Origin: a virus | DNA: 64,000 nucleotides | Virus record (IMG/VR): IMGVR_UViG_3300025383_000001 | Location: 2,657-66,656 of that record | Strand: one strand, 5' to 3' | Shown here: positions 1 through 64,000 of the stretch, in pieces | Layout: each line of letters starts with the position of its first letter | Position numbering within the stretch: position 1 is the stretch's first letter | Program-made: the position numbers and the translations under genes | The notes under the pieces: generated by a model | What the model was told of the DNA's origin: nothing | What the model saw: the letters and a program-made list of their open reading frames with translations, nothing else | Database searches by the model: none

Positions 1-1
1 C

Positions 2-769
2 TTAAGAACCGAGTACGGCAACGGCACCAAATACATGAGCCAAGTAGATTTGACTAGGATGCTGGTTAAGTTGCCTAAAAATACTCGGATTGATTTCTCA
101 GGTATGTCAGAGCCTTGGGCTAATCCTGAGTGCACAAGCATGCTAGAAGAAGTGCTATACATGGGATTTGATGTTGCTATTTATACTACCTTGTATGGCA
201 TGGCTGACCCTGAACGTGTTAAGAAAGTATTAGAAGCTCATCCTAACCAAGTCAAAGTAGTAATGTTGCACTTGCCTGATGCTAACAAGAACATGAAGGG
301 CTGGAAGAATAGCCCTGAGTGGATGGAAGCCCTAAGAGTAATGGCTACCCTTAACGTGCCATGTGGTGTCGGAGCTATGACTATGGATAAAGGTGGTGTG
401 GTTCATGAGTTTCTTCGCCCATATGTGGGGCAATTAGCTGGTTGGGTGGGTCATACTAGGGCAGATAGCCTCAATGTGGAGCAAATTAAAGGTCAAGTGA
501 TTAGCATGACACCGCACAATATCTTTAGTTTAACTTGTGCAAGCACACCTTTTTATGATCGTAATGTTCTTCTGCCAAATGGGGATGTCGTCCTATGCTG
601 TATGGACTACAATCTCGTTCACATTCTAGGTAATCTGCTAACACAGACTTACGAAGAAATTATGCAGGGCAAACCCCTGCTGGATCTGATCGCCCTTAAC
701 GAAGCCCCTGAGTATTCCAAGTGCAGTATATGCAAAGCATGTGAAAACGTGAGGGAAATATGCGTGTAA
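2..769 (+). CDS. Radical SAM / SPASM-domain protein, 5' end truncated by window edge
   Basis: Frame is open from base 2. FSGMSEP resembles the rSAM GGEP-type motif. The C-terminal C..PNGDVVLCCMD..CSICKAC fits a SPASM/twitch domain. The CxxxCxxC motif would lie upstream of the window. Confidence 0.7.
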   Translation, partial: LRTEYGNGTKYMSQVDLTRMLVKLPKNTRIDFSGMSEPWANPECTSMLEEVLYMGFDVAIYTTLYGMADPERVKKVLEAHPNQVKVVMLHLPDANKNMKGWKNSPEWMEALRVMATLNVPCGVGAMTMDKGGVVHEFLRPYVGQLAGWVGHTRADSLNVEQIKGQVISMTPHNIFSLTCASTPFYDRNVLLPNGDVVLCCMDYNLVHILGNLLTQTYEEIMQGKPLLDLIALNEAPEYSKCSICKACENVREICV

Positions 770-1443
770 TGGTAATCACCCCAACTACTGGGAAAGATAC
801 GCTAGAACAAGCACTACTAAGCGTGGAAAGGCAGACCGTTGAAACTGAGCATTTGATTGTGCTTGATGGCAAAGGTATGTCTACAAAACCAGGGGAAACA
901 AAACTAAGAAAAGTAATCCAGCTACCTGAAAACGTAGGCGCTAATAATTGGTATGGGCATAGGGTATATGCCGCATTGCCTTTAATTGTCAATGCCGACT
1001 ACATTCTTTTCTTGGATGAAGATAATTGGTTCGAGCCTAATCATGTGGAAACCATGATTAATAAAATTAAATCAAAAGACCTGATGTGGGCTTACTCTTT
1101 GAGGAGAATATGTGATGAACGAGGACAATATGTTTGTGACGATGATTGCGAGTCACTCGGTAGGAACCCGACGTATTATGACCATACACTTAATTTTGTC
1201 GATACTAACTGCTATTGCTTTAAGCGGGAGTATTTGGTGCGTGTGGCACATAACTTCTACGGACAATGGGGAGCAGATCGTCAATTCTATAGTGCTGCCA
1301 GCAAACTACTGCCTTCCTTTGGATGCACGGGCGAGGCTACAGTTAATTACAGATCACCCGAAAGATTACTTGGAATGTTTAGAGAGGGTAACGAAGCAAT
1401 GAAGAAAGCATATGGACAACCACTACCTTGGAGAAATAAATGA
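760..1443 (+). CDS. Glycosyltransferase family 2 (GT-A fold)
   Basis: N-terminal VMVITPT..LEQALLSV..QT and YILFLDEDN (DxD) motifs. Confidence 0.85.
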   Translation: MRVMVITPTTGKDTLEQALLSVERQTVETEHLIVLDGKGMSTKPGETKLRKVIQLPENVGANNWYGHRVYAALPLIVNADYILFLDEDNWFEPNHVETMINKIKSKDLMWAYSLRRICDERGQYVCDDDCESLGRNPTYYDHTLNFVDTNCYCFKREYLVRVAHNFYGQWGADRQFYSAASKLLPSFGCTGEATVNYRSPERLLGMFREGNEAMKKAYGQPLPWRNK

Positions 1444-2237
1444 GTTTTAAAAAATCTAAACCAGCACCAGCACCGATTCAATTTACACCGCCAAAAGCAA
1501 AGGCATCTTTGTTTGTAGCCACACCTATGTATGGTGGCATGTGCACAGGGCTATATGCTTCAGCAATTATGCAGACTGTCGGTGTTATGGGTCAAAACAA
1601 TATGCAGATGTATTACTCGTTCATGATGAATGAGTCTTTGATTACCCGTGCCCGTAACAGTATGGCTTATGACTTTTTAAAGTCTGATGCTACGCACCTT
1701 ATGTTTATTGATGCCGACATTGGATTTAACCCACAAGATATTCCTCGTATGGTTAATGCTGACGTAGATATTATTTGTGGCTTGTACCCTAAGAAAGAAA
1801 TTAATTGGGTAGAAGTAACCAAAGCGGTTAAGGAAGGTGTGCCACCACAAGAACTCCAGCACCACACAGGGGCTTTTGTTGTAAACCTACCACACGGCCA
1901 GCAAACAACTTCGGGCAGTATTAACGAGCCGCTTGAGATTGCAAATGGTGGTACAGGGTTTATGTTAATCAAACGCAAAGTGTTTGAAGCGCTAGCAGAC
2001 AAAGTGCCAAGCTATACCAATGATATGTACCATGCGGTTGATACTGTGCGTGAAGTCAAGATAATTAAAGAGTTCTTTGCTACCAGCATTGAAGAAGAAT
2101 CTAATCGCTTGTTATCTGAAGACTATCATTTCTGCAAGATTGCACGGGAAGCTGGCTTTAAAGTATATGCGGCTCCTTGGGCACACTTTACTCATACTGG
2201 CACTTATGGATTTACTGGTGCCCTTCCTAGGAGCTAA
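1440..2237 (+). CDS. GT-A fold glycosyltransferase-like protein
   Basis: ATPMYGG, ESLITRARN, THLMFIDADIGF (DxD) and LSEDYHFC motifs typical of phage GT-A proteins. Confidence 0.75.
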   Translation: MSFKKSKPAPAPIQFTPPKAKASLFVATPMYGGMCTGLYASAIMQTVGVMGQNNMQMYYSFMMNESLITRARNSMAYDFLKSDATHLMFIDADIGFNPQDIPRMVNADVDIICGLYPKKEINWVEVTKAVKEGVPPQELQHHTGAFVVNLPHGQQTTSGSINEPLEIANGGTGFMLIKRKVFEALADKVPSYTNDMYHAVDTVREVKIIKEFFATSIEEESNRLLSEDYHFCKIAREAGFKVYAAPWAHFTHTGTYGFTGALPRS

Positions 2238-2238
2238 C

Positions 2239-2442
2239 ATGCAAGATCCAGTAAACCACCCAAAACACTACACAAGCCACCCTTCAGGGGTGGAGTGTAT
2301 CCAAATTACCGAGCACATGGGATTTAACTTAGGCAATGCTATGAAGTATATATGGCGTGCCGACCTCAAATCTGATGCTGTTGAGGATTTACGTAAGGCT
2401 GTTTGGTATATTAACCGTGAAATAGCTAAGAGGGTCAAATGA
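2239..2442 (+). CDS. DUF3310 (SaV-like) protein
   Basis: DPVNHPKHY..ECI..GFNLGNAMKYIWRA..EDLRKAVWY signature; ATG at 2239 follows AGGAG. Confidence 0.85.
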   Translation: MQDPVNHPKHYTSHPSGVECIQITEHMGFNLGNAMKYIWRADLKSDAVEDLRKAVWYINREIAKRVK

Positions 2443-2681
2443 GCGAGCCAATTCCTTTTGCTGGTTGGGTGGATATTGACGATAAAACCGATCAAATCCT
2501 TAAAGAATTGACTGGAACTGACCCAGAAAACATGCCAAAATACGTGGTATTAGGTGATGGAAGCGTCTATTTTTACAAGAAAGAGGAAGACAGATATGCC
2601 CTACGTGAACAAACCCCGCCCTTACAAGAAGGAATACCAGCAACAACTAGCACGGGGGGAACAGCCAGCCCGAAATGCTAG
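2439..2681 (+). CDS. Hypothetical protein
   Basis: ATGA overlap with previous stop, GAGG RBS. Confidence 0.55.
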   Translation: MSEPIPFAGWVDIDDKTDQILKELTGTDPENMPKYVVLGDGSVYFYKKEEDRYALREQTPPLQEGIPATTSTGGTASPKC

Positions 2682-2931
2682 GGCAAGAGCTAGATACGCT
2701 TATGATAAAACACACCCTGATAGCCCTAAAGATAAAGACCACACTGCTGAAAGCCGTGAAGGAAAAGATATTGAGCACATCAAGCCCCTATCTAAAGGCG
2801 GAAGTAATTCAAAAAAGAATTTGCGTATTGAATCTCAGCATGCAAATAGGTCGTTTATAAGAAACTCAAATCACACTGTAAAAATAAACAAATCAAGACC
2901 CGTTAAAAAGAAAAATGGAAATAATCGATAA
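2596..2931 (+). CDS. HNH endonuclease
   Basis: KDIEHIKPLSKGGSNSKKNLRIESQHANRS HNH-type motif; GAGGA RBS before ATG 2596. Confidence 0.75.
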   Translation: MPYVNKPRPYKKEYQQQLARGEQPARNARARARYAYDKTHPDSPKDKDHTAESREGKDIEHIKPLSKGGSNSKKNLRIESQHANRSFIRNSNHTVKINKSRPVKKKNGNNR

Positions 2932-4474
2932 CAAAGCCATAGTAATTACTACTCGCAGACCGCAATTAGTAACTGAATGTATTACAAAAAGCGAGATTAT
3001 TGAAACTAATGGTGACTTGCATAAGGTTGCCGTTCATTGGGGTTTAGAAGAAGCACAGGCCTTAACTAGACTAAAAATTAAAAGCGTGCCTTCTCCTATC
3101 AGAAAAGATTACGAGTGGCCTGGTTTATTTAAACCTATGGCTCACCAAATAGATACGGCTAATTTTCTTACTCTAAATCAAAGGGCATTTTGTTTTAACG
3201 AACAAGGCACAGGAAAAACTGCCTCATCTATATGGGCTGCAGATTATCTTATTGAACAAGGTATAGTCGGTAGAGTATTGATTGTGTGCCCTCTTTCGAT
3301 TATGCAGTCCGCATGGCAAGCAGATTTATTTAAGTTTGCGATGCACCGTAAAGTTGGTGTAGCGTATGGCGAAAGAAAGAAACGAGAAGCAGTTATTGAA
3401 AGCGATGCGCAATTTGTAATTATTAATTATGATGGCGTTGAAATCGTAGCCGACACTATTGCAAGACAAAATTTTGATTTAATCATTATAGATGAAGCTA
3501 ATGCTTATAAAACAGTAACAACCAAACGCTGGAAAACTATGCAACGTATTCTTACAAATAGAACGTGGCTATGGATGATGACCGGCACCCCCGCAGCACA
3601 AAGCCCAACAGATGCTTTTGGTTTAGCAAAGTTGGCCGTACCCCAAAATGTGCCAAGATTCTTTGGTGCTTTCCGTGACCAAACTATGGTTAACATTAGT
3701 AAGTTTAAATGGATGGTACGTCCCGATGCTGACCAAACAGTTTTTGCTGCGTTGCAGCCAGCAATAAGATTTAGAAAAGAAGATTGTTTAGACTTACCGG
3801 AGGTAACACATGTTTACAGGGACGCCCCCCTTACTCCGCAACAGGAGAAATACTACAAACTCCTCAAGAAAGAAATGCTCATGGTCGCTGATGGAGAAGA
3901 AATCAGCGCTGTCAATGCTGCTGTTAACCTCACTAAATTGTTGCAAATTAGTGGCGGTGCTGTTTACTCTGATAGTGGTAGCGTTGTTGAATTTGACGTT
4001 TCTAATCGGTTACGAGTTATCGAAGAAGTTATTAACGAAGCTAGCCACAAAGTTCTTGTCTTTGTACCATTCACGCATACAATAGAACTGCTCAGTGCGC
4101 ATTTGAGAGGGGCAGGTATTGCATCCGACATTATAAACGGAGCTGTTTCCGTTACTAAACGTACTGAAATTTTCAAGAATTTTCAAGAAAATCCAAACCC
4201 TAAAGTGCTGTTAATACAACCACAAGCTGCAGCACATGGTGTTACTTTAACGGCGGCTGATACCATAATATGGTATTCGCCAGTAACTTCCATTGAGACG
4301 TACTTGCAAGCTAATGCACGTATTGACCGCCAAGGACAAAAGAACAAGATGACCATTGTGCATATTAAGGGTAGTCCCGTAGAGACAAGGCTTTATAATA
4401 TGCTGCAAAATAAGCTGGAAATACACACAAAAATAATTGACTTGTACAAACAAGAAGTAAAAGAAAGTAGTTGA
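2915..4474 (+). CDS. SNF2-family (SF2) helicase
   Basis: QGTGKT Walker A, IIIDEA Walker B, MTGTP motif III, QANARIDRQGQ motif VI. Confidence 0.92.
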   Translation: MEIIDNKAIVITTRRPQLVTECITKSEIIETNGDLHKVAVHWGLEEAQALTRLKIKSVPSPIRKDYEWPGLFKPMAHQIDTANFLTLNQRAFCFNEQGTGKTASSIWAADYLIEQGIVGRVLIVCPLSIMQSAWQADLFKFAMHRKVGVAYGERKKREAVIESDAQFVIINYDGVEIVADTIARQNFDLIIIDEANAYKTVTTKRWKTMQRILTNRTWLWMMTGTPAAQSPTDAFGLAKLAVPQNVPRFFGAFRDQTMVNISKFKWMVRPDADQTVFAALQPAIRFRKEDCLDLPEVTHVYRDAPLTPQQEKYYKLLKKEMLMVADGEEISAVNAAVNLTKLLQISGGAVYSDSGSVVEFDVSNRLRVIEEVINEASHKVLVFVPFTHTIELLSAHLRGAGIASDIINGAVSVTKRTEIFKNFQENPNPKVLLIQPQAAAHGVTLTAADTIIWYSPVTSIETYLQANARIDRQGQKNKMTIVHIKGSPVETRLYNMLQNKLEIHTKIIDLYKQEVKESS

Positions 4475-4499
4475 CAAAGTCAAGTAGTAGTCGTAGTAT
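4471..4499 (+). promoter_or_regulatory. Sigma70-type promoter for the replication operon
   Basis: TTGACA (4471-4476), 17-bp spacer, TAGTAT (4494-4499), upstream of the AAGGA RBS of ORF 4542. Confidence 0.65.
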
Positions 4500-4541
4500 T
4501 AATTAACGGGCAAAGACCCGACAACTGTAAAGGAAACCAAC

Positions 4542-4973
4542 ATGGATACTGAAGTCCAAGAGAAACTATCCGCCGACAAATTAGTCGGTGTCTACATCAA
4601 GATGCGTGATGCACTTGAGGAAATGTACAAAAAATACCAAGAAGAGAAAGCCAGCGTAGAGCAGCAGATGTCTATGGTTGAGCAGGAACTTATTGATATC
4701 TTGAAACGAGAAAATGCAAGCAATATCAAAACACCATTTGGTACTGCATCAAGAATCATCAAGTCTAGATACTGGACTAATGACTGGGAAAGTTTTCACA
4801 AGTTTATGATTGAGCACGAAGCTCCTGATTTATTGGAGAAGCGTATTCATCAAAGCAACATGAAGACATTCCTTGAAGACAATCCTGATTTTAAACCGCC
4901 AGGATTAAACGTAGAAAATTCTTACACTATCATGGTAAGAAGATCCAACCCCTCTATAGGAGAATCTAAATGA
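4542..4973 (+). CDS. Conserved phage coiled-coil protein of the replication module
   Basis: Good RBS; sits before the SSB-like gene; function not recognised. Confidence 0.6.
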   Translation: MDTEVQEKLSADKLVGVYIKMRDALEEMYKKYQEEKASVEQQMSMVEQELIDILKRENASNIKTPFGTASRIIKSRYWTNDWESFHKFMIEHEAPDLLEKRIHQSNMKTFLEDNPDFKPPGLNVENSYTIMVRRSNPSIGESK

Positions 4974-5848
4974 GTAACGTCGCTTTGTTTAACCAAGAAT
5001 TACCTGACTATCTTAAGGAAGTCGAACTCGATGATGTCACTAAAGCCCTTTCGGGTGGTGGCAGTACAGTTAAGCGTATTACGCTTGGCAATAATAAATT
5101 TGTGCTTAAGGTAAATGGTGCTGAAATTTCTAAGAGCGCCAATGATAAGCTGGAAGTTGTTTTGGTTAACGCTTCCCCACATGTATCACGTACATTCTAT
5201 GCTAAAGCATGGGATCCAAAAGCTGAAGCAGCCCCACCTGATTGTTGGTCTAATGACGGCGAACGCCCTGATGCTTCTGTTACTGAACCACAAAGCCCTA
5301 TGTGCATGAACTGCCCACAAGATGTAGCTGGGTCAGGCCCAGGCACTACTAAGGCTTGCCGTAAAAACCGCCGTGTAGCAGTGGTACTAGCTGGCGATTT
5401 AGAAGGTGATGTATACCAAATGACTTTGCAATCTAAGTCAATCTTCTACGATGCTAAAAAACCAGGCGATTTAGACCATATGCCATTTGACCAATTTAGT
5501 CGTTACGTAGGGTCACAAGGCTACAACTTAAATATGCTGGTTACTGAAATGCGCTTTGACGAGGACTCTACTGTCGGCAAGTTATTCTTCCGTCCAGTTC
5601 GATTTTTGCAACGCCATGAATGGGAAATTGCTAAACGTCAAGGCGAAACCAAAACTGCTAAGAGTGCAATTACTATGACTGTAGCTCAAGCGGATGGCGT
5701 TAAAAAGCTAGAAGCCCCCGTAAAAGCGGCAGCGCCACAGCCAGAAATTGCTGAGCCTAAGAAGCGTGAAGAAAAGAAAGCCGAACCGACACCCAAAAAA
5801 GATTTAAAGGCAGTCTTGGGGAATTGGTCTACTGACGATTCAGAATGA
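4970..5848 (+). CDS. Putative single-stranded DNA-binding protein
   Basis: Cys cluster (DCWS..CMNCPQ..ACR), Lys/Pro linker and acidic W-containing C-tail (NWSTDDSE); replication-module context. Confidence 0.55.
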   Translation: MSNVALFNQELPDYLKEVELDDVTKALSGGGSTVKRITLGNNKFVLKVNGAEISKSANDKLEVVLVNASPHVSRTFYAKAWDPKAEAAPPDCWSNDGERPDASVTEPQSPMCMNCPQDVAGSGPGTTKACRKNRRVAVVLAGDLEGDVYQMTLQSKSIFYDAKKPGDLDHMPFDQFSRYVGSQGYNLNMLVTEMRFDEDSTVGKLFFRPVRFLQRHEWEIAKRQGETKTAKSAITMTVAQADGVKKLEAPVKAAAPQPEIAEPKKREEKKAEPTPKKDLKAVLGNWSTDDSE

Positions 5849-6069
5849 CACTTAGAGGCTACAGCTATCGTTTAGTGGAAGCCAATCAGGCTGCCGACTC
5901 CGAGTTAATCGGGGTGCAGCTTGGTCGGTGGTGTATTGCTAATGATATCTCGGTAGAAAAGATTGCACGACGTTTTCATGTGTCTCGCATGACTATCTAT
6001 TCTTGGTTCATTGGCAAGTCACAGCCCCACCCACACAAAGCTGAATTAATAAAAAAGTATTTGAAGTAA
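5845..6069 (+). CDS. Helix-turn-helix DNA-binding protein
   Basis: ISVEKIARRFHVSRMTIYSWFIG HTH pattern. Confidence 0.75.
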   Translation: MTLRGYSYRLVEANQAADSELIGVQLGRWCIANDISVEKIARRFHVSRMTIYSWFIGKSQPHPHKAELIKKYLK

Positions 6070-6075
6070 GTCTAC

Positions 6076-6139
6076 GGGGGCAGCTAGCTCGACGGAGCGA
6101 ATCGGGATATTGCCGAATCCCATGCTGCCCTTTTCTTTT
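6076..6139 (+). ncRNA. Candidate structured RNA (three-way junction, tRNA-like) upstream of primase-helicase
   Basis: GGGCAGC/GCTGCCC outer stem enclosing GCTC-GACG-GAGC and GGGAT-ATTGCCGA-ATCCC hairpins, followed by a U-tract. Confidence 0.45.
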
Positions 6140-6154
6140 CGGTTTTGAGGTTAT

Positions 6155-8992
6155 ATGGCTACTATTGATTTACTGACGCATGTGCTAGCACCAGAGGGTG
6201 AAGGGCACTACTGTATCGTCGGTTTACGGCAAGACGGGGCAAAACCACCAGTGCAAACATTCCACGCAACTCTTGTGGATGCAGAAGCACAAATTGATAA
6301 ATTGCTACAAGAAAAGTGTAATGTGTACTTTGCTTGTGCTAAATACAAAGACCCTAGTGAAGGGCGTATTCAGCCTAATGGCGATTTAATTAAAGCATTT
6401 TGGATTGACGTCGATTGCGGCTTGGGCAAGCCGTATGCAGATCAAGCTGAGGGCTTATCGGCCCTCAAGGACTTCTGTGCGAAGGTGCACCTACCTTTGC
6501 CGACGATCGTCAATTCAGGTCGTGGTATTCATGCGTACTGGAGACTAACTACCGTAATCAACCGACTACAATGGAAGCCCGTTGCTGAACGTCTTAAAGT
6601 GTTGTGCGAAGAATATGAGTTTAAAGCAGATCCTTCTCGCACTGCTGACAACGCATCTATTCTGCGTGTACCTGAGACACTTAATTTTAAAAACGAAGAA
6701 GGATTACCCGTAGAAATATTGGCGGTTGAGCCTGAGCTTGATTACGAATTCGTCAAACAAAAGATTGGTGTTTTAATTGCGCCTGATTGGATGCCACGTC
6801 AGCTTAACGAGATGACTCGTGCTTTGATGGGTAACAGGCAGAGCCGTTTCCAAACCATTATGTTAAAGACAATAAATGGTAAAGGTTGTGCTCAGCTTGA
6901 AAATATTGTTTTAAACCAAGAATCAATCGAAGAACCACTATGGAGGGCGGGCTTGTCTATAGCGGCAGCCTGCATAGACAGAGATGAAGCGATACACAAA
7001 ATATCTATGGGGCACCCAGAATACTCGGCGGAGGCGACCGAGAGGAAAGCGAATTCTACGAAAGGCCCTTATACATGCGAAACTTTCCAAAAGATTAACC
7101 TCTCGGGATGTGGCGAATGCCCAAATAAGGGAAAGATATCAAATCCGATACAGCTCGGATCCGAAATCGTGGCTGCAGAAGAAAGTAGCGTCGTGGAAAC
7201 GAACGAGGCTGGTGAAAAGGAGGTATTCGATATTCCAGAGTATCCGTACCCGTACTTTCGTGGCAAGAATGGCGGCGTGTATGTAGAAGTAAAAGATGAT
7301 GACGGTAATGTAGATGCATACAACATTTATGAGCATGACTTATATATCGTCAAACGTCTGCACGATCCTGCCAAAGGAGAGTCAATGTGGTTACGTTTGC
7401 ACCTTCCTAAAGATGGTATGCGTGAGTTTGCTATCCCTAACACCGACATTATGACAATCGAAAAGCTGCGTGAGCGTCTTGGGTTTTATGGTGTACTGGG
7501 AACTAAGAAACAAATGGAAGCAATTATGGGTTACGTAATTGCATCAGCTAAAAATTTACAACATAAGACAGAGGTAGAAATAATGAGAAGCCAGTTTGGT
7601 TGGACAGAAGATAACAAAAAATTCATTCTAGGAGAGCAAGAAATAAGTGCAGATAAGGTAGCGTACAGCCCACCATCTGCGTCTACTGGGTCATTAGCTG
7701 ACTGGCTAAAGCCAGTGGGTGATTTTGAGGCATGGAAGAAAACCGTTAAGATTTATGACCAGCCGGGTTTTGAGCCACATGCGTTTGCGTTCTTTACTGC
7801 GTTCGGCGCTCCGCTACTTAAGCACCTTAATCATAAGGGGGCTATTGTCAACCTCATCAACAACACTTCAGGCACAGGCAAATCTACCATTTTAAAAATG
7901 TGCAATAGTGTATGGGGTCATCCTGAAGAGCTTATGCTGCAGTGGAAAGATACGATGAACTCAATGATTCACCGTCTTGGCGTAATGAATAACTTGCCTG
8001 TAACGATTGACGAAATTACAAAACTTAGTGGAGACCACTTCTCTGACTTAGCCTATAGTATTTCTCAAGGTCGTGGCAAGAACCGCATGAAGCAGCATGA
8101 GAATGCTGAGCGTATCAATGCTACAAAATGGGCAACTATTGCATTGTGCAGTTCTAATGCATCTTTTTACGATAAGCTATCTTCCCTAAAGTCTACCCCT
8201 GACGGCGAGTTTATGCGTCTGTTGGAGTACAAGATTGATTTAACTGGCAACCTTACTAAAGAACAAGCCGACGAGATATTCAATCGCCTTTACGATAACT
8301 ATGGTCATGCTGGTGTTGAGTATGCTAAGTATTTGGTTAGCGATTTAGAGACTGCAATTGATTCCGTAATGCAAGTTCAACAGATGGTAGACAAAGCAAT
8401 TAACCTAACAAGCCGTGAGCGTTTCTGGTCGGCAGTGATTGCTTGTAATATTGCTGGTGCATTGATTGCTAAAGACTTGGGCATTATTGACTTTAATATC
8501 AAGCGTGTATTTGACTGGGTAGTCAAAGAAATTGAAATTATGCGTAACGACATCAAGGCCCCAGCCACTAACCAAACAAGTATTATTGGTGAATTCATGA
8601 ACGAACACCGTGGGGCTGTGTTGGTAATTAACAACGAGGCAGACGCACGGTCGGGTATGGAACAGTTGCCAATTGTAGAGCCTAGGTTTAATGACTTGTT
8701 CATCCGCATCGAGCCAGACACAAAACGTATTTACATCAATTCGAAGCAGTTACGTACCTATTGCTCTTCACAGCAAGTTACCTTAAAGGACTTACTCAAG
8801 GGGCTTGAAGCCGATAAGACCTATCTTGGACACACCAAAAAGCGGTTATCTAAGGGTACTAAAATTATCTCGGCCCCAGTAGATGTGCATATCTTTGACT
8901 TGTCTAGCCCCCATTTTGGCGATCCTGAGCACGTAATCCAGGCCATCAAAGACGCTCCTAATGTTGATCCACGGACTGAACTTCCGAGTTAA
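6155..8992 (+). CDS. Primase-helicase (AEP/RepB-like primase, DUF927-like region, P-loop helicase)
   Basis: FWIDVD and VNSGRGIHAYW primase motifs, RILRVP-like SILRVPET, Cys cluster, SGTGKST Walker A, VTIDE Walker B. Confidence 0.85.
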   Translation: MATIDLLTHVLAPEGEGHYCIVGLRQDGAKPPVQTFHATLVDAEAQIDKLLQEKCNVYFACAKYKDPSEGRIQPNGDLIKAFWIDVDCGLGKPYADQAEGLSALKDFCAKVHLPLPTIVNSGRGIHAYWRLTTVINRLQWKPVAERLKVLCEEYEFKADPSRTADNASILRVPETLNFKNEEGLPVEILAVEPELDYEFVKQKIGVLIAPDWMPRQLNEMTRALMGNRQSRFQTIMLKTINGKGCAQLENIVLNQESIEEPLWRAGLSIAAACIDRDEAIHKISMGHPEYSAEATERKANSTKGPYTCETFQKINLSGCGECPNKGKISNPIQLGSEIVAAEESSVVETNEAGEKEVFDIPEYPYPYFRGKNGGVYVEVKDDDGNVDAYNIYEHDLYIVKRLHDPAKGESMWLRLHLPKDGMREFAIPNTDIMTIEKLRERLGFYGVLGTKKQMEAIMGYVIASAKNLQHKTEVEIMRSQFGWTEDNKKFILGEQEISADKVAYSPPSASTGSLADWLKPVGDFEAWKKTVKIYDQPGFEPHAFAFFTAFGAPLLKHLNHKGAIVNLINNTSGTGKSTILKMCNSVWGHPEELMLQWKDTMNSMIHRLGVMNNLPVTIDEITKLSGDHFSDLAYSISQGRGKNRMKQHENAERINATKWATIALCSSNASFYDKLSSLKSTPDGEFMRLLEYKIDLTGNLTKEQADEIFNRLYDNYGHAGVEYAKYLVSDLETAIDSVMQVQQMVDKAINLTSRERFWSAVIACNIAGALIAKDLGIIDFNIKRVFDWVVKEIEIMRNDIKAPATNQTSIIGEFMNEHRGAVLVINNEADARSGMEQLPIVEPRFNDLFIRIEPDTKRIYINSKQLRTYCSSQQVTLKDLLKGLEADKTYLGHTKKRLSKGTKIISAPVDVHIFDLSSPHFGDPEHVIQAIKDAPNVDPRTELPS

Positions 8993-9158
8993 TTGGAAGA
9001 ACTTTATAGTCGGCTCGTCGTTTTTTATCCCATGCCTAAATCCAGATGCAGCTTTGGAGCAGGTTTTAAGGGCTACACGGCGGCTTGGCTATAAGGTTAA
9101 GTCCCAGATAGTCATAGAAAAAGGTATACGAGGATTGCGTGTTTGGAGAATTAAGTAG
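8961..9158 (+). CDS. Small hypothetical (possibly DNA-binding) protein
   Basis: VGSSFFIP..GLRVWRI pattern common in small phage proteins; ends before terminator. Confidence 0.6.
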   Translation: MLIHGLNFRVNWKNFIVGSSFFIPCLNPDAALEQVLRATRRLGYKVKSQIVIEKGIRGLRVWRIK

Positions 9159-9211
9159 TATTATTTGCTTGTAGTCTAGGGTTTTGACTACGCATCCTTT
9201 ACAGTGACTTA

Positions 9212-9239
9212 ACCCCACCCAAGCGGTGGGGTCTTTTTT
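9212..9239 (+). terminator. Intrinsic terminator at the convergence of the two arms
   Basis: ACCCCACC-CAAGC-GGTGGGGT followed by CTTTTTT. Confidence 0.75.
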
Positions 9240-12200
9240 AGTCCTTACTGTAATCCAACATACCTTCTAAGCGTGGCATTAGTTTTTTGTTTACGCCCAT
9301 GCCTCCAGTAATATCAGCAAGCGCTCTATCTTTATATCGCTTAGTTACTGACTTTAATAAAGTGTCTGGGTTAATTGGTAGCTCTGGAACTTGCTCATTG
9401 TATTTAGTTATTTTTTCTAACACTTTATCAAGCATAACTTCATCACCACCGTCCAATGCAATAAAAAACGCATTTAACAAATTAGTGTGTTTCTTCATAA
9501 TTGTTTCGTTTACGTTTTTCATTTCAATAGCAGCTTTTTGTGCTTGGGCAACACTTTCTGGCGAGAAGCCGAGCATCTGTGCGAGAGCTTCACCTGGGTT
9601 TACATCTTGTACTAAATTGCCTTTAATGCTGGTAGCCTCTCCTTCAGCCATGTATCGTGCACCAACCAATACGTTTTTAATAGCTGCAGGCATCATTGCT
9701 TCCATAGCACGCTCTGTATAACCTTCGTTATAGCGCTTCAAAGCCTCTGGGTAGTTAACCAAGATAGCGCCAGCCGACGGCCCCAACGCATTGATAAACA
9801 TATTTTTAACGTAGTCGGTTTCGTCTGAACCTTTACGAACATCTGGGAACCATAGGTCTGGTAAGTTGGTGTTCATACGGTCAGCAAAGTTTAATCCAGT
9901 AGCTTGCGACAATAAACCACGGGAAATACTATCTCCTACAAACCCACCAAACGTGCGGTTAGCCCAGTTTTTGAACCAGTTCTCTGGATCAAACTCGTCG
10001 TCATCCCCAAACACAGCATTAAACGCAGATGCAAGACCAGAAAAAATAAACCATAAAGGCATGCCTGTTAAACCGGCAGTTAAGAAAGACATACCCATCA
10101 TGCCAAGGAATGCATCTCTAGCTTGTTTTTTCATTTCAGCTAATTCAGCACGTTTAGCATCCATGATTTCTTTAACCACAGGTTCTGGGGTTTTGTCGTC
10201 TGCTAGCTCTTGTTCTAGAATTCTTAACTCTACGGCTGAGTTTTGCCCAATAGCTTTATAGAATGTACGGAACATAAGCATGCTTAAGTTTTGTGGGTAC
10301 ATCTTAAACTGCAAGAGAATGCTGGCTAAGTTGCCACGGAAATAGCGTGGCTTATTGGTAGTGTTGTAGTTAAACATGGTCTCTTGTGTAAGATCCCGTG
10401 CCTCATCCAAAGCGGCTTCATATGCTTTTTGGGGAGTTTTATTTTTAGAATGCTTCTCGTAAGCTAACTCAAATGAAGTCATATAGGATACTTCACGGTT
10501 AAACTTTTCGGCTGCGTGGAACGGCAAGCTAGCGTAATACATAAACTTCTGCCACCTTCCAGTGTAGTCGGCTGAGGGGTGCTCACCAATAGACACAGCG
10601 TCATGGGTTAATGTAGTATCAATAACGTTTCGATTAACACCCGCTGCATATACGTCTGCTAGGGACATACCCTTAGGCAACGAAATAGTTTTACCTTCTT
10701 TATTTACAAAGCTAGTCTGACCTTGTAAATTTGCACGTGCTAAAGACAAGAATTCGTAACGCCCAGTATCGCCGTTCACATACCCAGTACCACCAAGCAT
10801 GCGCATATACTTAGTAACAACCCTACCTACTTTTTTAACTCCACCATACCTAGACCCAGCTACAGGAATATAAAGACCAGGAACAGCCATCATGTTAACT
10901 ACTGCTGAAGCAGGAGAAGTTAAGAAGTTTAAGAATCCAAAGTGCGTAAGGTATGTAGTAAGCTTGTTTTGTTTAGGCGGTTCTAGCACACCATCTTTAA
11001 ATTGCTTAGCTAATTCATTAGACACGTCGCCATAAACTGCTTTTTCTTCTGGGGTCGGCATTGTTTTAAGGCGCATTTTAGATGCTTCGATAATATTAAA
11101 CAGTGCAGGCATGTGTTGGAAACGAGCACGCTGATATGCAATACGTTCACGTGATAAACCAAAAGCACGAAGCATATCTTGGCTGGGGCCCGCTACGTTC
11201 TCACGGTGTAAGAACATCTTTTTAATACTTTCAGAAGGTAACAACTCTAAATAATATTGCCCAAACTGATCTTTGAGTTCGTTTTGCAGCGCAGCAAGTT
11301 GGTTAGCAGCGACCGATGGATCTGTAGCAGAGCTAGTCATAACCCCTGCAGTAGTCTCGTCAATCATTTCGTAAATCTTATTAAGCTGCGAAACATCGTT
11401 AAGTTTTTGATTTAAAACTTCATTGAATCCTTGTCCGGGCCAAAGCTGTTTATCTGCATCTTGTGGGGTCATTCCCATGTCAACTAGCTTTTTCTTTTGC
11501 TTTTCTAGTTCGGCATCACGAGCAAATGCATCCTCAAACTGCATGAAGATTTTCTTTTGACCTTGGCCGACCATCAAGAAATACTCACCAAAACGTTTGA
11601 TTGGAAAGTATGGCCGGATAATCTTTTCTTCAGTAGCCTTTTTAAAATCAAGTTTTTTCTTGGCTATTTCTTCATCAGATAAGCCCTTAACTTTACCGTT
11701 TTCTTCAATGCGTTGGAGCTGCACTTGGACATATTCATTCATACGGCGCTCATAAAACTCACGCACTTGACGATATATTTCTACCGCAACCCCGCCGTCT
11801 TTACCGTTTGTTAGTTCTTGCCAAGCTGCTTTTAACTCTGGCTCTTTTAGCATTACTTTGGGATCATAACCAATACTTTTTGGGTCTGGGTCAACTTTTT
11901 TAAGTGTAGCCTCAATCATGGTTTTCCCTAACTGCTTAGACTTCTCAGGGTTATTATTGATTAAGTTACTCCACTTAGTAATGATTGGATCGCCTTCTTT
12001 AAGAATAGCGTTACGTGTAGCAATCATCGCATCTACTTCTTTAACGTAAAGCTTTAACTGTGGCATGTTATCGCCATATATGTCAGCAAGCTGGTCTACG
12101 CTAAGTGCGCCAAGCAAGTATTTACGGTATTGGTTGTTTAAGCTACCAAAGAACTTTTTGACATTAGTTTTATCTAGATCTTGCCATTTAGTTCTGTTCT

Positions 12201-15200
12201 TAATTAAGTTGCTTATCCACTTGGTGCGTTCGCCAGGGTTGAGCGTAAACTTACCGTCACGTACATCGTAGCGGCTAGGGGACCACAAAAGATCCTTACC
12301 ATTAGTAACTTCGCTATTGCTACGAGCAGAGAACAAAACGTCGGCGTTTGCTAGCGTATGGAAAAGCACGTTATCTATGCCGATTAACTTAGCAACAAGC
12401 TGGATAAACTTAGACCAAGCTGACATGTTTGTTTCCATGCTAGCTTTCATTTCCCGCAATTCTTTTTGGAATTCTGGTCGGCTAAACGCTTCTGCTACAA
12501 ACTCGTGCAGATTGTTATACCCATAAGCTTTTGGGTTTTTAGTATGTTTTTTGGCAAACTCATATAGCCCTTCCAACTTACCCAAAGCAATCTGTTGTTC
12601 TTTATTTAACTTACCTGGGTTATCAATAGCCCAATGAGTAGCGGAGTGAGTCAGCTCATGCGTAATAACATAGTTAGAATTACCGCCCGTAGTTAAGCTT
12701 AAACCAATAGCATTAAACCTAGTAAAGTATGTGCCAGGAGAATTTAATGTTTTGTATGTCTTCTCGTAAATTTCAATTACGTCTTTTAAATCTTCTTGGA
12801 ACATGCCTGGAGGTATGCTAAGTTTGCCTTCTTTCAAGTCTTTAAACGCTTGCAACAGTTCAGTTACAGGCATGCGCATCTTAGACTCGTCAAACTTGTT
12901 ACGGTATACCTCTGGATAAATCTGCTGGACCCACTTAATGATCCTGTTCTTTTGGCCCTCGACCCCTTTTAGACCTGCCATAGCTAAGTCGTACTGTACA
13001 TCATCCCAACCTAATCTAGTGGTTAACCCTAACTCACTTAAGCGTTCTGCAAGGGCAGATATAAACTTACCGCCTGTGTTTTTGAGGGCTTTAAGCACAC
13101 CATTGATGTCGTTTTGACCGATTGCAATCGTAACTGATGGATGTGCAGTTTTAAACAGCGGGTCGTTTAACGGAACCTGGTCGGCTTTGGGGCTTGTGTT
13201 TTCAGCCTTAGTTACAACAGGATCAGCAAACAAATTGTCTAAGTCATCAATGTCAAGGCGCTCTGGGTGGTCTTCTAGATTGTCCAGTAATTCATCTATT
13301 TCAACTTTAGACTTACGTTTTTTCTTTTCTTTTGTTGGTGCAGCAGCTTCTACTTTTGGCGCACTTAATAATGTATCAACTTCGGCAAAGTCTTTTTCTA
13401 GAAGATTTGCAATTTCTTGTTGTTGTGCCGGATTAGCACGTTTGTATTTTTTATCAATTGCCTCTAGCTTTTTCATTGTAAGCGTAGTAGAACCGGCAAT
13501 TTGGCTCATCTTGTCTTTTATATCTTGCAGTTCTTTTGGTGACGTTCTATTTACGTCAGTAAAACTAACACCAAATTCACCAAGCTTATCGCTTAGTTTT
13601 TGAATGTATTCTTCGGCTTTCTGAATTAATGGGTGGTCTTTGTATGTGCCATACCGCTGCTCATCTTTTGGATAGCCAGTCAACCAAGGAGTTAATGCGC
13701 TTGGTTTAGTTTCTTCTGCCGTAGTTTCCGCAGTAGTAGTTTCTTCTTTATTGCCCTTAAGATTTTCAACCTGGTCAAGTATTAAGTTTTGTTCTTTAAT
13801 AACTTCTTCTAGGCGTTCTTTTACCGCAACTCTTTCATCTGCATAATCGGGCTTATATTCTAAATCGTAATATTTAGTGTTTAACTCTTCATAGATCTTT
13901 TGGAGCTCGTCGTATTTAGAAAGTAGTTTATTTTTTGTTTCAATAAGCTCTAGTACGTTTGGCGCACCTTCTTGTTTTGGTGCTAACTTCTCTAAGCGAC
14001 CATCAATATCGTTAATGCGAGTTTGTAATGCATCGTATTCTTCACGGCGTTTAGTACCTGTTCTAGGTAGATTGCCGTTTTTATACAGCATAGATTGCTG
14101 CTCAACAGCGTAGTTATTTTTAATCTCAAGCAGTTCATCATAAGACTTTTGGTCTAATGCACTTGGCTGTACTTCATCTCGTACTTCAGTTCCTCCAGTA
14201 GTAGACTCAGTTCGTTCCACTCCTCCAAGGTCAGTTGTATCAGGTCCTGTGGCAGTGGTGCGTTCTTCTCCAGACACAGAAACGCCTGGCTCACCTGCTC
14301 CGGTGTCAGTTCCAGTATCTTCACCTTCTGTCTCCTTACTAATATTTTTAGCTGCTGTAACAAACGAATTAACTTCTTCTTCAGTAGCTTCTCTACCGGT
14401 TTTCTCGGCAAAGTCTTGTTTGAAGACTTCTGCTCTATCTTTGTCTAATTGCTGTTCGCCTTTTCTTTCAGCACGCTTTTCTAAGTACCCTTGTGTACCG
14501 CCAGTGATACCACCGAAACCACCGCCGCCGACAGCACCACGAACACCAGACTCTACTATACGATTAAATTCTTTGCTGCCCCAAGCTTCTGGATGATCTT
14601 GCACAAACTTTTCTGCAAAAATACTAATTGCTTCTTGAGCTGCTTCTGTCGGTGCCTCTTCTGCTGCACCAGTAATAGCTGTTCCAATAGCTGCTCTAGC
14701 GATGCCTGGTTTCATTCCAGACTTTTCCAAAAGCTTTTCTACAATACCAGCTTTAGATCCTGGGGTTAATTTACTTAATAATGTTGCTGGCAATACCGAA
14801 TCTAATGCAGCAGAAACAGAGCCTGCAAGAATAGCTGCACCTGGCTCTAACTGGCCGCCAGTCTCTTCGTAAATGTTCTGGAATATCTCTGGGGCGTTAA
14901 GTGCATAAGAACCTAAGTATGTACCAACGCCTTGGCCAATAGCAACACGTTTAGCTGCTTCTTTTGCAGCCATACCAGCAACACCCCTAGCGGCCAAAGC
15001 TCCACCACCAACGCCCGGAACCAATGCTGTGAGCATGTTTGGAACCTGCTCGGCTACGGTTTCTAGGGCAAACGGAACATAATCGCCTACACCCTTAACA
15101 TCTGACAAGCTCTTATAACGAGCCCCGTATTTTTGCTCAATTTCTTTTTGGGTTTCGGCAGCCTCTGCCATTTGTTTACGTGCGTATTCATCAGCACCTA

Positions 15201-15462
15201 CGGCGCTAGCAGCCATTGCTGGCAACACGTCAAATAAAGCCGAACCCGTCTGTTTAGCGCCACGTACAATACCACGCCCAAGCATATCCACCAACCCAGT
15301 AGGCTTGCTTCCTTCTTCTGAGTTAGCAACGTATCTACCTAGCTCATCAGGCTGTGGTTTGCCTTTTTGCGACTCTAAATGGTTTAGAATCTTTTCTTTG
15401 GCGACAGCATGATCTTCATCAGCAATATCGTAGTGCTGGCCTTGGTATTCATAAATAGGCAT
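9238..15462 (-). CDS. Giant (2074 aa) internal virion / ejection protein with zincin-like metallopeptidase motif
   Basis: Last gene of the structural arm; Ala/Gly-rich N-terminus; THELTH..EFVAE HExxH motif; C-terminal region like large polyvalent-protein domains. Confidence 0.7.
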   Translation of the reverse strand: MPIYEYQGQHYDIADEDHAVAKEKILNHLESQKGKPQPDELGRYVANSEEGSKPTGLVDMLGRGIVRGAKQTGSALFDVLPAMAASAVGADEYARKQMAEAAETQKEIEQKYGARYKSLSDVKGVGDYVPFALETVAEQVPNMLTALVPGVGGGALAARGVAGMAAKEAAKRVAIGQGVGTYLGSYALNAPEIFQNIYEETGGQLEPGAAILAGSVSAALDSVLPATLLSKLTPGSKAGIVEKLLEKSGMKPGIARAAIGTAITGAAEEAPTEAAQEAISIFAEKFVQDHPEAWGSKEFNRIVESGVRGAVGGGGFGGITGGTQGYLEKRAERKGEQQLDKDRAEVFKQDFAEKTGREATEEEVNSFVTAAKNISKETEGEDTGTDTGAGEPGVSVSGEERTTATGPDTTDLGGVERTESTTGGTEVRDEVQPSALDQKSYDELLEIKNNYAVEQQSMLYKNGNLPRTGTKRREEYDALQTRINDIDGRLEKLAPKQEGAPNVLELIETKNKLLSKYDELQKIYEELNTKYYDLEYKPDYADERVAVKERLEEVIKEQNLILDQVENLKGNKEETTTAETTAEETKPSALTPWLTGYPKDEQRYGTYKDHPLIQKAEEYIQKLSDKLGEFGVSFTDVNRTSPKELQDIKDKMSQIAGSTTLTMKKLEAIDKKYKRANPAQQQEIANLLEKDFAEVDTLLSAPKVEAAAPTKEKKKRKSKVEIDELLDNLEDHPERLDIDDLDNLFADPVVTKAENTSPKADQVPLNDPLFKTAHPSVTIAIGQNDINGVLKALKNTGGKFISALAERLSELGLTTRLGWDDVQYDLAMAGLKGVEGQKNRIIKWVQQIYPEVYRNKFDESKMRMPVTELLQAFKDLKEGKLSIPPGMFQEDLKDVIEIYEKTYKTLNSPGTYFTRFNAIGLSLTTGGNSNYVITHELTHSATHWAIDNPGKLNKEQQIALGKLEGLYEFAKKHTKNPKAYGYNNLHEFVAEAFSRPEFQKELREMKASMETNMSAWSKFIQLVAKLIGIDNVLFHTLANADVLFSARSNSEVTNGKDLLWSPSRYDVRDGKFTLNPGERTKWISNLIKNRTKWQDLDKTNVKKFFGSLNNQYRKYLLGALSVDQLADIYGDNMPQLKLYVKEVDAMIATRNAILKEGDPIITKWSNLINNNPEKSKQLGKTMIEATLKKVDPDPKSIGYDPKVMLKEPELKAAWQELTNGKDGGVAVEIYRQVREFYERRMNEYVQVQLQRIEENGKVKGLSDEEIAKKKLDFKKATEEKIIRPYFPIKRFGEYFLMVGQGQKKIFMQFEDAFARDAELEKQKKKLVDMGMTPQDADKQLWPGQGFNEVLNQKLNDVSQLNKIYEMIDETTAGVMTSSATDPSVAANQLAALQNELKDQFGQYYLELLPSESIKKMFLHRENVAGPSQDMLRAFGLSRERIAYQRARFQHMPALFNIIEASKMRLKTMPTPEEKAVYGDVSNELAKQFKDGVLEPPKQNKLTTYLTHFGFLNFLTSPASAVVNMMAVPGLYIPVAGSRYGGVKKVGRVVTKYMRMLGGTGYVNGDTGRYEFLSLARANLQGQTSFVNKEGKTISLPKGMSLADVYAAGVNRNVIDTTLTHDAVSIGEHPSADYTGRWQKFMYYASLPFHAAEKFNREVSYMTSFELAYEKHSKNKTPQKAYEAALDEARDLTQETMFNYNTTNKPRYFRGNLASILLQFKMYPQNLSMLMFRTFYKAIGQNSAVELRILEQELADDKTPEPVVKEIMDAKRAELAEMKKQARDAFLGMMGMSFLTAGLTGMPLWFIFSGLASAFNAVFGDDDEFDPENWFKNWANRTFGGFVGDSISRGLLSQATGLNFADRMNTNLPDLWFPDVRKGSDETDYVKNMFINALGPSAGAILVNYPEALKRYNEGYTERAMEAMMPAAIKNVLVGARYMAEGEATSIKGNLVQDVNPGEALAQMLGFSPESVAQAQKAAIEMKNVNETIMKKHTNLLNAFFIALDGGDEVMLDKVLEKITKYNEQVPELPINPDTLLKSVTKRYKDRALADITGGMGVNKKLMPRLEGMLDYSKD

Positions 15463-15470
15463 TCTATATC

Positions 15471-18155
15471 CTAGTTAATTTTTATTGGATTGCTAGCTGT
15501 CCCCAATTGACCTTGTGTTTGGGCTTGCTGCGTACCTCCTGACATTCTATTATAAATGCCAGTGAACAAGTCATTTTCCATTTTTTGTTTAGCAGCAATA
15601 GCTTCTTTATCGCCTTTAGCCGCTTTTTTAGCTAAGTCACGATATGTTGGATCTAATTGTAACGCACCAATACGTTTGCCATATTCCGTCTCAGCAGCTT
15701 GACGAATTCTAGCGGCCGAAGTTTCATCGCTCATACTTGTAGCTTGAGTATATGCTTGCAACACTTCTGTTGTAGTTGGCTCTCTACCTAGTTTCTGAGC
15801 AAGGTCGGCTTTAATGCCAGCCAACTGCTGTGCCTTAAGTGCGTTGGCGCTATGCGCTGCAGAAGCTCCGATTTGTGCTCCAGCAATATGTGCATTAGCT
15901 TGAGTAATAGCGTTATCACGAGAAACAACGTGCCCTTCATGTTCGTTGTAAAGCTTCTCGGCAGCATCCATATCTCCAATAGCTTCTTTACGTCTTGCTT
16001 CTTCAAGCGTAGTTTGAGCTTTCATGTTTTCAACTTCAGCAACACGTTGGGCTTTACGTGCCTCAGCTTCACCCGCAGCAAATTTACCTAATGACTTAAG
16101 TCCAGCAACACCGGCTCCACCAGGAGAAGGCGTTGTACCAAAGTCAGCAAACGCCTGTGCCATACGTAAATAACGATCACGTGTAGATTCATTAGCTGCA
16201 TTAGCTTGTTGTTGCTCAAGAACATTCATAAGCGCTTTGTATTTTTCTCCGCCGCCTTGTTCAATACCTAGTTCTTTTGCCATTGCTTGACGCTGTTTTA
16301 GCATATCCATTGGATTGCCTAAATTCATATTAGAACTAAACTGAGGCGCTGCTGGGCCTCCAGTAGGAGCAGCCGGAGCAGCAGGGGCAGCAGCAGCAGT
16401 GGGTGGAGCGGCAACAGGTTTTTCAGCTACAGGAGCTTCGTCTGTTTCTTTTTTAGCTGTTTCTTTTTTGATCGGGACACCACGGTCGCTATATCCTTCT
16501 GGTGGTGTATATTGAATGCCATGCCGTTTTAATCGATCAGCTTTTTGCCATTCTGTTTCTGTACCTAACATACCTAATACGTCACCAAGATTAGAAACTG
16601 TAAAACCATAGCCTGGGCCAGAATTTTGCCCGACAGTTTCTTCTGGTGTTGGCACAAGGCCTTCGTTAGCAAAAGCAATAATCCCGCCACCAGCAAGACG
16701 TTGAGTATCAAATGCTGGGCCACCAGCAGCACCGAGGCCAGACATACGGGCTTGTTGGATTGCTTCTGGGTTGGGTTGTGGTTGTGGGATTGCACCGGCT
16801 TGGGCAATAGCTGCTCCAGCACCAGGAAGTTGACGTAGTCGGTTTTGATCTTCTTGTACGCCTTGGAAAAGAATACGTTCACTAGGTGTTACCTGTGGGT
16901 CATTAATGCGATTTTGTAATTGTGCAGCACTTAAACCACGTGAATAATCTTCTAGTTGCGGGTCGTTAATAACGGCACCATATTTATATCCGGGCACTTT
17001 ACCGCCCTTTTTCATGCCGATTATGCCACCTTGTGCCTTACCAAAAGCAGCACCTAATGCAGCAGCAGTTCCACCAAGACCAATAGCTTGCTGTGTACCT
17101 GTCGGCTGCGCTTGGTATATAGAAGTAGTCTGTGCCTGCAACGGTAACCCACGAAGCATATTAGACATTGTGCCAAGTTGTAGCAACGGATACTGCTGAG
17201 CAGTAGCATAATTTTGTATTGCTTGGTTAATAATTTGTTGTTGGTTTTGTTGCTGCTGACCGCCAAATTGGTTTTGACCTTGCAATATGCCCATCTGTTG
17301 GCCATACTGTGTTTGTCCTAATTGGCCTAAAGCATTAGCAGCATTTACTGCTTGACCATAACCTTGCAATCCAGTTTGATATCCTTGCAAACCTAAGTTA
17401 GCACCAAACTGTTGTGCTTGTTGCGCCTGATTAAATGCTTGATTGTATCCTTGGCCGATCGCCTGTTGACGAGCTAAATCAAAGTTTTGAGCGTTTAACC
17501 CTTGGGCCAATGTCTCACGATTACCACCAAATGCACCTTTACCTGCCGCACCAGCAGCAATGTTTTGGCCTTGTATTGCTTGTTGTTGGTTTAAAAGATT
17601 AAGCTGTGGGGCAAGCGATTGCTGAATATATGGATTCATGTAGGCTTGGATCGAATTAGGATCTGTTGCCATGTTTGCATAATTTTGTCCGGCGCCAGCA
17701 GCTTGACCAGCTAAACCTAAAGAACCTAAACCACCCATACCGGCCATACCAGAAGCTTGGCCAAGTTGTGGGGCAACTTGCATATTAGCCATTCCTTGGA
17801 ACGACTGTTGTTGCATTGGGGAAAACCCTGCTACGTAATTAGATGGGTCATTGCTATATGGGGTATATGGCTTAAAGCCAGTAATTTCTGTAGAGCCCTG
17901 TGTACCTGTACCAGGAACTAATGCGCCACTTGAATCATATTGTGCTGGAACACCAGGAGTTGTTTGGGTGTTAAATAATTGTGCCTGAGTAGCGTTAAGC
18001 ATATTGCTAACGTATGGCTGAGCATATTCTGGAATATTAGTATTAGATACAGTTGTTTGAGTGGGGCTTGGGCTGCCACCACCACCTCCACCACCGGAGT
18101 CTCTAAGGACGCCACCGTCGGCATACTGGAATCGTTTATATCTTAAAATGCTCAT
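15471..18155 (-). CDS. Internal virion / DNA ejection protein
   Basis: Gln/Gly/Ala-rich helical protein (YMNPY, GAFGGNR) located among ejection genes. Confidence 0.65.
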   Translation of the reverse strand: MSILRYKRFQYADGGVLRDSGGGGGGGSPSPTQTTVSNTNIPEYAQPYVSNMLNATQAQLFNTQTTPGVPAQYDSSGALVPGTGTQGSTEITGFKPYTPYSNDPSNYVAGFSPMQQQSFQGMANMQVAPQLGQASGMAGMGGLGSLGLAGQAAGAGQNYANMATDPNSIQAYMNPYIQQSLAPQLNLLNQQQAIQGQNIAAGAAGKGAFGGNRETLAQGLNAQNFDLARQQAIGQGYNQAFNQAQQAQQFGANLGLQGYQTGLQGYGQAVNAANALGQLGQTQYGQQMGILQGQNQFGGQQQQNQQQIINQAIQNYATAQQYPLLQLGTMSNMLRGLPLQAQTTSIYQAQPTGTQQAIGLGGTAAALGAAFGKAQGGIIGMKKGGKVPGYKYGAVINDPQLEDYSRGLSAAQLQNRINDPQVTPSERILFQGVQEDQNRLRQLPGAGAAIAQAGAIPQPQPNPEAIQQARMSGLGAAGGPAFDTQRLAGGGIIAFANEGLVPTPEETVGQNSGPGYGFTVSNLGDVLGMLGTETEWQKADRLKRHGIQYTPPEGYSDRGVPIKKETAKKETDEAPVAEKPVAAPPTAAAAPAAPAAPTGGPAAPQFSSNMNLGNPMDMLKQRQAMAKELGIEQGGGEKYKALMNVLEQQQANAANESTRDRYLRMAQAFADFGTTPSPGGAGVAGLKSLGKFAAGEAEARKAQRVAEVENMKAQTTLEEARRKEAIGDMDAAEKLYNEHEGHVVSRDNAITQANAHIAGAQIGASAAHSANALKAQQLAGIKADLAQKLGREPTTTEVLQAYTQATSMSDETSAARIRQAAETEYGKRIGALQLDPTYRDLAKKAAKGDKEAIAAKQKMENDLFTGIYNRMSGGTQQAQTQGQLGTASNPIKIN

Positions 18156-18158
18156 AGC

Positions 18159-18593
18159 TTAATCCTTAAAAAACTTCTGGTACGTTATGCTTTGCACTTC
18201 ATACCCGTAGCCCTTCATGTGTTTTCCCCAGCCGGGGCGACCAATAAATTCAATACCACTGCAACCTGTATCTTTAGCAAATTTCTCTGCTAATTCTTGC
18301 ATCTTGTCTTCCACGTATTGCATGTGGTTTTTCTCCATAGCACAATACTGCACCCGCAACATTTTACACTGTGGGTACTGTTTAACTTCTGTAATTAAAT
18401 GCCCATACAGCTTCTTTTCTTCTGTACAAAATACCACCCAAAGCTGCATTTGTCCATTAAGTACAAAGCGTAATATGTCATCAACTTTAGAGCGTCCTCT
18501 AGACCAAAGTTCAGATTCTGCCAAGTACGGCAGCAATCCTGGAATGGTTTCAGATAAATGGCCGGGAGGAACAAGGCTTATCTCCAAATTCAT
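18159..18593 (-). CDS. GNAT-fold virion morphogenesis protein
   Basis: ITEVKQYP..AKDTGCSGIEFIGRPGW pattern; position between ejection genes as in podoviruses. Confidence 0.55.
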   Translation of the reverse strand: MNLEISLVPPGHLSETIPGLLPYLAESELWSRGRSKVDDILRFVLNGQMQLWVVFCTEEKKLYGHLITEVKQYPQCKMLRVQYCAMEKNHMQYVEDKMQELAEKFAKDTGCSGIEFIGRPGWGKHMKGYGYEVQSITYQKFFKD

Positions 18594-20125
18594 TTTGGTA
18601 GGTATTTATCCACTTTTACTGCAGGAGCTTGTTTCTTACGCCCTGTTCTTGCTTGACGAATCTTATCCATCATTGCATATAGCCGTTTTGCACCAGCATC
18701 AGTAGAGCCATTCCCAAGATGAGACACAACATCCGCAGGCACAACAAACTCGCCGTCAGCCAATCTGGCAGGTTGCTTTCCACCAATATTAGCAGGGATG
18801 CTATCAGACATACCATCGCCAGGACCTTTAAGTAAATGAGGGTTTCCACCAGCAGCATATCCTCCTAAACCAACTACGTTACCACCGCCAGCAAACTGCT
18901 GCATCGGTTCACCAGTATAAGCGTTTGTTTTTGGGTCATAATCGGAATTAACTATTGACGCACTTGTAGGCAATTGGGTCGGTGTAGCAAACTGAGTATG
19001 CTCTTGTAGGCCTTGTGGGTAGTAGTTATTTACCCCGTTGTTAGCATTTTGCTGACTCATCTGCTCAACAGCACCGCCGATTGCATAATCTTGTGTATCT
19101 GCATCTTCGTTATTTATTTGCCCCAAATTAACTACAGGCTTTAATCCTTTACTTACGGCATTTTTACCCATACCGGCAGCTTTAGCTTTTTGTCCAAGCC
19201 TGTATAGCGCAGCACTATATGCGTCTAAGTTTTTAGTATTAGGGTCTGTATCTTGTGAAACGCTTAAGCTTGGCTGTGCCGTAGAAATAATTGGCCGTTG
19301 GCTAGCATAATTTTCTAGTATGTTTGTAGCATTAACTACACTACCATAGTCTGAATCGCCGCTGTAAGAAGGTACAGAACCACCAGCAGCCATGCCAACA
19401 CGGTAGTCAGTGTATTGTGGTTTGTAGTATGGATTTGGTTGAGCTGGCGCATAACCTTGGAAGTTTTTAGAAAGAGGCGTAAACCCAAATGGGTTTGTAT
19501 TCCCTGTAGCTGCTGTTGGAATAGTCGACTTAGAAGACATAGAGTCGGTCAATACGGGAGCAAAAGCCATCATAGCTGCGCCAGGATGACTTCCAAAAGT
19601 AGACATAGCTGTAGGGCCTGTTAGTCCAGTTAATGCATTAGCACCACGTGATGCTGGTGGAGGGGTATTAAGAACCGCTTTTCCTGTAGTATCTTCTGAA
19701 CCCCAATTAGCTGGATTAGCTTCACTTTCTGCGGTAACATCGCCTGCCGGAGCCAAAGAAGCCCCTGCACCTGCAAATGCGTTAGTCAGGTCAGCACCAC
19801 CATAAGCCCCCATACCAGCCATAAGACCTTTAGTAAGTGAACCTGTCATAGCATAGTCGGCCCCGCCAACAAGCATACCTGATAGCAAAGGTGTCATTGC
19901 CCCATCAGTTAAAACATCCAAACCAATACCGGCAACGGCTGGTAAAATAGAACTTAAGAATCCTGCTTCTGGAAGGCCTGTTTCTGGGTTAGTGGTAAGA
20001 CTACCACCATGCTTTGCAGCCAAGCCTTTAAGCGCCTCGACCTCATTTGGAGACATATGGACGAGCTCAGTGTCTGTCCCACGACCTTTGGATTTTAAAT
20101 AGTGCGCTGTTTTGTGTAGTCCCAT
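18590..20125 (-). CDS. Internal virion protein
   Basis: NPETGLPEA N-terminal motif and C-terminal GPGDGMSDSIPA..ARLADGEFVVPADVV motif. Confidence 0.65.
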   Translation of the reverse strand: MGLHKTAHYLKSKGRGTDTELVHMSPNEVEALKGLAAKHGGSLTTNPETGLPEAGFLSSILPAVAGIGLDVLTDGAMTPLLSGMLVGGADYAMTGSLTKGLMAGMGAYGGADLTNAFAGAGASLAPAGDVTAESEANPANWGSEDTTGKAVLNTPPPASRGANALTGLTGPTAMSTFGSHPGAAMMAFAPVLTDSMSSKSTIPTAATGNTNPFGFTPLSKNFQGYAPAQPNPYYKPQYTDYRVGMAAGGSVPSYSGDSDYGSVVNATNILENYASQRPIISTAQPSLSVSQDTDPNTKNLDAYSAALYRLGQKAKAAGMGKNAVSKGLKPVVNLGQINNEDADTQDYAIGGAVEQMSQQNANNGVNNYYPQGLQEHTQFATPTQLPTSASIVNSDYDPKTNAYTGEPMQQFAGGGNVVGLGGYAAGGNPHLLKGPGDGMSDSIPANIGGKQPARLADGEFVVPADVVSHLGNGSTDAGAKRLYAMMDKIRQARTGRKKQAPAVKVDKYLPK

Positions 20126-20156
20126 AAGGCCTCACCCAGTAAATAATTGCAGTTTA

Positions 20157-20480
20157 TCACGATACCTTGACCTTTAAAACATTTGCGTTAGCGGTATCTA
20201 CGTATACGTCACCTACTCTTAGGTTAGATAAATCCACCTGTGTGGGTAGGCTTAGGATTCTAGTGCCACCAGAAGCATTGGCTTGGCTAAAATTAAGGGC
20301 AGAAACTATCCTAGTTACCCCGTTTATGGTGTTTCTTTGGGTAGACATTGCCGATGGCCCAGCGTTATCTAGCTGGGAAAAGTACAGACGTAGGACGTTA
20401 TTAAGTTGATCCTGATATTGCTGACTATAGTCTACGGGGGCAATAGGTAGGTTGGGGGAGGTTGTGGTTCCTGTGCTCAT
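20157..20480 (-). CDS. Hypothetical virion protein
   Basis: ATGA overlap with upstream gene in the structural operon. Confidence 0.6.
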   Translation of the reverse strand: MSTGTTTSPNLPIAPVDYSQQYQDQLNNVLRLYFSQLDNAGPSAMSTQRNTINGVTRIVSALNFSQANASGGTRILSLPTQVDLSNLRVGDVYVDTANANVLKVKVS

Positions 20481-22633
20481 CGTCTGCCATCATTCTTAAT
20501 ATCAATACGTGGGGTACCTAGCTGCCAAGCAACCCCTAAATCGCTAGAACTAATCCTAAACGCCATCTGCCTACCACGCAATCTTGTATAAACTATACCT
20601 GTAAACTGCTGCACCGTATATTCTGGCACGTTGGTATAGTTTTGTGAACTTGTTACAACCGGCATGTCTGCTGAGCCATAGTCGGTACCAGAGTTATATC
20701 TTGGGTAAATTGCCAGCGTTACTGCCGGTTGATTAGAGTTAGAGCCGTTAAAGTTCACGTCTGGCAGCATTCGCCATACAAATCCAAAGTTGTGCCCATC
20801 CCCAATGTCAAAGTCAGAAGACTGAACATAAGAAGCAATAGGCAATACCGTTAAACCAGATGCATCATCCGTGCCTACTTCATGGTACAAAATCTTACCT
20901 AATGGATTTCCAACGGAGTCGGCCCCGGAAATAAAGGCACCCATAGGATTTTGACGAATACCAGAATCTAGCCATGCAGTACGGTTAATTGTGCCGTAAT
21001 ACCATACACGGTCAAGGTAATTGTAAATAACATACTTATCTACTACGGTAGAGTTTTGAGAGCAATAAAACCACCAGACTTCATTAAAGCCCTCGTTGCC
21101 ACCGCAAGTTACCTGCCATGCCTGATCTTTATTAATGTCGGCAAAAATGTATTGACGAAGCGAGCAAGGTAGGGTTTCTACACGACCAGAGTACATGTAA
21201 AACTTATCCGTACCCATCCAGTAGGTAACGTTATTAATTGTAATAGCAGAGTCAGGAGACATGATGGAAATGTTGTCCATCAAAATCTGGAAGCCCCAAA
21301 CATAGGGAGGCCCTAAATATTGTTGCGAATAAATTGCTGAATCAGTCCAAACCAAAATCTCTTGGCGGGTTGCACGAGCAGCCACAATATAAGAACCGTT
21401 TGATAAACGCTGTTCACCTGATTGGTTTGTATATGCTGGAACCCAGTCATATGGGTTTTCTTGGTCTGACCAACGTATAAGCATGGGGTCAAAAACAGTG
21501 TTTGAATTTGTAGGGTCATAGCTATTTGCGCCATAAGCAATAACAAAGCGCTGAATAGCGGAAGAAATAACTTGATTGGTTGTTTTAGGAACCCATACAC
21601 CAGAACCAGAAGAAGCTACGTTAGCTAAGTCAGATAGGTATGCTGCACGATTGCCTACACCATTTGCTGCAACCCAATAAAAAATAGGGCCACCACGAGG
21701 CGCAATAACTAAATCTTGTCCGTAGTTATCGTTAGACCATAGACGTAATTGCTGTCCAACACCCGTGCCCGTATTGTATGCAGAACCCCAACCACCACGA
21801 GACCAAGGACCTGCACCCCAACCATTACCTACAGAGTAAACAGAAAGGCCAACTGGGTATTCATAAGCAACCGTAATTGAAGCTGCATTTGTGGTTTGTG
21901 AGGTTGTAAACGTAATATTGGCAAGATTATTATCTGGTGTAGTAGCCAATACATAGTCATTTCCAGGAGTATATTTAAAAATCTGATGTTCGCCGTTGAT
22001 GGTTGTATTAGCAATGCCTCCTACAGATGCAGCAGAACAGTTAGAAAGAATAACAAAGTCTTTGTCATTGGCGTCGTTATTTGTGTCATACCAAGTAAAA
22101 AATGCGCTTTGAATGTTGGCACCAGCAGTATGAGACACCGCAGTTGTGTTATTAAACCCACGGACACAGTTTGTAGCAACGTTGCTACTTAGCGTATTAT
22201 AAAAAATTTGTTCGCTATCTATCTTAATAATGCCGTTTTGTTCTGGAAAGTGCAGCGCATTAGTAAAATTAATAGTGGTAGCGTTAGCCGCTATACTGTT
22301 AGCTAGCGTAGTAAAACCAGTAGCTAAAGAATTGGCATAAACCGAAGTGCCGACAATTGGCGTAATGTCGTTATAAACTCCGCCGTTTTCAATATAGTAT
22401 TTAAGGTTGGTACCAATACCAAGCAAATTTGAGCCACTTAAAGTAGCCCAATTCCAAAGCGAACGTGCAACCCCTAAAAAGTTAGCAGAGCTTAACTTAA
22501 TCCAACCACCTAACTTTTCTGGAAAGCCAGAGCGAAAGCGAATCTTATCGCCGTCGTAGTAACCGCCTTCGTTAGAATAGTTAGTGCCTTCACGGTTTAA
22601 ACCGGGGCGCAATTGGAGTTTTTGTAATGGCAT
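20477..22633 (-). CDS. Tail tubular protein B / head-closure (P22 gp10-like nozzle)
   Basis: 718-aa beta-rich protein with IRWSDQE, EVWWFY and YNYLDRVWY motifs; position upstream of ejection genes. Confidence 0.7.
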   Translation of the reverse strand: MPLQKLQLRPGLNREGTNYSNEGGYYDGDKIRFRSGFPEKLGGWIKLSSANFLGVARSLWNWATLSGSNLLGIGTNLKYYIENGGVYNDITPIVGTSVYANSLATGFTTLANSIAANATTINFTNALHFPEQNGIIKIDSEQIFYNTLSSNVATNCVRGFNNTTAVSHTAGANIQSAFFTWYDTNNDANDKDFVILSNCSAASVGGIANTTINGEHQIFKYTPGNDYVLATTPDNNLANITFTTSQTTNAASITVAYEYPVGLSVYSVGNGWGAGPWSRGGWGSAYNTGTGVGQQLRLWSNDNYGQDLVIAPRGGPIFYWVAANGVGNRAAYLSDLANVASSGSGVWVPKTTNQVISSAIQRFVIAYGANSYDPTNSNTVFDPMLIRWSDQENPYDWVPAYTNQSGEQRLSNGSYIVAARATRQEILVWTDSAIYSQQYLGPPYVWGFQILMDNISIMSPDSAITINNVTYWMGTDKFYMYSGRVETLPCSLRQYIFADINKDQAWQVTCGGNEGFNEVWWFYCSQNSTVVDKYVIYNYLDRVWYYGTINRTAWLDSGIRQNPMGAFISGADSVGNPLGKILYHEVGTDDASGLTVLPIASYVQSSDFDIGDGHNFGFVWRMLPDVNFNGSNSNQPAVTLAIYPRYNSGTDYGSADMPVVTSSQNYTNVPEYTVQQFTGIVYTRLRGRQMAFRISSSDLGVAWQLGTPRIDIKNDGRR

Positions 22634-22639
22634 ACGGGT

Positions 22640-23233
22640 TTACCCTAATACGGATAGCGCTTTCGCAATTTTAGCTTTGCGGTCATCTAAGCCAATTAAA
22701 CCGCCATTAATACGTTTTGTCATTGTCTCAAAATCCCCAGCATCTGCCAAGTCGTTTAGTCCTTTTTTGTTCCAGAACCACCCCGCAGACAAAGCAGCAT
22801 AATCAGGCTGAGCCAAAAGACCAGGTTGATTGATAAGGTCAACGCCAATTGCTTCTCCACAACGCTCATAGTTCTCCTTGCCCGTCAACTGTATCAGGCC
22901 TCTTCCGTGGTACTTAGACCCCTCACCGGATTCTTCTGAGCCATTACCCATACGGTTTGCATATACTTTGTTAGCTATCTTGACTGGGTCATGCGCATAT
23001 TTCATAGCAGTCGGCAAGTCTGGGAATCGGCTCGGCCAAACACGCATTAGTGCTTCTGGGCTGTAATTTAAGTTTTCTTCAAGAATTTTGAAATTATTAG
23101 ACTCATGAGCACACTGACCAATAAACGCTGCTTGACGTTGGGGGGTGTTAATATCATATTTAACAAAAACCTGATTAAGGGGTATATCCCACTTAGGGTC
23201 GATACCTAGTGCTTGTAATTGAAGTACAGTCAT
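22640..23233 (-). CDS. Endolysin, glycoside hydrolase family 19
   Basis: FIGQCAHES, YHGRGLIQLTGKENY, SAGWFW and TKRINGG GH19 motifs. Confidence 0.92.
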   Translation of the reverse strand: MTVLQLQALGIDPKWDIPLNQVFVKYDINTPQRQAAFIGQCAHESNNFKILEENLNYSPEALMRVWPSRFPDLPTAMKYAHDPVKIANKVYANRMGNGSEESGEGSKYHGRGLIQLTGKENYERCGEAIGVDLINQPGLLAQPDYAALSAGWFWNKKGLNDLADAGDFETMTKRINGGLIGLDDRKAKIAKALSVLG

Positions 23234-23652
23234 TTAATTCCTACTTGTTGATTAATCCAGTCTTGGAGTGAAGTTAATTGGGCCGTGGTTTCAGCGCATT
23301 GTCCAGCAAGTATTGGGTAGGCGGTTTCTGCATCAGTTCCTTTGGGGGCTGGGGAAATGCCGGACATTGAACCGCCACTGGGGTTGCGCACCCCGACAGC
23401 ATAAAAATTATGAACAGCAGCGAGCTTAGTTTCGTACTCATTTTGGATTCCTTTAGTTACTAGGTCTTGTTGTTTGACGATTGATTCATTTTTTGCTTCT
23501 TGGGTTTTTGCCACAACTTCAATTTGATTCTTGAAGTCAGCAAAACGTAAATGCTCCACATAAAAGCCAGCACTAAAGGAGCCAAATACAAGAGCAAGAT
23601 AAATGTAAGTTTGTCCACCAAGACCACCAAAAAGATTTAAAAGAAAGTTCAT
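23230..23652 (-). CDS. i-spanin (Rz-like)
   Basis: N-terminal TM helix, coiled coil, C-terminal QLTSLQDWI; lysis cassette context. Confidence 0.8.
   Translation of the reverse strand: MNFLLNLFGGLGGQTYIYLALVFGSFSAGFYVEHLRFADFKNQIEVVAKTQEAKNESIVKQQDLVTKGIQNEYETKLAAVHNFYAVGVRNPSGGSMSGISPAPKGTDAETAYPILAGQCAETTAQLTSLQDWINQQVGIK
23274..23441 (-). CDS. o-spanin (Rz1-like lipoprotein) embedded in the i-spanin gene; absent from the ORF track
   Basis: Manual translation MSTKLSSLLFIIFMLSG|CATPVAVQCPAFPQPPKELMQKPP... gives a lipobox LSGC and Pro-rich mature part; AAGGA RBS. Confidence 0.85.
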   Translation of the reverse strand: MSTKLSSLLFIIFMLSGCATPVAVQCPAFPQPPKELMQKPPTQYLLDNALKPRPN

Positions 23653-23873
23653 TGTGGTTCAGAGCCTTGCTTCATTGCAACAGAAGCACCGCCAGCGGCA
23701 GATACAATACCCAAAGCTTCTGCAAGTTCACGAATGCTAACTTGATTGGTATGAATAACTTCCCACAAGGCTACGGCAATAACCGCAATCAAACTAATTA
23801 GCCATGTCCAACGACCAAGGTCGTGGGTTTTGTTGTCTTTACCAGTAAGTAAATGTTGAATAATATCGTTCAT
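23649..23873 (-). CDS. Holin
   Basis: 74 aa with two hydrophobic helices, directly upstream of spanin and endolysin. Confidence 0.65.
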   Translation of the reverse strand: MNDIIQHLLTGKDNKTHDLGRWTWLISLIAVIAVALWEVIHTNQVSIRELAEALGIVSAAGGASVAMKQGSEPQ

Positions 23874-23876
23874 TGT

Positions 23877-24329
23877 TTACCCTTTAATGCCCCATGTAAG
23901 ATACCAAGCAATGACTGCAGCCGCTGCAAAGCAATAGAACTGAACTCGCCTAACTGCTTTAAGATCGTGCTGAAATTCTTCGTCATTCTTACGCTCCAAA
24001 TTTTCTATATCTAACTTAAGTTTAAGAACGGCTTCCCATTCTTTTGCACCATACTTCTTTACAAACTCTATTTTTAAGTTTGCCTCCTCATCGGAGATTT
24101 GCTTCTTTCTCTTCCATTCTTCGAGTGCTTTAATCAGCGCCCTTTCCTTCTTTAACTCTGCTTCTCTTGCAGCCCTCAATCTCTCTTGGGCTTTGTGTTG
24201 TGCCACTTGCGCAGCGTCTTGTTGAACGTTTTCGATACTCCTAGTAAGTTTTTTACTAGCCTCAAGGCTAGAATCCATACTTTTACTAAGGGCCTTTGCT
24301 CCTTCCGAAAACCCGAATCCGTCTGACAT
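23877..24329 (-). CDS. Coiled-coil protein with C-terminal TM helix (lysis-associated?)
   Basis: Charged helix followed by FYCFAAAAVIAWYLTW. Confidence 0.55.
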   Translation of the reverse strand: MSDGFGFSEGAKALSKSMDSSLEASKKLTRSIENVQQDAAQVAQHKAQERLRAAREAELKKERALIKALEEWKRKKQISDEEANLKIEFVKKYGAKEWEAVLKLKLDIENLERKNDEEFQHDLKAVRRVQFYCFAAAAVIAWYLTWGIKG

Positions 24330-24346
24330 ATGACACTTTTTTCACC

Positions 24347-24514
24347 TTAAAAAGTAATACCAAACATAGGCAATGGGTCTACAGTAACTGTTGCGTTTTG
24401 AATCGGGGCCTTAAGTTCAGCATGGCAAAAACTACATGAATTACAAGCAAGCTCTATCTGCGTTACTTCCTTTTTGCACTCTGGGCACGCAAGTTCTATT
24501 TTGGTATCGCTCAT
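24347..24514 (-). CDS. Small Zn-ribbon protein (55 aa; absent from the ORF track)
   Basis: MSDTKIELACPECKK..CNSCSFCH; ATGA overlap with upstream stop. Confidence 0.55.
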   Translation of the reverse strand: MSDTKIELACPECKKEVTQIELACNSCSFCHAELKAPIQNATVTVDPLPMFGITF

Positions 24515-24888
24515 TTGCTACTCCATTGTGCTGTTGGTTGTGTAGGCCATACTGGGTTAGCAACCGGATTAATTGCATATTGACGCACGGCATTACGGTA
24601 AGTGTTAAACTCGGCGGCGTTTGTTAGGTATGGGTTTGACTTAGCTGGGTCAGATACATCGGCAATCGTTGTCCAGTCGGTTTGGTAAAGAAACTGAGAA
24701 GCTTTTTGTTGGCAGGCAGTAATTGGCGCTTGTGCATCCAGTCTGATAATTTCGTTATTCACTTCCGCTTCGCTAGGTTGTGGAATATCTGGTGAAAACC
24801 ATTGAATACCAGAATAGGTATTACCTAAAACACCAAATTGTGCAGTTGGGGTTAGTGCGCATAGCGCATCGTATACTGTAGCTGCCAT
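24511..24888 (-). CDS. Tail fibre assembly chaperone
   Basis: LYQTDWT..YRNAVR..PVWPTQP motif typical of Tfa-like chaperones; start reassigned to ATG 24888. Confidence 0.7.
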   Translation of the reverse strand: MAATVYDALCALTPTAQFGVLGNTYSGIQWFSPDIPQPSEAEVNNEIIRLDAQAPITACQQKASQFLYQTDWTTIADVSDPAKSNPYLTNAAEFNTYRNAVRQYAINPVANPVWPTQPTAQWSSK

Positions 24889-25835
24889 TATAAAATCTCC
24901 AATAAAGTCATAGTGCAATAGCCCCAAATACCAGCGCCGCCGCCTTGTGACCAAACATATGGTTGGTATGTAACTGTGCTGGTTGTTGCTGGCGAATCTG
25001 TAAGGCTAACCGCACAAGAAGCGTATAAGTTACTATTGTCAGATAACAAATCAGCCATAAAGTTTGTACCACCAGCTATATTAGTGCTGTTTCTGTACAT
25101 GGTTAACCAGGCATTTCCAGAAGGGTTGCCACCAGAACCAGACGGGTTAAAAAATGGGCCACTATAAAGCACCAATATTTTGCTTGCTGTTGAAGTTGGT
25201 GTAATACTTAAACTAAATCCTGTAGCTGTTGGACTTTGGTTATTTGTTGAATATCCGGCAGTAAAAGAACCCGATACTGTTTGAACAATCCGTCCGGTAA
25301 TACCTGTAAATGAGCCAGCAGAAATACTACCCGTCACAGCTACGTTACCACCAATTGTTGCGTTATTAGTTACAGATACGTTATTACCAAAAGCACCTGA
25401 ACCACTAACAGTTAAATTACCTACAACGCTATTTAAAGAAGGCGTTGCGCTATAAAAATTAGTTCCATCGCAATACACTAAAGCAGTTGTATTGTTTAAA
25501 ATAGTAATGCCATTACCGCCACTAGTCGTAATGTTAACTGTGTTACCGCTTTGGTTGCTAACAATATAGGTTTTATTAACACCTGGAGCAATTAAGTTTT
25601 GTTGAGCTAGATTAGTGCCTTTTACTACTAGAACAGCATTTCGAGCTTCGTCAGATGCGCCTTGATAAAAAGACAGGGTGTAGGTAGCGTTTGACATGGT
25701 GATTGTTTGCACACCAGTAATTGCCTGCTCAACAAGGGTTCCAAAATTATTATTGGTTGTAATACCCCAAGTGCCGGACTGTTCGCCCTGACCGATTAAT
25801 TCAAGCCCTAGGCTTGTGCTGTATGTAGATGCCAT
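24888..25835 (-). CDS. Tail fibre protein
   Basis: MASTYS..GEQSGTWG N-terminus; C-terminal SITPTSTASKILV..DSPATTSTVTY..MTLLEI receptor-binding-type domain. Confidence 0.7.
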   Translation of the reverse strand: MASTYSTSLGLELIGQGEQSGTWGITTNNNFGTLVEQAITGVQTITMSNATYTLSFYQGASDEARNAVLVVKGTNLAQQNLIAPGVNKTYIVSNQSGNTVNITTSGGNGITILNNTTALVYCDGTNFYSATPSLNSVVGNLTVSGSGAFGNNVSVTNNATIGGNVAVTGSISAGSFTGITGRIVQTVSGSFTAGYSTNNQSPTATGFSLSITPTSTASKILVLYSGPFFNPSGSGGNPSGNAWLTMYRNSTNIAGGTNFMADLLSDNSNLYASCAVSLTDSPATTSTVTYQPYVWSQGGGAGIWGYCTMTLLEIL

Positions 25836-25844
25836 GTTTGTCCT

Positions 25845-27146
25845 TTATGCTGCTATAAGTTCCCAATTTGCGGTTTCTGAATCATCAATTGCTGTCCATC
25901 CATCTGTACCAGAAGTATTAATATTTGTCCAATTTGGATTTTGGTCATCAGGAATTTGACCCCAAACAAGGACTTGACCAATTATACCTGGTGCAACTAT
26001 TCCTGTTAAGTAGATATTAGACGATATTTGGGTAGATACTGAATTAACCTGACCAATACCTTTTACGCCTGAAACTGCAACAAAAGGCGATACGGATGCT
26101 GATACAGAACGTACAATTCCAAGGCCTATTACTTGGGTTAAAGCGACCTGTGAAGATACCGCAGCCGTTATGGAATTAACCTGACCAAGACCAACTACGC
26201 CAGTAACGGCAACATTGGCAGAAACCGTAACAGTTACAGAATGTACTGAACCTATGCCCTGAACACCTGTTAAATTAATATTTGCTGCACCTGCTGGGGT
26301 TACAGAATTGATTTGTCCTGGGGCATTAATACCCGATAGATAGTCATTTGCAGCGCCTTTAGCTACTACGTTATTTACTTGGCCTGGCCCAGATATTCCA
26401 GTTAGTAGGGTGTTTGCAGTACCTGCGGCTGTTAATGTGCCAGTACGTCCAATGCCGGTTACGCCTGTTACCGAGATAATTCCGTCTTCATTGACGGTTA
26501 CGTTGTTTACTTGTCCAGGCGCATTTATTCCGGATAAATACTCATTTGCGTTGGCGGCTACTGTTACAGAACCAACTTGTCCTAAACCAACCAGACCAAT
26601 TACGCCAACTCTTCCATCATCTTGAGCCGATATAAACCCAACTTGCCCTAAACCTACTACACCACTTAATAAAATCCTAGCGTCAGGAGTTTGAGCATAA
26701 ACGGAATTAACTTGGCCCGGCGCATTAATTCCAGAAAGGTTTGCGTTTGCGGTACCGGTTTCGGCTACACTATTAACTTGGCCCGGCGCAGATATTCCAG
26801 TTACAGAAGCGTTAGCACCTGAAGCAAAAGAAACACTATTGACCTGTCCTGGCGCAGATGTACCTGCTAGATAGTCGTTTGCCGCACCTGTTGCTACTAC
26901 GTTGTTTACTTGGCCCGGAACTCTTAATCCAGTAACTGCAATGTTTATCGTAGTAATAAACGATACGTTATTTACCTGACCAATACCTGTTACGCCAGTA
27001 AGCGTAATGCTTGCACTAGCAGTTGTTGCTACGGAGTTAATTTGCCCAATACCTACTACACCAGTAAGCGTTACCGATGCTGGTACTGAAGTTATGCCCC
27101 CTGTATCTGCAAATGGGGCCGAGGCAAATGGGCTAAAACCGAACAT
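25845..27146 (-). CDS. Repetitive beta-rich virion/fibre protein
   Basis: Many ~21-aa repeats containing G(I/V)xGxGQV(N/G); MFGFSPFA N-terminus. Confidence 0.6.
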   Translation of the reverse strand: MFGFSPFASAPFADTGGITSVPASVTLTGVVGIGQINSVATTASASITLTGVTGIGQVNNVSFITTINIAVTGLRVPGQVNNVVATGAANDYLAGTSAPGQVNSVSFASGANASVTGISAPGQVNSVAETGTANANLSGINAPGQVNSVYAQTPDARILLSGVVGLGQVGFISAQDDGRVGVIGLVGLGQVGSVTVAANANEYLSGINAPGQVNNVTVNEDGIISVTGVTGIGRTGTLTAAGTANTLLTGISGPGQVNNVVAKGAANDYLSGINAPGQINSVTPAGAANINLTGVQGIGSVHSVTVTVSANVAVTGVVGLGQVNSITAAVSSQVALTQVIGLGIVRSVSASVSPFVAVSGVKGIGQVNSVSTQISSNIYLTGIVAPGIIGQVLVWGQIPDDQNPNWTNINTSGTDGWTAIDDSETANWELIAA

Positions 27147-27149
27147 GGT

Positions 27150-28436
27150 CTACCCTGTGTAAGTGCCGCTACTTGTAAAAGTATGAATTGTGTAGCCGCC
27201 TGAAGAAGTAACCGTACCTCCAGTGCCACGTTGTGATCCAAGGTAAGAAATTACTACAATTCCATTGCTACCATTGCCACCATAATAAGGTCCGTTACTA
27301 GCAGCAGATGCACCTCCACCTCCGCAACCGTATCCAGATGCACCGCCACCGTTAGCGCTTGCTCCAGTTCCACCGCCTCCGCCACCTGTACCGCCAGATC
27401 CAGCTCCATAAGCTGCGCCACCGCCTCCAGCACCGCCAGCAGCATAATATACAGATGATCCGCTTATTGTTGACACTAAACCAGATCCACCATTACCACC
27501 AACAGTAGATTGACCAGCTTGACCAGCAGCGCCTGCGCCACCACCGCCTCCGCCATTAACTCCACCAGCAGAAGCTCCATTATTTCCTTGCCCAACTGTT
27601 CCAGATCCAAAAGAACTGCTATAAATACCAGCCCCACCTCCAGATCCACCAGAAAGACCAGCAACACTACCGTTACCACTTCCTCCGCCACCACCGCCAA
27701 CTGCAGTAAGGCCAAAAGCTGTAGAGTTTGAACCGCTGGAACCAGTGCCACCGCCACCACCCGCACCTCCAACAACAATTGAATACGCTTGATTTGGAGC
27801 TACTGTAGTGCTGTTAGCAAGTAATCCACCGCCTCCGCCACCGCCAGCACCTCCGTTATTTGAACCACCGCCGCCACCGCCACCAGCAACAATTAAATAA
27901 TTAACAGAATATCCACCAACTACTGGAGAAGCAATACCAGAATATTGCAACCATCCTTGAACGCCATCTGCATAAACTAATGACACAGAAGCGCCAGCAG
28001 TAGAAATTGTTGAATTAGCAGTAGTTCCCTCTACATAACTACCATTAGGCAATATAACTAAAGCGTTTACGTTAAAGTTTTTCTTGTAATCAATAAAAGT
28101 TACATATTGTCCTGCAGTAGGACTTGTAGGAAGGTTTACATAAACAGATGTTGATACAGTATTAATTGCATATGTACTGTTTGAAACTGCTGTAAAGTTA
28201 GCAGATTGAATTGCTTGAAATGTTCCAGGACCACCACCACCAACTGCAGCGGTTGTCATTGTTGTACCATCTTGGAATTTTAAAGTACCACCAAGATTTA
28301 CTGTATTCGCAGTTGTAGCAGTTAAAAGCGTTACGCCGTTGGCTTGGAGTGCAAGGTTGCCTGAGTTATCCGCAGTTGTGCGAACCCCTGTTATTCCTGA
28401 TATGACGCCATTGTCGGCATTAATAGTTGAAGCCAT
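27150..28436 (-). CDS. Glycine-rich tail fibre-like protein 1
   Basis: VNYLIVAGGGGGG domain; C-terminal GGTVTSSGGYTIHTFTSSGTYT. Confidence 0.7.
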   Translation of the reverse strand: MASTINADNGVISGITGVRTTADNSGNLALQANGVTLLTATTANTVNLGGTLKFQDGTTMTTAAVGGGGPGTFQAIQSANFTAVSNSTYAINTVSTSVYVNLPTSPTAGQYVTFIDYKKNFNVNALVILPNGSYVEGTTANSTISTAGASVSLVYADGVQGWLQYSGIASPVVGGYSVNYLIVAGGGGGGGSNNGGAGGGGGGGLLANSTTVAPNQAYSIVVGGAGGGGGTGSSGSNSTAFGLTAVGGGGGGSGNGSVAGLSGGSGGGAGIYSSSFGSGTVGQGNNGASAGGVNGGGGGGAGAAGQAGQSTVGGNGGSGLVSTISGSSVYYAAGGAGGGGAAYGAGSGGTGGGGGGTGASANGGGASGYGCGGGGASAASNGPYYGGNGSNGIVVISYLGSQRGTGGTVTSSGGYTIHTFTSSGTYTG

Positions 28437-28445
28437 TATTTTTCC

Positions 28446-29426
28446 TTAAGCCGTATATGTGCCAGATGATGTAAATTTCATGATTGTATTGCTGCCTGAT
28501 GTTGTAACAGTGGGTGATCCTGTTGTAACGCCTGAATAGTTTGTTGTAGGCACTGAAATAATAACAACACCTGATCCACCAGCACCACTAGCAAAATCGC
28601 TTGAGCTATTACGCCCTGCTCCACCTCCACCACCGCCTAAATTGGCTGTACCAGCCGTTGCAGCGCCATTAGTTGAGCCTGCGCCACCACCACCGTTACC
28701 ACCAGCACCAGCAGATCCACCTAAAACAACGCCACCACCACCACCAGCTGCATAATAAACACTAGATCCTGTAATAGTATTTGCTACGCCAACACCACCA
28801 GCGCCACCAGTTGTATCTGTTCCATTAGAGCCTACTGCACCAGCTCCGCCACCGCCACCACCACCAGCGTTGTTAGAACCACTATATGTAGTTCCAGAAC
28901 CACCATTATTTCCTTGTCCTGCAGTTCCTGCTCCATACGCACCAGTTGCTCTAGCACCACCGCCAGACCCGCCACTAGAAGCATCGTTATAGCCACCACC
29001 GCCACCACCATTAGCGGTTAAAGATAATCCTGTTGAATTGTTGCCTACAGTTCCTTGTGCGCCTGTAACACTAGCACCACCAGCACCAACGACAAAATAA
29101 TAAGTAGTTCCTATATTTAATGTAGTTGCACTAGATAAATAACCTCCAGCACCTCCACCGCCACCACCAGCAAATCCACCTGAAGTAACTCCAGAGCCAG
29201 CCCCACCACCAGCAACAATTAAATAAGATGCTGTATACGCTTGTTGAGTAATTACAGTCCACCCAGATCCAGAATAAACTTCTGTTTGGTTGGTAGATGT
29301 GTTGTAACGTATTGTCCCAGCAACTGGAGCTGATGGGCGTTGTGCAGTTGTTCCAGACGGCAACAAAATACCCTGCGTTGCAGAGTTTGCGGTTATTCCA
29401 AGCGAACCATCAATAATTACCGTCAT
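28446..29426 (-). CDS. Glycine-rich tail fibre-like protein 2
   Basis: PSGTTAQRP..GTIRYN N-terminal module plus Gly-rich domain. Confidence 0.7.
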   Translation of the reverse strand: MTVIIDGSLGITANSATQGILLPSGTTAQRPSAPVAGTIRYNTSTNQTEVYSGSGWTVITQQAYTASYLIVAGGGAGSGVTSGGFAGGGGGGAGGYLSSATTLNIGTTYYFVVGAGGASVTGAQGTVGNNSTGLSLTANGGGGGGYNDASSGGSGGGARATGAYGAGTAGQGNNGGSGTTYSGSNNAGGGGGGGAGAVGSNGTDTTGGAGGVGVANTITGSSVYYAAGGGGGVVLGGSAGAGGNGGGGAGSTNGAATAGTANLGGGGGGAGRNSSSDFASGAGGSGVVIISVPTTNYSGVTTGSPTVTTSGSNTIMKFTSSGTYTA

Positions 29427-29435
29427 GGTAAATCC

Positions 29436-29813
29436 TTAAACTGTTATTTCAACCCAAGCTGTAGTAGCTTCATCCCACTTGTATGGTTTGCCGTCTGTTG
29501 GCATTGGTGTCGGTGCTTCCCACGTCCATGTAGAATGATTTAATGTCCAGCTTGCGTATGGTTGAGGAGCATAAAAAACATCATGCGCTTGGTCGTATGT
29601 ATAACCAATACCAGCGTAGTTACCACGAAGAGCTTTGGTTTGATCCGCAGATTCTTGACCTGTAGCTGGGTCGTAGTGTTTTCCGCCACGGGTGTTATAG
29701 CTAGTCTGAATCCAAGCACCGGGGCTAGAATCCACAAATGTTTTAAAAAAATCGGCTTCAGCGACAATCACTTGTGTCACTTTGCCATCTACTACTTTTG
29801 CATAATGGCTCAT
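29436..29813 (-). CDS. Fibre-associated protein (chaperone-like)
   Basis: MSHYAKV..WIQTSYN..NYAGIGYTYD..WEAPTPMP pattern; located between Gly-rich fibre genes. Confidence 0.55.
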   Translation of the reverse strand: MSHYAKVVDGKVTQVIVAEADFFKTFVDSSPGAWIQTSYNTRGGKHYDPATGQESADQTKALRGNYAGIGYTYDQAHDVFYAPQPYASWTLNHSTWTWEAPTPMPTDGKPYKWDEATTAWVEITV

Positions 29814-29828
29814 GTAATATCTCCTTTG

Positions 29829-30779
29829 TTAAGCCGTATAAGTACCACTAGTTGTAAATGTGTGAATTGTATTACCACCTGATGATGTTACTGTGCCTCC
29901 AGTGCCACGTTGAGTTCCAGCATATGAAATAATAACTATGCCAGAAGCACCGCTTCCAAAAATTCCGCCATTTCCTGAATTAGCAGGTGCAGAACCTCCA
30001 GCAGCTCCCCCTGTGCAATATGTAACTGTAGAACCAGAAATTGTAGAGTTTGCACCAGGACCAGCAGTTCCGTATGCACCAGAAGATGCAGCTCCTCCAA
30101 CACCGCCAGCGCCGCCACCGCCACCACTATTACCTGCGTTAGCCCCATTTCCACCAGCATAACCTTGACCCGAAGTTCCAGCACCGCCAGTACTACCAGT
30201 GCTTGGGCCTCCACCGCCACCACCTCCAGAAGCTCCAGCCACACCATTGTTACCTTGACCAGAAGAAGCTCCAGAGCCACCGCCACCACCACCAAGTGCT
30301 GTTGCAATTGCCCCTAAAGAAGATGATGTTCCATTTGCACCGTTTGCAGCAGAAGTCCCAGGATTAGTTCCTCCAGCGCCAATCGTAACTGCATAACCAA
30401 CACCGCCAGTCAAAGTTGTAGTATTTGCTAAATAACCACCAGCACCACCGCCACCACCAGCATAACCACCGGGAGAGCCACCCCCGCCTCCGCCCCCGCC
30501 AGCAACCAAATAATTAACTGAATATGTTTGAGAAGTTATGGTTGACCAAGTTAAACCAGTATAGATTTCTGTATTGTTATTACTTGTGTTATATCGAATA
30601 GTTCCAGCGGGAGGACTTGATGGTCTTTGTGCATCTGTACCAGTTGGTACAGTTAAGCCGCCTGTAGATGAGTTAGTGAATATCATTCCACCAGTAGTGG
30701 AAACTATTACATTGCCAGTAAGATCAGCAGTTACTTTAAACGCTGTAGTAGTTGTATTTCCTGCGCTTATCGTACTCAT
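29829..30779 (-). CDS. Glycine-rich tail fibre-like protein 3
   Basis: PTGTDAQRP..GTIRYN; Gly-rich domain; C-terminus paralogous to 27150-28436. Confidence 0.7.
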   Translation of the reverse strand: MSTISAGNTTTTAFKVTADLTGNVIVSTTGGMIFTNSSTGGLTVPTGTDAQRPSSPPAGTIRYNTSNNNTEIYTGLTWSTITSQTYSVNYLVAGGGGGGGGSPGGYAGGGGGAGGYLANTTTLTGGVGYAVTIGAGGTNPGTSAANGANGTSSSLGAIATALGGGGGGSGASSGQGNNGVAGASGGGGGGGPSTGSTGGAGTSGQGYAGGNGANAGNSGGGGGAGGVGGAASSGAYGTAGPGANSTISGSTVTYCTGGAAGGSAPANSGNGGIFGSGASGIVIISYAGTQRGTGGTVTSSGGNTIHTFTTSGTYTA

Positions 30780-31772
30780 TTAGATTACCACCCATGATTG
30801 ACCTGGTGCAACGGTAACTGTTACACCGTTTGCTGTTGCCACTGGACCTACTGAAAACCCATTTTGTCCAGCAGCTATTGTAGCATTTGAGGTAATGTTT
30901 ACGTTGTTTAAAAGTATTGAACTATTACCAGCAGCTTGTGCGCCAGATGAAGTAGACCATGTAGGAGCTGCGGCATTACCTTGTGATGTTAATACTTGAC
31001 CAGCAGTACCATAAGAAGCATTAGCAGCCAAAGCTCCACTTGCATTAATAGTAAACGCATCAACCGCAGAGTTGTTAACAACAAAGTGAATTGAGTTAGC
31101 AGTTGCCGTACCAACAACAAGGTCGGCAGCACCAGAATACACATAAGCTACGTTGGCTGCTGAAAGTGCGCCAGCGCCAGTATATTTGCTAGAAGTAATA
31201 CCAAAGTCTGCATATGCTGTGCCAGTATCGTTTGTTACTACAAAGTCAACAGAAGCATTAGTTCCATTACTTAAGTTCTGAGCAATAATTTGTACATATG
31301 TATTAGCTGTATTTGCGTAAGAAGCAAAAATGCCAGTATCTGAATAGCTAAGAGCGCCAAGAGAAAAAGCACCAGCATTAGAACTAACTGCGGTATTTCC
31401 AACAGATACAATATTGTTTGCAGTAACCGTTTGCAGTACGGTTACGTTACCAGTAGCGTCTTGGTTTACAGACTTTTCTGCAGGGTAGGTAATAAATACG
31501 TCTTTGGTGTTTGAGCCAAAGTTAACTACAGAGTTAGCATTTGATGAGGCAAGAATAGTTGTACGGGCAAGCGCAGTATTACCTGAATAGTACGTGCCAA
31601 TACCTACTTCCCAGTTCGAACCAACTTGATCCGCAATGGTATAGTAAGTTGTATTGTTGTTGCCCACCACAGCAAAGGACTGATAGCCTGCTTGAGCGCC
31701 AAGCAAAACAACAGTGCCAGTACCAGCAGTGTTACTAGATTCCTTTACCCTATCAAACAGCACAAGAGCCAT
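30780..31772 (-). CDS. Virion structural protein (fibre base)
   Basis: DRVKE..WEVGIGTY..KDVFITYPA N-terminal module and GTAGQVLTS linker. Confidence 0.6.
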   Translation of the reverse strand: MALVLFDRVKESSNTAGTGTVVLLGAQAGYQSFAVVGNNNTTYYTIADQVGSNWEVGIGTYYSGNTALARTTILASSNANSVVNFGSNTKDVFITYPAEKSVNQDATGNVTVLQTVTANNIVSVGNTAVSSNAGAFSLGALSYSDTGIFASYANTANTYVQIIAQNLSNGTNASVDFVVTNDTGTAYADFGITSSKYTGAGALSAANVAYVYSGAADLVVGTATANSIHFVVNNSAVDAFTINASGALAANASYGTAGQVLTSQGNAAAPTWSTSSGAQAAGNSSILLNNVNITSNATIAAGQNGFSVGPVATANGVTVTVAPGQSWVVI

Positions 31773-31784
31773 GTTTGGCTCCTA

Positions 31785-32219
31785 TTAACCGATTTGGATA
31801 ATTGCAGAACCCGCAGCAGCAGTAGGGAAGATGACCGTGAAGGTCCCGTTAGTCGAAGTAACTGTACTACCGAAGCTCAATGCACAAACAGCGGTATTAG
31901 CAGTGCTGTTATAAATCAAAGCGCCCGCTGCACTAATGTTAGCGTTAGTCCAAGAAGTATTAGCAAATGACATAAACGCCACGTTACCAGTAGATGTTGG
32001 GCTTGTGCTAACTGTCAAAGTGTTACCACCGGCAGTGTAGTTAGAACCTGAACTTGTTACTTCGTTCACAGTTGTATATGCAGTTGTAGCATTGCTTAAT
32101 GTTGCTGAGCTTGTGTACAGTGCAAGTTTATAAGTCTGGGAAGAACCAGACACCAAATTTTGCTGACCGCTAAGGATTTGTACCTTGAACGAATCTGCCA
32201 TTGCTTGAGTAATTGCCAT
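31785..32219 (-). CDS. Virion structural protein
   Basis: YKLALYT..YTAGG..GALIYN..GTFTVIFP conserved phage structural pattern. Confidence 0.6.
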   Translation of the reverse strand: MAITQAMADSFKVQILSGQQNLVSGSSQTYKLALYTSSATLSNATTAYTTVNEVTSSGSNYTAGGNTLTVSTSPTSTGNVAFMSFANTSWTNANISAAGALIYNSTANTAVCALSFGSTVTSTNGTFTVIFPTAAAGSAIIQIG

Positions 32220-32228
32220 TTGTTGCTC

Positions 32229-32750
32229 CTAATAAAGATTTGATTTACGGATGTTTTCTGTTGCGGGTAGCACCCGCAAATTTGACGGAACATGCAAACC
32301 AGACACCATTTTACCTTGTAAAGGTATGATATGGTCAACATGCCACGAACTGCCTGTTACTTTTGTTAAAAGCGCCGCCAATTTGTATTCATTACCGATA
32401 CGCTCAAAGTCAATATCGGTTAGCCAAGCTGGAGTACGCTGCAGTTTAGCAAGCCGTCGAAATGTAGTACGGGCAACTTTTTGCGCTTTTCCAGAGCCTT
32501 GCTCATATTTTTGTACGGCTAGCTTTCTAGCTTGTTTTCCAGCTTCAGATTTGGCATATGTTTGTCCAACTAATTGGCCTTTTGCTGACGCTCTATAAGT
32601 TTTGGTTCTAGCATTTTTTAATGCTTTTGATACAGGATTTTGCATTTCTGCTAGGTACTGGCACTTTTTGCATACGTGTCTATGACCATGAGTGTGCTTT
32701 TTAAAAGCGCTCATGTCTTTTTCTTGAAGACATTTTTTGCACGTTCTCAT
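32229..32750 (-). CDS. HNH homing endonuclease inserted in the structural operon
   Basis: N-terminal CKKC..CKKC; WHVDHIIPLQG..GLHVPSNL..ENIRKSN. Confidence 0.88.
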   Translation of the reverse strand: MRTCKKCLQEKDMSAFKKHTHGHRHVCKKCQYLAEMQNPVSKALKNARTKTYRASAKGQLVGQTYAKSEAGKQARKLAVQKYEQGSGKAQKVARTTFRRLAKLQRTPAWLTDIDFERIGNEYKLAALLTKVTGSSWHVDHIIPLQGKMVSGLHVPSNLRVLPATENIRKSNLY

Positions 32751-33457
32751 TACGGGTTTACCCTAATTTTAGCTTGACCATCACGATAACTATCGCCACG
32801 CTCAAGGCCGGTGCCCAAACGATTCAGTTGTGCCAAGGCCTCATTATACTTGGCGTTATATCCAGCTATCAAATCAGCTTCGCCCTTCATGTAGGTATAC
32901 GCCTCAACGAGGGAACCATAAAGAAGAACAGGAGAGTAATTGTCACCAAGCCATGAGGTGCCAGCAGTAACAATAGATTCTGGATAGTAAAAATAGTGCA
33001 GCTCTGCGCCGTAACTAAGATCGGGGGTTGGTCCCAAAATGAAAGTAAGCTCATTAGGGTCATTTAGTCTAGATCCAAATAACGCATAATATCGGGGTTT
33101 ACCCGTAACGGTAGGGTTTGGATATGCTTCTCTAATGTAATTAACGTCTTTATTTAGCAGGTATAAATACTCACCCGTAACTGGATCCATAACGGCCAAA
33201 GAATAAGTGGCCAAATAATCATTAGGACAAGCCAAGTATTTATTTGTTGCTGTGCAATTACCGGTAACATTTTTTCTCAAAGACGGGATTTGAACGCTAT
33301 TATAGATGCGATCTTCCGCCTGAATAATAAAGGTATTAATCTGAGTAGTGGCATTGACGTTAGACGCCCCACCCCCAGATGTAACCTGCACAAACGTATC
33401 AGGGAATTGGTTTTCCGTGTACGTCTGAATTTGAGAAAAAAGTTCTTGGTAATTCAT
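32750..33457 (-). CDS. Tail tubular protein A / adaptor
   Basis: FIIQAEDRIY..GKPRYYA..GPTPD..LLYGSLVEAY motifs. Confidence 0.7.
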   Translation of the reverse strand: MNYQELFSQIQTYTENQFPDTFVQVTSGGGASNVNATTQINTFIIQAEDRIYNSVQIPSLRKNVTGNCTATNKYLACPNDYLATYSLAVMDPVTGEYLYLLNKDVNYIREAYPNPTVTGKPRYYALFGSRLNDPNELTFILGPTPDLSYGAELHYFYYPESIVTAGTSWLGDNYSPVLLYGSLVEAYTYMKGEADLIAGYNAKYNEALAQLNRLGTGLERGDSYRDGQAKIRVNP

Positions 33458-33732
33458 TATGCCATTGGGCCTCTAGACATAGTGCCTTTAGTAGCTGCAC
33501 CTGTACCACGAATCTTAATACCGTCGGTTTTCTCGCCTAGTTGTCCCTTGCTAATACCAGCAATAGAAATTTTAAGTTCATCCATTGGATTACCTTTTTT
33601 AACTACGCCAGACATACCGTCGGCAACAGAAGTGCCGTTTTTAGCATAGACTTCTGCGGCTTTGTTTTCTTTAGCGTGACCTAAAGGATATGGGCCTGCA
33701 GGTGTTGGTTTTACAAAACTGTTTTTAGCCAT
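33457..33732 (-). CDS. Small basic protein
   Basis: KIRGTGAATKG motif; coupled to neighbours. Confidence 0.6.
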   Translation of the reverse strand: MAKNSFVKPTPAGPYPLGHAKENKAAEVYAKNGTSVADGMSGVVKKGNPMDELKISIAGISKGQLGEKTDGIKIRGTGAATKGTMSRGPMA

Positions 33733-33734
33733 GA

Positions 33735-33920
33735 TTACCCCTGATTTTTAGCACGAGCTAAGTTGCGGCCCATAGCTTTCATAGATGCGCTAGTAACTGT
33801 AGATGCGCCCTTTTTGCCTTTGCCGGTTTGAATGCCTACAGACGAACCAGAGTCGCCAAGGTTTTTACCCTTAGTTCTACCTGTCTTTGTAACGCCGTCG
33901 GCTACTGATTTATATCCCAT
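33735..33920 (-). CDS. Small basic protein
   Basis: AGGAG RBS; Lys/Gly-rich. Confidence 0.6.
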   Translation of the reverse strand: MGYKSVADGVTKTGRTKGKNLGDSGSSVGIQTGKGKKGASTVTSASMKAMGRNLARAKNQG

Positions 33921-33929
33921 AATTTACTC

Positions 33930-34355
33930 CTAAGTTATACTTACTGTTACTGTACCTATTTGCCCTACGGCAATCAAGTCATTAGGCGTTAAACCAAAGT
34001 CATTGAGTCTTGCGCCGCCAACAGGGTTCCACCCCCATTGAAACACCCTACTACCCAAATCTATATTGCCAAACCCGTCTGGACCTTCTCCAGTAAGGTT
34101 AATCTGCAAACCACTTGTACCAGACTGAATATAACTTGTATCCGGTCTTGGTTCTCTTACTGCTTGTGGATCATCTACTGGGTATAAGCCCAACGACAAC
34201 TGTGGATGATCTGGATCCCAACAACTCTGACATACCTTAATTTTATACGGTTTTGTCTTTAAAATCTGTGTTTTTAGCTCTTTTAATTTATAGCGAAAAT
34301 TGCAGCGATCGCACTGCGAAATTGCATATTTACCAGAGGCGAACTTGTTTGGCAT
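33930..34355 (-). CDS. Conserved phage protein with two CxxC motifs
   Basis: CDRC..CQSCWDPDHPQL..DPQAVREPRP. Confidence 0.65.
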   Translation of the reverse strand: MPNKFASGKYAISQCDRCNFRYKLKELKTQILKTKPYKIKVCQSCWDPDHPQLSLGLYPVDDPQAVREPRPDTSYIQSGTSGLQINLTGEGPDGFGNIDLGSRVFQWGWNPVGGARLNDFGLTPNDLIAVGQIGTVTVSIT

Positions 34356-34358
34356 AGA

Positions 34359-35291
34359 TTAGGTACCATAGTAGAACGTATTCCGTGGCACAACTCTAAG
34401 CGATGCTTTCTCCCGATCTTCCTCTGCAGCTAATTGGAACTGCTGTTCATAGTCGGCTTTGAGCATCATAATGCGGCTTGGATCTACGTCTTCTAATTTT
34501 GTAGAAAGCTGATAAGCAAGACCAGCAACCATGCAAGGTATAAACCGGAATGGAATGTCTTGTACGTAAGCTCCAGAGCCTGTGTCTTGGATACGGCGCA
34601 TGCGATAGTACACAAATGTATACTGATTACCAGGTGCGTTTGGTGTTGGCCAGACGTTAATTGAAGGTAAGTTTTGTACAGTAATTGCTGCGCCAGCAGT
34701 ATGTGCCGTTGCGGTAGTGCCGTTTTGTCCACGAGCGCAGTTTAAAAGCTGATTGCCGTTGACGTTTGGATAGCTAATAATCTCGTTGTCTATCTGAATA
34801 AACCCAGAAGAGCCTACTTCTGCGGTAGAAGTAAGTGTAATTGTGGTATCTGTAGAGCTAACATTAGCAGCTAAAGTAGCAGTAATTGGGTTAGATTGCC
34901 CAGATTGGCGATTCACCCAAACCTGAATTGGTCGGCCTTGTGCCAATTTGTTTGGCAAGGTCATGTAGGTAGACTCAGAAATACGGCTAATATTAATGTC
35001 GATTTGGTTTAAAGTACCTGGCTGAGTACGGATAACCATGTCCATCAAATCAATAGTATCAACAGGCAAAGGATAGGTAGCTTGTCCAGTAACCATAGGA
35101 ACAACACCCTGTTCGATTGTCCAAAGATTAATTCCACGGTTAGCCCACTCAATAGTAAGAATATTTAACGAACGACGTGCGGTTCTAAAATCGTAACCAG
35201 AACGCAACTGCTTACCGCAGCGCTCAAACGCTTCTTCGATAAGATCATTAACGTCTAGATTAAACGACGAAGTACCTGTAGTTGTTGCCAT
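34359..35291 (-). CDS. Head-tail adaptor (P22 gp4-like)
   Basis: IEEAFERCG..ARRSLN..WANRGINLW..CMVAGLAY motifs. Confidence 0.65.
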   Translation of the reverse strand: MATTTGTSSFNLDVNDLIEEAFERCGKQLRSGYDFRTARRSLNILTIEWANRGINLWTIEQGVVPMVTGQATYPLPVDTIDLMDMVIRTQPGTLNQIDINISRISESTYMTLPNKLAQGRPIQVWVNRQSGQSNPITATLAANVSSTDTTITLTSTAEVGSSGFIQIDNEIISYPNVNGNQLLNCARGQNGTTATAHTAGAAITVQNLPSINVWPTPNAPGNQYTFVYYRMRRIQDTGSGAYVQDIPFRFIPCMVAGLAYQLSTKLEDVDPSRIMMLKADYEQQFQLAAEEDREKASLRVVPRNTFYYGT

Positions 35292-35515
35292 TATTTAGCC
35301 TTTTTCTTTACAATCTTTTCGGCGTTCTTTACAATTTTTTTGGCTGCTGGCTTTTTAGCTGGACGAGTTGTAGCTTTAGCAACACGTGGTTTGCGTTTTG
35401 GCTTTGGCTCTTCTACTGGGAAAGGCCACATTTTAAACTCAACCGGTGTTGGTTTAAATTCTTCTTTTGGCTTAATTCTTAGCCAGTTTAAAAAACGATT
35501 AATTAGTTCTTTCAA
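35291..35515 (-). CDS. Small Lys-rich (histone H1-like tail) protein
   Basis: WPFP followed by PAKKPAAKK; probable TTG start after GGAG. Confidence 0.45.
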   Translation of the reverse strand: MKELINRFLNWLRIKPKEEFKPTPVEFKMWPFPVEEPKPKRKPRVAKATTRPAKKPAAKKIVKNAEKIVKKKAK

Positions 35516-35639
35516 TTTCAACTCCAATCCGTAGGATAAGCAAGTCAACTACAAGGACCCAACGATCTTCATACTCGTCTACTACCTCAATACCTAGAGC
35601 TACACCATTTATAAAACATAGGTGAATAGCCCAGCTCAC
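35499..35639 (-). CDS. Small hypothetical protein (46 aa; absent from the ORF track)
   Basis: GTG start overlapping upstream TGA; MSWAIHLCFINGVALGIE..VDLLILRI. Confidence 0.45.
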   Translation of the reverse strand: MSWAIHLCFINGVALGIEVVDEYEDRWVLVVDLLILRIGVEIERTN

Positions 35640-35893
35640 TTTTTTGCGGCTCTCATGTTATCAACCAAATTAGGGTATGGTCGGCCTGCTTTTTTAGCCG
35701 CTGCTTTAGCGCTAGCTTTTTTAGCAGGGGATAGCTTTTTAGGTTTGCCCAAGCTTTTCGGTCTTGGTTTATCCCAAACGTTTCCGCCTTCTTTATACAT
35801 GGTTACATCATTCGGATTATCTTTGCGGACAATCGTCTTTTTCTTACCCATCTTAGAAGGCTCAATAGCGCCCATACCCCTAGAGTACCGCAT
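35636..35893 (-). CDS. Small basic protein
   Basis: SRGMG..YKEGG..AKKAGRPYPNLVDNM. Confidence 0.65.
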   Translation of the reverse strand: MRYSRGMGAIEPSKMGKKKTIVRKDNPNDVTMYKEGGNVWDKPRPKSLGKPKKLSPAKKASAKAAAKKAGRPYPNLVDNMRAAKK

Positions 35894-36208
35894 TTAGCAC
35901 ATTTTCCCACGGGTTTTACCCTTAGAAGCAATACCGTCAGCACGCTTAGAAGCTGAGCCTACTTTACCGCCCTTTTTGTATGTATCGCCAGCAGGGTTCA
36001 TACGAGACATAGCATCGGTCATAACATTAGACTTTGCTTTAGCCTTTTTCTTTTTAGGTTTAGGTGCTGGCTCTTCGTCTTTAACGCCACCAGCAGCAAT
36101 AGCCGCCATAGCACGAGCACGTGTATCGTCACCGATATTTTTGTTTTGACCTTGAGCTGTTTCAGTCTCAATTACATCGCCTTCGGCGTAACGTTTCATC
36201 TTTTTCAT
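35894..36208 (-). CDS. Small basic protein
   Basis: YKKGG..RADGIASKGKTRG. Confidence 0.65.
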   Translation of the reverse strand: MKKMKRYAEGDVIETETAQGQNKNIGDDTRARAMAAIAAGGVKDEEPAPKPKKKKAKAKSNVMTDAMSRMNPAGDTYKKGGKVGSASKRADGIASKGKTRGKMC

Positions 36209-36209
36209 A

Positions 36210-36731
36210 TTAACGACCCCTTCCACTTTTTTTCATGCCACCACCGCACATTTTGATAGGAGTAGCATTTTTTGTGCCCTTACCGCCTTTAGCGCCAGAT
36301 TGAATTTTTAAATTCTTGTATCCACGCTCTTCTTTACCTTTGGTGTGCGCACGCTTTTGAACTGCGGACTCACCGTGTTTTAAGAGCTTGTTAGAACCTT
36401 TTTCTACGTCTTTAGACATAGTTTTTGGCCCCATTGTTTCTTTCATGCCAACTTTTTTCATTGCAATTCCACCTTTTTTAAGTTTGGATAAATTAGTGTG
36501 TTTGCCTGGATGCTCTTGTTTATCGTGCATACCAAACGCTTTTTTAATCAACTTCTTGTCTTCTGCTAAATCGTCGTGCTTCATCATACCACCGCTCCTA
36601 AATTTTTTGCCTTTATCAGCCGCAGAAAAGTCTTTACCGACAGATTGTGGGATACCGACTTTTTTAGCAAAAGCTGCGTTATGCGCAACTGCTTCCATTA
36701 AATTGTGTTGTTTTTTAGATGTGCTAGGCAT
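36210..36731 (-). CDS. Small basic protein
   Basis: MPSTSKKQHNLM..FAKKVGIPQSVGKDF; repeated xxxGG motifs. Confidence 0.7.
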   Translation of the reverse strand: MPSTSKKQHNLMEAVAHNAAFAKKVGIPQSVGKDFSAADKGKKFRSGGMMKHDDLAEDKKLIKKAFGMHDKQEHPGKHTNLSKLKKGGIAMKKVGMKETMGPKTMSKDVEKGSNKLLKHGESAVQKRAHTKGKEERGYKNLKIQSGAKGGKGTKNATPIKMCGGGMKKSGRGR

Positions 36732-36988
36732 TATTTAAACCACTTATCAAGAACCCAAACAACTATACCACCAGCTAAACCAGCAGCTACAGTTAATACA
36801 GTGTGCAAGGTCTTTTTGCTAGCACTTTGTTCTGCAAGCATACGTTGGATATCGGCTAAGCATTTTTTAACTTCTTCCATGTCTTGAACAAGTTTATCCA
36901 TGTCGCTTTGCAAGTGCTTAATATCGTTAGCATGAGTGGCTAATTCTCTTGCCGTTACAATTTCAGGATCGTTGATTTGCAATTCCAT
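36731..36988 (-). CDS. Coiled-coil membrane protein
   Basis: Heptad helix followed by one C-terminal TM segment. Confidence 0.6.
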   Translation of the reverse strand: MELQINDPEIVTARELATHANDIKHLQSDMDKLVQDMEEVKKCLADIQRMLAEQSASKKTLHTVLTVAAGLAGGIVVWVLDKWFK

Positions 36989-37254
36989 CATTTTGATCCA
37001 CAATTCCAACGTTTTAAACTAGCCGCCTTTCTTGTTGGTCGACCCTTTTCATCTTTCATAGGGCCAGGCATGCCAGACATTCTAGCGCAAAAAGACTTCT
37101 TGCGGGGACCGCCTTGGGGTTGTGGTGCCTTTAAATGCGAGCCAGTAGCTGCATTATATTTAGCACGACCTTTGGCGGTAAGCCCAGCGCCCTTAGATGC
37201 AGGCAACTTTTCACCACGACCAATCGCAAGGGAGGGACCTTTTTTCTTAGCCAT
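36988..37254 (-). CDS. Conserved small basic phage protein
   Basis: GLTAKGRAKYN..KSFCARMSG..SLKRWNC. Confidence 0.7.
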   Translation of the reverse strand: MAKKKGPSLAIGRGEKLPASKGAGLTAKGRAKYNAATGSHLKAPQPQGGPRKKSFCARMSGMPGPMKDEKGRPTRKAASLKRWNCGSK

Positions 37255-37792
37255 AGAAAGCAGTCACAAAGTTAACTGTTGTTAAGTTTGCATAAATACC
37301 GTTTTGGCATAAAAGTCCTTCGCCAGGAATTAGCATTTCTTGGGTATTGTATGCACTAGCTACAGTATCTACTTGTGTAATCCAGCGGTTAGGGTTTGGA
37401 AAGTTTGCTGTTGGGTTTGGATAAGCAACAACATATACACAGCCAATACCACCAGAAGTATTTCCAGAGTTAGGGTCTGTAATGGTAAAGCTATTAGCGC
37501 CAGTATTAGTAATGGTGTAATTACCATCAGTAGCTGAGTTACCAGAACTAGAGCTAAACCCAATACCAATTAAAGCGCCGTTCGATAATCCGTGTGCTGT
37601 AGAACTTACAGTAACCACGTTACCAAGACGCTGATAAGTTGCGCCTACAGGAACTGTATTCGTATCAAAAATACAGATAGAACCAGCAGTACCACCAGCA
37701 CCAGCATAAGTAAGCTGCTTCAATCTAGCACGGCCTTGAGTAATATATCCAGACTGGTTTAGGTGCCCGGATTTTACATCGGTTTGCATCAT
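37247..37792 (-). CDS. Virion structural protein
   Basis: AGGAG RBS; MQTDVK N-terminus, IPGEGL..GIY C-terminus, beta-rich insert. Confidence 0.6.
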   Translation of the reverse strand: MMQTDVKSGHLNQSGYITQGRARLKQLTYAGAGGTAGSICIFDTNTVPVGATYQRLGNVVTVSSTAHGLSNGALIGIGFSSSSGNSATDGNYTITNTGANSFTITDPNSGNTSGGIGCVYVVAYPNPTANFPNPNRWITQVDTVASAYNTQEMLIPGEGLLCQNGIYANLTTVNFVTAFYG

Positions 37793-37841
37793 AATTAATC
37801 TCTCCTAAGATTTAAGTGGGGGCAAAAGCCCCCTAGATTAA

Positions 37842-38354
37842 TTAAACGTTTTGTACGCCGTTAAGTGGGTCAGCTACGTAGTAGTGGATGTTTCCAGAGA
37901 TAGCAACACCAGTAGCACCGGGAGCGCCAGCAGCAGCAGTCAATACGATCAAGTTAGTCGCATTAGCAACGTTGCTTATGGATGAACCAGCAGCAGATGA
38001 AGAAATATTGAACAATGTGCGAGTAGCTACGTTGCCGTTATTAACAAAAGCTGCAGGAACGTTTGTGCCTAAAGTTGTAGGCTGTCCAGGACCGACAGTT
38101 ACCAAAGGTGTGTAACCAATGTTAATTGCTGAGTTGCCGCCAGTAGTAGTGTTAGTAACAGAAATACCAACAATAACTGCACCTGCTGGGAGAACGATAG
38201 CTTGTGAGTTTGCTGAGCTATTTACGATATTTGCAGTAGCTGAGCTATTTGCAATGTAAAAAGGCAGATACATGCCTGCTGTGCCACAGAGAGCGGTACG
38301 AGTCTGATCGCCGCCGCCAGAACGCCAAATTGACTGGGTGGTAGAAATTGCCAT
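37842..38354 (-). CDS. Capsid decoration / head fibre-like protein
   Basis: Start reassigned to ATG 38354 (AAGGA RBS); VLPAGAVI motif; lies downstream of the capsid gene. Confidence 0.55.
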   Translation of the reverse strand: MAISTTQSIWRSGGGDQTRTALCGTAGMYLPFYIANSSATANIVNSSANSQAIVLPAGAVIVGISVTNTTTGGNSAINIGYTPLVTVGPGQPTTLGTNVPAAFVNNGNVATRTLFNISSSAAGSSISNVANATNLIVLTAAAGAPGATGVAISGNIHYYVADPLNGVQNV

Positions 38355-38444
38355 AACGAATTGTCCTTCATACAAAGATAAGCCAGTTAGTCGTGTATGC
38401 GTCTGCCGGGACAGTCTAAAAGGCCGGTTTTCCCGGTTTTCCCT

Positions 38445-38472
38445 ATATTACTACAATTTCGTTGTTGTGCAA
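38445..38472 (-). promoter_or_regulatory. Sigma70-like promoter restarting late transcription after the GNAT-HNH cassette
   Basis: Minus strand TTGCAC, 16 bp, TAATAT. Confidence 0.45.
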
Positions 38473-38578
38473 TCTTTTTTGGGTAAAATAATTTTGGGGG
38501 GTCGGATTTGCCAGGATCAGGCAGATTAGATAGCGGAATTTAACGGCCTGCCCACCAACTTTACAGGGGGCATTTTGA

Positions 38579-39067
38579 ATGAAATTCACGGTGAAGAAAG
38601 TAGACATTCGGGTTCCATCCATACAAACCACACTTGGGTTTCTTCAGCGAAAGATACTTCCGGAGGATGTACCATACGACACAACCAGGGGTCATTGGTG
38701 GATAGCATACGCAGAGGATGGGAAGCCCGTTGCTTTTGCGGGTCTGGTGCGTTCGATCAAGTGGAGCGACACCGGTTACTTTTGTAGAGCAGGTGTGCTA
38801 GATGGTTTTACTGGACATGGCATTCAAAAGCGCCTAATCAAAGTTCGTCAAGTGCAAGCTAAAAAACTTGGTTGGAATTGGTGTATCACAGATACAACAA
38901 ATAATCCTGCATCGTCAAACTCTTTAATCTCTTGCGGATTCAAGATGTATACTCCAGCAAATCCGTGGTCTTTCAAAAACGCTTGTTACTGGAAATACAA
39001 GGTGAACCCAGATGCCGTACAAAGACGTGAACGTAAGAAAAAAGAAACACAAGGAGTACAGCCGTAA
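38579..39067 (+). CDS. GNAT family acetyltransferase
   Basis: GKPVAFAG, RAGV..FTGHGIQKRL (motif A) and NPASSNSLISCGF (motif B). Confidence 0.8.
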   Translation: MKFTVKKVDIRVPSIQTTLGFLQRKILPEDVPYDTTRGHWWIAYAEDGKPVAFAGLVRSIKWSDTGYFCRAGVLDGFTGHGIQKRLIKVRQVQAKKLGWNWCITDTTNNPASSNSLISCGFKMYTPANPWSFKNACYWKYKVNPDAVQRRERKKKETQGVQP

Positions 39068-39386
39068 GCATTATGAGGCTAATTTAGAAGCCACTAAACG
39101 GCGAACTAAAGAAACAAAGGCCAAAGAAAAAGAAGAATGGTATGCATTTAAATCTACACTTAAGTGCACAAATTGTGGGTTTAGCCACATAGCGGCATTA
39201 GATTTTCACCACGAAGATCCATCTACAAAACTAGGAAACGTACACCGTTTCATATCCAACGGGCAATTTGCCAAGGCATACGAAGAAATCAAAAAGTGCA
39301 TAGTCCTATGCGCTAACTGCCACAGAATCCACCACCATAAAGAAAAAACCCCGCCTCGTGAGCGGGGTCCAAACACAGGGGTTTGA
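39012..39386 (+). CDS. HNH endonuclease
   Basis: CTNCG..LDFHH..KCIVLCANCHRIHH. Confidence 0.85.
   Translation: MPYKDVNVRKKKHKEYSRKHYEANLEATKRRTKETKAKEKEEWYAFKSTLKCTNCGFSHIAALDFHHEDPSTKLGNVHRFISNGQFAKAYEEIKKCIVLCANCHRIHHHKEKTPPRERGPNTGV
39339..39368 (-). terminator. Intrinsic terminator after the major capsid gene
   Basis: Minus strand ACCCCGC-TCACGAG-GCGGGGT-TTTTTCTTT. Confidence 0.75.
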
Positions 39387-39390
39387 GGTA

Positions 39391-40299
39391 TTAGGCTCCT
39401 GGGGAACCGAACATACCGAGCGGATCAGACCAGCCGAAGCTGTAACGCTCACGTGACTTGTAACGTACGTTACCGGTGTCAAAGTCGCCGTCCATGCTGT
39501 TCTGTAAAGGAACACGAACGAAGTGCTTCATACCGTTTGGAACGTCAGTAGTCAAGAACCAAGCATTGGTGTCGGTCAAGAAGTGGTTAATTGCATAACC
39601 TTCTGGGATTGAACCGTTGTTTTTCAATGCGTTGATATCGTTGTCGTTAGTACCAACACGCAATTCAGTTTCGAGCAAGCGAGTTGCAACGAACTGGAGA
39701 GCAGGAGGAACAACTAACTTCTTAGGCTTAGCAGCGATCAACAGACCACGCTCATCAGTCCAAGCAGCGATTTGAATAACAGCAGCTTCCAAAGAAGTTT
39801 CGTTCAAATCTGCAGCAACTGCAGGAGTGTTACTGTTAGTACCGCCAGATACCAATGGGTGAGCTGTAGAGAACAATGGAACGCCATCACCACCGTTGTA
39901 ACCAGTTGTGAAGCCGTTGTTCAATACTGAAGCAGCTTTAACTTGCTTGGTATAAGCCATAGCACGAGCTAGTGCTTTAGTGTAACGAGCAGACAAAGAG
40001 TCATACAAGTTATCTTCGATCGCTTCTTCTGTCAAGCTAAAGCCAAGAGCGATAGTTTGATGGTTGTAGCGAGCTGTCCATGCTTCTTGCGCATTATCAT
40101 ACGCAATTGCGGAGCCTTCGTTTTTAACTGGGGCAGCGCTGAAACCAGACAATTTGGTTTCTTCTTCAAAAGAACGCTCAGAAGTCTCTGTTTCATAAAC
40201 TTCTTTATGTTCTTCACCATAGCGAGCATACTCTAATCCGAACAAAGCGTTCAGACCAGGCAAGAGCTCTTTTAGTAGTTGGGCACGAGAAATAGCCAT
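39391..40299 (-). CDS. Major capsid protein
   Basis: MAISRAQLLKELLPGL..EEAIEDNLY..DFDTGNVRYKSRERYSFGWSDP pattern; strong codon bias; followed by terminator. Confidence 0.9.
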   Translation of the reverse strand: MAISRAQLLKELLPGLNALFGLEYARYGEEHKEVYETETSERSFEEETKLSGFSAAPVKNEGSAIAYDNAQEAWTARYNHQTIALGFSLTEEAIEDNLYDSLSARYTKALARAMAYTKQVKAASVLNNGFTTGYNGGDGVPLFSTAHPLVSGGTNSNTPAVAADLNETSLEAAVIQIAAWTDERGLLIAAKPKKLVVPPALQFVATRLLETELRVGTNDNDINALKNNGSIPEGYAINHFLTDTNAWFLTTDVPNGMKHFVRVPLQNSMDGDFDTGNVRYKSRERYSFGWSDPLGMFGSPGA

Positions 40300-40311
40300 T
40301 TAATTAGCTCC

Positions 40312-40938
40312 TTAGACGTAGTTTTGTGCCGCAGTAGCGAGCATCTGTGGGTTGTTCAACTTCACGATAACTTCTGTGAAGGCGTTTGTACCGGTAGCGG
40401 TTTCAGGAACAACAGCGATGCACTTAACTGGCCATGCAGCAGCGTTACCTGTACCTGTTACTGGAGCAACAACTGACAGAGCAGAGTCGCCTGTAGTAGT
40501 AGAACCTGCAGATTGCAAAATAGACAAGTTAGTACCAACAACAGAAGCGTTAGCGGTAGTAATTGTTGTGTTTGCACTGTAAGTAACAGCTACTTTAAAT
40601 GCAGCCATAGGGTCGCTAACAACATAAGCAATAGCAGAAGTCGCAGCAGCATTACCTGGGTAGTACTGAGCTTGAACTGTTTGGTTCTGTGTATTAACGT
40701 ACTGAACACCAATGAATACGCCGTAAGTCAAGTTAGCAGTATTGTCAGTAGTAGAGTCTACGGTTACGTTTGATTTGATGATATTGCCACCTTTGACCAT
40801 AACGATGTCACCGTTGTAAATCGCAGTATTGTATGTACTAGCGATTGGCAGTTGCTGAGTTGCGCCAGCATATGGCATGAAATCAGCACGGTTAACAGGT
40901 ACTAGGCCGTAGGGAGCAGAAACGGTTGGATAAGCCAT
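40312..40938 (-). CDS. Capsid cement / decoration protein
   Basis: APYGLVPV..IYNGD..GVFIG; lies between scaffold-region genes and MCP; AGGAG RBS. Confidence 0.6.
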   Translation of the reverse strand: MAYPTVSAPYGLVPVNRADFMPYAGATQQLPIASTYNTAIYNGDIVMVKGGNIIKSNVTVDSTTDNTANLTYGVFIGVQYVNTQNQTVQAQYYPGNAAATSAIAYVVSDPMAAFKVAVTYSANTTITTANASVVGTNLSILQSAGSTTTGDSALSVVAPVTGTGNAAAWPVKCIAVVPETATGTNAFTEVIVKLNNPQMLATAAQNYV

Positions 40939-40957
40939 TTAATTCTCCTAAGATTAA

Positions 40958-41407
40958 TTATTTACCTTTGCCAAAAGTAACTTCCGAACGACCTTCTTTA
41001 AAGATGGGCATACGGGCGTCGCTTTGGCGCATTAAATTGTTATCTACAGCGTCCGTCTGGGCTTGTGTTTGATTAGCATAATAGTCACTACGCTGTTGCA
41101 CAAACTCTTCTGGGGTTTTGCAGAGTAACAATCCGCCGATCTCAATGTTGTCTTTAAAACGACTTTGAGGGTCGACTAGCATTTGAAACTTGGGTTGTTC
41201 CTCAATCCGGACCGCTTCCCAACCTTCTCTGAGTTTGGCAGAAAGATTACGGGGGTCTGCTTGTCCAAGTGATGAGACACGAATCCAACGATACGCATAT
41301 CCTGCCTGTCTATCTGGCTCAGGCAAGAGCTCAGGGGGTGCCCAATGCTGTGGGCGCTCTACTGTGTTACGAGTATCTAATTCACGGGTCAATCTGTTTT
41401 CAGCCAT
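40958..41407 (-). CDS. Conserved head-module protein
   Basis: YRWIR..REGWE..GGLLLCK; GGAGG RBS before ATG 41407. Confidence 0.65.
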   Translation of the reverse strand: MAENRLTRELDTRNTVERPQHWAPPELLPEPDRQAGYAYRWIRVSSLGQADPRNLSAKLREGWEAVRIEEQPKFQMLVDPQSRFKDNIEIGGLLLCKTPEEFVQQRSDYYANQTQAQTDAVDNNLMRQSDARMPIFKEGRSEVTFGKGK

Positions 41408-42383
41408 TTGAAGCCTCCAATTTTTGTTGTTCACGGGCATACACTTCGGGGGTTAACCCTAATTTTTTGATTAGAGCCATTTGTGACGTTTTCAAACGTA
41501 CCTGTTTGGAGGACGTTGATCTTGTCGCCGGAGCTACAACCGTACTAGGCTTTGCTTTTGCAGGCGCTGTTTGGGGCTCCTTCTCTGGCTCAGCTTGACT
41601 ACCTTCCAGGGTTTCAAAGTACTCTGGGAACTTTTTGCGCATTGTTTTGTCAATGTGCTTGAAATATTGGTCAGTACCGATAACGTTTGTACCATACTCA
41701 TCAATAAGTTCTTCATGTATTCCAACAGCAAAATTAGACATGGCTTTTTTAGCGCCATACCAAGGATTTTGGTCCAACCATTGTTGTGTTTTAGGATCAA
41801 CTTTGGGTTGCTGTTGTGCTACCTGAGGGATTTGTACCTCATTTTCTTCTGATTGTAAAGAAATATTTGGCTTAAATCGTTTTACGTCTTCTAATTTAAT
41901 CTGTGCTTTAGTCAATTCAGTCTGCGCTTCAGCTACTTTTTCAGCGTCTCCAGACTCAATTGCTTCTTTATAAACACGTTTTGCCTCAGAAACAGCCGCT
42001 TTGGCAGCGCTCTTATATGAGTCAGTAAGTTCTTTTGACCCTTTATCGAGCACTTCTTTTAGGCGTTTATTCTCCTCAACGATCTTTTGGGCTAGGGCAA
42101 TAGCTTCTTGACGCTCACGATTAGCTTCATCAGCACGGCGACGCTCGTCGTTCCAGACCTTTTTGTACTGCTTTAGGCGTTCTTTCTGTGCTTTTGCATC
42201 GTCGATCTCTTCATCGTCATCAGCTTCTAGCTTTTTAACGATTTCTTCAGGCATGGGTTTTTGGCCCCTGTCTTCTGGTGGAGTATCGTCTTCAATAATG
42301 ATCTCAAAATCATTATCTTTTGCGTCTGCTTTTGCAGGTATTTCGTCTGGAAATTTAAATTCTTCTTTTTCAAATTCAGCCAT
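41400..42383 (-). CDS. Capsid scaffolding protein
   Basis: Acidic N-terminus, long coiled coil, W..NPW motif, C-terminal KLGLTPEVYA; AGGAGG RBS. Confidence 0.7.
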   Translation of the reverse strand: MAEFEKEEFKFPDEIPAKADAKDNDFEIIIEDDTPPEDRGQKPMPEEIVKKLEADDDEEIDDAKAQKERLKQYKKVWNDERRRADEANRERQEAIALAQKIVEENKRLKEVLDKGSKELTDSYKSAAKAAVSEAKRVYKEAIESGDAEKVAEAQTELTKAQIKLEDVKRFKPNISLQSEENEVQIPQVAQQQPKVDPKTQQWLDQNPWYGAKKAMSNFAVGIHEELIDEYGTNVIGTDQYFKHIDKTMRKKFPEYFETLEGSQAEPEKEPQTAPAKAKPSTVVAPATRSTSSKQVRLKTSQMALIKKLGLTPEVYAREQQKLEASNG

Positions 42384-42394
42384 TTGGGGCCTCC

Positions 42395-42853
42395 TTAAAT
42401 GAATTTACGAGAGATGCCACGTGGGTCTTGGACCACTGCTTCTACCGTATCATCGTTAATAACTCGGAACTCTTTGCCGTGAATAACGACACGAGTACCA
42501 GCGTTTGGACGAACTAAAACAAAGTCTCCTGGTTGGCACCAAGCACCACTTGGGAAACGCTTTTCGTCTTTGTAACAGTCTGGGCCTAATGCAACTACAA
42601 ACAAAACTGTAGTAAGCAACTCGTCCTTTCTGATTAATTCGTCAGGCTTAATTAAGCCACCTTCAAACTCTTTGTCTACATCAGGTACTGCACAAAGAAT
42701 TCTATAGCCAGATGGGAGCGGAAGTTGGCGACCTCTGTCCTCAATTGCTATTTCTTCTTCTTTTGGTTTGATGGAAGGCATTGGGTTGCCTAACGCATCG
42801 GTAATGATAAAGCCTTGATTATCGGGGTTTGAGCCGACAAGGATTTCACTCAT
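42395..42853 (-). CDS. groES: Co-chaperonin GroES-like protein
   Basis: PSGYRIL..GGLI..VVALGP..GDFVL..AGTRV..GKEFRVINDDTVEAVV. Confidence 0.8.
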   Translation of the reverse strand: MSEILVGSNPDNQGFIITDALGNPMPSIKPKEEEIAIEDRGRQLPLPSGYRILCAVPDVDKEFEGGLIKPDELIRKDELLTTVLFVVALGPDCYKDEKRFPSGAWCQPGDFVLVRPNAGTRVVIHGKEFRVINDDTVEAVVQDPRGISRKFI

Positions 42854-43040
42854 CTGAGTTCTCCATTCTATGGTTAAGGTCACTTATTTCCAACTGCGCA
42901 GACAGCAGACCTTTTATCTGTCCACACATAAACTGGTACTCGGCATAGTCTTTGGCTACACCTGCACCTAAACTCTCTTCCAGATGTTTGATCTGTTCAC
43001 CTAGCTTTTTGTGTAGGTGTTCGAGGTATTTATCAATCAT
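42846..43040 (-). CDS. Small conserved protein between portal and GroES
   Basis: DYAEYQFMCGQIKGL; overlapping start/stop codons. Confidence 0.65.
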   Translation of the reverse strand: MIDKYLEHLHKKLGEQIKHLEESLGAGVAKDYAEYQFMCGQIKGLLSAQLEISDLNHRMENSDE

Positions 43041-45535
43041 TCTTCAGTTTTCTCCGTTGGCGCTTTTTTCTCTTGTGCACGCATTTGGTCTTTAGTTTTG
43101 GCTATATCGACCCCAATACGAACCCCTTCCATATGCTGTTTAGCATGTAGATTCATCTTGTCTGCTTTTGATTTAGCGCCAATTTGCATGCCAGCAATTT
43201 CTTTTTGTGCTGCAATACGCATCTTCTCAATCTCAATTTGGTCCGCTTTAGCCGCTGCATCCGCCTGCATTTTGGCTTTCTTGATCGCAACATCTTGTGC
43301 TTTGATCTGCAATTCTTGCTGTTGCATTTGGATAATTGGGTCTTGTTGCGCTTGTTGGGCTTGCTTAGCGGCCATCTCTTGTGTATCACGCTGCAGAATA
43401 ATTTGTGATGCTTGCGCAGCCATTTGAGAAATGCGTACTTCAATCTCAGGAGGAATACCAACTTGGCTATTCTCGTCTTCTTGGTCTGGATGGAACGGTA
43501 AATCAACGCCCATAGCTGTTTCCATTTGCTTGCGATACTCATAAGCAATATGCTCATTAATATGTGCTTGCATAGCAGCTTGCATTTGCTGTGCGTTAGG
43601 GTTTTGCCCAACTAACTGCATGATCTTAGGGTCTTGCATAGCAGACATATGTACTTGGATATGAGCCTGATGGTCTTGATACAAGAAAGCCTTGACTGGT
43701 TTTAACATGAGAATGTTTTGGTTCTCAGTAATTGGGTCTTGTGGCTTCATGTCTTCTGGCAGCGCTACTAACTGATTAGCGTTCTTAATGCCAAGCACAT
43801 CTAACATCTGACGATGCAACTTAGGTAAGTTGTAGATTTGTGGTGCGCCTTGAGCTAGCTGCAATACAGCTTGGTATTGCGTAATCTTCTGTGCCATTGT
43901 TGCGGCATTTGGATCACTAACTGGAATAACATCAACGTTATCGTAGTCAGAACGTTTAGCATTTGGGCGGCCTTCTACTGGCTCGTAGGTATAGGAATCT
44001 GGAGTGTAATCACGAATGATGTCCCGAAGTAACCGAAGCTCCTCTTTAAATGAGTAGTGGATGCGGGCTTGTACAGCGGACATTACTTTTAATGTACGCT
44101 CCAGAATTGCTAGTGTTGTTCCAACAGGCGCCTGTGCGCTCATGTCAGATATCTGTAAGTCGGCAGCCGAAGCGAAGCGGCGGCCTTCCTCAATAATCTT
44201 ATCCATTAGAGCAGCCAATGTTTGGCTTGGCTCTTTGTATGGCAATGGCAAGAAGTTGTCACGCATTGTACCGGCAGGTACGTCTACGTCTCTCCACTCA
44301 CCTGGGGCTATCGGTGTGTCGTCACCCTTGACTCGCATGCCACGGGCCTTAAAGCCACCTGGCAGATTTGCAAGTGACCCTGCATCAACAAGTTGGCGAA
44401 GTATGGAAGTGCCAGATTTAGCAAAAGCGCCGATAAGATGGATGAGACCAAAACAGTAGAAACCAAAACCGGGAATATACCCGTAGTGAACAAAGTGCGA
44501 ACGTTTCTTCTTGTGCTCATCTTCTGGCCTCCAGTTACGGCGGATAGCTAAAACTTTGCTAGTCGCTTTTTCTATGGTCACGATGTATGGCAATGCAATT
44601 CCTGTCGGCTTGCCTTTATCATCAACATCTTCATACCCAGGCAGATCTAAATCAACCTGCATTTCAAGAATCTTATAGCGGTCATCGACGGTAGCCCTAA
44701 AGCCCATCTTCTCAGCAATCTTCTTCTCTACTTCGTCAAATGTATCTACTGGCTCGCCAAGGTCAACATCTAGCCAGAATCCTGCATACATTAGTTTCTT
44801 AACTTCATTCTCTGTCTTGCGCATCACGTGGGTAACACGTGGGCTAGACTCTAAATTAGATGCGCCATATGGCACAACCAAATCTTCTGCTGGCACAAAC
44901 AGGGATACCTGACGGCCAATACTTGGGTCGTAATACACTTTCTTAAATGCGTTACCAGATAAACCCAAGCCCCATAACATGCGCTCATGCTCAGGGCGGA
45001 ACTCTTTCATCTTCTCAGTTAATTGGTAGTTCATGTCATCAGCGACACGCTCAGCAGCATCTTTCTTGTCCTGAGTTTCTTTACCAATAATTACTGTTTT
45101 AACTGGACCGGCTGCTGGGAACGTCTCCATAATAGTCTCAGCCTGGAAACGAACTAAGGTCTCAGACAATAGTGGGTGATACACACCACATGCGCCTTCC
45201 CAAGGTTCAGTACGCTCTTCGATCTGCATACCCAATAACTGTAGACCGTCAACATAAGTCTGCATCCAGTCTTTGCGTGAGCTGACGTCTTCGTCAAAGT
45301 CACCAATCAAATCATTAGCTAACTCTGACAGCTCACTGTCTGACATGTACTCGGCTAGGTTATCGTCAAAGCCCTCTTCGTCTTCTTCGCCCTTTTCCAT
45401 CTTCATGATCGGTTGGCCATCAACGCCAATCTCAACAGACTCTGGGTCCTCGATGGTGATATCTAACTCATGCTCTTCTTGAGCAGCATCGTCCATACCT
45501 GAAGGGGCTGCGTATAAACCTTTTTCAATTGCCAT
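43037..45535 (-). CDS. Portal protein
   Basis: 832 aa directly after TerL; PWEGA, GNAFKKVYYD, APVGTT motifs; Gln-rich C-terminal barrel as in P22-type portals. Confidence 0.88.
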   Translation of the reverse strand: MAIEKGLYAAPSGMDDAAQEEHELDITIEDPESVEIGVDGQPIMKMEKGEEDEEGFDDNLAEYMSDSELSELANDLIGDFDEDVSSRKDWMQTYVDGLQLLGMQIEERTEPWEGACGVYHPLLSETLVRFQAETIMETFPAAGPVKTVIIGKETQDKKDAAERVADDMNYQLTEKMKEFRPEHERMLWGLGLSGNAFKKVYYDPSIGRQVSLFVPAEDLVVPYGASNLESSPRVTHVMRKTENEVKKLMYAGFWLDVDLGEPVDTFDEVEKKIAEKMGFRATVDDRYKILEMQVDLDLPGYEDVDDKGKPTGIALPYIVTIEKATSKVLAIRRNWRPEDEHKKKRSHFVHYGYIPGFGFYCFGLIHLIGAFAKSGTSILRQLVDAGSLANLPGGFKARGMRVKGDDTPIAPGEWRDVDVPAGTMRDNFLPLPYKEPSQTLAALMDKIIEEGRRFASAADLQISDMSAQAPVGTTLAILERTLKVMSAVQARIHYSFKEELRLLRDIIRDYTPDSYTYEPVEGRPNAKRSDYDNVDVIPVSDPNAATMAQKITQYQAVLQLAQGAPQIYNLPKLHRQMLDVLGIKNANQLVALPEDMKPQDPITENQNILMLKPVKAFLYQDHQAHIQVHMSAMQDPKIMQLVGQNPNAQQMQAAMQAHINEHIAYEYRKQMETAMGVDLPFHPDQEDENSQVGIPPEIEVRISQMAAQASQIILQRDTQEMAAKQAQQAQQDPIIQMQQQELQIKAQDVAIKKAKMQADAAAKADQIEIEKMRIAAQKEIAGMQIGAKSKADKMNLHAKQHMEGVRIGVDIAKTKDQMRAQEKKAPTEKTEE

Positions 45536-45543
45536 AATTTACC

Positions 45544-47103
45544 TTACACGTTGTAGTAGCCCTTACCTCGGCTACTTCTAAATCCTCGAACCTCGTCTTC
45601 TTCATCAGAATCGAGTTGAATAAAACCACCTCGTCTAAATCGCAATAACGCCTGGCTCATTGAGTCAACTAAGTCATCGTGCTCACCTGATGGGAAACTT
45701 GCCACTTCTTCCACCAATTCTTCTGCCCAATGAGTATTAGGTACCCATACTCTACCACTAGCAAATATATCTGCTACTGCATTTAGCCTCGCAATTTTAT
45801 CATTACCTTTGCTCGGAACATACTCCTGAACGGGTATTCCCATAGCTCGTAACTCAAAAACCAGAGGAGCACCCGATGCTTTTGCTTCAACAATCAAGCA
45901 ATCTGGCTGCCACTCTTTATAGTCATCATACGCCTTTTGTTTTAATTCTGGAAACTCCATGCGTTGCTTGAACGAATTTAGCAAAATAATGTTAGGTACA
46001 GACAAGCCACGGGAGTTCTCCTGATAGAACACACCCCATGTCGTGCAAGCGCAATAGTCGGACCGCTGGGTTTTTAGGAAGGCCGTATCCCAAGACTGGA
46101 TAGTAAACTCACAAAACGGTGGGTCATCATGCTCCCATATTTGCCACCACTCACGCTTAATAATCGCCGATACATCTGATGTCGGCTGCTGCATATACTG
46201 AGCCATCCACTTGCCATTAGGCAATTCAGTACGCAGTGCTTCTAATTCAGTTAGCTTCCAGAACTGTGGCCATAGCGGGCCACCATCGGGCAAAATTGCA
46301 GGAAATTCAATGACTTCCCACTGCTCACCGCTTCTGTTTTGTGCTGCTTTGACTACTTGCCCGGTCAAATCTTTCTTTGACCAGCGTGTCATAACTATAA
46401 TAATTGCGCCACCTGGCTGTAGACGCTGACGTGGACCAGAGGTGTACCACTCGTATGTCTTATCGTAAATCTCAGGGTTGTTCTCGCTTAGGGCTGCTTC
46501 TTGTTCTGAGTGGGGGTCGTCAATAATGAGGATATCTGCGCCCTTACCCGTAACTGCGCCTCCCACACCGATAGCAAAATAGTCTCCCCCTTGGTTAGTT
46601 GCCCAGCGCCCAGCAGCTTTAGAGTCAGCCTGTAGTCCAACTCCTGGGAAGATAGACTTATAAACGTCGGAATCCACAAGATTACGGACTTTACGTCCAA
46701 AACCCACCGCCAACTCCGCCGTATGAGACGTCTGAATGACTTTCTTCTTAGGGAATTTTCCAAGGAACCAAGCAGGTAACAAGTAAGAAGCAAATTCAGA
46801 CTTAGTATGCCGAGGAGGCATATTAATAATAAGTCGTTTAATCTGTCCATTTGCTACCCTTTCAAATGCGTCTGCCATTTCGTTGTGATGTGCGCCATCA
46901 ATGAAGTCAGGCCACACCCTATGGACAAAATCCATGAATTTTTCCTGACAATTCTCCTTTTGTACTGCGTCTACTGTCGTATCTAGTTGATCTTTAAGGC
47001 TTCTTAGCTGCGCATCAGTCAAAGAATCAATATTATCTAGTAAATATTGTAGTTCTTGTTGTCCCAATTTGGGACTGTCGGCCTTACTCGTCTGTTTCTG
47101 CAT
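45544..47103 (-). CDS. terL: Terminase large subunit
   Basis: INMPPRHTKS Walker A variant, LIIDDP Walker B, MTRW, QSWDTA nuclease, HDDLVDS. Confidence 0.95.
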   Translation of the reverse strand: MQKQTSKADSPKLGQQELQYLLDNIDSLTDAQLRSLKDQLDTTVDAVQKENCQEKFMDFVHRVWPDFIDGAHHNEMADAFERVANGQIKRLIINMPPRHTKSEFASYLLPAWFLGKFPKKKVIQTSHTAELAVGFGRKVRNLVDSDVYKSIFPGVGLQADSKAAGRWATNQGGDYFAIGVGGAVTGKGADILIIDDPHSEQEAALSENNPEIYDKTYEWYTSGPRQRLQPGGAIIIVMTRWSKKDLTGQVVKAAQNRSGEQWEVIEFPAILPDGGPLWPQFWKLTELEALRTELPNGKWMAQYMQQPTSDVSAIIKREWWQIWEHDDPPFCEFTIQSWDTAFLKTQRSDYCACTTWGVFYQENSRGLSVPNIILLNSFKQRMEFPELKQKAYDDYKEWQPDCLIVEAKASGAPLVFELRAMGIPVQEYVPSKGNDKIARLNAVADIFASGRVWVPNTHWAEELVEEVASFPSGEHDDLVDSMSQALLRFRRGGFIQLDSDEEDEVRGFRSSRGKGYYNV

Positions 47104-47701
47104 CTTTTATCTCTACTGCTTCCACGTCTGTGACGTGTTTTAGCTGATCTAAACGAGATTCAGTCTTGGTTTTTGCGTTAATTGTGGTCGCCTGCATCAA
47201 TTGTGTGATGCGTTCTTTAATAGCGGCCTTTAATTCATCAGAAGTTTGGTGTGTAATTGTGATTTCTGAGCGTTCTGTGAACAAATCTGACGCTTTTCCG
47301 AGTAATTCGAGCGCTTTTAGTGCTGTTTTGTTATCTTCGTCCTGACTAATCTCCATTAGTCGGTTCATTACAATCGTGCGAACCTGTATTTTGTCCGCAA
47401 CAATTTGTTTTTCATACTCAGATATGTAACCACCTAGCTTATATGCTACGCCTGGATTAGTTAGAGCGTTCTCCGTGCTGTCCGCTTTCTTTGCTGTCTC
47501 TTTAACAGCGCCCATTTTTTCAAACATCTGCTTAGCAGCTTCGTCTTCTTCGGGTGTATAGGACATGTCTGCGCCGAGCTCAGCTAAAAGCAGTGCAGTA
47601 TTGCCAGCGACTTTTGCACGCTGCTCAAATGTCTGGCCTTTTTCTGGGTAGGCTAGATCGGGTACGGGTTTGTCGAGGTTTGGCTCGATTGGTATTTGCA
47701 T
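47084..47701 (-). CDS. Terminase small subunit (putative)
   Basis: Immediately upstream of TerL; LKALELLGK..LFTER helical motif. Confidence 0.65.
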   Translation of the reverse strand: MQIPIEPNLDKPVPDLAYPEKGQTFEQRAKVAGNTALLLAELGADMSYTPEEDEAAKQMFEKMGAVKETAKKADSTENALTNPGVAYKLGGYISEYEKQIVADKIQVRTIVMNRLMEISQDEDNKTALKALELLGKASDLFTERSEITITHQTSDELKAAIKERITQLMQATTINAKTKTESRLDQLKHVTDVEAVEIKDAETDE

Positions 47702-47811
47702 AGACCTGGTTTGGTAGGTTATATGCTGCCGACTATACCACAAAATGAAAATGGGGTACTACTAGAACCAATGTATGTGAAGCATTAAGAAACCTAGTTT
47801 CCCCCACCAAG

Positions 47812-47934
47812 TTATTTTACTTTGAAAAACTCTTTAATACTAGATAGCACTGACTGAACCCAGAACTCATTGATCTGCTGGTAATGCTTAGCCATCTGCT
47901 CTACTTTTTTGTATTGCTCTTCAAATGAAAACAT
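47812..47934 (-). CDS. 40-aa amphipathic peptide (phasin-like?); absent from the ORF track
   Basis: MFSFEEQYKKVEQMAKHYQQINEFWVQSVLSSIKEFFKVK; strong TAAGGAGA RBS. Confidence 0.65.
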   Translation of the reverse strand: MFSFEEQYKKVEQMAKHYQQINEFWVQSVLSSIKEFFKVK

Positions 47935-47952
47935 AATTTTCTCCTTAAGTTT

Positions 47953-47983
47953 TGCTGCAATGCAGCATAAAAGAATTCTATCA
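47953..47983 (-). promoter_or_regulatory. Extended -10 promoter with palindromic operator TGCTGC-N3-GCAGCA over the predicted start site
   Basis: Minus strand TG-A-TAGAAT (47983-47975); palindrome at 47953-47967. Confidence 0.55.
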
Positions 47984-48272
47984 CAAAAATATTATTGGGG
48001 GTATGGCACCAAATAAAAAAGGTATGGGGGGTGTTTTCTAGGATTAAATTAACAACATGTTGTCAGGAGATTAAGGCCCCCCTATGCACAAGAATAGATT
48101 GGGGTTAGTTGGTACTTATTGCCGGTTTTTAAATTTACATAATCTATTGTGCACATTATTGTGTATAGGTGTTGCCAGGGTCCTCTTTACCCTATCTTGG
48201 GGGCTGGGGGTAGGTAGGGTTCATATAACCAGCATTTAAAGCCCCTGGGAGCAGGTTTTATTAGACAGATAG

Positions 48273-48333
48273 TTTACTGCTGGGATTTGTCCTGGTGTAT
48301 AATGTACTTACCAGGTAGCAAGGTGTTACCTGG
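48273..48333 (+). promoter_or_regulatory. Promoter (TATAAT 48298-48303) followed by inverted repeat CCAGGTAGCA-AGG-TGTTACCTGG
   Basis: Perfect -10, weak -35 (TTTACT); 10-bp-arm palindrome right after the predicted +1. Confidence 0.5.
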
Positions 48334-48365
48334 ATTTAACCTAACCTTAAATGGGAGATTGTAAA

Positions 48366-48989
48366 ATGGAAAATACTTTCCAATTATCAGAAGTACAAAA
48401 CGACATGTTCACCAATATTGGCGTAACATTCGCAGTAGCTGAACTAGATGCTGATGCAGCACTGGAAGATTTTGCCAGGGCAGTAACAGTAAAGAATGAC
48501 CAGGGAGAGGATGTCGCATCCTATGATTTATGGGAATCAGGCATGGCAGTAGTGAAACAGGCTTATGCTGGTAAGAAAGGTGTAACCCTGGATTCAGATA
48601 CTATCAAGTCTATGGTTAAACGATTCTATCGTCGCCTGGAAGAGATGTATGGTTTAACTAAGCCAGCTAAGCCCAGCGCTGAAGGTCAGAAAAAAGCAGC
48701 GCAGCGCACAAAAGCCCAGGCAGCATTAGATGAACTCAAGTCTAAATCTTATGATGAACTCCAAGAAGAGATGGCTAATCTATTGGCTAAGCCCAGTACT
48801 GAAACCCTTGCTGCTGCTGGTAAGATCGCCAAGGCTATCAAGGCTAAAGAAAAGGATGATGTTAAAGACCGTATGACTGAGATCAAGGCTAAGCAAGCCG
48901 AAGTAGCTAAGCTAGCTAAACAATGCCTGGTGGAAGATATCCTGGAAGAATGCCTGGAGCTCTTAGCCGCTAACATCACTATTCAATAA
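48366..48989 (+). CDS. Early hypothetical protein, paralogue A
   Basis: GGGAGA RBS; shares KKAxQRxKA..SKSxxELxxEMANLLAxP with 49923-50501. Confidence 0.75.
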   Translation: MENTFQLSEVQNDMFTNIGVTFAVAELDADAALEDFARAVTVKNDQGEDVASYDLWESGMAVVKQAYAGKKGVTLDSDTIKSMVKRFYRRLEEMYGLTKPAKPSAEGQKKAAQRTKAQAALDELKSKSYDELQEEMANLLAKPSTETLAAAGKIAKAIKAKEKDDVKDRMTEIKAKQAEVAKLAKQCLVEDILEECLELLAANITIQ

Positions 48990-49035
48990 CCTATAACCAA
49001 GAAAGGATGCCCAGGGAAACCTGGGTATTTTAATT

Positions 49036-49272
49036 ATGCCTAGTTTAATTCTCAGTCCGGCCTATGGCCGGGATTATAAATCGAAGGCCGAAGTACTGTC
49101 GGCTTTCAATTCTGAAAAGGATTTTATTATCAATTCAGTAATGCCTGGTTATGCTGGTCTATATTGTAGTAAGCGGGATTTGTCCAGCTTTATTCGAGAT
49201 GGGTTTACTCATATTGAAATTAGATACCGCAAAATGACCATGTGCATTTTCCTGGATATACGCAAACTATAA
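49036..49272 (+). CDS. Small early protein
   Basis: LSPAYGRDYKSK..KDF..IRY pattern. Confidence 0.65.
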   Translation: MPSLILSPAYGRDYKSKAEVLSAFNSEKDFIINSVMPGYAGLYCSKRDLSSFIRDGFTHIEIRYRKMTMCIFLDIRKL

Positions 49273-49297
49273 CCAGGCAGCACCCAGTAGCACTAAG

Positions 49298-49326
49298 TCC
49301 CCAGGCATAGACCTGGGGATTTTTTT
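49298..49326 (+). terminator. Intrinsic terminator
   Basis: TCCCCAGG-CATAGA-CCTGGGGA-TTTTTTT. Confidence 0.8.
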
Positions 49327-49475
49327 GTCCCCAGTAAAAAATTAGGGAACTGGTTGTAAGCGACGCACTAGCCCGCAGGACAAAGTGTCACAATGCCACT
49401 ATGTCTTTCTCGGTTAAGCTCTGTAGCAGAGCTTAATATAATTTTATCGAGTTGTCAAGCATACCGAGTTTATAT

Positions 49476-49777
49476 TGTTCTAGCAATGTTCTACCTAATG
49501 TTCCTTGTAAGTCCTTGATTATAAAGGAATGTTCTATTGTTCCTAATGTTCCAAAAATTACTTTGCCCAAAATAATTTTACCGAGTGACAAAGACCCTCT
49601 ATGCAAGTGCAGATTGCACATGGTGAAATCAAATGAAAAAACCCCCTCGTAGTAAATTAAATATATAGAACAATAGAACAATATAAATAAATAACCCGCA
49701 AAGCCTTTATCTATAAGGCTTAGAGAATGTTCCATCACTTAGAACATTATAAGAACAATACCCTATTTTCTAGAACA
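49476..49777. repeat. Inverted array of TGTTC/GAACA units with an IHF consensus site (candidate pac/cos-like site or origin)
   Basis: Six TGTTC at 49476-49551, five GAACA plus one TGTTC at 49668-49777; TAAGTCCTTGATT (49508-49520) matches YAANNNNTTGATW; AT-rich and non-coding. Confidence 0.7.
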
Positions 49778-49791
49778 TATAGGACAAGTCC

Positions 49792-49820
49792 TTGACATTT
49801 CCCACCAAGTGTGCTATACT
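49792..49820 (+). promoter_or_regulatory. Strong early sigma70 promoter
   Basis: TTGACA, 17 bp, TATACT with TG extension. Confidence 0.88.
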
Positions 49821-49922
49821 GTATTTGTGAGTCGGAAATTGTTTTTGGTTCACATCAGGACAAAGTGGCAGAGTGACACTAAGTCCCAAACCCTAAACCT
49901 CACTCTATTGGAGATTGTTATT

Positions 49923-50501
49923 ATGGCAACAAAAACTGTAGTTAAAACGGCAGAAATGCTATCTCAATTTGACGAGCAAGAAAAGGCTCGTTTGGTATCT
50001 GCAACCCTTGCAATGGACTCTGGTGAAGACGAAGTTGCGGAAGCAATCGCAACGATTGCTCGTGAACTCGGTAGCAAACCTAGTTGGGCTCGCTATTCAA
50101 TGGGTCGCATTATCTTCGTTGAAACCCTCGAAGCACAGGGCAAAACCGAGGACGCTATCAAGTCCAAGTGGAAGCGGGTTTGTCGTGACTCTGCTATCAC
50201 TATTCCTGATAGTGATGACCCGCAAGCCAAGAAAAAGGCAGAGCAAAGGGCAAAGGCTCGTGCTGTATTTGAGAGCAAGTCCGACTCTGAACTAGAAGCG
50301 GAAATGGCAAACCTCTTGGCTCAACCTACTCTCAAGCGTATTGAGGAAGCCAAGAAACTTGGCAAGGAACTTGAGCAACGGCAGAAGGACGCAGGCAAGG
50401 ACATCAAAGCAGAACTTGCAGAACTCCGCAAGGCTATCCGTGACAAGGTCGCACTCATTGAGGACATTGAACAACTGCGTGAAATCCTCGACCAACTATA
50501 A
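49923..50501 (+). CDS. Early hypothetical protein, paralogue B
   Basis: GGAGA RBS, ATG 49923; paralogue of 48366-48989. Confidence 0.75.
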   Translation: MATKTVVKTAEMLSQFDEQEKARLVSATLAMDSGEDEVAEAIATIARELGSKPSWARYSMGRIIFVETLEAQGKTEDAIKSKWKRVCRDSAITIPDSDDPQAKKKAEQRAKARAVFESKSDSELEAEMANLLAQPTLKRIEEAKKLGKELEQRQKDAGKDIKAELAELRKAIRDKVALIEDIEQLREILDQL

Positions 50502-50522
50502 CTCAACCCGCAGTCCCTTTAT

Positions 50523-50551
50523 ACCCCGCCTAGTGCGGGGTTTTTTTATTT
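50523..50551 (+). terminator. Intrinsic terminator
   Basis: ACCCCGC-CTAGT-GCGGGGT-TTTTTT. Confidence 0.85.
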
Positions 50552-50552
50552 T

Positions 50553-50581
50553 CATGCCATCATGCCATCATGCCATCATGC
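50553..50581. repeat. Tandem repeat (CATGCCAT) x3.6
   Basis: Direct reading of the sequence. Confidence 0.9.
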
Positions 50582-50726
50582 GGACAAAGTGGCATCTTGA
50601 CACTATGTCTTTTATACCCCCATTATTTTTTATGGGAACTGGCTCGACGAGCGACGCACTAGGGAATTCGTTAGCATTGGGGACGAGATTTGGACTTTTT
50701 GGACTCCTGTAAGCTAGGACAAGTCC

Positions 50727-50755
50727 TTGACATTTACCACTAGATGTGGTATACT
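50727..50755 (+). promoter_or_regulatory. Strong early sigma70 promoter
   Basis: TTGACA, 17 bp, TATACT with TG extension; shares TAGGACAAGTCCTTGACATTT with the 49792 promoter. Confidence 0.88.
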
Positions 50756-50835
50756 AATAGAGTGGGAATTCGCCTACAACAACCAAACGACAAAGTGTCA
50801 CTATGCCACTATGTCCCAACCAAACGGAGTCAAGC

Positions 50836-50994
50836 ATGACAAGTAAAGAACAAGCCCAACTAACAGGCACGCTACAAAAACTGCTAACCCTTTGCCTCAA
50901 ATATCCGACCGCAGAAAACATTGCTCTCGCCAAAGAAGTAATGAAGACAATCAATGTAGTCGGTCTTCAATCCGCAGACAAAGTGGCAGAGTGA
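50836..50994 (+). CDS. Small early protein
   Basis: GGAG RBS after palindrome 4; stop codon lies inside palindrome 5. Confidence 0.6.
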   Translation: MTSKEQAQLTGTLQKLLTLCLKYPTAENIALAKEVMKTINVVGLQSADKVAE

Positions 50995-50998
50995 CACT

Positions 50999-51301
50999 AT
51001 GTCCAAACTCAAACTAACCTTCGAACCCGCAAGCCAAGTGCCACGCACCCACATCAGTCAGTCTTACTTGTGTGTTTCTCGTGTATCACATGATTGTGAT
51101 GTTCATGTAGAAGCAAGCCGAGCCGACTATCTCAAAGCAAACAATCTCCGCATGGTTTGCCACAAGTGTGGCGACGCACTAGCGACGCTAGAGTCCAAAC
51201 GCAAAGCAAGCATGGTTCAGATTCCGTATTCCAAAGGTGCGTATCAGTATATCCACAACCCCGACGAATTACGCTTTACTAACCCAAAGAGGACAACATG
51301 A
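50999..51301 (+). CDS. Early protein with Cys/His cluster
   Basis: CHKCG..PYSKGAYQYI..NPKRT; ATG lies inside palindrome 5. Confidence 0.6.
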   Translation: MSKLKLTFEPASQVPRTHISQSYLCVSRVSHDCDVHVEASRADYLKANNLRMVCHKCGDALATLESKRKASMVQIPYSKGAYQYIHNPDELRFTNPKRTT

Positions 51302-51465
51302 TGACCAAAGAAGAAGCCGACGCACTAATGCGTCTAACCGCCTACATGCTAGACGAGGATAAGTTAGCCGAATACAAGGGCTCTTTCCGTCAGCCAAACA
51401 ACGATGTAGAAATGCTCAACGATTACTTGTTGGGTCTTGATTCAACAGGGAGTTATCCAAAATGA
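51301..51465 (+). CDS. Small early protein (54 aa; absent from the ORF track)
   Basis: GAGGA RBS; overlapping start/stop codons on both sides. Confidence 0.5.
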   Translation: MTKEEADALMRLTAYMLDEDKLAEYKGSFRQPNNDVEMLNDYLLGLDSTGSYPK

Positions 51466-51686
51466 CCTACACATTCAAACCTCGCAGTCGCAAGAACCTA
51501 ATCGAGCAAGCCAATGCTCGTGCAATATCTACTCGAATCAAGCAGATGGCGACGCTTGAAGAAAAGCAGCAGCTTGTCGTTGAGACCAACCCTTTCTTGC
51601 ATATATTTGGCAAGCAACGCTTGGCTCAGGGTCATCTTGATTACAGCACTTGGCTTGACCGCATTTACATCGGGAGACGAAAGTGA
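51462..51686 (+). CDS. Small early protein
   Basis: GGGAG RBS; ATGA coupling. Confidence 0.55.
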   Translation: MTYTFKPRSRKNLIEQANARAISTRIKQMATLEEKQQLVVETNPFLHIFGKQRLAQGHLDYSTWLDRIYIGRRK

Positions 51687-51874
51687 AAGACTACCCGCCT
51701 TTCAGCGTCATGGACATAGCGATGGTCAAGGCTTGGAATTTCTGCATGGAATACGATTCGCACTCAGGTCGTGAAGTAGAACGCATGGGTGCAACCTACC
51801 TAAAAGAAGGCTATATCGAGGGCTTTCTTGCAGGCTTTTCACACAGGCTCGTAGGTGATGATGAAAATAGTTAA
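51683..51874 (+). CDS. Small early protein
   Basis: GGGAG RBS; GTGA coupling. Confidence 0.5.
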   Translation: MKDYPPFSVMDIAMVKAWNFCMEYDSHSGREVERMGATYLKEGYIEGFLAGFSHRLVGDDENS

Positions 51875-52037
51875 GTTATATCGTCATCCTGAAAAGCCTG
51901 AGTTCTATCTATTAGTCAAGCATGGTGAGATGGGACTGCTTGTGAATTACCCTATCGACAAACCTGATCGGAAACGACAGGCTCGGTGGTTTTCTTTAAA
52001 CGAAGTATATATAGATTGGATAAGGGAGTTTATATGA
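51861..52037 (+). CDS. Small early protein
   Basis: AGGT RBS; operon packing. Confidence 0.5.
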   Translation: MKIVKLYRHPEKPEFYLLVKHGEMGLLVNYPIDKPDRKRQARWFSLNEVYIDWIREFI

Positions 52038-52189
52038 TGTATTTATTCGGAGTAGTAATTCTTTTGACAACGATTATGGTTTCATCTGTTGCTTGGATAT
52101 GGGTAGACACACCCTTGCTTGCAATCGCTGGACTTGTCATATCGTCGTTTACCCTCGGCTTCATTCTAGGGGAGAACAGTAGTGACTGA
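52034..52189 (+). CDS. Small membrane protein with two TM helices
   Basis: AGGGAG RBS; hydrophobic. Confidence 0.55.
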   Translation: MMYLFGVVILLTTIMVSSVAWIWVDTPLLAIAGLVISSFTLGFILGENSSD

Positions 52190-52364
52190 GCATTACAAAG
52201 GGCAACGCATTGACGAATTGTTAGACATGATTGTCCGACTGCAGTATGCACTAGAAGAGAATAGAGATAGCGTCGACAGCGACGAGGTAGTTCGCCTCGT
52301 TGAATCAGAAGCTACCCTTGCAATTATGAAAGCAAAACTAACCGCACTACAAGGAGAAAAATGA
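52182..52364 (+). CDS. Small early protein
   Basis: GGGAG RBS, GTG start. Confidence 0.5.
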   Translation: MTEHYKGQRIDELLDMIVRLQYALEENRDSVDSDEVVRLVESEATLAIMKAKLTALQGEK

Positions 52365-52510
52365 ATGACAAGAAACTGAATGAACTCATGGCATTACTAA
52401 ACATGGCAAGCACTCGTGGGATTACCAAAGACCACATGAGATTGCTTGTTATTCAAGCACAAGAAATTGTGCGTCAACTAAAGAAGGAGAAGTTAAATGG
52501 CAAGACCTAG
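52361..52510 (+). CDS. Small early protein (49 aa; absent from the ORF track)
   Basis: AAGGAG RBS; ATGA coupling. Confidence 0.5.
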   Translation: MNDKKLNELMALLNMASTRGITKDHMRLLVIQAQEIVRQLKKEKLNGKT

Positions 52511-52790
52511 AAAAGCAAAACCCATGCCTGTCGAAGGCAACGCATTAGCACTAGACCTTAAAAACCCACAAAGTTTTGAAGGTGTCACCGACCCTCGCCA
52601 CGCAGTAGGCAGAACAAGCCGTAGTGCAAGCGAGGCATTCAAAGACGCAACCTATGCACAGTCAATGTGGAAATGCGAGTCTGATTTTGAATATGGAGTC
52701 CGCTTTGTCAGCGACATGGTGGTCGGTATGTTCACAGTCTTTATGTATTTACTAGTCCCTGTGTTATTAGCAGTTTGGTTATTTAGATAG
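52497..52790 (+). CDS. Small protein with C-terminal TM helix
   Basis: AAGGAG RBS; RSASEAF motif; stop codon overlaps palindrome 6. Confidence 0.6.
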   Translation: MARPRKAKPMPVEGNALALDLKNPQSFEGVTDPRHAVGRTSRSASEAFKDATYAQSMWKCESDFEYGVRFVSDMVVGMFTVFMYLLVPVLLAVWLFR

Positions 52791-52838
52791 ACAAAGTGTC
52801 ATTGTGACACTAAGTCCCTTTATTACGGAGTCAATTAA

Positions 52839-53540
52839 ATGATGAAACCTCAAGCATACGAAGCATTGCAAAAAGCAAAGGCACTATTTCGCCACCCAGC
52901 AGAAGTCGTGCAAGATGATATTCCATCTGAAGCAACACCAATCGAGCCTATTCGCAAACCACGAGTAGTCCTTTTACCACCCGATGCACCTAAGTTTGAC
53001 CAACACTCAATGAAAGAGGAACACAAAAAGATGGAACAAGCCAAACAAACCGAACTAGAAAACACCCTCGAAGAAATGGGGCTTACAACCCCAGCCATGA
53101 GAGAGCACAAAAAACAAATCGACAAGTATGCCGATATGTCTGTCACCAAAGCGTGTGAAGTTTGCCTTGCCAAAGGCATCAAGCAACCCGCAAATATTGC
53201 TAAAGAAACAGGCAAGAATGTAAATCAGATTTACACCGCCTTGTGGCATATCAAGCAACGCAAGAAAAAAGCCAAGGCTCAAGCCAAAGAAGCAAAGCGT
53301 TATGAGTATGACATGAGCAAGCCAAACCCCAAATTTGTAGCACCCAAGTCGTTGGACAAAGTGCAAGCCGATTGGGACAGAGAGCCGACTGCATGGGAAG
53401 ACGCACACAGGGTAGTCCTGCATGACAGGGAGTGGTATGAAGCCGAGATTGAAAAGCTAGCGACGGCTAACACCGACTTGCTTATCCAAATTCAAGAACT
53501 CAAAACCATCATCAAATACTTGGAAGGTAAATCCAAATGA
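52839..53540 (+). CDS. Early protein with possible HTH
   Basis: KQPANIAKETGKNVNQIYTALW resembles an HTH; C-terminal coiled coil. Confidence 0.55.
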   Translation: MMKPQAYEALQKAKALFRHPAEVVQDDIPSEATPIEPIRKPRVVLLPPDAPKFDQHSMKEEHKKMEQAKQTELENTLEEMGLTTPAMREHKKQIDKYADMSVTKACEVCLAKGIKQPANIAKETGKNVNQIYTALWHIKQRKKKAKAQAKEAKRYEYDMSKPNPKFVAPKSLDKVQADWDREPTAWEDAHRVVLHDREWYEAEIEKLATANTDLLIQIQELKTIIKYLEGKSK

Positions 53541-54487
53541 CATATACACATCAAGGGTATAACTGTGCCCGCATTCCAGCACTCGCAAACTATGCTCAAG
53601 CAAAAGAGCATTACCAATCCGTTGCACCCATTCGTGGGAGAAACCCCGAAGTCAGACCTCTTGGTAAGAACCGCCGCTTTACATGGTTCACTATCAACGA
53701 GAAGCACACGGTCTTGCCCGAATCTGATGACCCACTCGGTTCATTCGACATCGCCTATATTCTGCGTTGTTGGAACACCGACTTGATTACATTTCACAGT
53801 AATGGTGACATTGTTCTCAAGGATACTAGTTGGCATAGCCCGACGACGATGGGTTTCATGACCTTTTCATTGCAGGCTTTCGGTTCAATCATATCCAAGC
53901 GAGGCAAATGGTATTTCCAAAACAGCAAGGGGGAGAGTTTTCTTTTCCACAATGAAATGACTCTACGACAAAACGACGATGGGTTTGTCCGACCCAAAGA
54001 AGAAGTTGTAGAGAAGCGATACCGACTGTCACGCAAAGCGATGAACTCTATTCGCAAGAAATACAAGGGCTTTATCGAATACGGGAAGAACGCTTTGTCT
54101 ATCGACCCGACTGTCACAAGGCTTGAAGTTGCCGAGGCTAATCATGGCTTGTCATTTCAAGACACACATCTTGTGCCTTATTACTCGTGGAATAGCCCCA
54201 ACACCGACGGGTCTAACCGCACAAAGCTTTTTCAAGCATTGGATAGCTTTAATCAGTCTGGGGATTTAACCCTAGCTTACGAGTTGCTTTGCTATGTAGC
54301 ACAGTCGGTCGGTCGGTATAACTACCATAAGCAAATCATTGTGTGTGAACCTAATTGGTTTGTAAACAGAATGACCGAAGCAATGAAGTATCAATTCGCC
54401 AAAGAATTGTTTGTCGAAGAAACAGTAGAGAAGGGTGTCGTCTTTCATGATGACAATATTAAGTATGTAGCAAGAAGTGCGAAGTAA
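53537..54487 (+). CDS. Hypothetical early protein
   Basis: 316-aa ORF with ATGA coupling. Confidence 0.65.
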   Translation: MTYTHQGYNCARIPALANYAQAKEHYQSVAPIRGRNPEVRPLGKNRRFTWFTINEKHTVLPESDDPLGSFDIAYILRCWNTDLITFHSNGDIVLKDTSWHSPTTMGFMTFSLQAFGSIISKRGKWYFQNSKGESFLFHNEMTLRQNDDGFVRPKEEVVEKRYRLSRKAMNSIRKKYKGFIEYGKNALSIDPTVTRLEVAEANHGLSFQDTHLVPYYSWNSPNTDGSNRTKLFQALDSFNQSGDLTLAYELLCYVAQSVGRYNYHKQIIVCEPNWFVNRMTEAMKYQFAKELFVEETVEKGVVFHDDNIKYVARSAK

Positions 54488-54552
54488 GGGACAAAGTGTC
54501 ATGGTGACACTATGTCTTAGTTTTAAATCTAACTTAAATAAAGGAAACGGAA

Positions 54553-55647
54553 ATGTCGGAAGTATTATTAAATAAATTCTCTACCCTCAAAGAAGCAGAG
54601 GATATGATTGTGTCTTGTGGTGCTGGCGCAACCTTTCACCTTATGGGCGAACCAGGTGTAGGCAAAACCTCAATGTTCCGCAATATTGTTGCAAGAACTG
54701 GCTATAAAGGTATTTACATTGACGCACCAAACATCGAGCTTGGAGAATTGGGAATCCCAATCCCTAACCACGAAACCAAAACTACTCGCATTTATCCAAA
54801 CGAGCAATGGGGTTTCCACCTAAACGAGCCGCTTGTTATCTTCATCGACGAGTTCACCAAAGCCATGCAAGGTGTTAAGAATATGTTGCACCCAATGCTT
54901 AACGAGCCACGCATGGTTATGGGTATCCCATTGCACGAGAAAACGATAGTCGTAACGGCAGGTAATTACACTACCGACGGTGTAGGCGACACAATGATGA
55001 GCCATTCTCGCAATCGTATCTCTGTGGTCAATGTCAAGAAACCGCACGCAGGCTTTAATCCTGATGGCTCTATTGATGCTGACTCATGGGGTGAATGGGC
55101 AGTCAAGAATGATGTAGTCCCCGAAGTATTGGCATGGGTAAAGAATAACCCTCAAGCACTAGCCTCATACTTAGACCCATCACAGGCTGGCAACAAATAC
55201 ATCTTCAATCCAAAAGAAGCACAGAAGTCTTTTGTGTCGCCCCGCTCATTGGTTCGTGCAAGTAATATTCTCAAGCACAGAGCCGACTGCACAACGACAG
55301 CCATTACTTGTGCATTGGAAGGGACTATCGGAGCACCTGCGGCTAGGGATTTGATGGCATTCGTAGATGTGGCGGATAGCCTACCGACATGGGAAGCAAT
55401 CATCAAAGACCCACAAACCGCTACCGTGCCGACTAGTCCAGCAGCCTTGTGCTTACTTGCTTTTAGTGCAGTAAATAGAGTTGACCGCAACACCATCTCT
55501 AAATTCTTTGACTACCTCAAGCGGACTCCAAAAGAGTTGCAATCTGTCTTCTGCTTAACAGGCATGAAGAACGACGAGAAGAAAAAGACATTCTTAACCA
55601 GCCAAGCATTTACTGATTGGATGCGTGAGAACCAATACTTGTTCTAA
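54553..55647 (+). CDS. AAA+ ATPase (MoxR/CbbQ-like)
   Basis: GEPGVGKT Walker A, IFIDEF Walker B, TAGN, SRNR Arg finger, SPRS sensor. Confidence 0.85.
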   Translation: MSEVLLNKFSTLKEAEDMIVSCGAGATFHLMGEPGVGKTSMFRNIVARTGYKGIYIDAPNIELGELGIPIPNHETKTTRIYPNEQWGFHLNEPLVIFIDEFTKAMQGVKNMLHPMLNEPRMVMGIPLHEKTIVVTAGNYTTDGVGDTMMSHSRNRISVVNVKKPHAGFNPDGSIDADSWGEWAVKNDVVPEVLAWVKNNPQALASYLDPSQAGNKYIFNPKEAQKSFVSPRSLVRASNILKHRADCTTTAITCALEGTIGAPAARDLMAFVDVADSLPTWEAIIKDPQTATVPTSPAALCLLAFSAVNRVDRNTISKFFDYLKRTPKELQSVFCLTGMKNDEKKKTFLTSQAFTDWMRENQYLF

Positions 55648-55694
55648 ACGACAGAGTGTCATGGTGACACTTTGTCCTAACCTAAGGAAACTAT

Positions 55695-55979
55695 ATGAAA
55701 AAGAAAATGACAGACGAAATGTTTGAACAAGCAAATCGTCTTAAAAACGACATTGGCACTTTGCTAGAAGCGTCTGATGTAGAACTTGGATTGATACTGC
55801 CTGTGTTGATTGCAATCACTTGTGAAGCGGCGATTATCCAAGCTGAAATGAAACCGCACGAGTTTCTACGCTCAATCACAAATGGTGTATGTGCAATGAT
55901 TGACTTATCTCAGGAAGTTGAGGAAGAAGAAGATGATGAACCAACCGATGGAAGGAATAATATTCAATGGCTAAACTAA
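55695..55979 (+). CDS. Small acidic protein
   Basis: AAGGA RBS after palindrome 8; acidic C-terminus. Confidence 0.6.
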   Translation: MKKKMTDEMFEQANRLKNDIGTLLEASDVELGLILPVLIAITCEAAIIQAEMKPHEFLRSITNGVCAMIDLSQEVEEEEDDEPTDGRNNIQWLN

Positions 55980-57202
55980 CTGCCGAACAACGCATCGAAA
56001 GATGCCATGTGCAACTTATGAAGCACAGGAACTTTGCCCTGTTCTCAGGCTTATTTATGATTGGCAAGGTGACTGTTGCCGAAAACACCAATCATGGAAC
56101 TGCGGCGACTAATGGTGTTGATGTGACCTATGACAGAGCATTCGTCGATAGGCTCAACGATAAGCAACTAGCCTTTCTTATACTGCACGAGAATATGCAC
56201 AAGGCTTATCGACATCTTGTCGTATGGGAAAGCCTGCATCGCAAGAATAGGATGCTCGCAAATGCGGCGTGCGACTATGTCATAAATTTACAGATTCGTG
56301 ATTATGACCCTAGCGAATACGATACGCAATTCCCAACCGACGAGTTCGGCAATCAGATGGGTTTGATTGACGAGAAGTATCGTGGCATGGACTCTGCCCA
56401 AGTATTCAAGCTACTCGAAGAAGAACATGGCGGTGGTGGCGGTGGTGGCGGTGGTGATGGTGATGGAAAAATCTTTGTCGTAGGCGATGGCAACGGATTC
56501 GACCATCACGATTGGGAAGATGCACAAGAACTATCCGATACCGAAAAGGAAGAAATAGCCAAAGAGATTGAGTCTGCGTTGCGTCAGGGCTCTATCCTAG
56601 TCGGCAAGCTAGGCGGTAATGTTTCTCGTGAGATAGGCGACATGCTAACTCCCAAAGTAGATTGGAAAGAAGCGTTGCGTGATTTCGTCAAGTCATCCAC
56701 GCAAGGCAAGGAAAAGTCTACATGGAAGCGACTGCATAAACGCTATATCGGTATGGATATCGTGATGCCCTCACAATATTCTGAAAAGGTAGGCGGCATT
56801 GCTATCGGTATCGACACATCAGGCTCGATTGGTTCGGAAGAACTTAATCAATTCTTATCTGAAGTTAAGTCTATCTGCGAAGAAGTATCACCCGAACAGA
56901 TTGATTTGCTTTATTGGGATACTCATGTGGCTTCTAGAGAAACATATATGCAGAACGAGCTTGCAGGTCTGGAACAAAACACCAAGCCAGCAGGCGGTGG
57001 TGGGACTGACCCGACTTGTGTGCCTAAGTTTATGGCGAAGCATGATATCAAAGCCGAGTGCCTTATCTTTCTGACCGATGGATATATCGGGCGACAAAAC
57101 CCAAGCGACTATTCAAGCCTGACCATGCCTGTGTTGTGGTGCATCAAAGGCAATAGTCATTTTAACGAAGCCGTAGTTGGCAAAGTAGTTCATGTTGAAT
57201 AA
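55967..57202 (+). CDS. Metallopeptidase plus VWA domain protein (DUF2201-like)
   Basis: TAATNG, LHENMH (HExxH), NAACDYVIN; MIDAS DTSGS..GGGT..LTDG. Confidence 0.88.
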   Translation: MAKLTAEQRIERCHVQLMKHRNFALFSGLFMIGKVTVAENTNHGTAATNGVDVTYDRAFVDRLNDKQLAFLILHENMHKAYRHLVVWESLHRKNRMLANAACDYVINLQIRDYDPSEYDTQFPTDEFGNQMGLIDEKYRGMDSAQVFKLLEEEHGGGGGGGGGDGDGKIFVVGDGNGFDHHDWEDAQELSDTEKEEIAKEIESALRQGSILVGKLGGNVSREIGDMLTPKVDWKEALRDFVKSSTQGKEKSTWKRLHKRYIGMDIVMPSQYSEKVGGIAIGIDTSGSIGSEELNQFLSEVKSICEEVSPEQIDLLYWDTHVASRETYMQNELAGLEQNTKPAGGGGTDPTCVPKFMAKHDIKAECLIFLTDGYIGRQNPSDYSSLTMPVLWCIKGNSHFNEAVVGKVVHVE

Positions 57203-57212
57203 GGAGAAACAA

Positions 57213-57443
57213 ATGATTGAAACCAAAATGCCGAAAGGCAGAGCAAGAGATGGAAAGATAAACATCAGCCTCAACCCTGAGACTGTTGCTCAACTCGTCG
57301 TAGTAAAAGATGATATCGGAACTGCCCTGGGCTTTTCCGTATCGTATTCCCAAGCAATACAACACCTCATTAAGCATTTCAACCAACGGACAGAGTGTCA
57401 AGGTGACACTTTGTCCCAACCAAACGGAGAGTCAAATGAATAA
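57213..57443 (+). CDS. Possible ribbon-helix-helix protein
   Basis: KINISLNPETVAQL..SYSQAIQHLI; AAGGAG RBS; 3' end contains palindrome 9. Confidence 0.5.
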   Translation: MIETKMPKGRARDGKINISLNPETVAQLVVVKDDIGTALGFSVSYSQAIQHLIKHFNQRTECQGDTLSQPNGESNE

Positions 57444-58323
57444 CTCAATCAACATCTCATCATCAGCCATGCTAGTCGAACTAAGCATCCGTAGTTGGAC
57501 TGCACGCAAGTTGGACAAGCGTGTTTCTAGCGAAGTAGATACGGCTAAAGGGGCAAAGACCAGAGTGGTAAACGCAAACAAGAACCTACTCGCAGGCACA
57601 GGGGTTCTTGATACCATCATCAAGTATGCCGCCAATGCTCGTGCATGGCACAACGCACAAACTCTGCCGTGGTCTGACAACGGCTCTCGCTTGTTGCCTG
57701 TATCTAACTTTGTAAATTACAAAGAGCAACTCAATGTGCTTGAGCAGAACTACACCGCATTGGTCGGTAAGTTTATCACCGCATACCCAGACCTAGTTAG
57801 TGCGGCTGCGTTTCAGTTGGGCGACTTGTTCGATAGGTCAGAGTATCCCGACGCAAGCAAGATAGCGACGAAGTTTAGTTTCAATTACAGTTTCTTTCCT
57901 GTGCCGACTGCTGGCAGTTTTCTTCCCGACCTAATCGAAGAAGCCAAGCGTGAAGTGCAAGACAGTTGCAGTAAGGCTTACGACGAGCGTCTTAACAATG
58001 CAATGCGTGAAGCGTGGGATAGGTTGCATGATTGTCTTATTCGTATGAGTGAGCGACTAGCACCAGCAACACCAAGACCATTAAAGGATGGGACATTTAC
58101 TGATGTTCCTGTATTCCGTGACAGCCTTGTCGAGAATGCGTTAGAGTTAACAAGCCTCCTAACACATTTTAATCTTACGAACGACCACAATCTTGACCTT
58201 GCCAAGCAAGAGTTGTATCAGGCAATCAAGAACCACGATGCCGACTCGCTACGCAAAAACGCACAGGCTCGTGAAGTAGTCAAGGCAAAGGTAGATGCGA
58301 TTCTTAACAAGTTTAATTTCTAA
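57436..58323 (+). CDS. DUF3150-like protein
   Basis: WTARKLD..TLPW..RLLP..LGDLFDRSEYP pattern; usually accompanies AAA/VWA genes in phages. Confidence 0.6.
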   Translation: MNNSINISSSAMLVELSIRSWTARKLDKRVSSEVDTAKGAKTRVVNANKNLLAGTGVLDTIIKYAANARAWHNAQTLPWSDNGSRLLPVSNFVNYKEQLNVLEQNYTALVGKFITAYPDLVSAAAFQLGDLFDRSEYPDASKIATKFSFNYSFFPVPTAGSFLPDLIEEAKREVQDSCSKAYDERLNNAMREAWDRLHDCLIRMSERLAPATPRPLKDGTFTDVPVFRDSLVENALELTSLLTHFNLTNDHNLDLAKQELYQAIKNHDADSLRKNAQAREVVKAKVDAILNKFNF

Positions 58324-58332
58324 GGGGTAAGT

Positions 58333-59202
58333 ATGATAGCAATAGATAAATCAGTCTTAAAGAAAGAATACCGAGACGCAGAGGTTGACCAAATGCTGGT
58401 TAACTTTGCCGACTTGGTAGGCTTTGCCAAGCCATGTTGCAATTTCGTGTTAGACGATAACTGCGTGGACAGGGAATGGGTAGTCGACGAGCAGAACAAA
58501 AGTCTCAGCAAACACTATATCCGTAGGCTCAGGGTGTTTGAGAACGGCGAGGAGTTGGGCGACATAGGTGTGTCTAGACGCTACACAGGCGGTTCGTCTG
58601 ACATGGTCTACAAGGTTCGAAGTTTTCGTATTGTCAAAGAACGGGGCGACCGCAACGGAGTGACGGCTAAAGATATTAAGGTTGCTCTCCGCCACGCTAA
58701 AAAAGTATTTGTTTCTAGAGAATCAGCAGAACTTATAGCCCAAGTAAAAAATGCAGTAGACAGCCATGTTAATTATCTAGAAAGCCGAACATGCCATCAG
58801 TTGCAATGGACTATGGATAGTATGGCGACTAGTGTAGACCTTGCTTTGCACGCACAAGAAGCTAGGCGAAAGGGGGAGCAAGTAGTTTCCGTTCCTTTGA
58901 GTATGGTCAGGGTTAATAATAAAATAGAAGACCACGATGCGGCTTGCGATAGATACAGAGAAGCTAAGTCTTTGTTAGATGGTATACAAAATGGCAAAGG
59001 CTATGGTGTATTTTGTCGCATTGACAATAGCTTAGTTGTGTATAGCTATTCTACGAACACGGTTAAGCGATACGCTAGCTTTGAAGAATTGCCCGAACCC
59101 ATACAGAGTAAGTATGCAATGTTCAAGGTTCTCGACAAAGAAGAGCCACACGAAACAATCGGATGCAAGTTTGATGAGGGCTACTTTTATGTGGTAGAGT
59201 AG
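58333..59202 (+). CDS. Hypothetical protein
   Basis: 289-aa ORF with AAGGGG RBS. Confidence 0.65.
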   Translation: MIAIDKSVLKKEYRDAEVDQMLVNFADLVGFAKPCCNFVLDDNCVDREWVVDEQNKSLSKHYIRRLRVFENGEELGDIGVSRRYTGGSSDMVYKVRSFRIVKERGDRNGVTAKDIKVALRHAKKVFVSRESAELIAQVKNAVDSHVNYLESRTCHQLQWTMDSMATSVDLALHAQEARRKGEQVVSVPLSMVRVNNKIEDHDAACDRYREAKSLLDGIQNGKGYGVFCRIDNSLVVYSYSTNTVKRYASFEELPEPIQSKYAMFKVLDKEEPHETIGCKFDEGYFYVVE

Positions 59203-59328
59203 TCTCTGACTTCCGTGGGAATTTTTGATTGGGTTTGTAGAACCTAGTATGATGCGAAGCAAGCCACGGCTTATGCCGACAATCTCCCCCTAGCGTAAGT
59301 AGGATACGCAATCTACTTGACCTACACC

Positions 59329-59352
59329 AAGCCACCTTCGGGTGGCTTTTTT
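59329..59352 (+). terminator. Intrinsic terminator ending the early operon
   Basis: AAGCCACC-TTCG-GGTGGCTT-TTTT. Confidence 0.9.
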
Positions 59353-59412
59353 ATTGGGACAAAGTGTCACGATGACACTATGTCTTCGGGTTAACACCTA
59401 CAAAAAAACTTC

Positions 59413-59440
59413 TTGCATTTATCTGGGGAAGGACTATACT
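59413..59440 (+). promoter_or_regulatory. Sigma70-like promoter for the DNA metabolism operon
   Basis: TTGCAT, 16 bp, TATACT with an upstream A-tract. Confidence 0.55.
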
Positions 59441-59469
59441 GTGTCAATAATTATATTAAAGGATGCAGT

Positions 59470-59772
59470 ATGACCCCCGAATCAAAGGTCAAAGCTCAAG
59501 TAGTTAAGCTACTTAAAGAGAATGACATATATTACTTCTTTCCAGCCACGCACGGTTATGGTCGTTCGGGTGTGCCCGATATTGTCTGTTGCTACAATAG
59601 CCAGTTCCTAGCCATAGAATGCAAAGCAGGCAAGGGCAAAACAACTGCACTCCAAGAAAAAGAAATTAAAAAGATTCGTGATGCGGGTGGACATGCCTTT
59701 GTCATCAACGAGACCAACATTCACACACTAGCCTTGTATTTATTGGGGGGACAAGATGACGACCGATGCTAA
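59470..59772 (+). CDS. VRR-NUC domain nuclease (Holliday junction resolvase-like)
   Basis: TPESKVK..GVPDI..AIECKA..TALQ..GG. Confidence 0.88.
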   Translation: MTPESKVKAQVVKLLKENDIYYFFPATHGYGRSGVPDIVCCYNSQFLAIECKAGKGKTTALQEKEIKKIRDAGGHAFVINETNIHTLALYLLGGQDDDRC

Positions 59773-60049
59773 AAGTATGACCAGTTCCAAAGAAATGAAC
59801 AACGGTATTGAAATTATTTTAAAGCGGATGGAAACCCACCCCGAAGAATTTTATGGGGAAAGCAAGAAGTGGGCATTCATGTATAAAGAATATTTCCGTG
59901 ACATTATGACTGAGTCCGAGAAAGCCGCCATTCACGAGAAGCTGAAGGAAATCCGTCGTGCGGAATTAACTTATCAAGTAATGCGGACAATGACAGAAGA
60001 GCCTGAGTATGAATACAAATGGGTGGCTGACACTAGGGTTAAATACTAA
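59756..60049 (+). CDS. Hypothetical protein
   Basis: ILKRMETHPEEF motif; operon packing. Confidence 0.55.
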   Translation: MTTDAKSMTSSKEMNNGIEIILKRMETHPEEFYGESKKWAFMYKEYFRDIMTESEKAAIHEKLKEIRRAELTYQVMRTMTEEPEYEYKWVADTRVKY

Positions 60050-60471
60050 TGAGCCTAGTCAAAGCCTTCGAGCAAGAACTCTACGATAAATACGACGCAC
60101 CAGCAAAGGAAGCGGTTGCTCGCTACCTGATGGACACTTGCGGGTATGAAGTCACTCCCAATAACGACGCCTACGGCATCGACCTTTTGGTCAAAAAAGC
60201 TGGCTCAACGATTGGTGCAGTAGAAGTAGAAGTCCGCCAATGGAGTCCTATTTGTCCGTTCCCAACAATCCACGTGCCTAGCCGTAAGACTAAATTTTTT
60301 GGTGGTAACTCTTTGTTCTTTGCTTTAACAAAAGACATGAAGCACGCATATTGGATTGAGTCTAAAGAAATACTCAAGCATCCAATGAAAGAAGTTCGTA
60401 ATGTAAAAGTCGTAAGTGGTGAATTGTTTTACGATGTGCCGACTAACGAATTTAATTTTGTAGATTTATGA
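60049..60471 (+). CDS. PD-(D/E)XK-like nuclease-fold protein
   Basis: YGIDL..AVEVEVR. Confidence 0.55.
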   Translation: MSLVKAFEQELYDKYDAPAKEAVARYLMDTCGYEVTPNNDAYGIDLLVKKAGSTIGAVEVEVRQWSPICPFPTIHVPSRKTKFFGGNSLFFALTKDMKHAYWIESKEILKHPMKEVRNVKVVSGELFYDVPTNEFNFVDL

Positions 60472-62300
60472 ATATTTTAACAATCGACTTCGAAACTTAT
60501 TACGCTAGGGACTTTAGCTTGACCAAGCTAACTACTGAAGAGTATGTGCGTGATGATCGTTTTGAAGTTATCGGAGTATCAGTAAAGGAGAATGATGATG
60601 AAGTTAGATGGTTTAGCGGTTCTCACAAAGAAATACTGGATTTCCTGCATAGCTACGACTGGAGTAATTCTTTTGCTCTTGCCCATAACGCTATGTTTGA
60701 CTCTGCTATTCTCAGTTGGCGGTTTGGTATTCGCCCAATGGCTTGGCTGGACACGCTTAGCATGGCTCGTGCGACGGATGGTTTGGAGGCTGGAAACAGT
60801 TTGGCTAAACTTGCTGTGCGCTACAACCTCGGACGAAAAGGGACAGAAGTTGTTGAAGCCCTCGGCAAACGACGTCAAGATTTTAGCGTCAATGATCTTA
60901 GCGCATATGGCGGATATTGTAATAATGACGTGGAGTTAACCTACGCTCTTTTTCAAGTCCTATCACAACGCTTTAGCCTCAGTGAACTTAAGCTAATTGA
61001 TGTAACCATCAAGATGTTTGCCGAGCCGACACTATTTTTAGATACTACGTTGCTTGAGCAACACCTCATGCAGGTAAGAGACCGCAAAGAGAAATTGCTT
61101 GCTGCTTGTGTAGCAGATAAAGATACGCTTATGAGCAACCCCAAGCTAGCTGAATTGCTAATTTCACTTGGTGTTGAGCCCCCTATGAAAATAAGTCCAG
61201 CCAATGGAAAGGATACATATGCGTTTGCCAAAAACGACGAAGGATTCAAGGCTCTTGCAGAACACCCCGATGAGCGTGTCCAAGCCGTTGTTGCCGCTCG
61301 TTTGGGCACTAAATCAACGCTTGAGGAAACTCGTACAGAACGATTCATTGCAATTTCCAAACGAGGAAAGATGCCTGTCCCACTTCGCTACTACGCTGCC
61401 CATACAGGAAGATGGGGCGGAGACGATAAATTAAACCTACAAAACTTACCAAGAAAATCTTTGCTGAAGGAGGCAATAATTGCACCTGACGGATACACAC
61501 TCATTGACGCAGACTCTTCTCAGATTGAAGCTCGTATTGTTGCGTGGCTGTCGGGGCAAGACGATTTGGTCAAAGCCTTTGAAAGGAAAGAAGATGTATA
61601 CAAGATCATGGCATCGTCTATCTACAATAAGACGGAGGATGAAATCACGGCGGGAGAAAGGTTCGTGGGTAAGACGACAATCCTCGGTGCGGGGTATGGC
61701 ATGGGTGCTACCAAGTTTGGGATACAACTCAGAACTTTTGGGGTGGAAATCCCTGATGAGGAGGCGGCTAGGATTATCGAGGTCTATAGATCTAGATACC
61801 CTCACATTCCCCGACTTTGGCAGGAAGCTGGTCGTTCCCTTGATGCGCTCAGAGATAAAAAGACTTGTGAAGTTGGGCATCAAGCGCAAGCACTTACCGT
61901 TACGGAGTCAGGTTTTCTACTCCCAAGTGGTCTTTTCCTCAACTACCCCGATCTGCAGCGAGATAACGACAATCAGTTCTCATACGCCAGTAGACGAGGA
62001 CGCATTAAAATCTATGGCGGAAAAGTAGTAGAGAATGTGTGTCAAGCCCTAGCACGATGTGTTATTGGGGAACAAATGCTAAGAATATCAAAGCGTTATA
62101 AGGTAGCCTTAACCGTACACGATGCGGTGATGGCTGTCGTCCCTGAGGATGAATCTAAGTCCGCAATGTTGTATATTGATGAGTGTATGAAATGGAGACC
62201 GAAGTGGGCTCAAGAACTCCCTTTGGCTTGCGAACTTGGTGTAGGTAAATCCTACGGTGATTGCAGTAATAAAAAGGCTATTGAAGAATGGAAGAATTAA
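60468..62300 (+). CDS. polA: DNA polymerase family A with 3'-5' exonuclease
   Basis: DFET and HNAMFD exonuclease motifs; HTGRW, NLQNLP, DSSQIEAR (A), KTTILGAGYG (B), TVHD (C). Confidence 0.93.
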   Translation: MNILTIDFETYYARDFSLTKLTTEEYVRDDRFEVIGVSVKENDDEVRWFSGSHKEILDFLHSYDWSNSFALAHNAMFDSAILSWRFGIRPMAWLDTLSMARATDGLEAGNSLAKLAVRYNLGRKGTEVVEALGKRRQDFSVNDLSAYGGYCNNDVELTYALFQVLSQRFSLSELKLIDVTIKMFAEPTLFLDTTLLEQHLMQVRDRKEKLLAACVADKDTLMSNPKLAELLISLGVEPPMKISPANGKDTYAFAKNDEGFKALAEHPDERVQAVVAARLGTKSTLEETRTERFIAISKRGKMPVPLRYYAAHTGRWGGDDKLNLQNLPRKSLLKEAIIAPDGYTLIDADSSQIEARIVAWLSGQDDLVKAFERKEDVYKIMASSIYNKTEDEITAGERFVGKTTILGAGYGMGATKFGIQLRTFGVEIPDEEAARIIEVYRSRYPHIPRLWQEAGRSLDALRDKKTCEVGHQAQALTVTESGFLLPSGLFLNYPDLQRDNDNQFSYASRRGRIKIYGGKVVENVCQALARCVIGEQMLRISKRYKVALTVHDAVMAVVPEDESKSAMLYIDECMKWRPKWAQELPLACELGVGKSYGDCSNKKAIEEWKN

Positions 62301-62473
62301 AAGTCGAGTATATCCCTATGTATTTAGAAGCGATGAGAGAAATAAAAATGGCACACGATGCGTTGATACGAAACAATTACCAAGCAGCTTATGAGCACTG
62401 CCTAAATGCTCAGACTGAAATGAAGCTAATGAGTGGCGCAGTTAAAAGCTGGTTGCCTACAAACGATGCCTAA
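62288..62473 (+). CDS. Small hypothetical protein
   Basis: Operon packing. Confidence 0.5.
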   Translation: MEELKVEYIPMYLEAMREIKMAHDALIRNNYQAAYEHCLNAQTEMKLMSGAVKSWLPTNDA

Positions 62474-63143
62474 TTTTATTTGGTCATACTCATCGCTTGG
62501 GTTGTTTCAGCAATGCCCTAGAAAATACTACCACTTGCGGGTAGTAAAGGATATTAAAGAACCCGAATCCGAGCACATGTTGTATGGAAAGCTAGTGCAT
62601 GAAGCGGCTGAAAAACACATCAGAGACGGCGTTCCAGTCCCAGCAATGTACTCATTCCTTACTCCAGTATTGGATGTGCTTAAAGCTATACCAGGTGATA
62701 AGCATTGTGAATACAAAATGGGTTTGACCGAAACCTTAGAAGCTTGCGACTTCTTTGACAAAGAAAATGTATGGTTTCGTGGTGTAGCTGACCTATTGAT
62801 AATTAACGGTAAATTGGCACATATTATTGACTACAAGACAGGCAAGTCTGCCCAGTATGCCGATACTAAACAACTAGAACTTATGGCTCTTGCGGTGTTC
62901 AAACACTTTCCTGAGGTAGAAAAAGTTAAGGCTGGGCTAGCGTTTGTAGTAAGCGAGGAATTTGTAAAAGCCAATTACGACAAAGATAAATCTCCCGAAA
63001 TGTGGCTCAACTGGATTCAAGAAACAGACAGATTAAATGCGGCTCATACCAACAAAGTATGGAATCCAAAGCCTAACTTTACTTGTAGAAAATTTTGCCC
63101 AGTAAAGGATTGCGAGCATAACGGAAAAGGACATTACAGATGA
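62466..63143 (+). CDS. Cas4-like PD-(D/E)XK exonuclease
   Basis: WSYS..CPRKY, G..VH, RGVAD..IDYKTG, QL; C-terminal CRKFCPVKDC Fe-S cysteines. Confidence 0.85.
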   Translation: MPNFIWSYSSLGLFQQCPRKYYHLRVVKDIKEPESEHMLYGKLVHEAAEKHIRDGVPVPAMYSFLTPVLDVLKAIPGDKHCEYKMGLTETLEACDFFDKENVWFRGVADLLIINGKLAHIIDYKTGKSAQYADTKQLELMALAVFKHFPEVEKVKAGLAFVVSEEFVKANYDKDKSPEMWLNWIQETDRLNAAHTNKVWNPKPNFTCRKFCPVKDCEHNGKGHYR

Positions 63144-63325
63144 ACGAAGAAGATTTAAGGGATTGCTTTGCGATGTTTGCGATGCTTGGTTTTATGAGCA
63201 GAGGAAGCGTTTGGGAATATAAGGAAGCATGGGAAGTAGCAGACGGAATGTTAGAAGCACGCAATAAAGAAGAACCTGAAGTTGGTATTGTTGCAGTTAA
63301 AAAGAGGAGAACGAAAAATGATTAA
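63140..63325 (+). CDS. Small conserved phage protein
   Basis: LRDCFA..AM..ADGMLEAR motif. Confidence 0.65.
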   Translation: MNEEDLRDCFAMFAMLGFMSRGSVWEYKEAWEVADGMLEARNKEEPEVGIVAVKKRRTKND

Positions 63326-63467
63326 GTGGATTATCGGTTTTGCTTTGGCGGTCTTGGTCTTGGGTTTAGCCCTTGATGTATTTGCCTGCACCATCTATAC
63401 GATTGTTCAGCCTGACGGCACTATAAAGAACTGTACTGTATGCGACACGATCGTGAACTGCTCATAG
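63318..63467 (+). CDS. Small secreted/membrane Cys-containing peptide
   Basis: GAGGAG RBS; signal-like hydrophobic N-terminus; CT..CTVC..C. Confidence 0.55.
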   Translation: MIKWIIGFALAVLVLGLALDVFACTIYTIVQPDGTIKNCTVCDTIVNCS

Positions 63468-63676
63468 AAATAATCGACGAGACGCTTCGCCGACTACCTA
63501 AAAACACAGAACGAAAGATAGCTAACTATGAACTGTGGAATTCGGTACCAAATTTTCGACGAGCAAAACGAGTTGATGCGTATTGTTTCGAGAAAAGAAG
63601 AAGCGATCGCAGCCGTCGCTCTAAGGATTGGTTGGACTTACAAGCGAGTAATTATGAAAAGCAAAAACGAATTTAA
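63440..63676 (+). CDS. Small basic hypothetical protein
   Basis: ORF track; operon packing. Confidence 0.4.
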   Translation: MRHDRELLIEIIDETLRRLPKNTERKIANYELWNSVPNFRRAKRVDAYCFEKRRSDRSRRSKDWLDLQASNYEKQKRI

Positions 63677-64000
63677 ATTTGAAGAGGCGCTATTTTGAAA
63701 CTGTGCGTAGTTAACTTTTGGGAAGGAGCATTTGATGGAGACTTTTTTGATTTCTTTTTTCGTGCTTGCTTTCCTGACCTTAGTTATACTGATAACCCAT
63801 ACGATGCTGACCTTGTTGTTACCTCAGTATTTGGAAACACCTCTACCGACCCTCGTAAGACGCTTGCGTACATCGGAGAAAATATCAGACCTAATTTTGT
63901 TCATTACAGTCATTCTTTGGGGTTTGACTGGGATAGCTATGGCGGTAGGAATCATCGCTTGCCACTTTGGTATGCTCGCCTAGCATGGGATGGCTTTGAG

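What the first reader, a model, noticed from the sequence alone, without database searches (positions are those of the whole stretch)
47745..47985. Phasin-like mini-gene under a PhaR-type operator at the head of the late arm
Seen: extended -10 (TGaTAGAAT); a perfect palindrome TGCTGC-N3-GCAGCA over the predicted +1; a strong TAAGGAGA RBS; an unannotated 40-aa amphipathic helical ORF; then a long hairpin plus U-tract (47745-47808) just before the terminase genes. Known (from memory): the PHB-granule regulator PhaR binds TGC-rich palindromes, CTGC-N3-4-GCAG in Rhodobacter, upstream of phasin genes and is titrated by PHB. Inference: the phage senses host carbon storage via PhaR and expresses a granule-binding peptide, possibly also tuning read-through into packaging genes. 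This would be an unusual phage-PHA link.
Basis: partly seen in the sequence, partly recalled or inferred. Interest (0 to 1): 0.72.

Follow-up and report, generated by a model that had tools for sequence, protein, structure and literature searches.

The report
Phage micro-gene behind PhaR operator
An uncultured freshwater phage carries a tiny 40-residue helical protein gene whose promoter is covered by the DNA site that bacteria use for PhaR, the sensor of PHB carbon-storage granules, so the phage probably makes this protein only when its host holds PHB.

Summary
The 40-aa ORF is a real gene. It belongs to a family found only in viral or metagenomic DNA: 99 clusters, 67 viral loci and 50 representatives among 1.84 billion proteins.

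The palindrome is co-conserved with the ORF in 66 of 66 loci. Its consensus, TGT-TGCA-N-YGCA-ACA, fits the experimentally defined PhaR/PhbF/AniA operators. The same 17-mer in bacterial genomes lies next to phasin, PHB-depolymerase or PHA-synthase genes in 21 of 80 loci. Those promoters have the layout seen in the window. The bacteria tested encode PhaR in 9 of 9 genomes. The phage does not.

"Phasin-like" is not supported by homology: there is no Pfam match, and hhalign gives 0.3%. The peptide is only a single amphipathic helix.

The hairpin is not the cassette's terminator. It is a conserved, covarying leader element of the terminase operon, also present in relatives without the peptide. A strictly placed second promoter-like hexamer follows it.

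The host, PhaR binding and the peptide's function are untested.

The parts
47975..47983 (-). extended -10 promoter element TG-A-TAGAAT (P1); no recognisable -35
   Evidence: Read. Bacterial phasin promoters show TAGAAT or TATACT followed by 7-9 nt and then the operator. L037 has the same 7-nt layout.
47953..47967 (.). PhaR-type operator TGC-TGCA-T-TGCA-GCA (core TGCRNYGCA at 47956-47964), covering about +1 to +15 of P1
   Evidence: Published motifs. Bacterial counterparts.
47940..47947 (-). Shine-Dalgarno TAAGGAGA, 5 nt before the ATG
   Evidence: AGGAG-type sites stand at the same place in the related cassettes.
47812..47934 (-). 40-aa micro-protein gene (MFSFEEQYKK...KEFFKVK), predicted as one amphipathic helix
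47752..47806 (-). conserved three-tier hairpin of the terminase-operon leader (G4-5:C4-5 base, covarying middle stem, loop GCUUCACAUAC)
   Evidence: Also present in relatives without the peptide.
47742..47751 (-). U-rich tract UUUUCAUUUU after the hairpin
   Evidence: Not scored as a terminator.
47732..47740 (-). second promoter-like element P2, TG-G-TATAGT, ending 30 nt before the terS ATG
   Evidence: a -10-like hexamer in 25 of 25 distinct relatives, in most ending 28-32 nt before the ATG; family D2 shows this region is a direct repeat of the P1 region.
47084..47701 (-). putative small terminase subunit (by position only)
   Evidence: 31 related loci. No family hit.
45544..47103 (-). large terminase subunit
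   Evidence: (PHROG 38, E 2e-104).

Best explanation
The region 47983-47812 (minus strand) is a small phage transcription unit. It has an extended -10 promoter, an operator for the host repressor PhaR (PhbF/AniA) lying over the transcription start, a strong ribosome-binding site, and a 40-residue protein that forms one amphipathic helix.

Proposed mechanism:
- In a host cell without PHB, free PhaR sits on TGCTGCATTGCAGCA and blocks the promoter.
- In a cell holding PHB granules, PhaR is drawn onto the granules and the micro-protein is made.
- This is how the host's own phasin genes are controlled.

Shown here: the gene is real and conserved. The operator is always linked to it. The operator is the one that stands before bacterial phasin and other PHB genes. 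The phage has no PhaR of its own.

Inferred: that host PhaR binds the site, that PHB relieves the repression, and that the peptide acts at the granule surface or on a granule protein. The peptide's function is a guess.

The hairpin at 47806-47752 and the promoter-like P2 belong to the terminase-operon leader, not to the cassette.
For: (1) The gene is real.
- 99 protein clusters of 38-75 aa at E <= 1, among 100 scored candidates.
- 67 viral loci.
- 50 representatives at E <= 1e-3 of 1.84 billion; one of them is a spurious repeat protein.
- Differences fall on codon positions 1/2/3 as 661/362/1150 among 11 distinct 40-codon ORFs.
- The invariant residues are K9, E12, F24, W25 and K34.

(2) The operator is linked to the gene.
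- The core TGCRNYGCA lies within 120 nt upstream of the ATG in 66 of 66 loci that have at least 60 nt upstream (47 distinct sequences).
- The rest of the loci hold 9 hits in 188,182 nt.

(3) The motif matches the published ones.
- The logo is A-W-W-T-G-T-TGCA-N-Y-GCA-A-C-A-W-A-W.
- R. eutropha: YTKNTGCRNYGCANMAR (PMC12849132, passages).
- S. meliloti: WNWDDN-YGCRNYGCR-NHHWNW, with EMSA (PMC12542648, passages).
- H. seropedicae: TG[N]TGC[N]3GCAA, with footprint. The same paper cites the R. sphaeroides site CTGC[N]3GCAG, which the window fits exactly (PMC3206438, passages).

(4) Bacterial counterparts.
- The 17-mer WTGTTGCANTGCAACAW was scanned over species genomes.
- It lies next to a Phasin_2 gene in 16 loci, PHB_depo_C in 4 and PhaC_N in 1, so 21 of 80 loci; 146 flanking ORFs were scanned.
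- By record titles, 52 of the 80 loci are Alpha- or Betaproteobacteria. Assigning the names to classes is my own knowledge.
- In the order of one such genome, 64 of 301 genomes hold the site, against 3 for the reversed control. Two unpublished genomes, G298 and G209, are among the 64.

(5) The layout is the same. Burkholderiales-type phasin promoters read -10 (TAGAAT or TATACT), 7-9 nt, then ATG[CT]TGCA-N-TGCAACA. The window reads TAGAAT, 7 nt, then TGCTGCATTGCAGCA. Among the 49 distinct cassettes:
- 24 have the operator abutting the -10.
- 2 have it 7 nt after the -10.
- 22 have it covering the -35.
- 1 is ambiguous.

(6) PhaR is a host protein. PF07879 is found in 4 of 4 and 5 of 5 bacterial genomes that hold the site. 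The latter five gave loci of 36-49% G+C. It is found in 0 of 1 for the phage.

(7) The site is unique.
- The strict 15-mer occurs once in the 66.7-kb phage.
- Of five related complete or near-complete phages, the strict pattern found the cassette's site in four.
- In the fifth, G305, the cassette's operator reads TAT-TGCA... and escapes the strict pattern; it is seen only.
- The extra matches in G305 and G309 lie inside a structural gene.

(8) The peptide is one helix, residues 2-38, pLDDT 89.8. Its hydrophobic moment is 0.334, against 0.139 +/- 0.07 in shuffles.
Against: - The host is unknown, so the presence of phaR and phaC in it cannot be checked.
- The phage has about 43% G+C, while the bacterial phasin loci recovered have 56-71%. 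Lower-G+C genomes with the site and PhaR do exist.
- No binding, expression or localisation data exist.
- The peptide shows no homology to phasins (Pfam none at E <= 10; hhalign 0.3%) or to PhaR (1%). At 40 aa it is far shorter than any phasin recovered here (113-198 aa).
- Bacterial phasin promoters usually carry two operators: 15 of 21 PHB-gene loci have at least 2 cores within 150 nt. Each phage cassette has one.
- The core by itself is not enriched in the window (8 against 6.28 expected).
- The operator is not strictly tied to the peptide. Of 24 terS-type relatives without the peptide, 7 still carry a PhaR-type core 162-235 nt upstream of terS. The site may therefore serve the late control region as well.
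Confidence: 0.62

Rival explanations
1. The operator gates the late (packaging and structural) operon rather than, or as well as, the micro-gene. On this reading PhaR occupancy at the head of the late arm ties virion production to the host's PHB state, and the peptide is an add-on carried in the leader.
For: - In the window, L005/L088 and L037 the cassette sits between a family-conserved upstream promoter region and the conserved leader hairpin of terS.
- 24 of 68 cassettes lie directly before the terS-like gene.
- 7 of 24 peptide-less relatives keep a PhaR-type core 162-235 nt before terS.
- In five of these the site is followed by the same GCAGCAAAACTT/GCAACAAAACTT as in the window.
Against: - A strictly placed -10-like hexamer (P2) lies between the hairpin and terS in 25 of 25 distinct sequences. 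Late genes therefore have their own likely promoter downstream of the operator.
- 44 of 68 cassettes lie in other contexts, many of them convergent with the next gene.
- 22 of 54 distinct cassettes end in a canonical terminator-like site.
Confidence: 0.2
2. The palindrome is bound by some other regulator with a similar half-site, from the phage or the host, and its likeness to PhaR sites is convergence.
For: No binding assay exists, and the host is unknown. The 9-nt core is short and occurs by chance at about the expected rate in the window.
Against: - The match extends over 15-21 positions, including the R/N/Y degeneracy and the AT-rich arms.
- The identical 17-mer marks phasin, depolymerase or synthase genes in bacteria that all encode PhaR.
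- No regulator was recognised in the phage, and it has no PHB_acc_N domain.
- The only gene always linked to the site is the peptide, and that is a single helix with no DNA-binding fold.
Confidence: 0.12
3. The palindrome acts as a hairpin in the RNA (5' stabiliser) or as a cruciform, not as a protein operator.
For: In the window the arms are perfectly complementary over 6+6 nt and would lie at the 5' end of the mRNA.
Against: - In 24 of 49 layouts the -10 abuts the palindrome, so the transcript would start inside it. In 22 of 49 the palindrome lies upstream of the -10.
- Pairing is not kept outside the TGCA half-sites. Position -2 is A in 12 of 47 sequences while its partner stays C in 44 of 47, and position -1 varies T/G/C against a mostly constant A.
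Confidence: 0.03

Closest known systems
PhaR (PhbF, AniA)-phaP repression circuit of PHB-storing Alpha- and Betaproteobacteria (Cupriavidus necator/R. eutropha, Herbaspirillum seropedicae, Sinorhizobium meliloti, Rhodobacter sphaeroides, Paracoccus denitrificans)
   Same: - Same operator sequence and geometry: TGCR-N-YGCA with TG.../...CA flanks and AT-rich arms.
- Same placement over the -35 or over -10/+1 of a sigma70-type promoter.
- The regulated product is a small amphipathic helical protein.
   Different: - The unit is on virulent-looking phage genomes, not in a pha locus.
- There is one operator per promoter rather than the usual two.
- The product is 40 aa with no detectable homology to Phasin_2.
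- The regulator is not encoded nearby or anywhere in the phage.
Phage 'morons' and phage promoters carrying host nutrient or stress regulator boxes (LexA boxes; PhoB and NtcA boxes of cyanophages). All of these are recalled from my own knowledge, not from a call.
   Same: - A small extra gene with its own promoter, present in some relatives and absent in others: 2 of the 31 terS-type loci searched.
- It is found in at least three different gene contexts.
- It is wired to a host transcription factor that reports cell physiology.
   Different: - The factor is the PHB-granule sensor, which the searched literature does not report for phage promoters (listings and abstracts only).
- A canonical terminator is seen in only 22 of 54 distinct cassettes, and not in the window.
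Lambda PR'-6S RNA-tR' late leader (recalled). Compared only with the P1-hairpin-P2-terS arrangement.
   Same: A promoter at the head of the late operon is followed within about 60-220 nt by a conserved hairpin with a U-rich tail, ahead of the packaging genes.
   Different: - The hairpin is not a canonical terminator.
- No Q-like protein was recognised.
- A second promoter-like hexamer follows the hairpin.

Membership tests
PhaR/PhbF/AniA operator | Palindromic core TGCR-N-YGCA with one central base | tested here: met
   The window has TGCA-T-TGCA at 47964-47956. The core is present in 66 of 66 cassettes.
PhaR/PhbF/AniA operator | Flanks TG[N]...GCAA / YTKN...NMAR and AT-rich arms | tested here: met
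   In the logo of 47 distinct sites, -3 is T in 45, -2 is G in 35 and A in 12, +10 is C in 44 and +11 is A in 47; the arms are A/T-rich. Compared. The window has the GCAG variant, which is the R. sphaeroides form.
PhaR/PhbF/AniA operator | Overlaps the -35 or the -10/+1 of the regulated promoter | tested here: met
   By sequence reading only: 24 of 49 abut the -10, 2 of 49 lie 7 nt after it, 22 of 49 cover the -35, and 1 of 49 is ambiguous. Bacterial phasin promoters show the same layouts. No transcription start was mapped.
PhaR/PhbF/AniA operator | The same site marks PHB genes in bacteria that encode PhaR | tested here: met
   21 of 80 loci lie next to a phasin, PHB-depolymerase or PHA-synthase gene. 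PF07879 is present in 9 of 9 genomes tested.
PhaR/PhbF/AniA operator | Bound by PhaR protein and relieved by PHB | not testable with these tools
   Needs EMSA or footprinting and reporters in phaR and phaC mutants.
PhaR/PhbF/AniA operator | The host of this phage encodes phaR and makes PHB | not testable with these tools
   The host is unknown. The peptide is absent from 50,697 cultured-phage records and from the species genomes scanned.
Phasin (Pfam Phasin_2 and other phasin families) | Sequence or profile similarity to a phasin family | tested here: not met
   No Pfam family at E <= 10. hhalign of the peptide profile against 14 Phasin_2 proteins gives probability 0.3%, E 0.2.
Phasin (Pfam Phasin_2 and other phasin families) | Size of roughly 100-200 aa | tested here: not met
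   The family is 38-47 aa. All eight of the 15 'longer' forms that I inspected are start-codon miscalls read through the operator.
Phasin (Pfam Phasin_2 and other phasin families) | Amphipathic alpha-helical protein | tested here: met
   Helix 2-38, pLDDT 89.8. Hydrophobic moment 0.334; 0.65% of shuffles reach it.
Phasin (Pfam Phasin_2 and other phasin families) | Binds PHB granules | not testable with these tools
   Needs localisation or granule-binding assays.
Intrinsic terminator (for the hairpin 47806-47752) | G+C-rich stem with a short loop directly followed by a U run | tested here: not met
   Not reported by the terminator scan or by my own scan. Fold z is -0.22. Many relatives have ACCUUUAC or ACCUAAAAA in place of a U run.
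Conserved structured leader element | Base pairs kept through compensatory changes across relatives | tested here: met
   Over 9 distinct sequences, 94.8% of cells are paired against 79.2% in shuffles (0 of 500 reach it). 5 pairs change on both sides. The covariation score is 0.308 against at most 0.086 when slid. The alignment was fitted to the model, so it leans towards the structure.

The most novel reading that the evidence does not exclude
A widespread group of freshwater phages has plugged a dedicated micro-protein, and in some lineages the control region at the head of the late genes, into the host's PHB-granule sensor PhaR. On this reading the phage reads the host's carbon reserve. When granules are present it makes a minimal 40-residue amphipathic helix that acts on the granule surface layer, for example by displacing phasins or PhaR, or by opening the granule to depolymerase. 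This would mobilise stored carbon for phage production.
Probability: 0.3. Interest if true: 0.85.

Novelty: new variant of a known kind. Interest (0 to 1): 0.7.

Why it matters
Phages are known to time genes by host stress or nutrient regulators. I found no link to the PHB carbon-storage sensor in four literature searches (listings and abstracts only).

This case is cleaner than most:
- A micro-protein family seen only in viral or metagenomic DNA is tied to one well-defined host operator in 66 of 66 cases.
- It gives a directly testable circuit: PhaR EMSA, and reporters in phaR and phaC mutants of model PHB bacteria.
- It gives a candidate new granule-acting peptide of only 40 residues.
- It gives a host clue for an uncultured phage group, namely PhaR-bearing proteobacteria.

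Tried and rejected
- RNA evidence: the look-up of sequencing runs listed 13 DNA runs and no RNA holder, so nothing can be said on expression.
No binding test was run.
- Ribbon-helix-helix autoregulator idea for the peptide: dropped, because the model is one continuous helix.
- Known RNA families: Rfam gave nothing above chance for 47500-48500 or for five related loci.
- Cultured relatives:
  - No DNA match for 47000-48400 in phage records.
  - No tblastn match for the peptide there.
  - No relative in species genomes.
- ESM Atlas: no usable hit.
- Earlier notes of this scan on this genome or this sequence: none.
- A first MAFFT/RNAalifold run on the hairpin found only the basal stem, because indels misaligned the arms. 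It was replaced by single folds and a covariance model.
- Host naming: handles reached through loci carry no taxon names, so I could not name a low-G+C candidate host genus.
- The 377-aa hit P0128 in the exhaustive search is a repetitive INO80F-like protein and was dropped.

Full report
**Where the window lies.** The window is bases 2657-66656 of a 66,656-bp IMG/VR virus record with terminal repeats, rated 100% complete. Genes on the minus strand from about 47,980 down to 9,238 are the packaging, structural and lysis genes: large terminase, portal, major head, endolysin and a 2074-aa virion protein. Genes on the plus strand from 48,351 onward are replication genes: DNA polymerase, helicase, primase and exonuclease. 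No integrase, RNA polymerase, sigma factor or regulator was recognised. The nearest cultured large terminases are 46-58% identical. They come from phage 023Pt_psg01, phage DSL-LC04, Pelagibacter phages HTVC027P/023P and Synechococcus/Planktothrix phages.

**The observation.** Every element is present on the minus strand.
- TG-A-TAGAAT at 47983-47975.
- TGCTGC-ATT-GCAGCA at 47967-47953.
- TAAGGAGA at 47947-47940.
- A 40-codon ORF at 47934-47812.
- A hairpin at 47806-47752, followed by UUUUCAUUUU.

The exact palindrome is unique in the window. Perfect 6-N3-6 palindromes of any sequence are common, however: 28 observed against 18.8 +/- 4.5 in shuffles. The short cores are near chance: CTGC-N3-GCAG occurs 5 times against 1.35 expected, and TGCRNYGCA 8 times against 6.28. 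The simple promoter/terminator scan flags neither this promoter, which has no -35, nor the hairpin. The hairpin region folds no better than shuffles (z -0.22). Within the window alone the case is weak. It is made by comparison with other sequences.

**The ORF is a real, widespread micro-protein gene.**
- Among 31 loci found through the neighbouring terS-like gene, only two carry a homologue, in the same place.
- A profile of these three found 99 protein clusters of 38-75 aa, all but one of the 100 candidates scored, and 67 viral loci.
- An exhaustive HMMER pass over 1.84 billion representatives found 50 at E <= 1e-3. The only long one is a spurious repeat protein.
- Fifteen 'longer' forms exist. 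All eight that I inspected are start-codon miscalls that read through the promoter and operator.
- Residues K9, E12, F24, W25 and K34 are invariant in 50 sequences.
- Third codon positions vary most: 661/362/1150 differences at positions 1/2/3.
- AlphaFold models one helix, residues 2-38, with pLDDT 89.8. Its hydrophobic moment is 0.334 against 0.139 +/- 0.07 for shuffles.
- There is no Pfam or PHROG match, no match in 50,697 cultured phage records, and no relative in the species genomes scanned.

**The palindrome is co-conserved with the ORF.** All 66 loci that have at least 60 nt upstream carry the core TGCRNYGCA within 120 nt of the start codon. The rest of the loci hold 9 hits in 188 kb.

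**The site is a PhaR-type operator.** Published motifs, of which I read passages only, are these:
- YTKN-TGCRNYGCA-NMAR for R. eutropha PhaR (PMC12849132).
- WNWDDN-YGCRNYGCR-NHHWNW, with EMSA and mutated sites, for S. meliloti AniA/PhaR (PMC12542648).
- TG[N]TGC[N]3GCAA, with a DNase footprint, for H. seropedicae PhbF. That paper also quotes CTGC[N]3GCAG for R. sphaeroides (PMC3206438).

The phage sites obey the same fixed and degenerate positions. The window's variant is exactly the R. sphaeroides form.

As an independent test I scanned species genomes for WTGTTGCANTGCAACAW.
- I scanned the 146 ORFs that start beside the site. Sixteen loci have a Phasin_2 gene there, four a PHB depolymerase and one a PHA synthase.
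- By record titles, 52 of the 80 loci are Alpha- or Betaproteobacteria. The class assignment is my own knowledge.
- Fifteen of these 21 PHB-gene loci have a second core within 150 nt, against 5 of the other 59.
- In the order of one such genome, 64 of 301 genomes hold ATGYTGCANYGCAACAW, against 3 for the reversed control. Two unpublished genomes, G298 and G209, are among the 64.
- PhaR's DNA-binding domain is present in 9 of 9 of the genomes tested and absent from the phage.

**The promoter layout is the same.** Bacterial phasin promoters of the Burkholderiales type read operator, -35, -10 (TATACT or TAGAAT), 7-9 nt, then ATG[CT]TGCA-N-TGCAACA. The window reads TAGAAT, 7 nt, then TGCTGCATTGCAGCA. 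Among the 49 distinct cassettes:
- In 24 the -10 abuts the operator.
- In 2 (the window and L037) there is a 7-nt gap.
- In 22 the operator lies 9-10 nt upstream of a TATACT or TATAAT hexamer, so that TTGCAN takes the -35 place.
- One is ambiguous.

Each of these arrangements would let a bound dimer block RNA polymerase. These layouts also argue against an RNA hairpin. So does the loss of arm complementarity outside the TGCA half-sites.

**The cassette is mobile within phage genomes.**
- Twenty-four of 68 copies lie before the terS-like gene.
- Nineteen are convergent with a 319-340-aa gene.
- Nine are convergent with a 115-aa gene.
- The rest are in other contexts.
- Twenty-two of 54 distinct copies are followed within 130 nt by a canonical terminator-like site. 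The window's copy is not.
- The strict 15-mer occurs once in this phage.
- Of five related complete or near-complete genomes, the strict pattern hit the cassette's site in four. In G305 the cassette's operator reads TAT-TGCA..., so the strict pattern misses it; one search shows it. The extra matches in G305 and G309 lie inside a structural gene, where they encode A-[AS]-Q-Q-F.

**What is not supported.**
- 'Phasin-like' fails the homology test. hhalign of the peptide profile against 14 Phasin_2 proteins taken from the bacterial loci gives 0.3%, and against PhaR 1%.
- The hairpin is not the cassette's terminator.
  - The same element follows the upstream promoter directly in relatives that have no peptide.
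  - All 14 examples fold alike.
  - A covariance-model alignment of 9 distinct sequences shows 94.8% paired cells, 5 pairs changed on both sides, and a covariation score of 0.308 against at most 0.086 when slid. That alignment was fitted to the model.
- Between the hairpin and terS, 25 of 25 distinct sequences have a -10-like hexamer, TA[TC]A[CG]T. In most it ends 28-32 nt before the ATG.
- In the window this P2 region is a direct repeat of the P1 region (family D2). The late genes thus probably have their own promoter.

**A result that cuts across the simple picture.** Seven of 24 peptide-less terS relatives still have a PhaR-type core 162-235 nt before terS. In five of them it is followed by the same AAAACTT as in the window, but then by a -10-like TAGGAAT instead of an RBS and ORF. 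The operator may therefore also belong to the late control region of this phage group.

**Host.** The host is unknown.
- One run not flagged as a possible source holds 71% of the sampled words and is labelled a freshwater metagenome.
- The phage is about 43% G+C.
- Five genomes of the searched order gave site loci of 36-49% G+C, and all five encode PhaR.
- In one of them (locus at 47% G+C) the site stands before a Phasin_2 gene. In another (44%) it stands before a short-chain dehydrogenase.
- Matching hosts are therefore plausible, but unnamed.
- Earlier AI notes of this scan report PhaR-type operators before small genes in other, giant freshwater phages. I found them after reaching the PhaR reading and treat them only as leads.

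**Verdict.** The PhaR-operator interpretation is strongly supported by sequence evidence, but it is unproven biochemically. The peptide is a new micro-protein family of unknown function that is amphipathic but not a phasin homologue. The hairpin belongs to the terminase leader.

Noticed in passing
window 47752-47806 (-); L003 697-750, L005 1815-1868, L007 121-171, L013 167-217, L006 2880-2938, L072 1662-1711: A conserved three-tier hairpin stands upstream of the terS-like gene. It has a G4-5:C4-5 base, a covarying middle stem and the loop GCUUCACAUAC. It is present with or without the peptide gene, has no Rfam family, and its role is unknown (leader RNA, processing site, or a DNA site near the packaging genes).
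   Followed up: partly
window 47732-47740 (-) and the same position in 24 other distinct terS loci: A -10-like hexamer TA[TC]A[CG]T is found in 25 of 25 distinct sequences, in most ending 28-32 nt before the terS ATG. In the window its surroundings (47736-47756) are a direct repeat of the P1 region (47979-47999).
   Followed up: partly
L006, L007, L009, L010, L013, L021, L024: 162-235 nt upstream of terS: A PhaR-type core is present in the late control region of relatives that lack the peptide gene (7 of 24). In five of them it is followed by the same AAAACTT as in the window.
   Followed up: partly
window 47985-48350 and relatives: The divergent control region is studded with C5-6/G5-6 runs in conserved contexts, for example AAAACACCCCCC at 48026-48034 (-), ATACCCCCAATAAT, and CCCCCGGGGGGTATATAAT in relatives. 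These may be sites for an unrecognised phage regulator. ACACCCCCC is not enriched window-wide.
   Followed up: partly
L036 about 1630-1725, L037 about 1460-1555, L052, L070, L074; similar in L015/L016 upstream of terS: A conserved element of about 90 nt (GGGCAGTTAAGCCGAC...GCAGCTAC..TTGCCC) takes the place of the hairpin after the peptide gene in some relatives. No Rfam match was found in L036, L037, L052 or L015.
   Followed up: partly
type-B cassettes, e.g. L040, L054, L072, L097: A second inverted repeat, TGTGTA-ATATAC-TACACA (or TGTAT...ATACA), is centred on the -10 hexamer. Its arms change together between loci. This was seen by eye and not tested.
   Followed up: no
window 48351-48989 (+) and 49809-50501 (+): The first two larger early-arm proteins (212 and 230 aa) are K/E/A-rich and share a C-terminal stretch (...ELQEEMANLLAKP... 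and ...ELEAEMANLLAQP...). They look like paralogues and have no family match.
   Followed up: no
G305:C1:60769-60783 and G309:C1:13498-13512 (L261, L262): Operator-like 15-mers lie inside a conserved 231-241-aa structural gene, where they encode A-[AS]-Q-Q-F. These are look-alikes kept by the protein sequence, not operators.
   Followed up: yes
window 9238-15462 (-): A 2074-aa late protein has matches to very large virion and DarB-like antirestriction PHROGs.
   Followed up: no

Follow-up and report, generated by a model that had tools for sequence, protein, structure and literature searches.

The window analysed here, 64,000 nucleotides of the virus record IMGVR_UViG_3300025383_000001, covers most of a contig of ~66.5–66.6 kb that was assembled as a circle. 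The phage is uncultured, comes from fresh water and belongs to a podovirus-like clade with an SU10-type adaptor among its virion genes. The locus raises the question of why one block of a phage genome should be nearly cleared of restriction words when the late genes are not.

Seven words (ACGT, GTAC, GCGC, GATC, GGCC, CCGG and CCWGG) are nearly gone over ~11 kb from 49.3 kb. The core of this desert (49317..60271, + strand), a block of about 16% of the genome, contains no ACGT, GTAC, GGCC, CCGG or CGCG, one GATC, one GCGC and two CCWGG. ACGT is absent between 47133 and 60272 and GTAC between 49093 and 61333, GATC and GCGC each occur once in ~12 kb, and GGCC and CCGG are missing over 17 kb and 21 kb, respectively. 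The density of all 4-mer palindromes falls from ~110 to ~70 per 2 kb beyond 50 kb because these specific words are lost. A palindrome desert ending at 59440 had been proposed by a sequence-only reading of this DNA. The desert is real and begins at ~49.3 kb as proposed, but it reaches ~60.27 kb and is followed by a zone of partial avoidance, which starts at 60272..64000 (+ strand; PolA, exonuclease and beyond) and crosses the contig junction to about window position 3580.

The core genes contain three instances of the seven words compared with 124.6±8.9 in synonymous-codon shuffles, and none of 500 shuffles was as low. Late genes contain 298, compared with 302.6±13.2 in their shuffles. The core-gene deficit therefore reflects avoidance beyond codon usage, and this avoidance is three-tiered (core, mid and late). 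In 62 kb of pooled cores the most depleted 7 of 136 tetramers are all palindromes, with observed/expected ratios (O/E) of 0–0.18; outside the cores the same tetramers have O/E of 0.45–1.0, CGCG excepted. The depletion thus has the specificity of restriction avoidance. Pooled site density is 14–19 sites/kb upstream of the boundary, 0.5–1.0/kb at 0–10 kb, 5.5/kb at 10–12 kb and ~15/kb by 22–30 kb. The profile is consequently polar: density drops abruptly at the left edge and recovers gradually over ~20 kb along early transcription. Two words behave differently: CGCG is missing genome-wide (0 in late genes, 37 expected), and TCGA is avoided in late genes (22 versus 41.2) and not in core genes (30 versus 37.2).

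We compared six genomes, including five related contigs that are whole or large fragments, together with further contig fragments. The desert is kept where early proteins are only 30–80% identical, and the avoided words vary by lineage. G004 and G005 retain GATC, the fragment L012 keeps GTAC, GCGC and GATC, and AGCT is additionally avoided in G001 and G004, as expected if host restriction-modification (R-M) repertoires drive the pattern. These observations bear on the idea that the early block is a mosaic module from a lineage whose hosts had more R-M systems, the desert being inherited history with no present function. Exchange of replication and early modules is common among phages, and the regional bias of TCGA is opposite to that of the other words. 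Moreover, the segment 46795–50546 is common to a co-occurring strain and has 1.55x depth with branch points at both ends, so recombination has occurred at the junction. However, an acquired module should have two sharp edges rather than one abrupt and one gradual, the lineage-specific words need continuing selection in place, and the desert persists despite such protein divergence. In addition, GC content is equal, and the dinucleotide distance from core to late regions (94–122) is close to that among late chunks (40–93). We consider this explanation improbable.

At 49.3 kb three switches fall within 70 bp: an island of CCWGG ends, a series of 27-bp sites starts and the desert starts. Together with an array of short repeats, these are the four signals that the sequence-only reading had taken to coincide here, and each is present where it was placed, far beyond chance. 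The island (48175..49316) holds 20 sites spread over the gene parA, orf78, their upstream region and two terminator hairpins. Its density is 17.5/kb in 48175–49312 (20 sites, 1.1 kb) compared with 1.27/kb in 1–48174, and only three sites occur in 49317–64000 (Poisson P ~2e-16 for the island, ~1e-5 for the dearth). The two island genes contain 10 sites versus 2.5 in synonymous shuffles (z +5.9). The final gene before the boundary, orf78 (49036..49272, + strand), carries two CCGG and three GGCC sites, and the last two CCWGG sites lie in an intrinsic terminator-like hairpin with a T run (49295..49322, + strand). The island was found only in G000 and G002, whose parA genes carry 8 and 12 sites compared with none in the other four genomes. 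It stands apart from the other signals and belongs to two lineages only.

The other signals are shared. The 27-bp sites and the desert are paired in all six genomes and in four of five further fragments, the fifth, L012, having a reduced set; the spacing pattern of the repeat array is kept in five of the six. Co-location in relatives, a test set beforehand, therefore holds for sites, desert and array, but not for the CCWGG island (two of six), which had been counted as part of the system.

The boundary region contains several conserved elements. Just inside it lies motif X (49344..49373, + strand), a 30-nt block that is nearly invariant in five genomes, with a second copy read from the sequence at 50634–50664. 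A second palindrome follows (49413..49437, + strand). Its 11-bp arms flank a 3-nt spacer, and one arm change is compensated in relatives. The iteron array (49476..49777, 67% A+T) consists of TGTTCY/RGAACA words in inverted groups, 12 where 0.41 are expected; the IHF label given to it earlier corresponds to one consensus match. As proposed, the array lies between paralogous genes, which we call parA and parB (labels coined here and unrelated to partition ParA; BLASTP E=1e-15). parA (48366..48989, + strand) lies outside the desert and is kept in all five relatives; parB (49923..50501, + strand) is the first gene within it and encodes an all-helical protein of no known fold. The array is a conserved cis element, with an origin, a site for packaging and a control region as possible roles.

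Two inward-pointing sigma-70-type promoters, each matching 11 of 12 consensus positions, are found at ~0.4 and ~1.35 kb from the desert's edge. P1 (49792..49820, + strand), which has a GGACA element upstream and is conserved in the alignment, precedes parB and a terminator (50523..50541, + strand). P2 (50727..50755, + strand) opens an operon of ~8.6 kb with no strong + strand terminator before the one that closes it (59329..59348, + strand). Beyond that is a sigma-70-like promoter, P3 (59413..59440, + strand; TTGCAT, 16-nt spacer, TATACT), conserved in G001, G004 and G005. The operon includes orf233 (52839..53540, + strand), a MoxR-like AAA ATPase gene (54553–55647), a DUF2201 protein gene with metallopeptidase-like and VWA-like domains (55967..57202, + strand; 67–76% identical in relatives) and a DUF3150-like gene starting at 57436.

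The 27-bp sites occur ten times between 49379 and 59384 and nowhere else in the 66.6-kb genome, and a reversed-pattern control gave no matches. All were read on the + strand: 49379..49405 (inverted in G001, G004 and G005), 49859..49885 (in the P1 leader, 37 nt before the parB start), 50583..50609, 50789..50815 (in the P2 leader), 50977..51003, 52790..52816 (22 nt before the orf233 start), 54490..54516 (before the ATPase gene), 55650..55676, 57389..57415 (20 nt before the DUF3150-like start) and 59358..59384 (between the operon terminator and P3). Each consists of 12-bp arms around a 3-nt centre, and the loop varies freely. Of 48 distinct sites, 38 keep a mismatch between the arms at position 5/23, no covariation of arm pairing was found among the sites, and one orthologous site has the opposite sense in G002. 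A ribosome-binding site (RBS) and start codon follow 40 of 57 pooled sites at a median distance of 22.5 nt, usually 14–37 nt. To judge from this placement, the sites are most likely cistron-leading regulatory signals of the early block, acting most likely either as operators for a dimeric phage DNA-binding protein or as hairpins in the polycistronic RNA. A candidate binder is the orf233 product, which is predicted to have a three-helix HTH-like core (residues ~100–154; AF2 pLDDT 91–96) and a C-terminal coiled coil; fold searches gave weak matches to HTH proteins (E>0.3) and to KorB/ParB-type HTH (E>1).

It had instead been suggested that a phage protein docks at the sites and shields the first-entering DNA, with the iteron array as a T5-like injection pause. 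In all six genomes the sites span the same stretch as the core desert, a large LPD39 virion protein has a DarB-like PHROG match, and the T5 stop region is likewise rich in repeats and palindromes. However, ten sites per 10 kb are too few to cover the DNA, shielded DNA would not be selected for a near-total purge of sites, and most sites closely precede an RBS and start codon, which suggests a role in gene expression. The pause fails on position, as the array lies at the start of the desert and a stop signal is expected at its far end, at ~60 kb. The polar profile fits a site-free ~10 kb that is exposed first, but nothing indicates that a protein shields it, and we regard docking and pausing as very improbable.

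We propose that the desert reflects restriction avoidance in the leading region, by a logic already established for T5, for T7 and for further Autographiviridae but here at work in a podovirus-like clade unrelated to them, for which no RNA polymerase of its own was found; we put the chance that this is correct at about even. The segment at ~49.32–60.27 kb would be the early-gene block and the sole region exposed to host enzymes before a phage counter-measure acts, and short palindromes would have been purged from it because host restriction enzymes reach only that block in time. In the simplest mechanism, one end of the virion DNA would be fixed within the conserved non-coding stretch at 49.33–49.9 kb, adjoining the terminase genes, and would enter first. 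Host RNA polymerase starting from P1 and P2 would transcribe inward and probably help to pull the DNA in, after which an early product would make most type II enzymes ineffective on DNA that enters later. Such ordered entry would explain why the left edge is abrupt, why a ~10-kb plateau near zero follows, why recovery downstream is slow and why late genes show no avoidance. The footprint looks like that of the DNA that meets host defences first, the rest of the genome being unpurged. Neither the genome-wide absence of CGCG nor the avoidance of TCGA in late genes is predicted by a simple timing model. Searches of the early block identified no anti-restriction gene, and we know of no clear precedent, besides the unexplained T5 case, for a single protein that neutralises many type II enzymes.

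The large terminase subunit gene (45544..47103, - strand; PHROG 38 E=2e-104 and Pfam Terminase_6C) starts a leftward block of virion genes, which are divergent from the early genes rather than collinear with them. The adjacent gene (47084..47743, - strand) is by position a probable small terminase subunit; it had no family match in Pfam and PHROG scans, and is syntenic and 51–62% identical in G001–G004. The desert had been placed at the genome end. This was mistaken because the assembly is circular: the two ends of the contig overlap exactly over 127 bp inside an ORF, and the apparent genome end is an assembly artefact. A circular assembly is equally compatible with permuted ends.

Unitigs of public runs (contigs only) bridge the proposed terminus, which counts against a fixed end there. 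The whole genome could instead enter at once. In that case cuts in the early block might be lethal by blocking immediate expression of a repair, ligation or anti-nuclease function, cuts elsewhere being mended or irrelevant once that function is made, and the same footprint would arise without ordered entry. Early and mid blocks do encode proteins of recombination and repair type (an Hjc/VRR-NUC-like nuclease, a PD-(D/E)XK exonuclease and a SNF2 helicase), and a preprint reports ligase-dependent repair against DNA-targeting nucleases in phiKMV-like phages. However, no ligase was seen in Pfam or PHROG scans, a graded recovery over ~20 kb is unexpected if only early versus not-early counts, and the absence of avoidance in late genes (298 versus 303) would require repair to be essentially perfect. 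We consider simultaneous entry unlikely.

Alternatively, virion DNA could carry a protective modification everywhere but in the early block, made for example by products of a phage gene cluster, so that only the unmodified block avoids sites. The + strand block encodes GT10-like, FkbM-like, radical SAM/SPASM, GT2 and Anp1-like proteins, and avoidance of GGCC and CCGG runs just up to or through this glycosyltransferase/methyltransferase/radical-SAM cluster. However, enzymes of these families more usually act on glycans, no base-hydroxymethylase was found, and none of three DNA methyltransferase families was found in searches with positive controls. Avoidance of CGCG also spans the whole genome, and we know of no mechanism that excludes a contiguous 10 kb from modification. 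This explanation is decidedly improbable.

The combination of signals had been thought to match no described system. That was overstated, as the rule that restriction sites matter only if they lie in the first-entering region is in print for T5/BF23 and Autographiviridae. A further likeness is to the palindromic operators of global regulators, such as those of KorB on plasmid RK2 and of C1 in phage P1. There too about ten copies of one conserved palindrome lie at operon or cistron starts in a defined region, and a neighbouring gene plausibly encodes the cognate HTH protein (here orf233, with its weak matches). Unlike those operators, the sites described here lie downstream of promoters or within an operon, and their arm mismatch is conserved.

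In N4 (Schitoviridae), inverted repeats with a 3-nt centre are also restricted to the first-entering early region (presumed here), and genome entry is coupled to early transcription; the MoxR-like ATPase is related to N4-like ones (25–27% identity). However, the three N4 promoters carry a GC-rich heptamer and defined loop bases, whereas the ten sites here have 12-bp arms and a free loop, and the reversed site in G002 would be intolerable for a promoter. A virion RNA polymerase is not detectable here.

T7 has RNase III sites between its early cistrons, and repeated hairpin-capable elements lie between early cistrons here; ours are shorter and lack covariation. Strong host-type promoters ~0.4–1.4 kb from the presumed leading end point inward, and early genes are read along the presumed direction of entry, as in T7 and Autographiviridae. 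Unlike in those phages, virion genes diverge from early genes and a phage RNA polymerase was not found: a motif scan returned PolA only, and a PF00940 search was empty, though its control gave no signal in any genome. According to PMC11863960, T7 ejects ~850 bp and host RNA polymerase then pulls in the early region. Leading-region motifs decide sensitivity to Type I R-M in Autographiviridae, as PMC12455610 describes.

The phage type here is unrelated to T5 and BF23, no A1/A2-like protein is among the annotations, and a long terminal repeat is established only for T5. The avoiding block is about 16% of the genome, and the avoidance, which covers 7–10 tetranucleotide words, fades gradually rather than in a single step. 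Nevertheless, R-M and CRISPR act on T5 and BF23 only through sites in the first-transferred region and the rest is indifferent, so that restriction matters through first-entering DNA, as we propose here. In both cases the early genes border on conserved non-coding control DNA that is rich in repeats, and the protected state depends, by an unexplained mechanism in T5 and presumably in this phage, on early gene products.

The core desert of this phage extends from 49,317 to 60,271 and is defined by the near-absence of seven short words: ACGT, GTAC, GCGC, GATC, GGCC, CCGG and CCWGG. The palindrome desert proposed in the sequence-only reading is present, and the drop can be traced to particular words and not to all palindromes, as TCGA, CATG, CTAG and TGCA are still common inside it. 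Starting from approximately 49.1–49.3 kb, the sequence is free of ACGT for 13.1 kb, of GTAC for 12.2 kb, of GGCC for 17 kb and of CCGG for 21 kb, and GATC and GCGC are each found once in the approximately 12 kb from the same point onward. GGWCC is likewise missing from the core. We compared the genes with 500 synonymous-codon shuffles that keep each protein and its codon usage. The core genes (8.9 kb) contain the seven words 3 times compared with 124.6±8.9 expected, and none of the 500 shuffles is that low, so the avoidance exceeds any effect of amino-acid sequence and codon usage. The late virion genes contain 298 compared with 302.6±13.2 in the shuffles. Early-gene avoidance is thus approximately 40-fold, and the per-word comparison shows three tiers: near-total in the core, partial in the rest of the plus-strand block (z -2 to -4), and none in the late genes.

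In the pooled cores of this phage and its relatives (62 kb), the seven most depleted of the 136 canonical tetramers are all palindromes, which eliminates a compositional accident as the origin of the desert. The eighth is CCAG, a part of CCWGG. From these sequence statistics, we interpret the depletion as the signature of selection by restriction enzymes. Two additional words have distributions of their own. There is no CGCG in the whole 66.5-kb genome (window 1–64,000 plus contig 1–2,656), where 70–105 copies are expected in 46.8 kb from composition or a Markov model, and 37 in the late genes from the codon shuffle. CGCG is also nearly absent from the related contigs G001, G002, G004 and G005, and the related contig G003 has 40 copies, none of them inside its desert. 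TCGA shows a reversed regional bias, being avoided in the late block (9,238–47,103; 22 observed vs 41.2 in shuffles, z -4) and not avoided in the core (49,923–60,049; 30 observed vs 37.2).

The virus contig is 66,656 bp in length, of which the window covers bases 2,657–66,656, and the public runs that carry the sequence are from freshwater metagenomes. Gene annotation indicates a tailed phage whose virion module is podovirus-like and comprises a large terminase, portal, capsid, SU10-type adaptors, a chitinase-like endolysin, an ejection protein and a 2074-aa LPD39 protein. The virion (late) genes extend from 47.7 kb leftwards on the minus strand. The plus-strand block begins at 48.35 kb and continues across the contig junction to near window 9.2 kb. 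It opens with small early genes, followed by a MoxR-like AAA ATPase and a DUF2201 (peptidase/VWA) protein, then an Hjc-like nuclease, PolA and a PD-(D/E)XK exonuclease, and it ends with a glycosyltransferase/FkbM/radical-SAM cluster, an SNF2 helicase and a DUF927 primase-helicase. The cluster lies in the replication block (contig 44–3,425 and window 760–2,237, plus strand) and includes GT10-like, FkbM-like methyltransferase, radical SAM/SPASM, GT2 and Anp1-like genes. The avoidance of GGCC and CCGG stops at, or shortly past, this cluster, whose products may act on DNA or on glycans.

A regional lack of DNA modification is one rival explanation of the difference between core and late genes. The genome search (with positive control searches) found no encoded DNA methyltransferase of the C5, N6/N4 or D12 classes, and we rejected self-methylation by an enzyme of these three classes as the cause of the indifference of the late genes.

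The 27-bp sites reported from the sequence alone are copies of a palindrome with 12-bp arms and a 3-nt centre, which occurs ten times between 49,379 and 59,384 and nowhere else in the genome. Scanning IMG/VR with this pattern recovered 17 stretches on approximately eleven contigs, and we compared five relatives (three 88–97% complete genomes and two fragments). Each carries 8–10 sites across approximately 9.2–9.7 kb. The gene order is syntenic throughout: the small terminase (TerS), the divergent paralogue A (48,366–48,989, plus strand), in some cases orf78, a non-coding array, paralogue B (49,923–50,501, plus strand) and the early genes, followed by the AAA ATPase, DUF2201, a DUF3150-like gene, orf289, the Hjc-like gene and PolA. 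The co-location anticipated in the sequence-only reading extends to the relatives, as the site-bearing stretch is the word-poor stretch in all six genomes; site-bound shielding of the DNA has to be weighed here as a rival explanation of the desert. Four of five additional contig fragments agree, with 0–2 words/kb inside compared with 5–20 outside. The fifth (L012) lacks ACGT, GGCC, CCGG and CCWGG and keeps GTAC, GCGC and GATC.

The avoided set differs by lineage with respect to GATC, GTAC, GCGC and AGCT. GATC is at a normal level in the deserts of G004 and G005, and the words avoided by G001 and G004 also include AGCT. These differing sets eliminate a single inherited event as the origin, and they suggest that selection acts in place and is tuned to differing presumed hosts. 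A mosaic origin of the region is a further rival; the dinucleotide signature, which we tried as an indicator of foreign origin, does not discriminate. Zero copies of GATC are found in the entire 60.7 kb of G003, and zero copies of GTAC in 65 kb of the Planktothrix phage Pag-Yong1. In both cases one word has been purged from the entire genome, in contrast to the regional purge described here.

A near-identity nucleotide search with 47–60 kb against cultured phages returned no match. Two phages related through the large terminase (TerL) were considered as comparable genomes and rejected: DSL-LC04 has a different, collinear gene order, and Pag-Yong1 (68.9% GC) has no regional desert and is missing GTAC only. 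No 27-bp sites are found in Pag-Yong1, and its proteins adjoining the VWA gene, including one annotated as AcrVA2, show no similarity to orf295 or orf289. The MoxR-like AAA ATPase (window 54,553–57,202 region) has cultured-phage relatives at 25–28% identity, largely in N4-like phages of Vibrio, Pseudomonas, Achromobacter and others, as well as in Planktothrix and Synechococcus phages with a VWA gene nearby.

The shape of the desert is polar. We pooled the density of six words over the six genomes by distance from site 1, the leftmost palindrome. Upstream of site 1 there are 14–19 sites/kb, and from 0 to 10 kb there are 0.5–1.0. The density is 5.5 sites/kb at 10–12 kb, climbs through 8–12 between 12 and 22 kb, and reaches approximately 15 at 22–30 kb. 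The left edge is abrupt: the final CCWGG lies 67 bp upstream of site 1 in both this phage and G002, and orf78, the gene immediately outside the edge, contains CCGG and GGCC. The right side consists of a step and then a slope, which runs the way the early genes are transcribed and leads away from the terminase genes.

The non-coding architecture of the left edge and of the block behind it, including the promoters and terminators described below, can be aligned as a whole across five genomes, with G003 deviating. A nearly invariant block of approximately 30 nt (motif X) is found at 49,344–49,373 with a second copy at 50,634–50,664, and both copies adjoin a terminator as well as a 27-bp site. The second copy is seemingly rearranged into inverted sub-motifs in G001, G004 and G005. 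Inside the edge, motif X is followed by site 1, a second palindrome (49,413–49,437) and the iterons. The array was previously described as an IHF/iteron array lying between two paralogous genes. The iterons are well founded, with 12 TGTTCY/RGAACA words in 300 bp compared with 0.41 expected, and the flanking genes are true paralogues (E=1e-15). The IHF component amounts to one consensus match.

Two sigma-70-type promoters, each matching 11 of 12 consensus positions, point inward from the edge. P1 lies 0.41 kb from site 1 and has site 2 in its leader; it is followed by paralogue B, a terminator and site 3, in that order. P2 lies at 1.35 kb, has site 4 in its leader, and precedes a plus-strand operon of approximately 8.6 kb with no strong terminator before 59,329. 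The terminator at 59,329, site 10 and a sigma-70-like promoter, P3 (59,413–59,440), are found together at 59.33–59.44 kb, near the right edge of the core, the side on which an injection stop of the T5 type would be expected. A short tandem repeat, (TCATGCCA)x4, abuts site 3 at window 50,552–50,583. A 9-nt repeat at window 56,428–56,463 lies within the DUF2201 gene and encodes a Gly-rich linker, and reads there seem to be cut.

The 57 sites in the six genomes have 13 invariant columns of 27, and the three central columns vary freely. Forty of the 57 precede a ribosome binding site and start codon (median distance 22.5 nt), and the remaining 17 are mostly beside terminators, promoters or the array. 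As RNA, the sites have a predicted folding energy of -8 to -20 kcal/mol. Base pairing, however, is not the conserved property of the sites. Among 48 distinct sites a single cell is altered on both sides, and all five pairing measures are at or below those of shuffles, with 491–500 of 500 shuffles at least as high. The pair 5–23 is unpaired in 38 of the 48. The pair 10–18 is broken in 14 and never compensated; the change is always T to G in one arm alone, mostly at promoter-proximal sites. Site 1 is inverted in three genomes, and one orthologous site is mirror-changed in G002. No Rfam match to the sites was found at E values up to 1.

Our tentative preference is that the sites are an operator for a dimeric protein, although we would put this at somewhat below even chances. 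A hairpin in the early RNA with a processing, stabilising or translational role is possible but rather unlikely, a promoter for an unrecognised enzyme is improbable, and some other function accounts for the remaining probability. The right arm together with the last loop base (window 49,859–59,384) does resemble the conserved core of SP6/T7-type phage promoters. This was rejected as the main reading, as no polymerase was found and some sites are mirror-changed. A six-frame search for the phage RNA polymerase family PF00940 returned no match, in a weak search for which control genomes gave none either, and a polymerase motif scan of all ORFs of at least 150 aa returned PolA alone. Neither the 2074-aa nor the 894-aa virion protein has a PDB sequence match to RNA polymerases or a PHROG polymerase annotation. 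The N4 hairpin promoters have conserved loop and stem bases and a fixed direction, whereas here the loop varies freely and certain sites have been inverted or mirror-changed. From these features of the sites and the lack of a recognisable polymerase, it is unlikely that they serve as promoters for a phage polymerase like that of N4 or T7, even though they look similar.

The best candidate for a protein binding the sites is the product of orf233 (52,839–53,540, plus strand). In its AlphaFold model, a three-helix HTH-like core is confidently predicted and the C-terminus forms a coiled coil. Fold matches to this model are weak (best E>0.3), and nearly all are HTH proteins.

The sequence-only reading placed these features at a genome end. 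The contig ends carry an exact 127-bp repeat with one ORF spanning the junction, so the apparent direct terminal repeat is an assembly overlap inside an ORF, and the position of this end is arbitrary. Contigs and unitigs from public runs bridge the 49.3-kb boundary (four best runs, contigs only). One unitig of 3.75 kb (46,795–50,546) has a depth of approximately 1.55 times that of its flanks in three runs and approximately 1.5 times in the fourth. Its branch points are inside the TerL gene and at the terminator of paralogue B, and alternative flanks are present. The excess depth is better accounted for by a co-occurring strain with the same junction module than by a repeat such as the long terminal one at the fixed ends of T5, which carries the pre-early genes.

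Taken jointly, we consider the best explanation to be ordered entry from a fixed end near 49.33 kb followed by an early, broad counter-restriction function, to which we give an approximately even chance. A fixed end would exist at approximately 49.33 kb, entry would proceed in order from it, probably paced by transcription, and an early-expressed product would then provide broad protection against restriction. Ordered entry is preferred because the abrupt edge lies by the terminase genes with host promoters pointing inward at 0.4 and 1.35 kb, and because the length of the plateau corresponds to the first operons, with graded recovery beyond. Entry of the whole genome at once, followed by repair, is the rival to be set against this polar profile. 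Ordered entry leaves unexplained the absence of CGCG from the whole genome, the avoidance of TCGA in late genes only, and the identity of any anti-restriction gene.

Several conserved early genes may hold such a broad anti-restriction function: paralogue B, orf316, the AAA ATPase, the DUF2201 VWA/peptidase protein, the DUF3150-like protein and orf289. The model of paralogue B is confident and all-helical, with no fold match in the PDB (best E 0.6). Its family comprises 220 database clusters, all unnamed, and a protein search of 50,697 cultured-phage records returned no match. In the ESM Atlas, orf316 and orf295 fall into viral hypothetical clusters, with DUF3150 for orf295. PDB sequence searches with the 2074-aa, 894-aa, orf289 and orf295 proteins returned nothing significant, and matches to a sigma factor (E 0.44) and to Sigma70_r3 (E 0.07) were judged to be noise. 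The product of orf94 (window 55,695–55,979) is strongly acidic, with a pI of 4.2, 20 Asp/Glu per 94 residues and an acidic tail. DNA-mimic anti-restriction proteins share such an acidic composition; homology evidence for such a role of orf94 was not found. The 2074-aa protein of the virion block (window 9,238–15,462, minus strand) has an LPD39 polyvalent domain and matches the PHROG 'DarB-like antirestriction' (E=5e-53), and it may be an ejected counter-defence protein.

The CCWGG island reported from the sequence alone is real, and selection on it acts at the DNA level. The stretch 48,175–49,312 contains 20 sites, compared with 1.27/kb leftward and 3 in 14.7 kb rightward, and the island genes contain 10 compared with 2.5 in synonymous shuffles. 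Coding sites are mostly in one codon phase (a C-ending codon, CTG or CAG, and a G-starting codon). However, the island does not belong to the conserved co-located system as first proposed. Paralogue A has 8 sites in this phage, 12 in G002 and 0 in the other four genomes. Only these two of six genomes carry the island, they have 3 alignment columns in common and their lineages are not sisters, so it is a lineage-specific feature outside the boundary, possibly convergent. Under the fixed-end model, the island would have the cut on one side and the TerS gene on the other, at the end that enters last and is packaged first. This is where lambda has the sites bound by its terminase. The TerS proteins of this phage and G002 do not resemble each other more closely than the others do, giving no link between TerS and the island.

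A more far-reaching joint reading appears doubtful to us, with well under an even chance. It would combine fixed-end entry paced by host transcription, a purged leader of approximately 11 kb, broad type II immunity and the CCWGG element. In this reading, a widespread uncultured clade of freshwater podovirus-like phages without a polymerase of their own would let host transcription set the pace of entry. The first approximately 11 kb would be a leader purpose-built for safety, purged of every locally relevant restriction word, and the ten palindrome copies would time or gate expression of the leader. A leader product would protect the remaining approximately 80% of the genome from many type II enzymes, and the dense CCWGG array of two lineages, at the last-entering end, would be a methylation-readable or enzyme-titrating element. 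If true, this would imply a general anti-restriction mechanism of a kind that is still unexplained even in T5.

The sequence-only reading knew of no described system with this combination of signals, but the positional principle is already known from T5, BF23 and Autographiviridae work. The rule that restriction has to be evaded in the first-exposed region alone comes from a small number of laboratory phages, namely T5/BF23, T7 relatives and Marinomonas murciaviruses. Restriction and CRISPR are described as acting on T5/BF23 through targets in the first-step-transfer DNA only. Similarly, for Marinomonas Autographiviridae, Type I motifs are described as counting in the leading region only (PMC12455610). 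As in T5, sites here are tolerated outside and purged inside the presumed first-entering region, which is in this case purely an evolutionary footprint. For T7, approximately 850 bp are described as ejected before host RNA polymerase pulls in the early region from leading-end promoters (PMC11863960). P1 and P2, as host-type promoters pointing inward, would match this arrangement if the nearby edge is the leading end. However, entry of T7 is completed by its single-subunit RNA polymerase, and none was recognised here by PF00940 or the motif scan. N4 differs similarly in packaging an RNA polymerase in the virion, which was not detected in the 2074-aa and 894-aa virion proteins.

Our literature search on region-limited avoidance, which barely reached subscription journals, returned the work on T5, BF23 and Autographiviridae and no multi-word purge of this kind. 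What is new is how strong and clean the footprint is, that it has a polar gradient, and that it is tied to a palindrome in ten copies and to a conserved iteron region. A footprint of this type would serve as a purely computational locator of leading ends and entry direction in metagenomic phages, and as a read-out of the restriction specificities used by their hosts. Also new is that it is found in a clade that is abundant, uncultured, unrelated to T5 and T7 and has no recognisable phage polymerase. The rule from the laboratory phages would be visible here as an unusually clean evolutionary footprint, with a polar gradient and lineage-specific word sets.

What the first reader, a model, noticed from the sequence alone, without database searches (positions are those of the whole stretch)
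48175..49316. A 1.15-kb island saturated with CCWGG sites
Seen: 20 CCWGG in about 1,140 bp, where roughly 2 are expected from base composition, versus about 3 in the next 14.7 kb. They occur in the promoter, at synonymous positions of two genes (e.g. CTG-GA codon pairs), and build the stems of all three hairpins (48311-48333, 49010-49025, 49298-49319). Known: CCWGG is the Dcm/EcoRII target, and phage P1 pac cleavage depends on clustered methylated GATC. Inference: a selected methylation-sensing switch, a decoy/sponge for a CCWGG-specific enzyme, or a loading array for a phage protein near the genome end.
Basis: partly seen in the sequence, partly recalled or inferred. Interest (0 to 1): 0.82.

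Follow-up and report, generated by a model that had tools for sequence, protein, structure and literature searches.

The report
Phage leader saturated with restriction-type sites
The first early transcription unit of this freshwater phage has been recoded to carry as many copies as possible of one short restriction-enzyme-type word, which is the opposite of the usual phage habit of avoiding such words, and its relatives do the same with the same or a different word.

Summary
Window 48175-49316 holds 20 CCWGG where 1.5 are expected (P about 2e-16). It is the strongest k-mer cluster in the genome that is not a coding repeat, and it survives codon-preserving controls (geneA 8 sites against 0.4-1.6; 0 of 5000 resamples reach 8).

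The island is one transcription unit: promoter, 5' hairpin, geneA, GAAA hairpin, geneB and terminator. It lies at the divergent early/late junction beside the terminase genes of a 66.5-kb phage.

Of 21 orthologous units in relatives, 3 are saturated with CCWGG (two of them also with GGCC), 16 with GCTGG/CCAGC, and 2 only weakly. Site positions are mostly not shared, and synonymous codon swaps create the sites. Selection therefore acts on copy number of a lineage-specific word.

Directly after the terminator come a 24-nt element that is nearly invariant across relatives and an 11-kb early region almost free of GGCC, CCGG, GGWCC, GATC, ACGT, GTAC and CCWGG. Twelve of 80 related loci contain no CCWGG at all.

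No phage methyltransferase was found, and TerS does not co-vary with the word.

Best reading (about 0.35): a cis-acting bait for the host's site-specific restriction-modification enzymes. The mechanism is unproven. I found no description of this in print.

The parts
48175..49316 (.). CCWGG island: 20 sites in 1142 nt
   Evidence: 20 observed against 1.46 expected, P = 1.9e-16.
48270..48304 (+). Putative promoter of the island unit. The -10 TATAAT lies at 48298-48303, with a CCTGG directly upstream (48291-48295). The -35 is weak.
   Evidence: Sequence read. GTGTATAATG is conserved in L017, L031 and L096. The consensus scan did not call it, so this is an inference.
48311..48333 (+). 5' leader hairpin whose two arms each carry a CCWGG
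   Evidence: -14.7 kcal/mol, z = -2.6. The same hairpin occurs in L096. Relatives have an equivalent hairpin with other stem letters.
48366..48989 (+). geneA, 207 aa (an alternative ATG lies at 48351). All-helical protein of unknown function with 8 CCWGG.
   Evidence: AF2 model pLDDT 89. No Pfam, PHROG or PDB match. 71 homologues, all unnamed or given generic names.
49004..49031 (+). Intergenic GAAA-loop hairpin with stem CCCAGG/CCTGGG
   Evidence: -18.5 kcal/mol, z = -5.5. In L005, L001 and L031 the same hairpin has a GGCTGG/CCAGCC stem.
49036..49272 (+). geneB, 78 aa, alpha/beta protein of unknown function with 2 CCWGG. No tblastn hit in L081, L082 or L096.
49295..49329 (+). Intrinsic terminator with stem CCCCAGG/CCTGGGG followed by a T run
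   Evidence: Relatives have CCCAGC/GCTGGG stems at the same place.
49345..49368 (+). 24-nt non-coding element, nearly invariant across relatives, at the island/desert border
   Evidence: exact in 16 of 21 related loci and one mismatch in 3 more. Of the 2 loci without it, L094 is cut 11 nt after geneA, before that point.
49376..49886 (.). Regulatory or origin-like region: two 30-nt imperfect palindromes bracket AATGTTC/GAACATT iterons
   Evidence: D1, I1-I8. GGAACA/AACATT clusters occur at the same place in many relatives.
49792..49820 (+). Near-consensus sigma-70 promoter (TTGACA, 17 nt, TATACT, with TG) of the next unit
   Evidence: 11 of 12 matches.
49926..50501 (+). Paralogue of geneA (the ORF as listed runs 49809-50501). 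It has 0 CCWGG.
   Evidence: 41% identity over 127 aa, E = 2e-15; 0 sites.
49278..60271 (.). Strict restriction-site desert in the early region. It fades out through 64000 and on to about genome base 3000.
   Evidence: 5-6 sites of seven word classes per 11 kb, against a genome median of 162.
47084..47743 (-). Small terminase subunit, assigned by position and by homology to annotated relatives. It starts the leftward late operon.
45544..47103 (-). Large terminase subunit
   Evidence: 52-58% identity to annotated TerL; Terminase_6C.

Best explanation
What it is. The island is the first rightward (early-strand) transcription unit of a roughly 66.5-kb freshwater tailed phage. It sits between the leftward terminase/late operon and the early region. 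Its DNA, in promoter, leader hairpin, coding sequence (through synonymous codons), intergenic hairpin and terminator alike, has been driven by positive selection to carry as many copies as possible of one 5-bp word in either orientation.

Which word. The word is lineage specific. It is CCWGG here and in two other lineages, one of which adds GGCC. It is GCTGG/CCAGC in most relatives. These are restriction-modification-type words, and the same words are purged from the early region that starts right after the island's terminator.

Proposed mechanism. I think the array is a cis-acting bait, that is a decoy or sink, for the host's enzymes of that sequence specificity (restriction endonuclease and/or its methyltransferase). 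It is placed in a dispensable, fast-evolving leader next to the site-free region that must be expressed before the phage's counter-defences work. The word would change when the host's R-M repertoire changes.

Shown: the enrichment, its selection at synonymous sites, the switch of word between lineages, the turnover of site positions, the adjacent desert, and the absence of a phage methyltransferase.

For: 1. The word is exactly CCWGG. The flanking positions -1 and +1 show no preference over 52 sites. This is what a Dcm/EcoRII-type target looks like.
2. The same word is under strong negative selection elsewhere in this phage group.
   - 12 of 80 TerL-related loci have zero CCWGG in 110,416 nt, where 199 are expected.
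   - The focal early region has 4 against 22.6 expected.
   - In the flanks of relatives, GCTGG-type units show 0.92 sites per kb on the early side against 2.01 on the late side; CCWGG-type units show 0.00 against 1.04.
3. The adjoining early region is a multi-word desert: CCGG 0 of 40 expected, GGCC 1 of 40, GGWCC 0 of 22.6, GATC 10 of 66, ACGT 9 of 66, GTAC 12 of 66. CTAG, CATG and TGCA are normal there. The same desert is seen in G001 and G002. This pattern matches the published rule that only sites in the first-entering DNA matter for restriction (abstract of PMC12455610; passages of PMC10644984 on T5/BF23).
4. Copy number is selected, not position. Only about 5 of about 35 site columns are shared between the focal unit and L096, and 1 is shared with L089. 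Codon controls are significant in each lineage: L096 12 against 0.93; L089 CCWGG 5 against 0.57 and GGCC 10 against 1.8; L083 GCTGG 8 against 1.3; all 0 of 3000 against genome codon usage.
5. Two unrelated palindromes share one island in L089 and L105 (CCWGG 14 and 19; GGCC 10 in L089 geneA and 18 in the L105 unit). This is easier to explain with two host enzymes than with one phage protein.
6. No phage C5 or N4/N6 methyltransferase was found in G000, G001 or G002.
7. TerS does not track the word. L089 TerS is 85.6% identical to that of GCTGG-type L087 but 64.1% to the focal one.
8. The island tolerates change. geneB is missing in 3 lineages. geneA has an in-genome paralogue. In L089 against L087, geneA is 68% nt identical where the flanks are 80-83%.
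Against: - No host is known, so no R-M system of matching specificity can be shown. Bins that hold related contigs name inconsistent phyla.
- A bait with 20 cleavable sites should be harmful if cleavage there is lethal.
- An EcoRII-like enzyme would be activated, not inhibited, by clustered sites (recalled enzymology).
- The late region of the focal phage does not avoid CCWGG (61 against 60.4 expected). Its present host may therefore have no effective CCWGG nuclease.
- GCTGG/CCAGC is not a palindrome, and I recall no well-known enzyme for it.
- The early-region depletion of the island word is weaker for GCTGG in the focal genome (about 2-fold) and for GGCGG in L050.
Confidence: 0.35

Rival explanations
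1. Genome-end or packaging array. The island is the DNA next to the terminase cut site (a cosB/pacL-like side). The repeated word, perhaps only when methylated by a host enzyme as at P1 pac, loads or times the packaging machinery.
For: - The island begins 430 nt from the TerS start.
- It ends 16 nt before a 24-nt non-coding element that is exact in 16 of 21 relatives, although the flanking proteins are only about 50-60% identical.
- The restriction-site desert begins sharply there, as expected if a fixed DNA end lies at that border.
- The gene layout (early genes rightward, terminase leftward from one junction) resembles phages with fixed ends at that junction (recalled for N4).
- The Logan unitig covering 46.8-50.5 kb has 1.55 times the depth of its neighbour in two runs.
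Against: - TerS does not co-vary with the word.
- The sites are spread over 1.14 kb and their positions are not conserved. Known pac and cos sites have a few sites at fixed places (recalled).
- Two unrelated words coexist in L089 and L105.
- The physical ends are unknown: the record is a circular assembly with a 127-nt overlap inside an ORF, and no read ends could be seen.
Confidence: 0.2
2. Methylation-sensing switch. Host methylation of the array marks parental against newly replicated DNA. It controls expression of the unit, or firing of the neighbouring iteron region, as GATC clusters do at oriC/SeqA or the P1 origin.
For: - CCWGG, GGCC and CCSGG are typical cytosine-methyltransferase targets (recalled).
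- One site touches the -10 region (48291-48295) and two lie in the leader hairpin.
- An iteron- and palindrome-rich region follows directly.
- There is no phage methyltransferase, so any mark would come from the host and would change with the host.
Against: - Most sites lie inside coding sequence, far from any promoter or iteron.
- Site positions are not conserved. Density over 1.1 kb suggests a mass-action effect rather than a switch.
- No methylation data exist for this phage.
Confidence: 0.15
3. Binding array for a DNA-binding protein unrelated to R-M, host or phage. It could act as a silencer, a roadblock, or an ejection stop signal like the repeat-rich border of the T5 first-step-transfer region.
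For: - It is a dense, orientation-free array at the border between the site-free early region and the rest of the genome.
- T5 and BF23 have a repeat-rich region with DnaA boxes at the equivalent border (passage of PMC10644984).
- The unit's own proteins have confident but unmatched folds, and geneA is lysine/alanine-rich.
Against: - This reading does not explain why the same word is purged next door, or from whole related loci.
- The double word in L089 and L105 would need two specificities.
- The island is coding, not a non-coding repeat region.
- On the geneA tree the CCWGG types share a clade with L081 and L082, which have no CCWGG. geneA therefore does not simply track the word.
Confidence: 0.12
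4. Chi-like array that tames a RecBCD/AddAB-type exonuclease entering from a nearby DNA end.
For: GCTGG is the first five letters of the E. coli Chi word (recalled). Chi words are short and differ between hosts. The island may lie beside a DNA end.
Against: - Chi works in one orientation only. Here both orientations are about equal: for example L083 has 9 and 11, L087 has 10 and 6, and the focal unit has 8 CCAGG and 12 CCTGG.
- CCWGG and GGCC are palindromes.
- A protective word should not be purged from the adjacent early region.
Confidence: 0.05
5. RNA-level function. The words pair with each other to give a highly structured or sponge-like leader mRNA.
For: All three hairpins are built from the word. 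CCAGG pairs with CCUGG.
Against: - The geneA mRNA folds no better than shuffles: z = -0.47, and 6 of 20 shuffles fold as well. Its paralogue without sites gives z = -1.84.
- An RNA signal would be strand specific.
- Five sites lie upstream of the leader hairpin (48175-48311), at least three of them upstream of the -10 hexamer and so outside the transcript.
- No Rfam family matches.
Confidence: 0.04
6. No function. The enrichment is a by-product of codon usage, recent import, or biased repair such as very-short-patch repair towards CCWGG.
For: Repair of T:G mismatches towards CCWGG is known in E. coli (recalled). The island evolves fast.
Against: - Permutation within the gene keeps codon usage and still gives 0 of 5000.
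- The GC content of the island equals that of the genome.
- Orthologous genes show in-place synonymous swaps.
- A repair bias would act genome-wide, yet the next 14.7 kb hold 3 sites.
- Other lineages enrich other words, including a non-palindrome.
Confidence: 0.04

Closest known systems
Phage P1 pac site (cluster of GATC-containing hexamers; cleavage depends on adenine methylation). Recalled, not read here.
   Same: A cluster of methyltransferase-type palindromes beside the packaging genes.
   Different: P1 has 7 sites at fixed places within about 160 bp, read by its own pacase, and P1 carries its own methylase. Here there are 20 sites over 1.14 kb with positions that turn over, the word differs between relatives, TerS does not co-vary, and there is no phage methylase.
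Restriction-site avoidance in first-entering phage DNA (T5/BF23 first-step-transfer region; leading region of Autographiviridae). PMC10644984 passages; PMC12455610 abstract.
   Same: The 11-18 kb early region right after the island shows exactly this kind of avoidance.
   Different: The island is the reverse: positive selection for one of the avoided words, immediately next to the avoided zone.
T5 injection-stop region at the border of first- and second-step transfer (PMC10644984 passage)
   Same: A repeat-dense segment at the border of the site-free early region.
   Different: The T5 region is non-coding, with long direct and inverted repeats and DnaA boxes. Here it is a 5-bp word woven into two genes and their signals. 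The order of DNA entry is unknown for this phage.
GATC clusters at oriC and the dnaA promoter, read by SeqA, and at the P1 plasmid origin (recalled)
   Same: Local enrichment, ten-fold or more, of a methylation palindrome next to iterons or an origin-like region.
   Different: Those clusters span about 250 bp of non-coding DNA with conserved spacing. They do not switch to another word in close relatives.
Chi sites (recalled)
   Same: Short, host-specific words that are over-represented by selection. GCTGG is the start of the E. coli Chi word.
   Different: Chi depends on orientation. This array does not.
Neisseria/Haemophilus DNA uptake sequences placed as inverted pairs in terminators (recalled)
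   Same: A selected word is placed in hairpin stems, which gives two copies for the price of one signal.
   Different: Uptake sequences are spread over a whole bacterial genome and are 9-12 nt long. This is a 1.1-kb island in a phage.

Membership tests
P1-type methylation-dependent pac site | A few methylation sites at fixed positions flanking the cleavage point within about 160 bp | tested here: not met
   There are 20 sites over 1142 nt. Only about 5 of about 35 site columns are shared with L096 and 1 with L089.
P1-type methylation-dependent pac site | The packaging protein reads the word, so protein and word co-vary | tested here: not met
   L089 TerS (CCWGG+GGCC type) is 85.6% identical to L087 TerS (GCTGG type) and 64.1% to the focal one. 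Only 5 TerS sequences were extracted cleanly.
P1-type methylation-dependent pac site | Sites are methylated and cleavage depends on that | not testable with these tools
   There are no methylome data. No phage methyltransferase was found (PF00145, PF01555).
Restriction-site avoidance of first-entering DNA (applies to the flanking desert, not the island) | Specific palindromes far below composition and Markov expectation in one region only | tested here: met
   CCGG 0 of 40, GGCC 1 of 40, GGWCC 0 of 22.6, GATC 10 of 66, while CTAG is 67 of 66. Elsewhere in the genome GGCC is 99 of 107.
Restriction-site avoidance of first-entering DNA | The region enters the cell first | not testable with these tools
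   The physical ends are unknown. Contig-only runs show no molecule ends.
Chi-site array | Strong orientation bias relative to a DNA end | tested here: not met
   Sense and antisense counts are about equal in 16 of 16 units. CCWGG and GGCC are palindromic.
Sponge or decoy RNA (CsrB-like) | A strand-specific motif exposed in loops of a structured RNA | tested here: not met
   The word lies in stems, not loops, and on both strands. At least three sites lie upstream of the -10 hexamer, outside the transcript. The coding RNA folds with z = -0.47.
oriC/SeqA-type methylation cluster | Clustered methylation sites inside the origin, with conserved spacing | tested here: inconclusive
   Iterons lie next to the island, not inside it. 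The spacings (9-210 nt) show no pattern. Origin function was not tested.
T5-type injection stop signal | A non-coding block of long direct and inverted repeats at the border of the first-transfer region | tested here: not met
   The island is 75% coding (geneA plus geneB), and the repeat unit is a 5-mer.

The most novel reading that the evidence does not exclude
Anti-restriction by site enrichment. A dispensable leader segment beside the genome end works as a sacrificial 'lightning rod'. It evolves to carry the recognition word(s) of whichever host R-M system the phage currently faces, and it draws or exhausts the enzyme while the site-free early genes are expressed. The word in the island would then report the R-M specificity of the unknown host.
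Probability: 0.28. Interest if true: 0.9.

Novelty: categorically new. Interest (0 to 1): 0.82.

Why it matters
Phage genomics knows restriction words as something to be avoided. Here a word of that kind is pushed to near saturation: 8 of the 14 sites that geneA could carry by synonymous recoding are present. It sits in one small unit next to a region from which the same word is purged. The unit has switched word at least twice among close relatives.

If the array interacts with host R-M enzymes, it is a new kind of counter-defence or host-sensing element. It would also be a sequence-only read-out of host R-M specificity for uncultured phages.

If it instead marks the genome end or controls packaging, it is a new type of cis signal, one defined by word density rather than by fixed sites.

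Either way it can be tested directly by recoding, because the sites are synonymous or sit in stems that can be compensated.

Tried and rejected
- Close DNA or protein relatives in the annotated phage collection: none for the island or for geneA.
- Single-protein scans for geneA found nothing in viral and metagenome contigs. Alignment-based scans worked. The 73-88% identical homologues seen as proteins could not be reached as DNA, so the closest relatives' islands remain unseen.
- Function of geneA and geneB: no Pfam, PHROG, PDB (Foldseek E >= 0.35; VIA Z <= 7.2 for geneA and <= 3.3 for geneB) or Atlas lead.
- Rfam: only one sub-threshold hit, outside the island.
- Sequencing runs: 13 freshwater metagenome holders, all kept as contigs, and no RNA holder listed. 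Laying 4 of them showed no molecule ends and no variants inside the island.
- Host: 9 loci in genome bins name unrelated phyla, so they give no host.
- An isolate with a named host (Planktothrix phage Pag-Yong1, TerL 46% identical) is 69% GC and has no island or desert. It was not informative, apart from a SAM lyase among its early genes and total absence of GTAC.
- Deamination decay (CCWGG to CTWGG) in L081 and L082: two positions fit, but the table as a whole shows no such pattern.
- AGCT(A) enrichment in L005 looks like Ala/Lys codon composition and was not pursued.
- Contig ends upstream of TerL, read off the match positions listed, show a smooth decay and no pile-up. This was my own tally and was not computed in any call.
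- Literature searches for a described enrichment of restriction words in phage DNA found none (listings and abstracts only). Supplements are closed and were not seen.
Full report
**1.
- One search finds 84 CCWGG in the 64-kb window, fewer than the 92 +/- 8 of dinucleotide shuffles. Twenty of them lie between 48175 and 49316, and only three lie in the 14.7 kb that follow.
- The window is bases 2657-66656 of a 66,656-bp virus record, which has 85 sites in all.
- In a scan of every 4-6-mer class over the record, the CCAGG/CCTGG class gives 20 sites against 1.46 expected in 1142 nt (P = 1.9e-16). It is beaten only by five versions of one GGT-type coding repeat near 28.2 kb.

**2. It is not composition or codon usage.**
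- The island's GC content equals the genome's.
- geneA (48366-48989) has 8 sites. Resampling its codons from genome usage gives 0.37-0.41, and permuting its own synonymous codons gives 1.6. None of 5000 and none of 3000 trials reach 8.
- The protein could carry at most 14 sites by synonymous recoding.
- CTG is the rarest leucine codon of the genome (88 of 1338), but it makes up 6 of the 19 leucine codons of geneA.
- geneB has 2 sites against 0.8, which is not significant.
- The non-coding parts hold 10 sites in 386 nt.

**3. Anatomy and context.**
- The genome is that of a tailed phage. Leftward late genes run from 47934 down to 9238: small and large terminase, a large protein next to the terminase that is portal-sized and portal-placed (no family match), capsid, an SU10-type adaptor, glycine-rich fibre proteins, and a 2074-aa virion-type protein.
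- Rightward genes run from 48351 through the end of the record and round to window 9158. They include an AAA ATPase, a DUF2201 protein, a VRR-NUC/Hjc-like nuclease, a family A DNA polymerase, a PD-(D/E)XK exonuclease, a radical-SAM/glycosyltransferase block, an SNF2 helicase and a DUF927 protein.
- The island is therefore the first rightward transcription unit at the divergent junction, 430 nt from the small-terminase start. In order it contains a -10 TATAAT (48298-48303), a leader hairpin, geneA, a GAAA-loop hairpin, geneB and an intrinsic terminator.
- geneA has a paralogue 900 nt downstream (41% identity, E = 2e-15) that carries no CCWGG.
- Both island proteins give confident models (pLDDT 89 and 86), but no family, solved-structure or Atlas lead.

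**4. Relatives.**
- The large terminase brought in 80 IMG/VR loci at 75-88% identity. None of them has more than 6 CCWGG in any 1142 nt. Twelve have none at all, over 110,416 nt where 199 are expected. A CCWGG-specific nuclease is therefore a real selective force in this phage group.
- An alignment of geneA orthologues brought in 16 viral and 5 metagenome loci. I counted words in the unit, defined as geneA start -230 to +1000, against a pooled family background of 796 kb, where CCWGG is expected 0.9 times and GCTGG/CCAGC 2.5 times.
  - L096 has 18 CCWGG, L089 has 14 and L105 has 19. L105 is 94% identical to L089.
  - L089 and L105 are also saturated with GGCC: 10 in L089 geneA against 1.8, and 18 in the L105 unit.
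  - Sixteen loci have 10-20 GCTGG/CCAGC and 0-2 CCWGG.
  - L082 and L090 are only weakly enriched, with 9 each.
- Some loci come from the same contigs as earlier ones: L081 is L017, L082 is L031, L087 is L005 and L091 is L001. L092 and L093 have identical geneA.
- Codon controls are significant within each lineage. L096 has CCWGG 12 against 0.93. L089 has CCWGG 5 against 0.57 and GGCC 10 against 1.8. L083, L086, L091 and L095 have GCTGG 6-8 against 1.3-1.6. All of these are 0 of 3000 against genome codon usage. L082 is not significant.

**5. The word has been switched in place.**
- The three hairpins are conserved, but their stems read CCCAGC/GCTGGG in L005, L001, L017 and L031 and CCCAGG/CCTGGG in the focal phage and L096.
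- At homologous codons the focal phage uses different synonymous codons from its relatives:
  - ATC-CTG-GAA, where L017 and L031 have ATT-CTA-GAG;
  - TGC-CTG-GAG, where they have TGT-TTA-GAG or TGC-TTA-GAG;
  - GCC-AGG-GCA, where L017 has GCT-AGG-GCT and L005 and L001 have GCC-CGT-GC;
  - CGC-CTG-GAA, where L005 and L001 have CGG-CTG-GAA.
- Of about 35 alignment columns that carry a CCWGG in the focal unit, L096 or L089, one is shared by all three and four more by the focal unit and L096. Each lineage has therefore built up its own sites.
- On the geneA tree the three CCWGG lineages fall in one clade (support 95/88) together with L081 and L082, which have none. At least two changes of state are needed.
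- Both orientations of the word are about equally used.
- CCWGG shows no preference at its flanking bases over 52 sites. GCTGG prefers G on both sides.

**6. The neighbouring desert.**
- Right after the terminator, window 49278-60271 holds 5 sites of seven word classes (GGCC, CCGG, GGWCC, GATC, ACGT, GTAC, GCWGC), listed individually. In the 250-nt-step scan the lowest 11-kb count is 6, against a genome median of 162.
- Over 17.7 kb of early region the counts are CCGG 0 of 40 expected, GGCC 1 of 40 (elsewhere in the genome 99 of 107), GGWCC 0 of 22.6, CCSGG 0 of 17.5, GATC 10 of 66, ACGT 9 of 66, GTAC 12 of 66 and CCWGG 4 of 22.6. CTAG, CATG and TGCA are normal there.
- The edge at the island is sharp. 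The far edge fades.
- The two relatives I fetched whole show the same desert. In the GCTGG-type genome G002 the desert also lacks GCTGG/CCAGC, with 4 in 10 kb.
- Pooled over the relatives' flanks, the island word is rarer on the early side than on the late side: 0.92 against 2.01 per kb for GCTGG types, and 0 against 1.04 for CCWGG types.
- In L080, a more distant relative with other genes at this place, 16 of 25 CCSGG sit in the first 1.1 kb of the early operon and none in the next 6 kb.
- This pattern fits what is published for first-entering DNA. In T5/BF23 and in Autographiviridae, restriction acts only through sites in the DNA that enters first (PMC10644984 passages; PMC12455610 abstract).

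**7. What reads the word?**
- No C5 or N4/N6 methyltransferase is encoded by the focal genome, G001 or G002.
- TerS does not follow the word. L089 TerS is 85.6% identical to that of GCTGG-type L087 and 64.1% to the focal one (only five TerS sequences were extracted cleanly).
- geneB has no tblastn hit in L081, L082 or L096 (L094 is cut before that point), so it is not needed for a CCWGG island.
- The geneA mRNA is no more structured than shuffles (z = -0.47), which speaks against an RNA-pairing role.
- Two unrelated palindromes sharing one island, an exact canonical 5-mer, and the purge of the same words next door all point to host restriction-modification-type enzymes as the readers.
- The island tolerates change. 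In L089 against L087, geneA is 68% nt identical where the flanks are 80-83%.

**8. Mechanism.**
- I commit, at about 0.35, to a cis-acting bait for the host's enzymes of that specificity.
- The steps shown are the selection on copy number, the lineage-specific word, the adjacent purge, and the lack of a phage-encoded reader among the candidates tested.
- The inferred steps are that a host R-M enzyme binds the array and that this helps the phage.
- The weak point is the benefit.
- The next-best reading (0.2) is a density-type signal beside the genome end or packaging site. In its favour are the 24-nt element at 49345-49368 that is nearly invariant across relatives (exact in 16 of 21 loci), the sharp desert edge, and the position beside the terminase genes. 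Against it is the lack of co-variation with TerS.
- A methylation-read switch (0.15), a non-R-M protein array (0.12), a Chi-like array (0.05), an RNA function (0.04) and a neutral by-product (0.04) follow.

**9. Limits.**
- The host is unknown.
- The physical ends are unknown: the 127-nt end overlap lies inside an ORF and looks like an assembler overlap, although IMG/VR classes the record as having direct terminal repeats.
- All sequencing runs that hold the phage are kept as contigs.
- The closest geneA homologues (73-88% identity) were seen only as proteins.
- The enzymology of EcoRII, P1 pac, SeqA, Chi, N4 and uptake sequences is recalled, not read here.
- That class 2 DISARM methylates CCWGG is taken from one passage of a preprint.
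- My statement that such islands are not described rests on three full-text searches, of which I saw listings and abstracts only. Supplements were closed.

Noticed in passing
whole record (window 1-64000 plus 2656 nt before it): CGCG is completely absent from the 66.5-kb genome: 0 in both compartments, where about 147 are expected from composition. TCGA is more depleted in the late region (0.28 of expectation) than in the early desert (0.70). The two halves therefore carry different avoidance profiles.
   Followed up: partly
window 49345-49368: A 24-nt non-coding element just after the island terminator is exact in 16 of 21 related loci and has one mismatch in 3 more, although the neighbouring proteins are only 50-60% identical. 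It is a candidate terminase, end or origin site.
   Followed up: partly
window 49376-49886: Two 30-nt imperfect palindromes (49376-49405 and 49856-49885) bracket about ten AATGTTC/GAACATT iterons. A near-consensus sigma-70 promoter follows at 49792-49820. The same iteron clusters occur in many relatives.
   Followed up: partly
window 47990-48230; L017 about 8150-8180; L031 about 4850-4880; L096 about 2490-2530: Runs of G and of C lie between the small-terminase gene and the island. Relatives carry a run of six C followed by six or more G here (a palindrome).
   Followed up: no
window 63695-64000, the 2656 nt before the window, and window 1-2237: A block of about 5.5 kb with a radical-SAM/SPASM protein and glycosyltransferase-like genes is present in the focal genome and in CCWGG-type G001. 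It is cleanly absent from GCTGG-type G002. Whether it modifies DNA is unknown.
   Followed up: no
window 46795-50546: In two metagenome runs the Logan unitig covering TerS, the island and the paralogue has 1.55 times the depth of the next unitig (64.6 against 41.5, and 48 against 30.9). This could reflect shared sequence between strains, terminal redundancy or a packaging gradient.
   Followed up: no
window 27150-30779: Three neighbouring glycine-rich (Gly_rich_2) genes carry the strongest k-mer cluster of the genome: GGTGG/CCACC, 37 in 1142 nt.
   Followed up: no
L050 8163-9008 (minus strand): A more distant relative has a 281-aa geneA-like first early gene that is visibly GC-rich (by eye, not computed) and packed with GGCGG, mostly on the sense strand. 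That 21.5-kb locus has no CCWGG at all.
   Followed up: partly
L110 (Planktothrix phage Pag-Yong1, OL906435.1) 6611-6925: This distantly related isolate encodes an annotated SAM lyase among its first early genes and has no GTAC in 25 kb.
   Followed up: no
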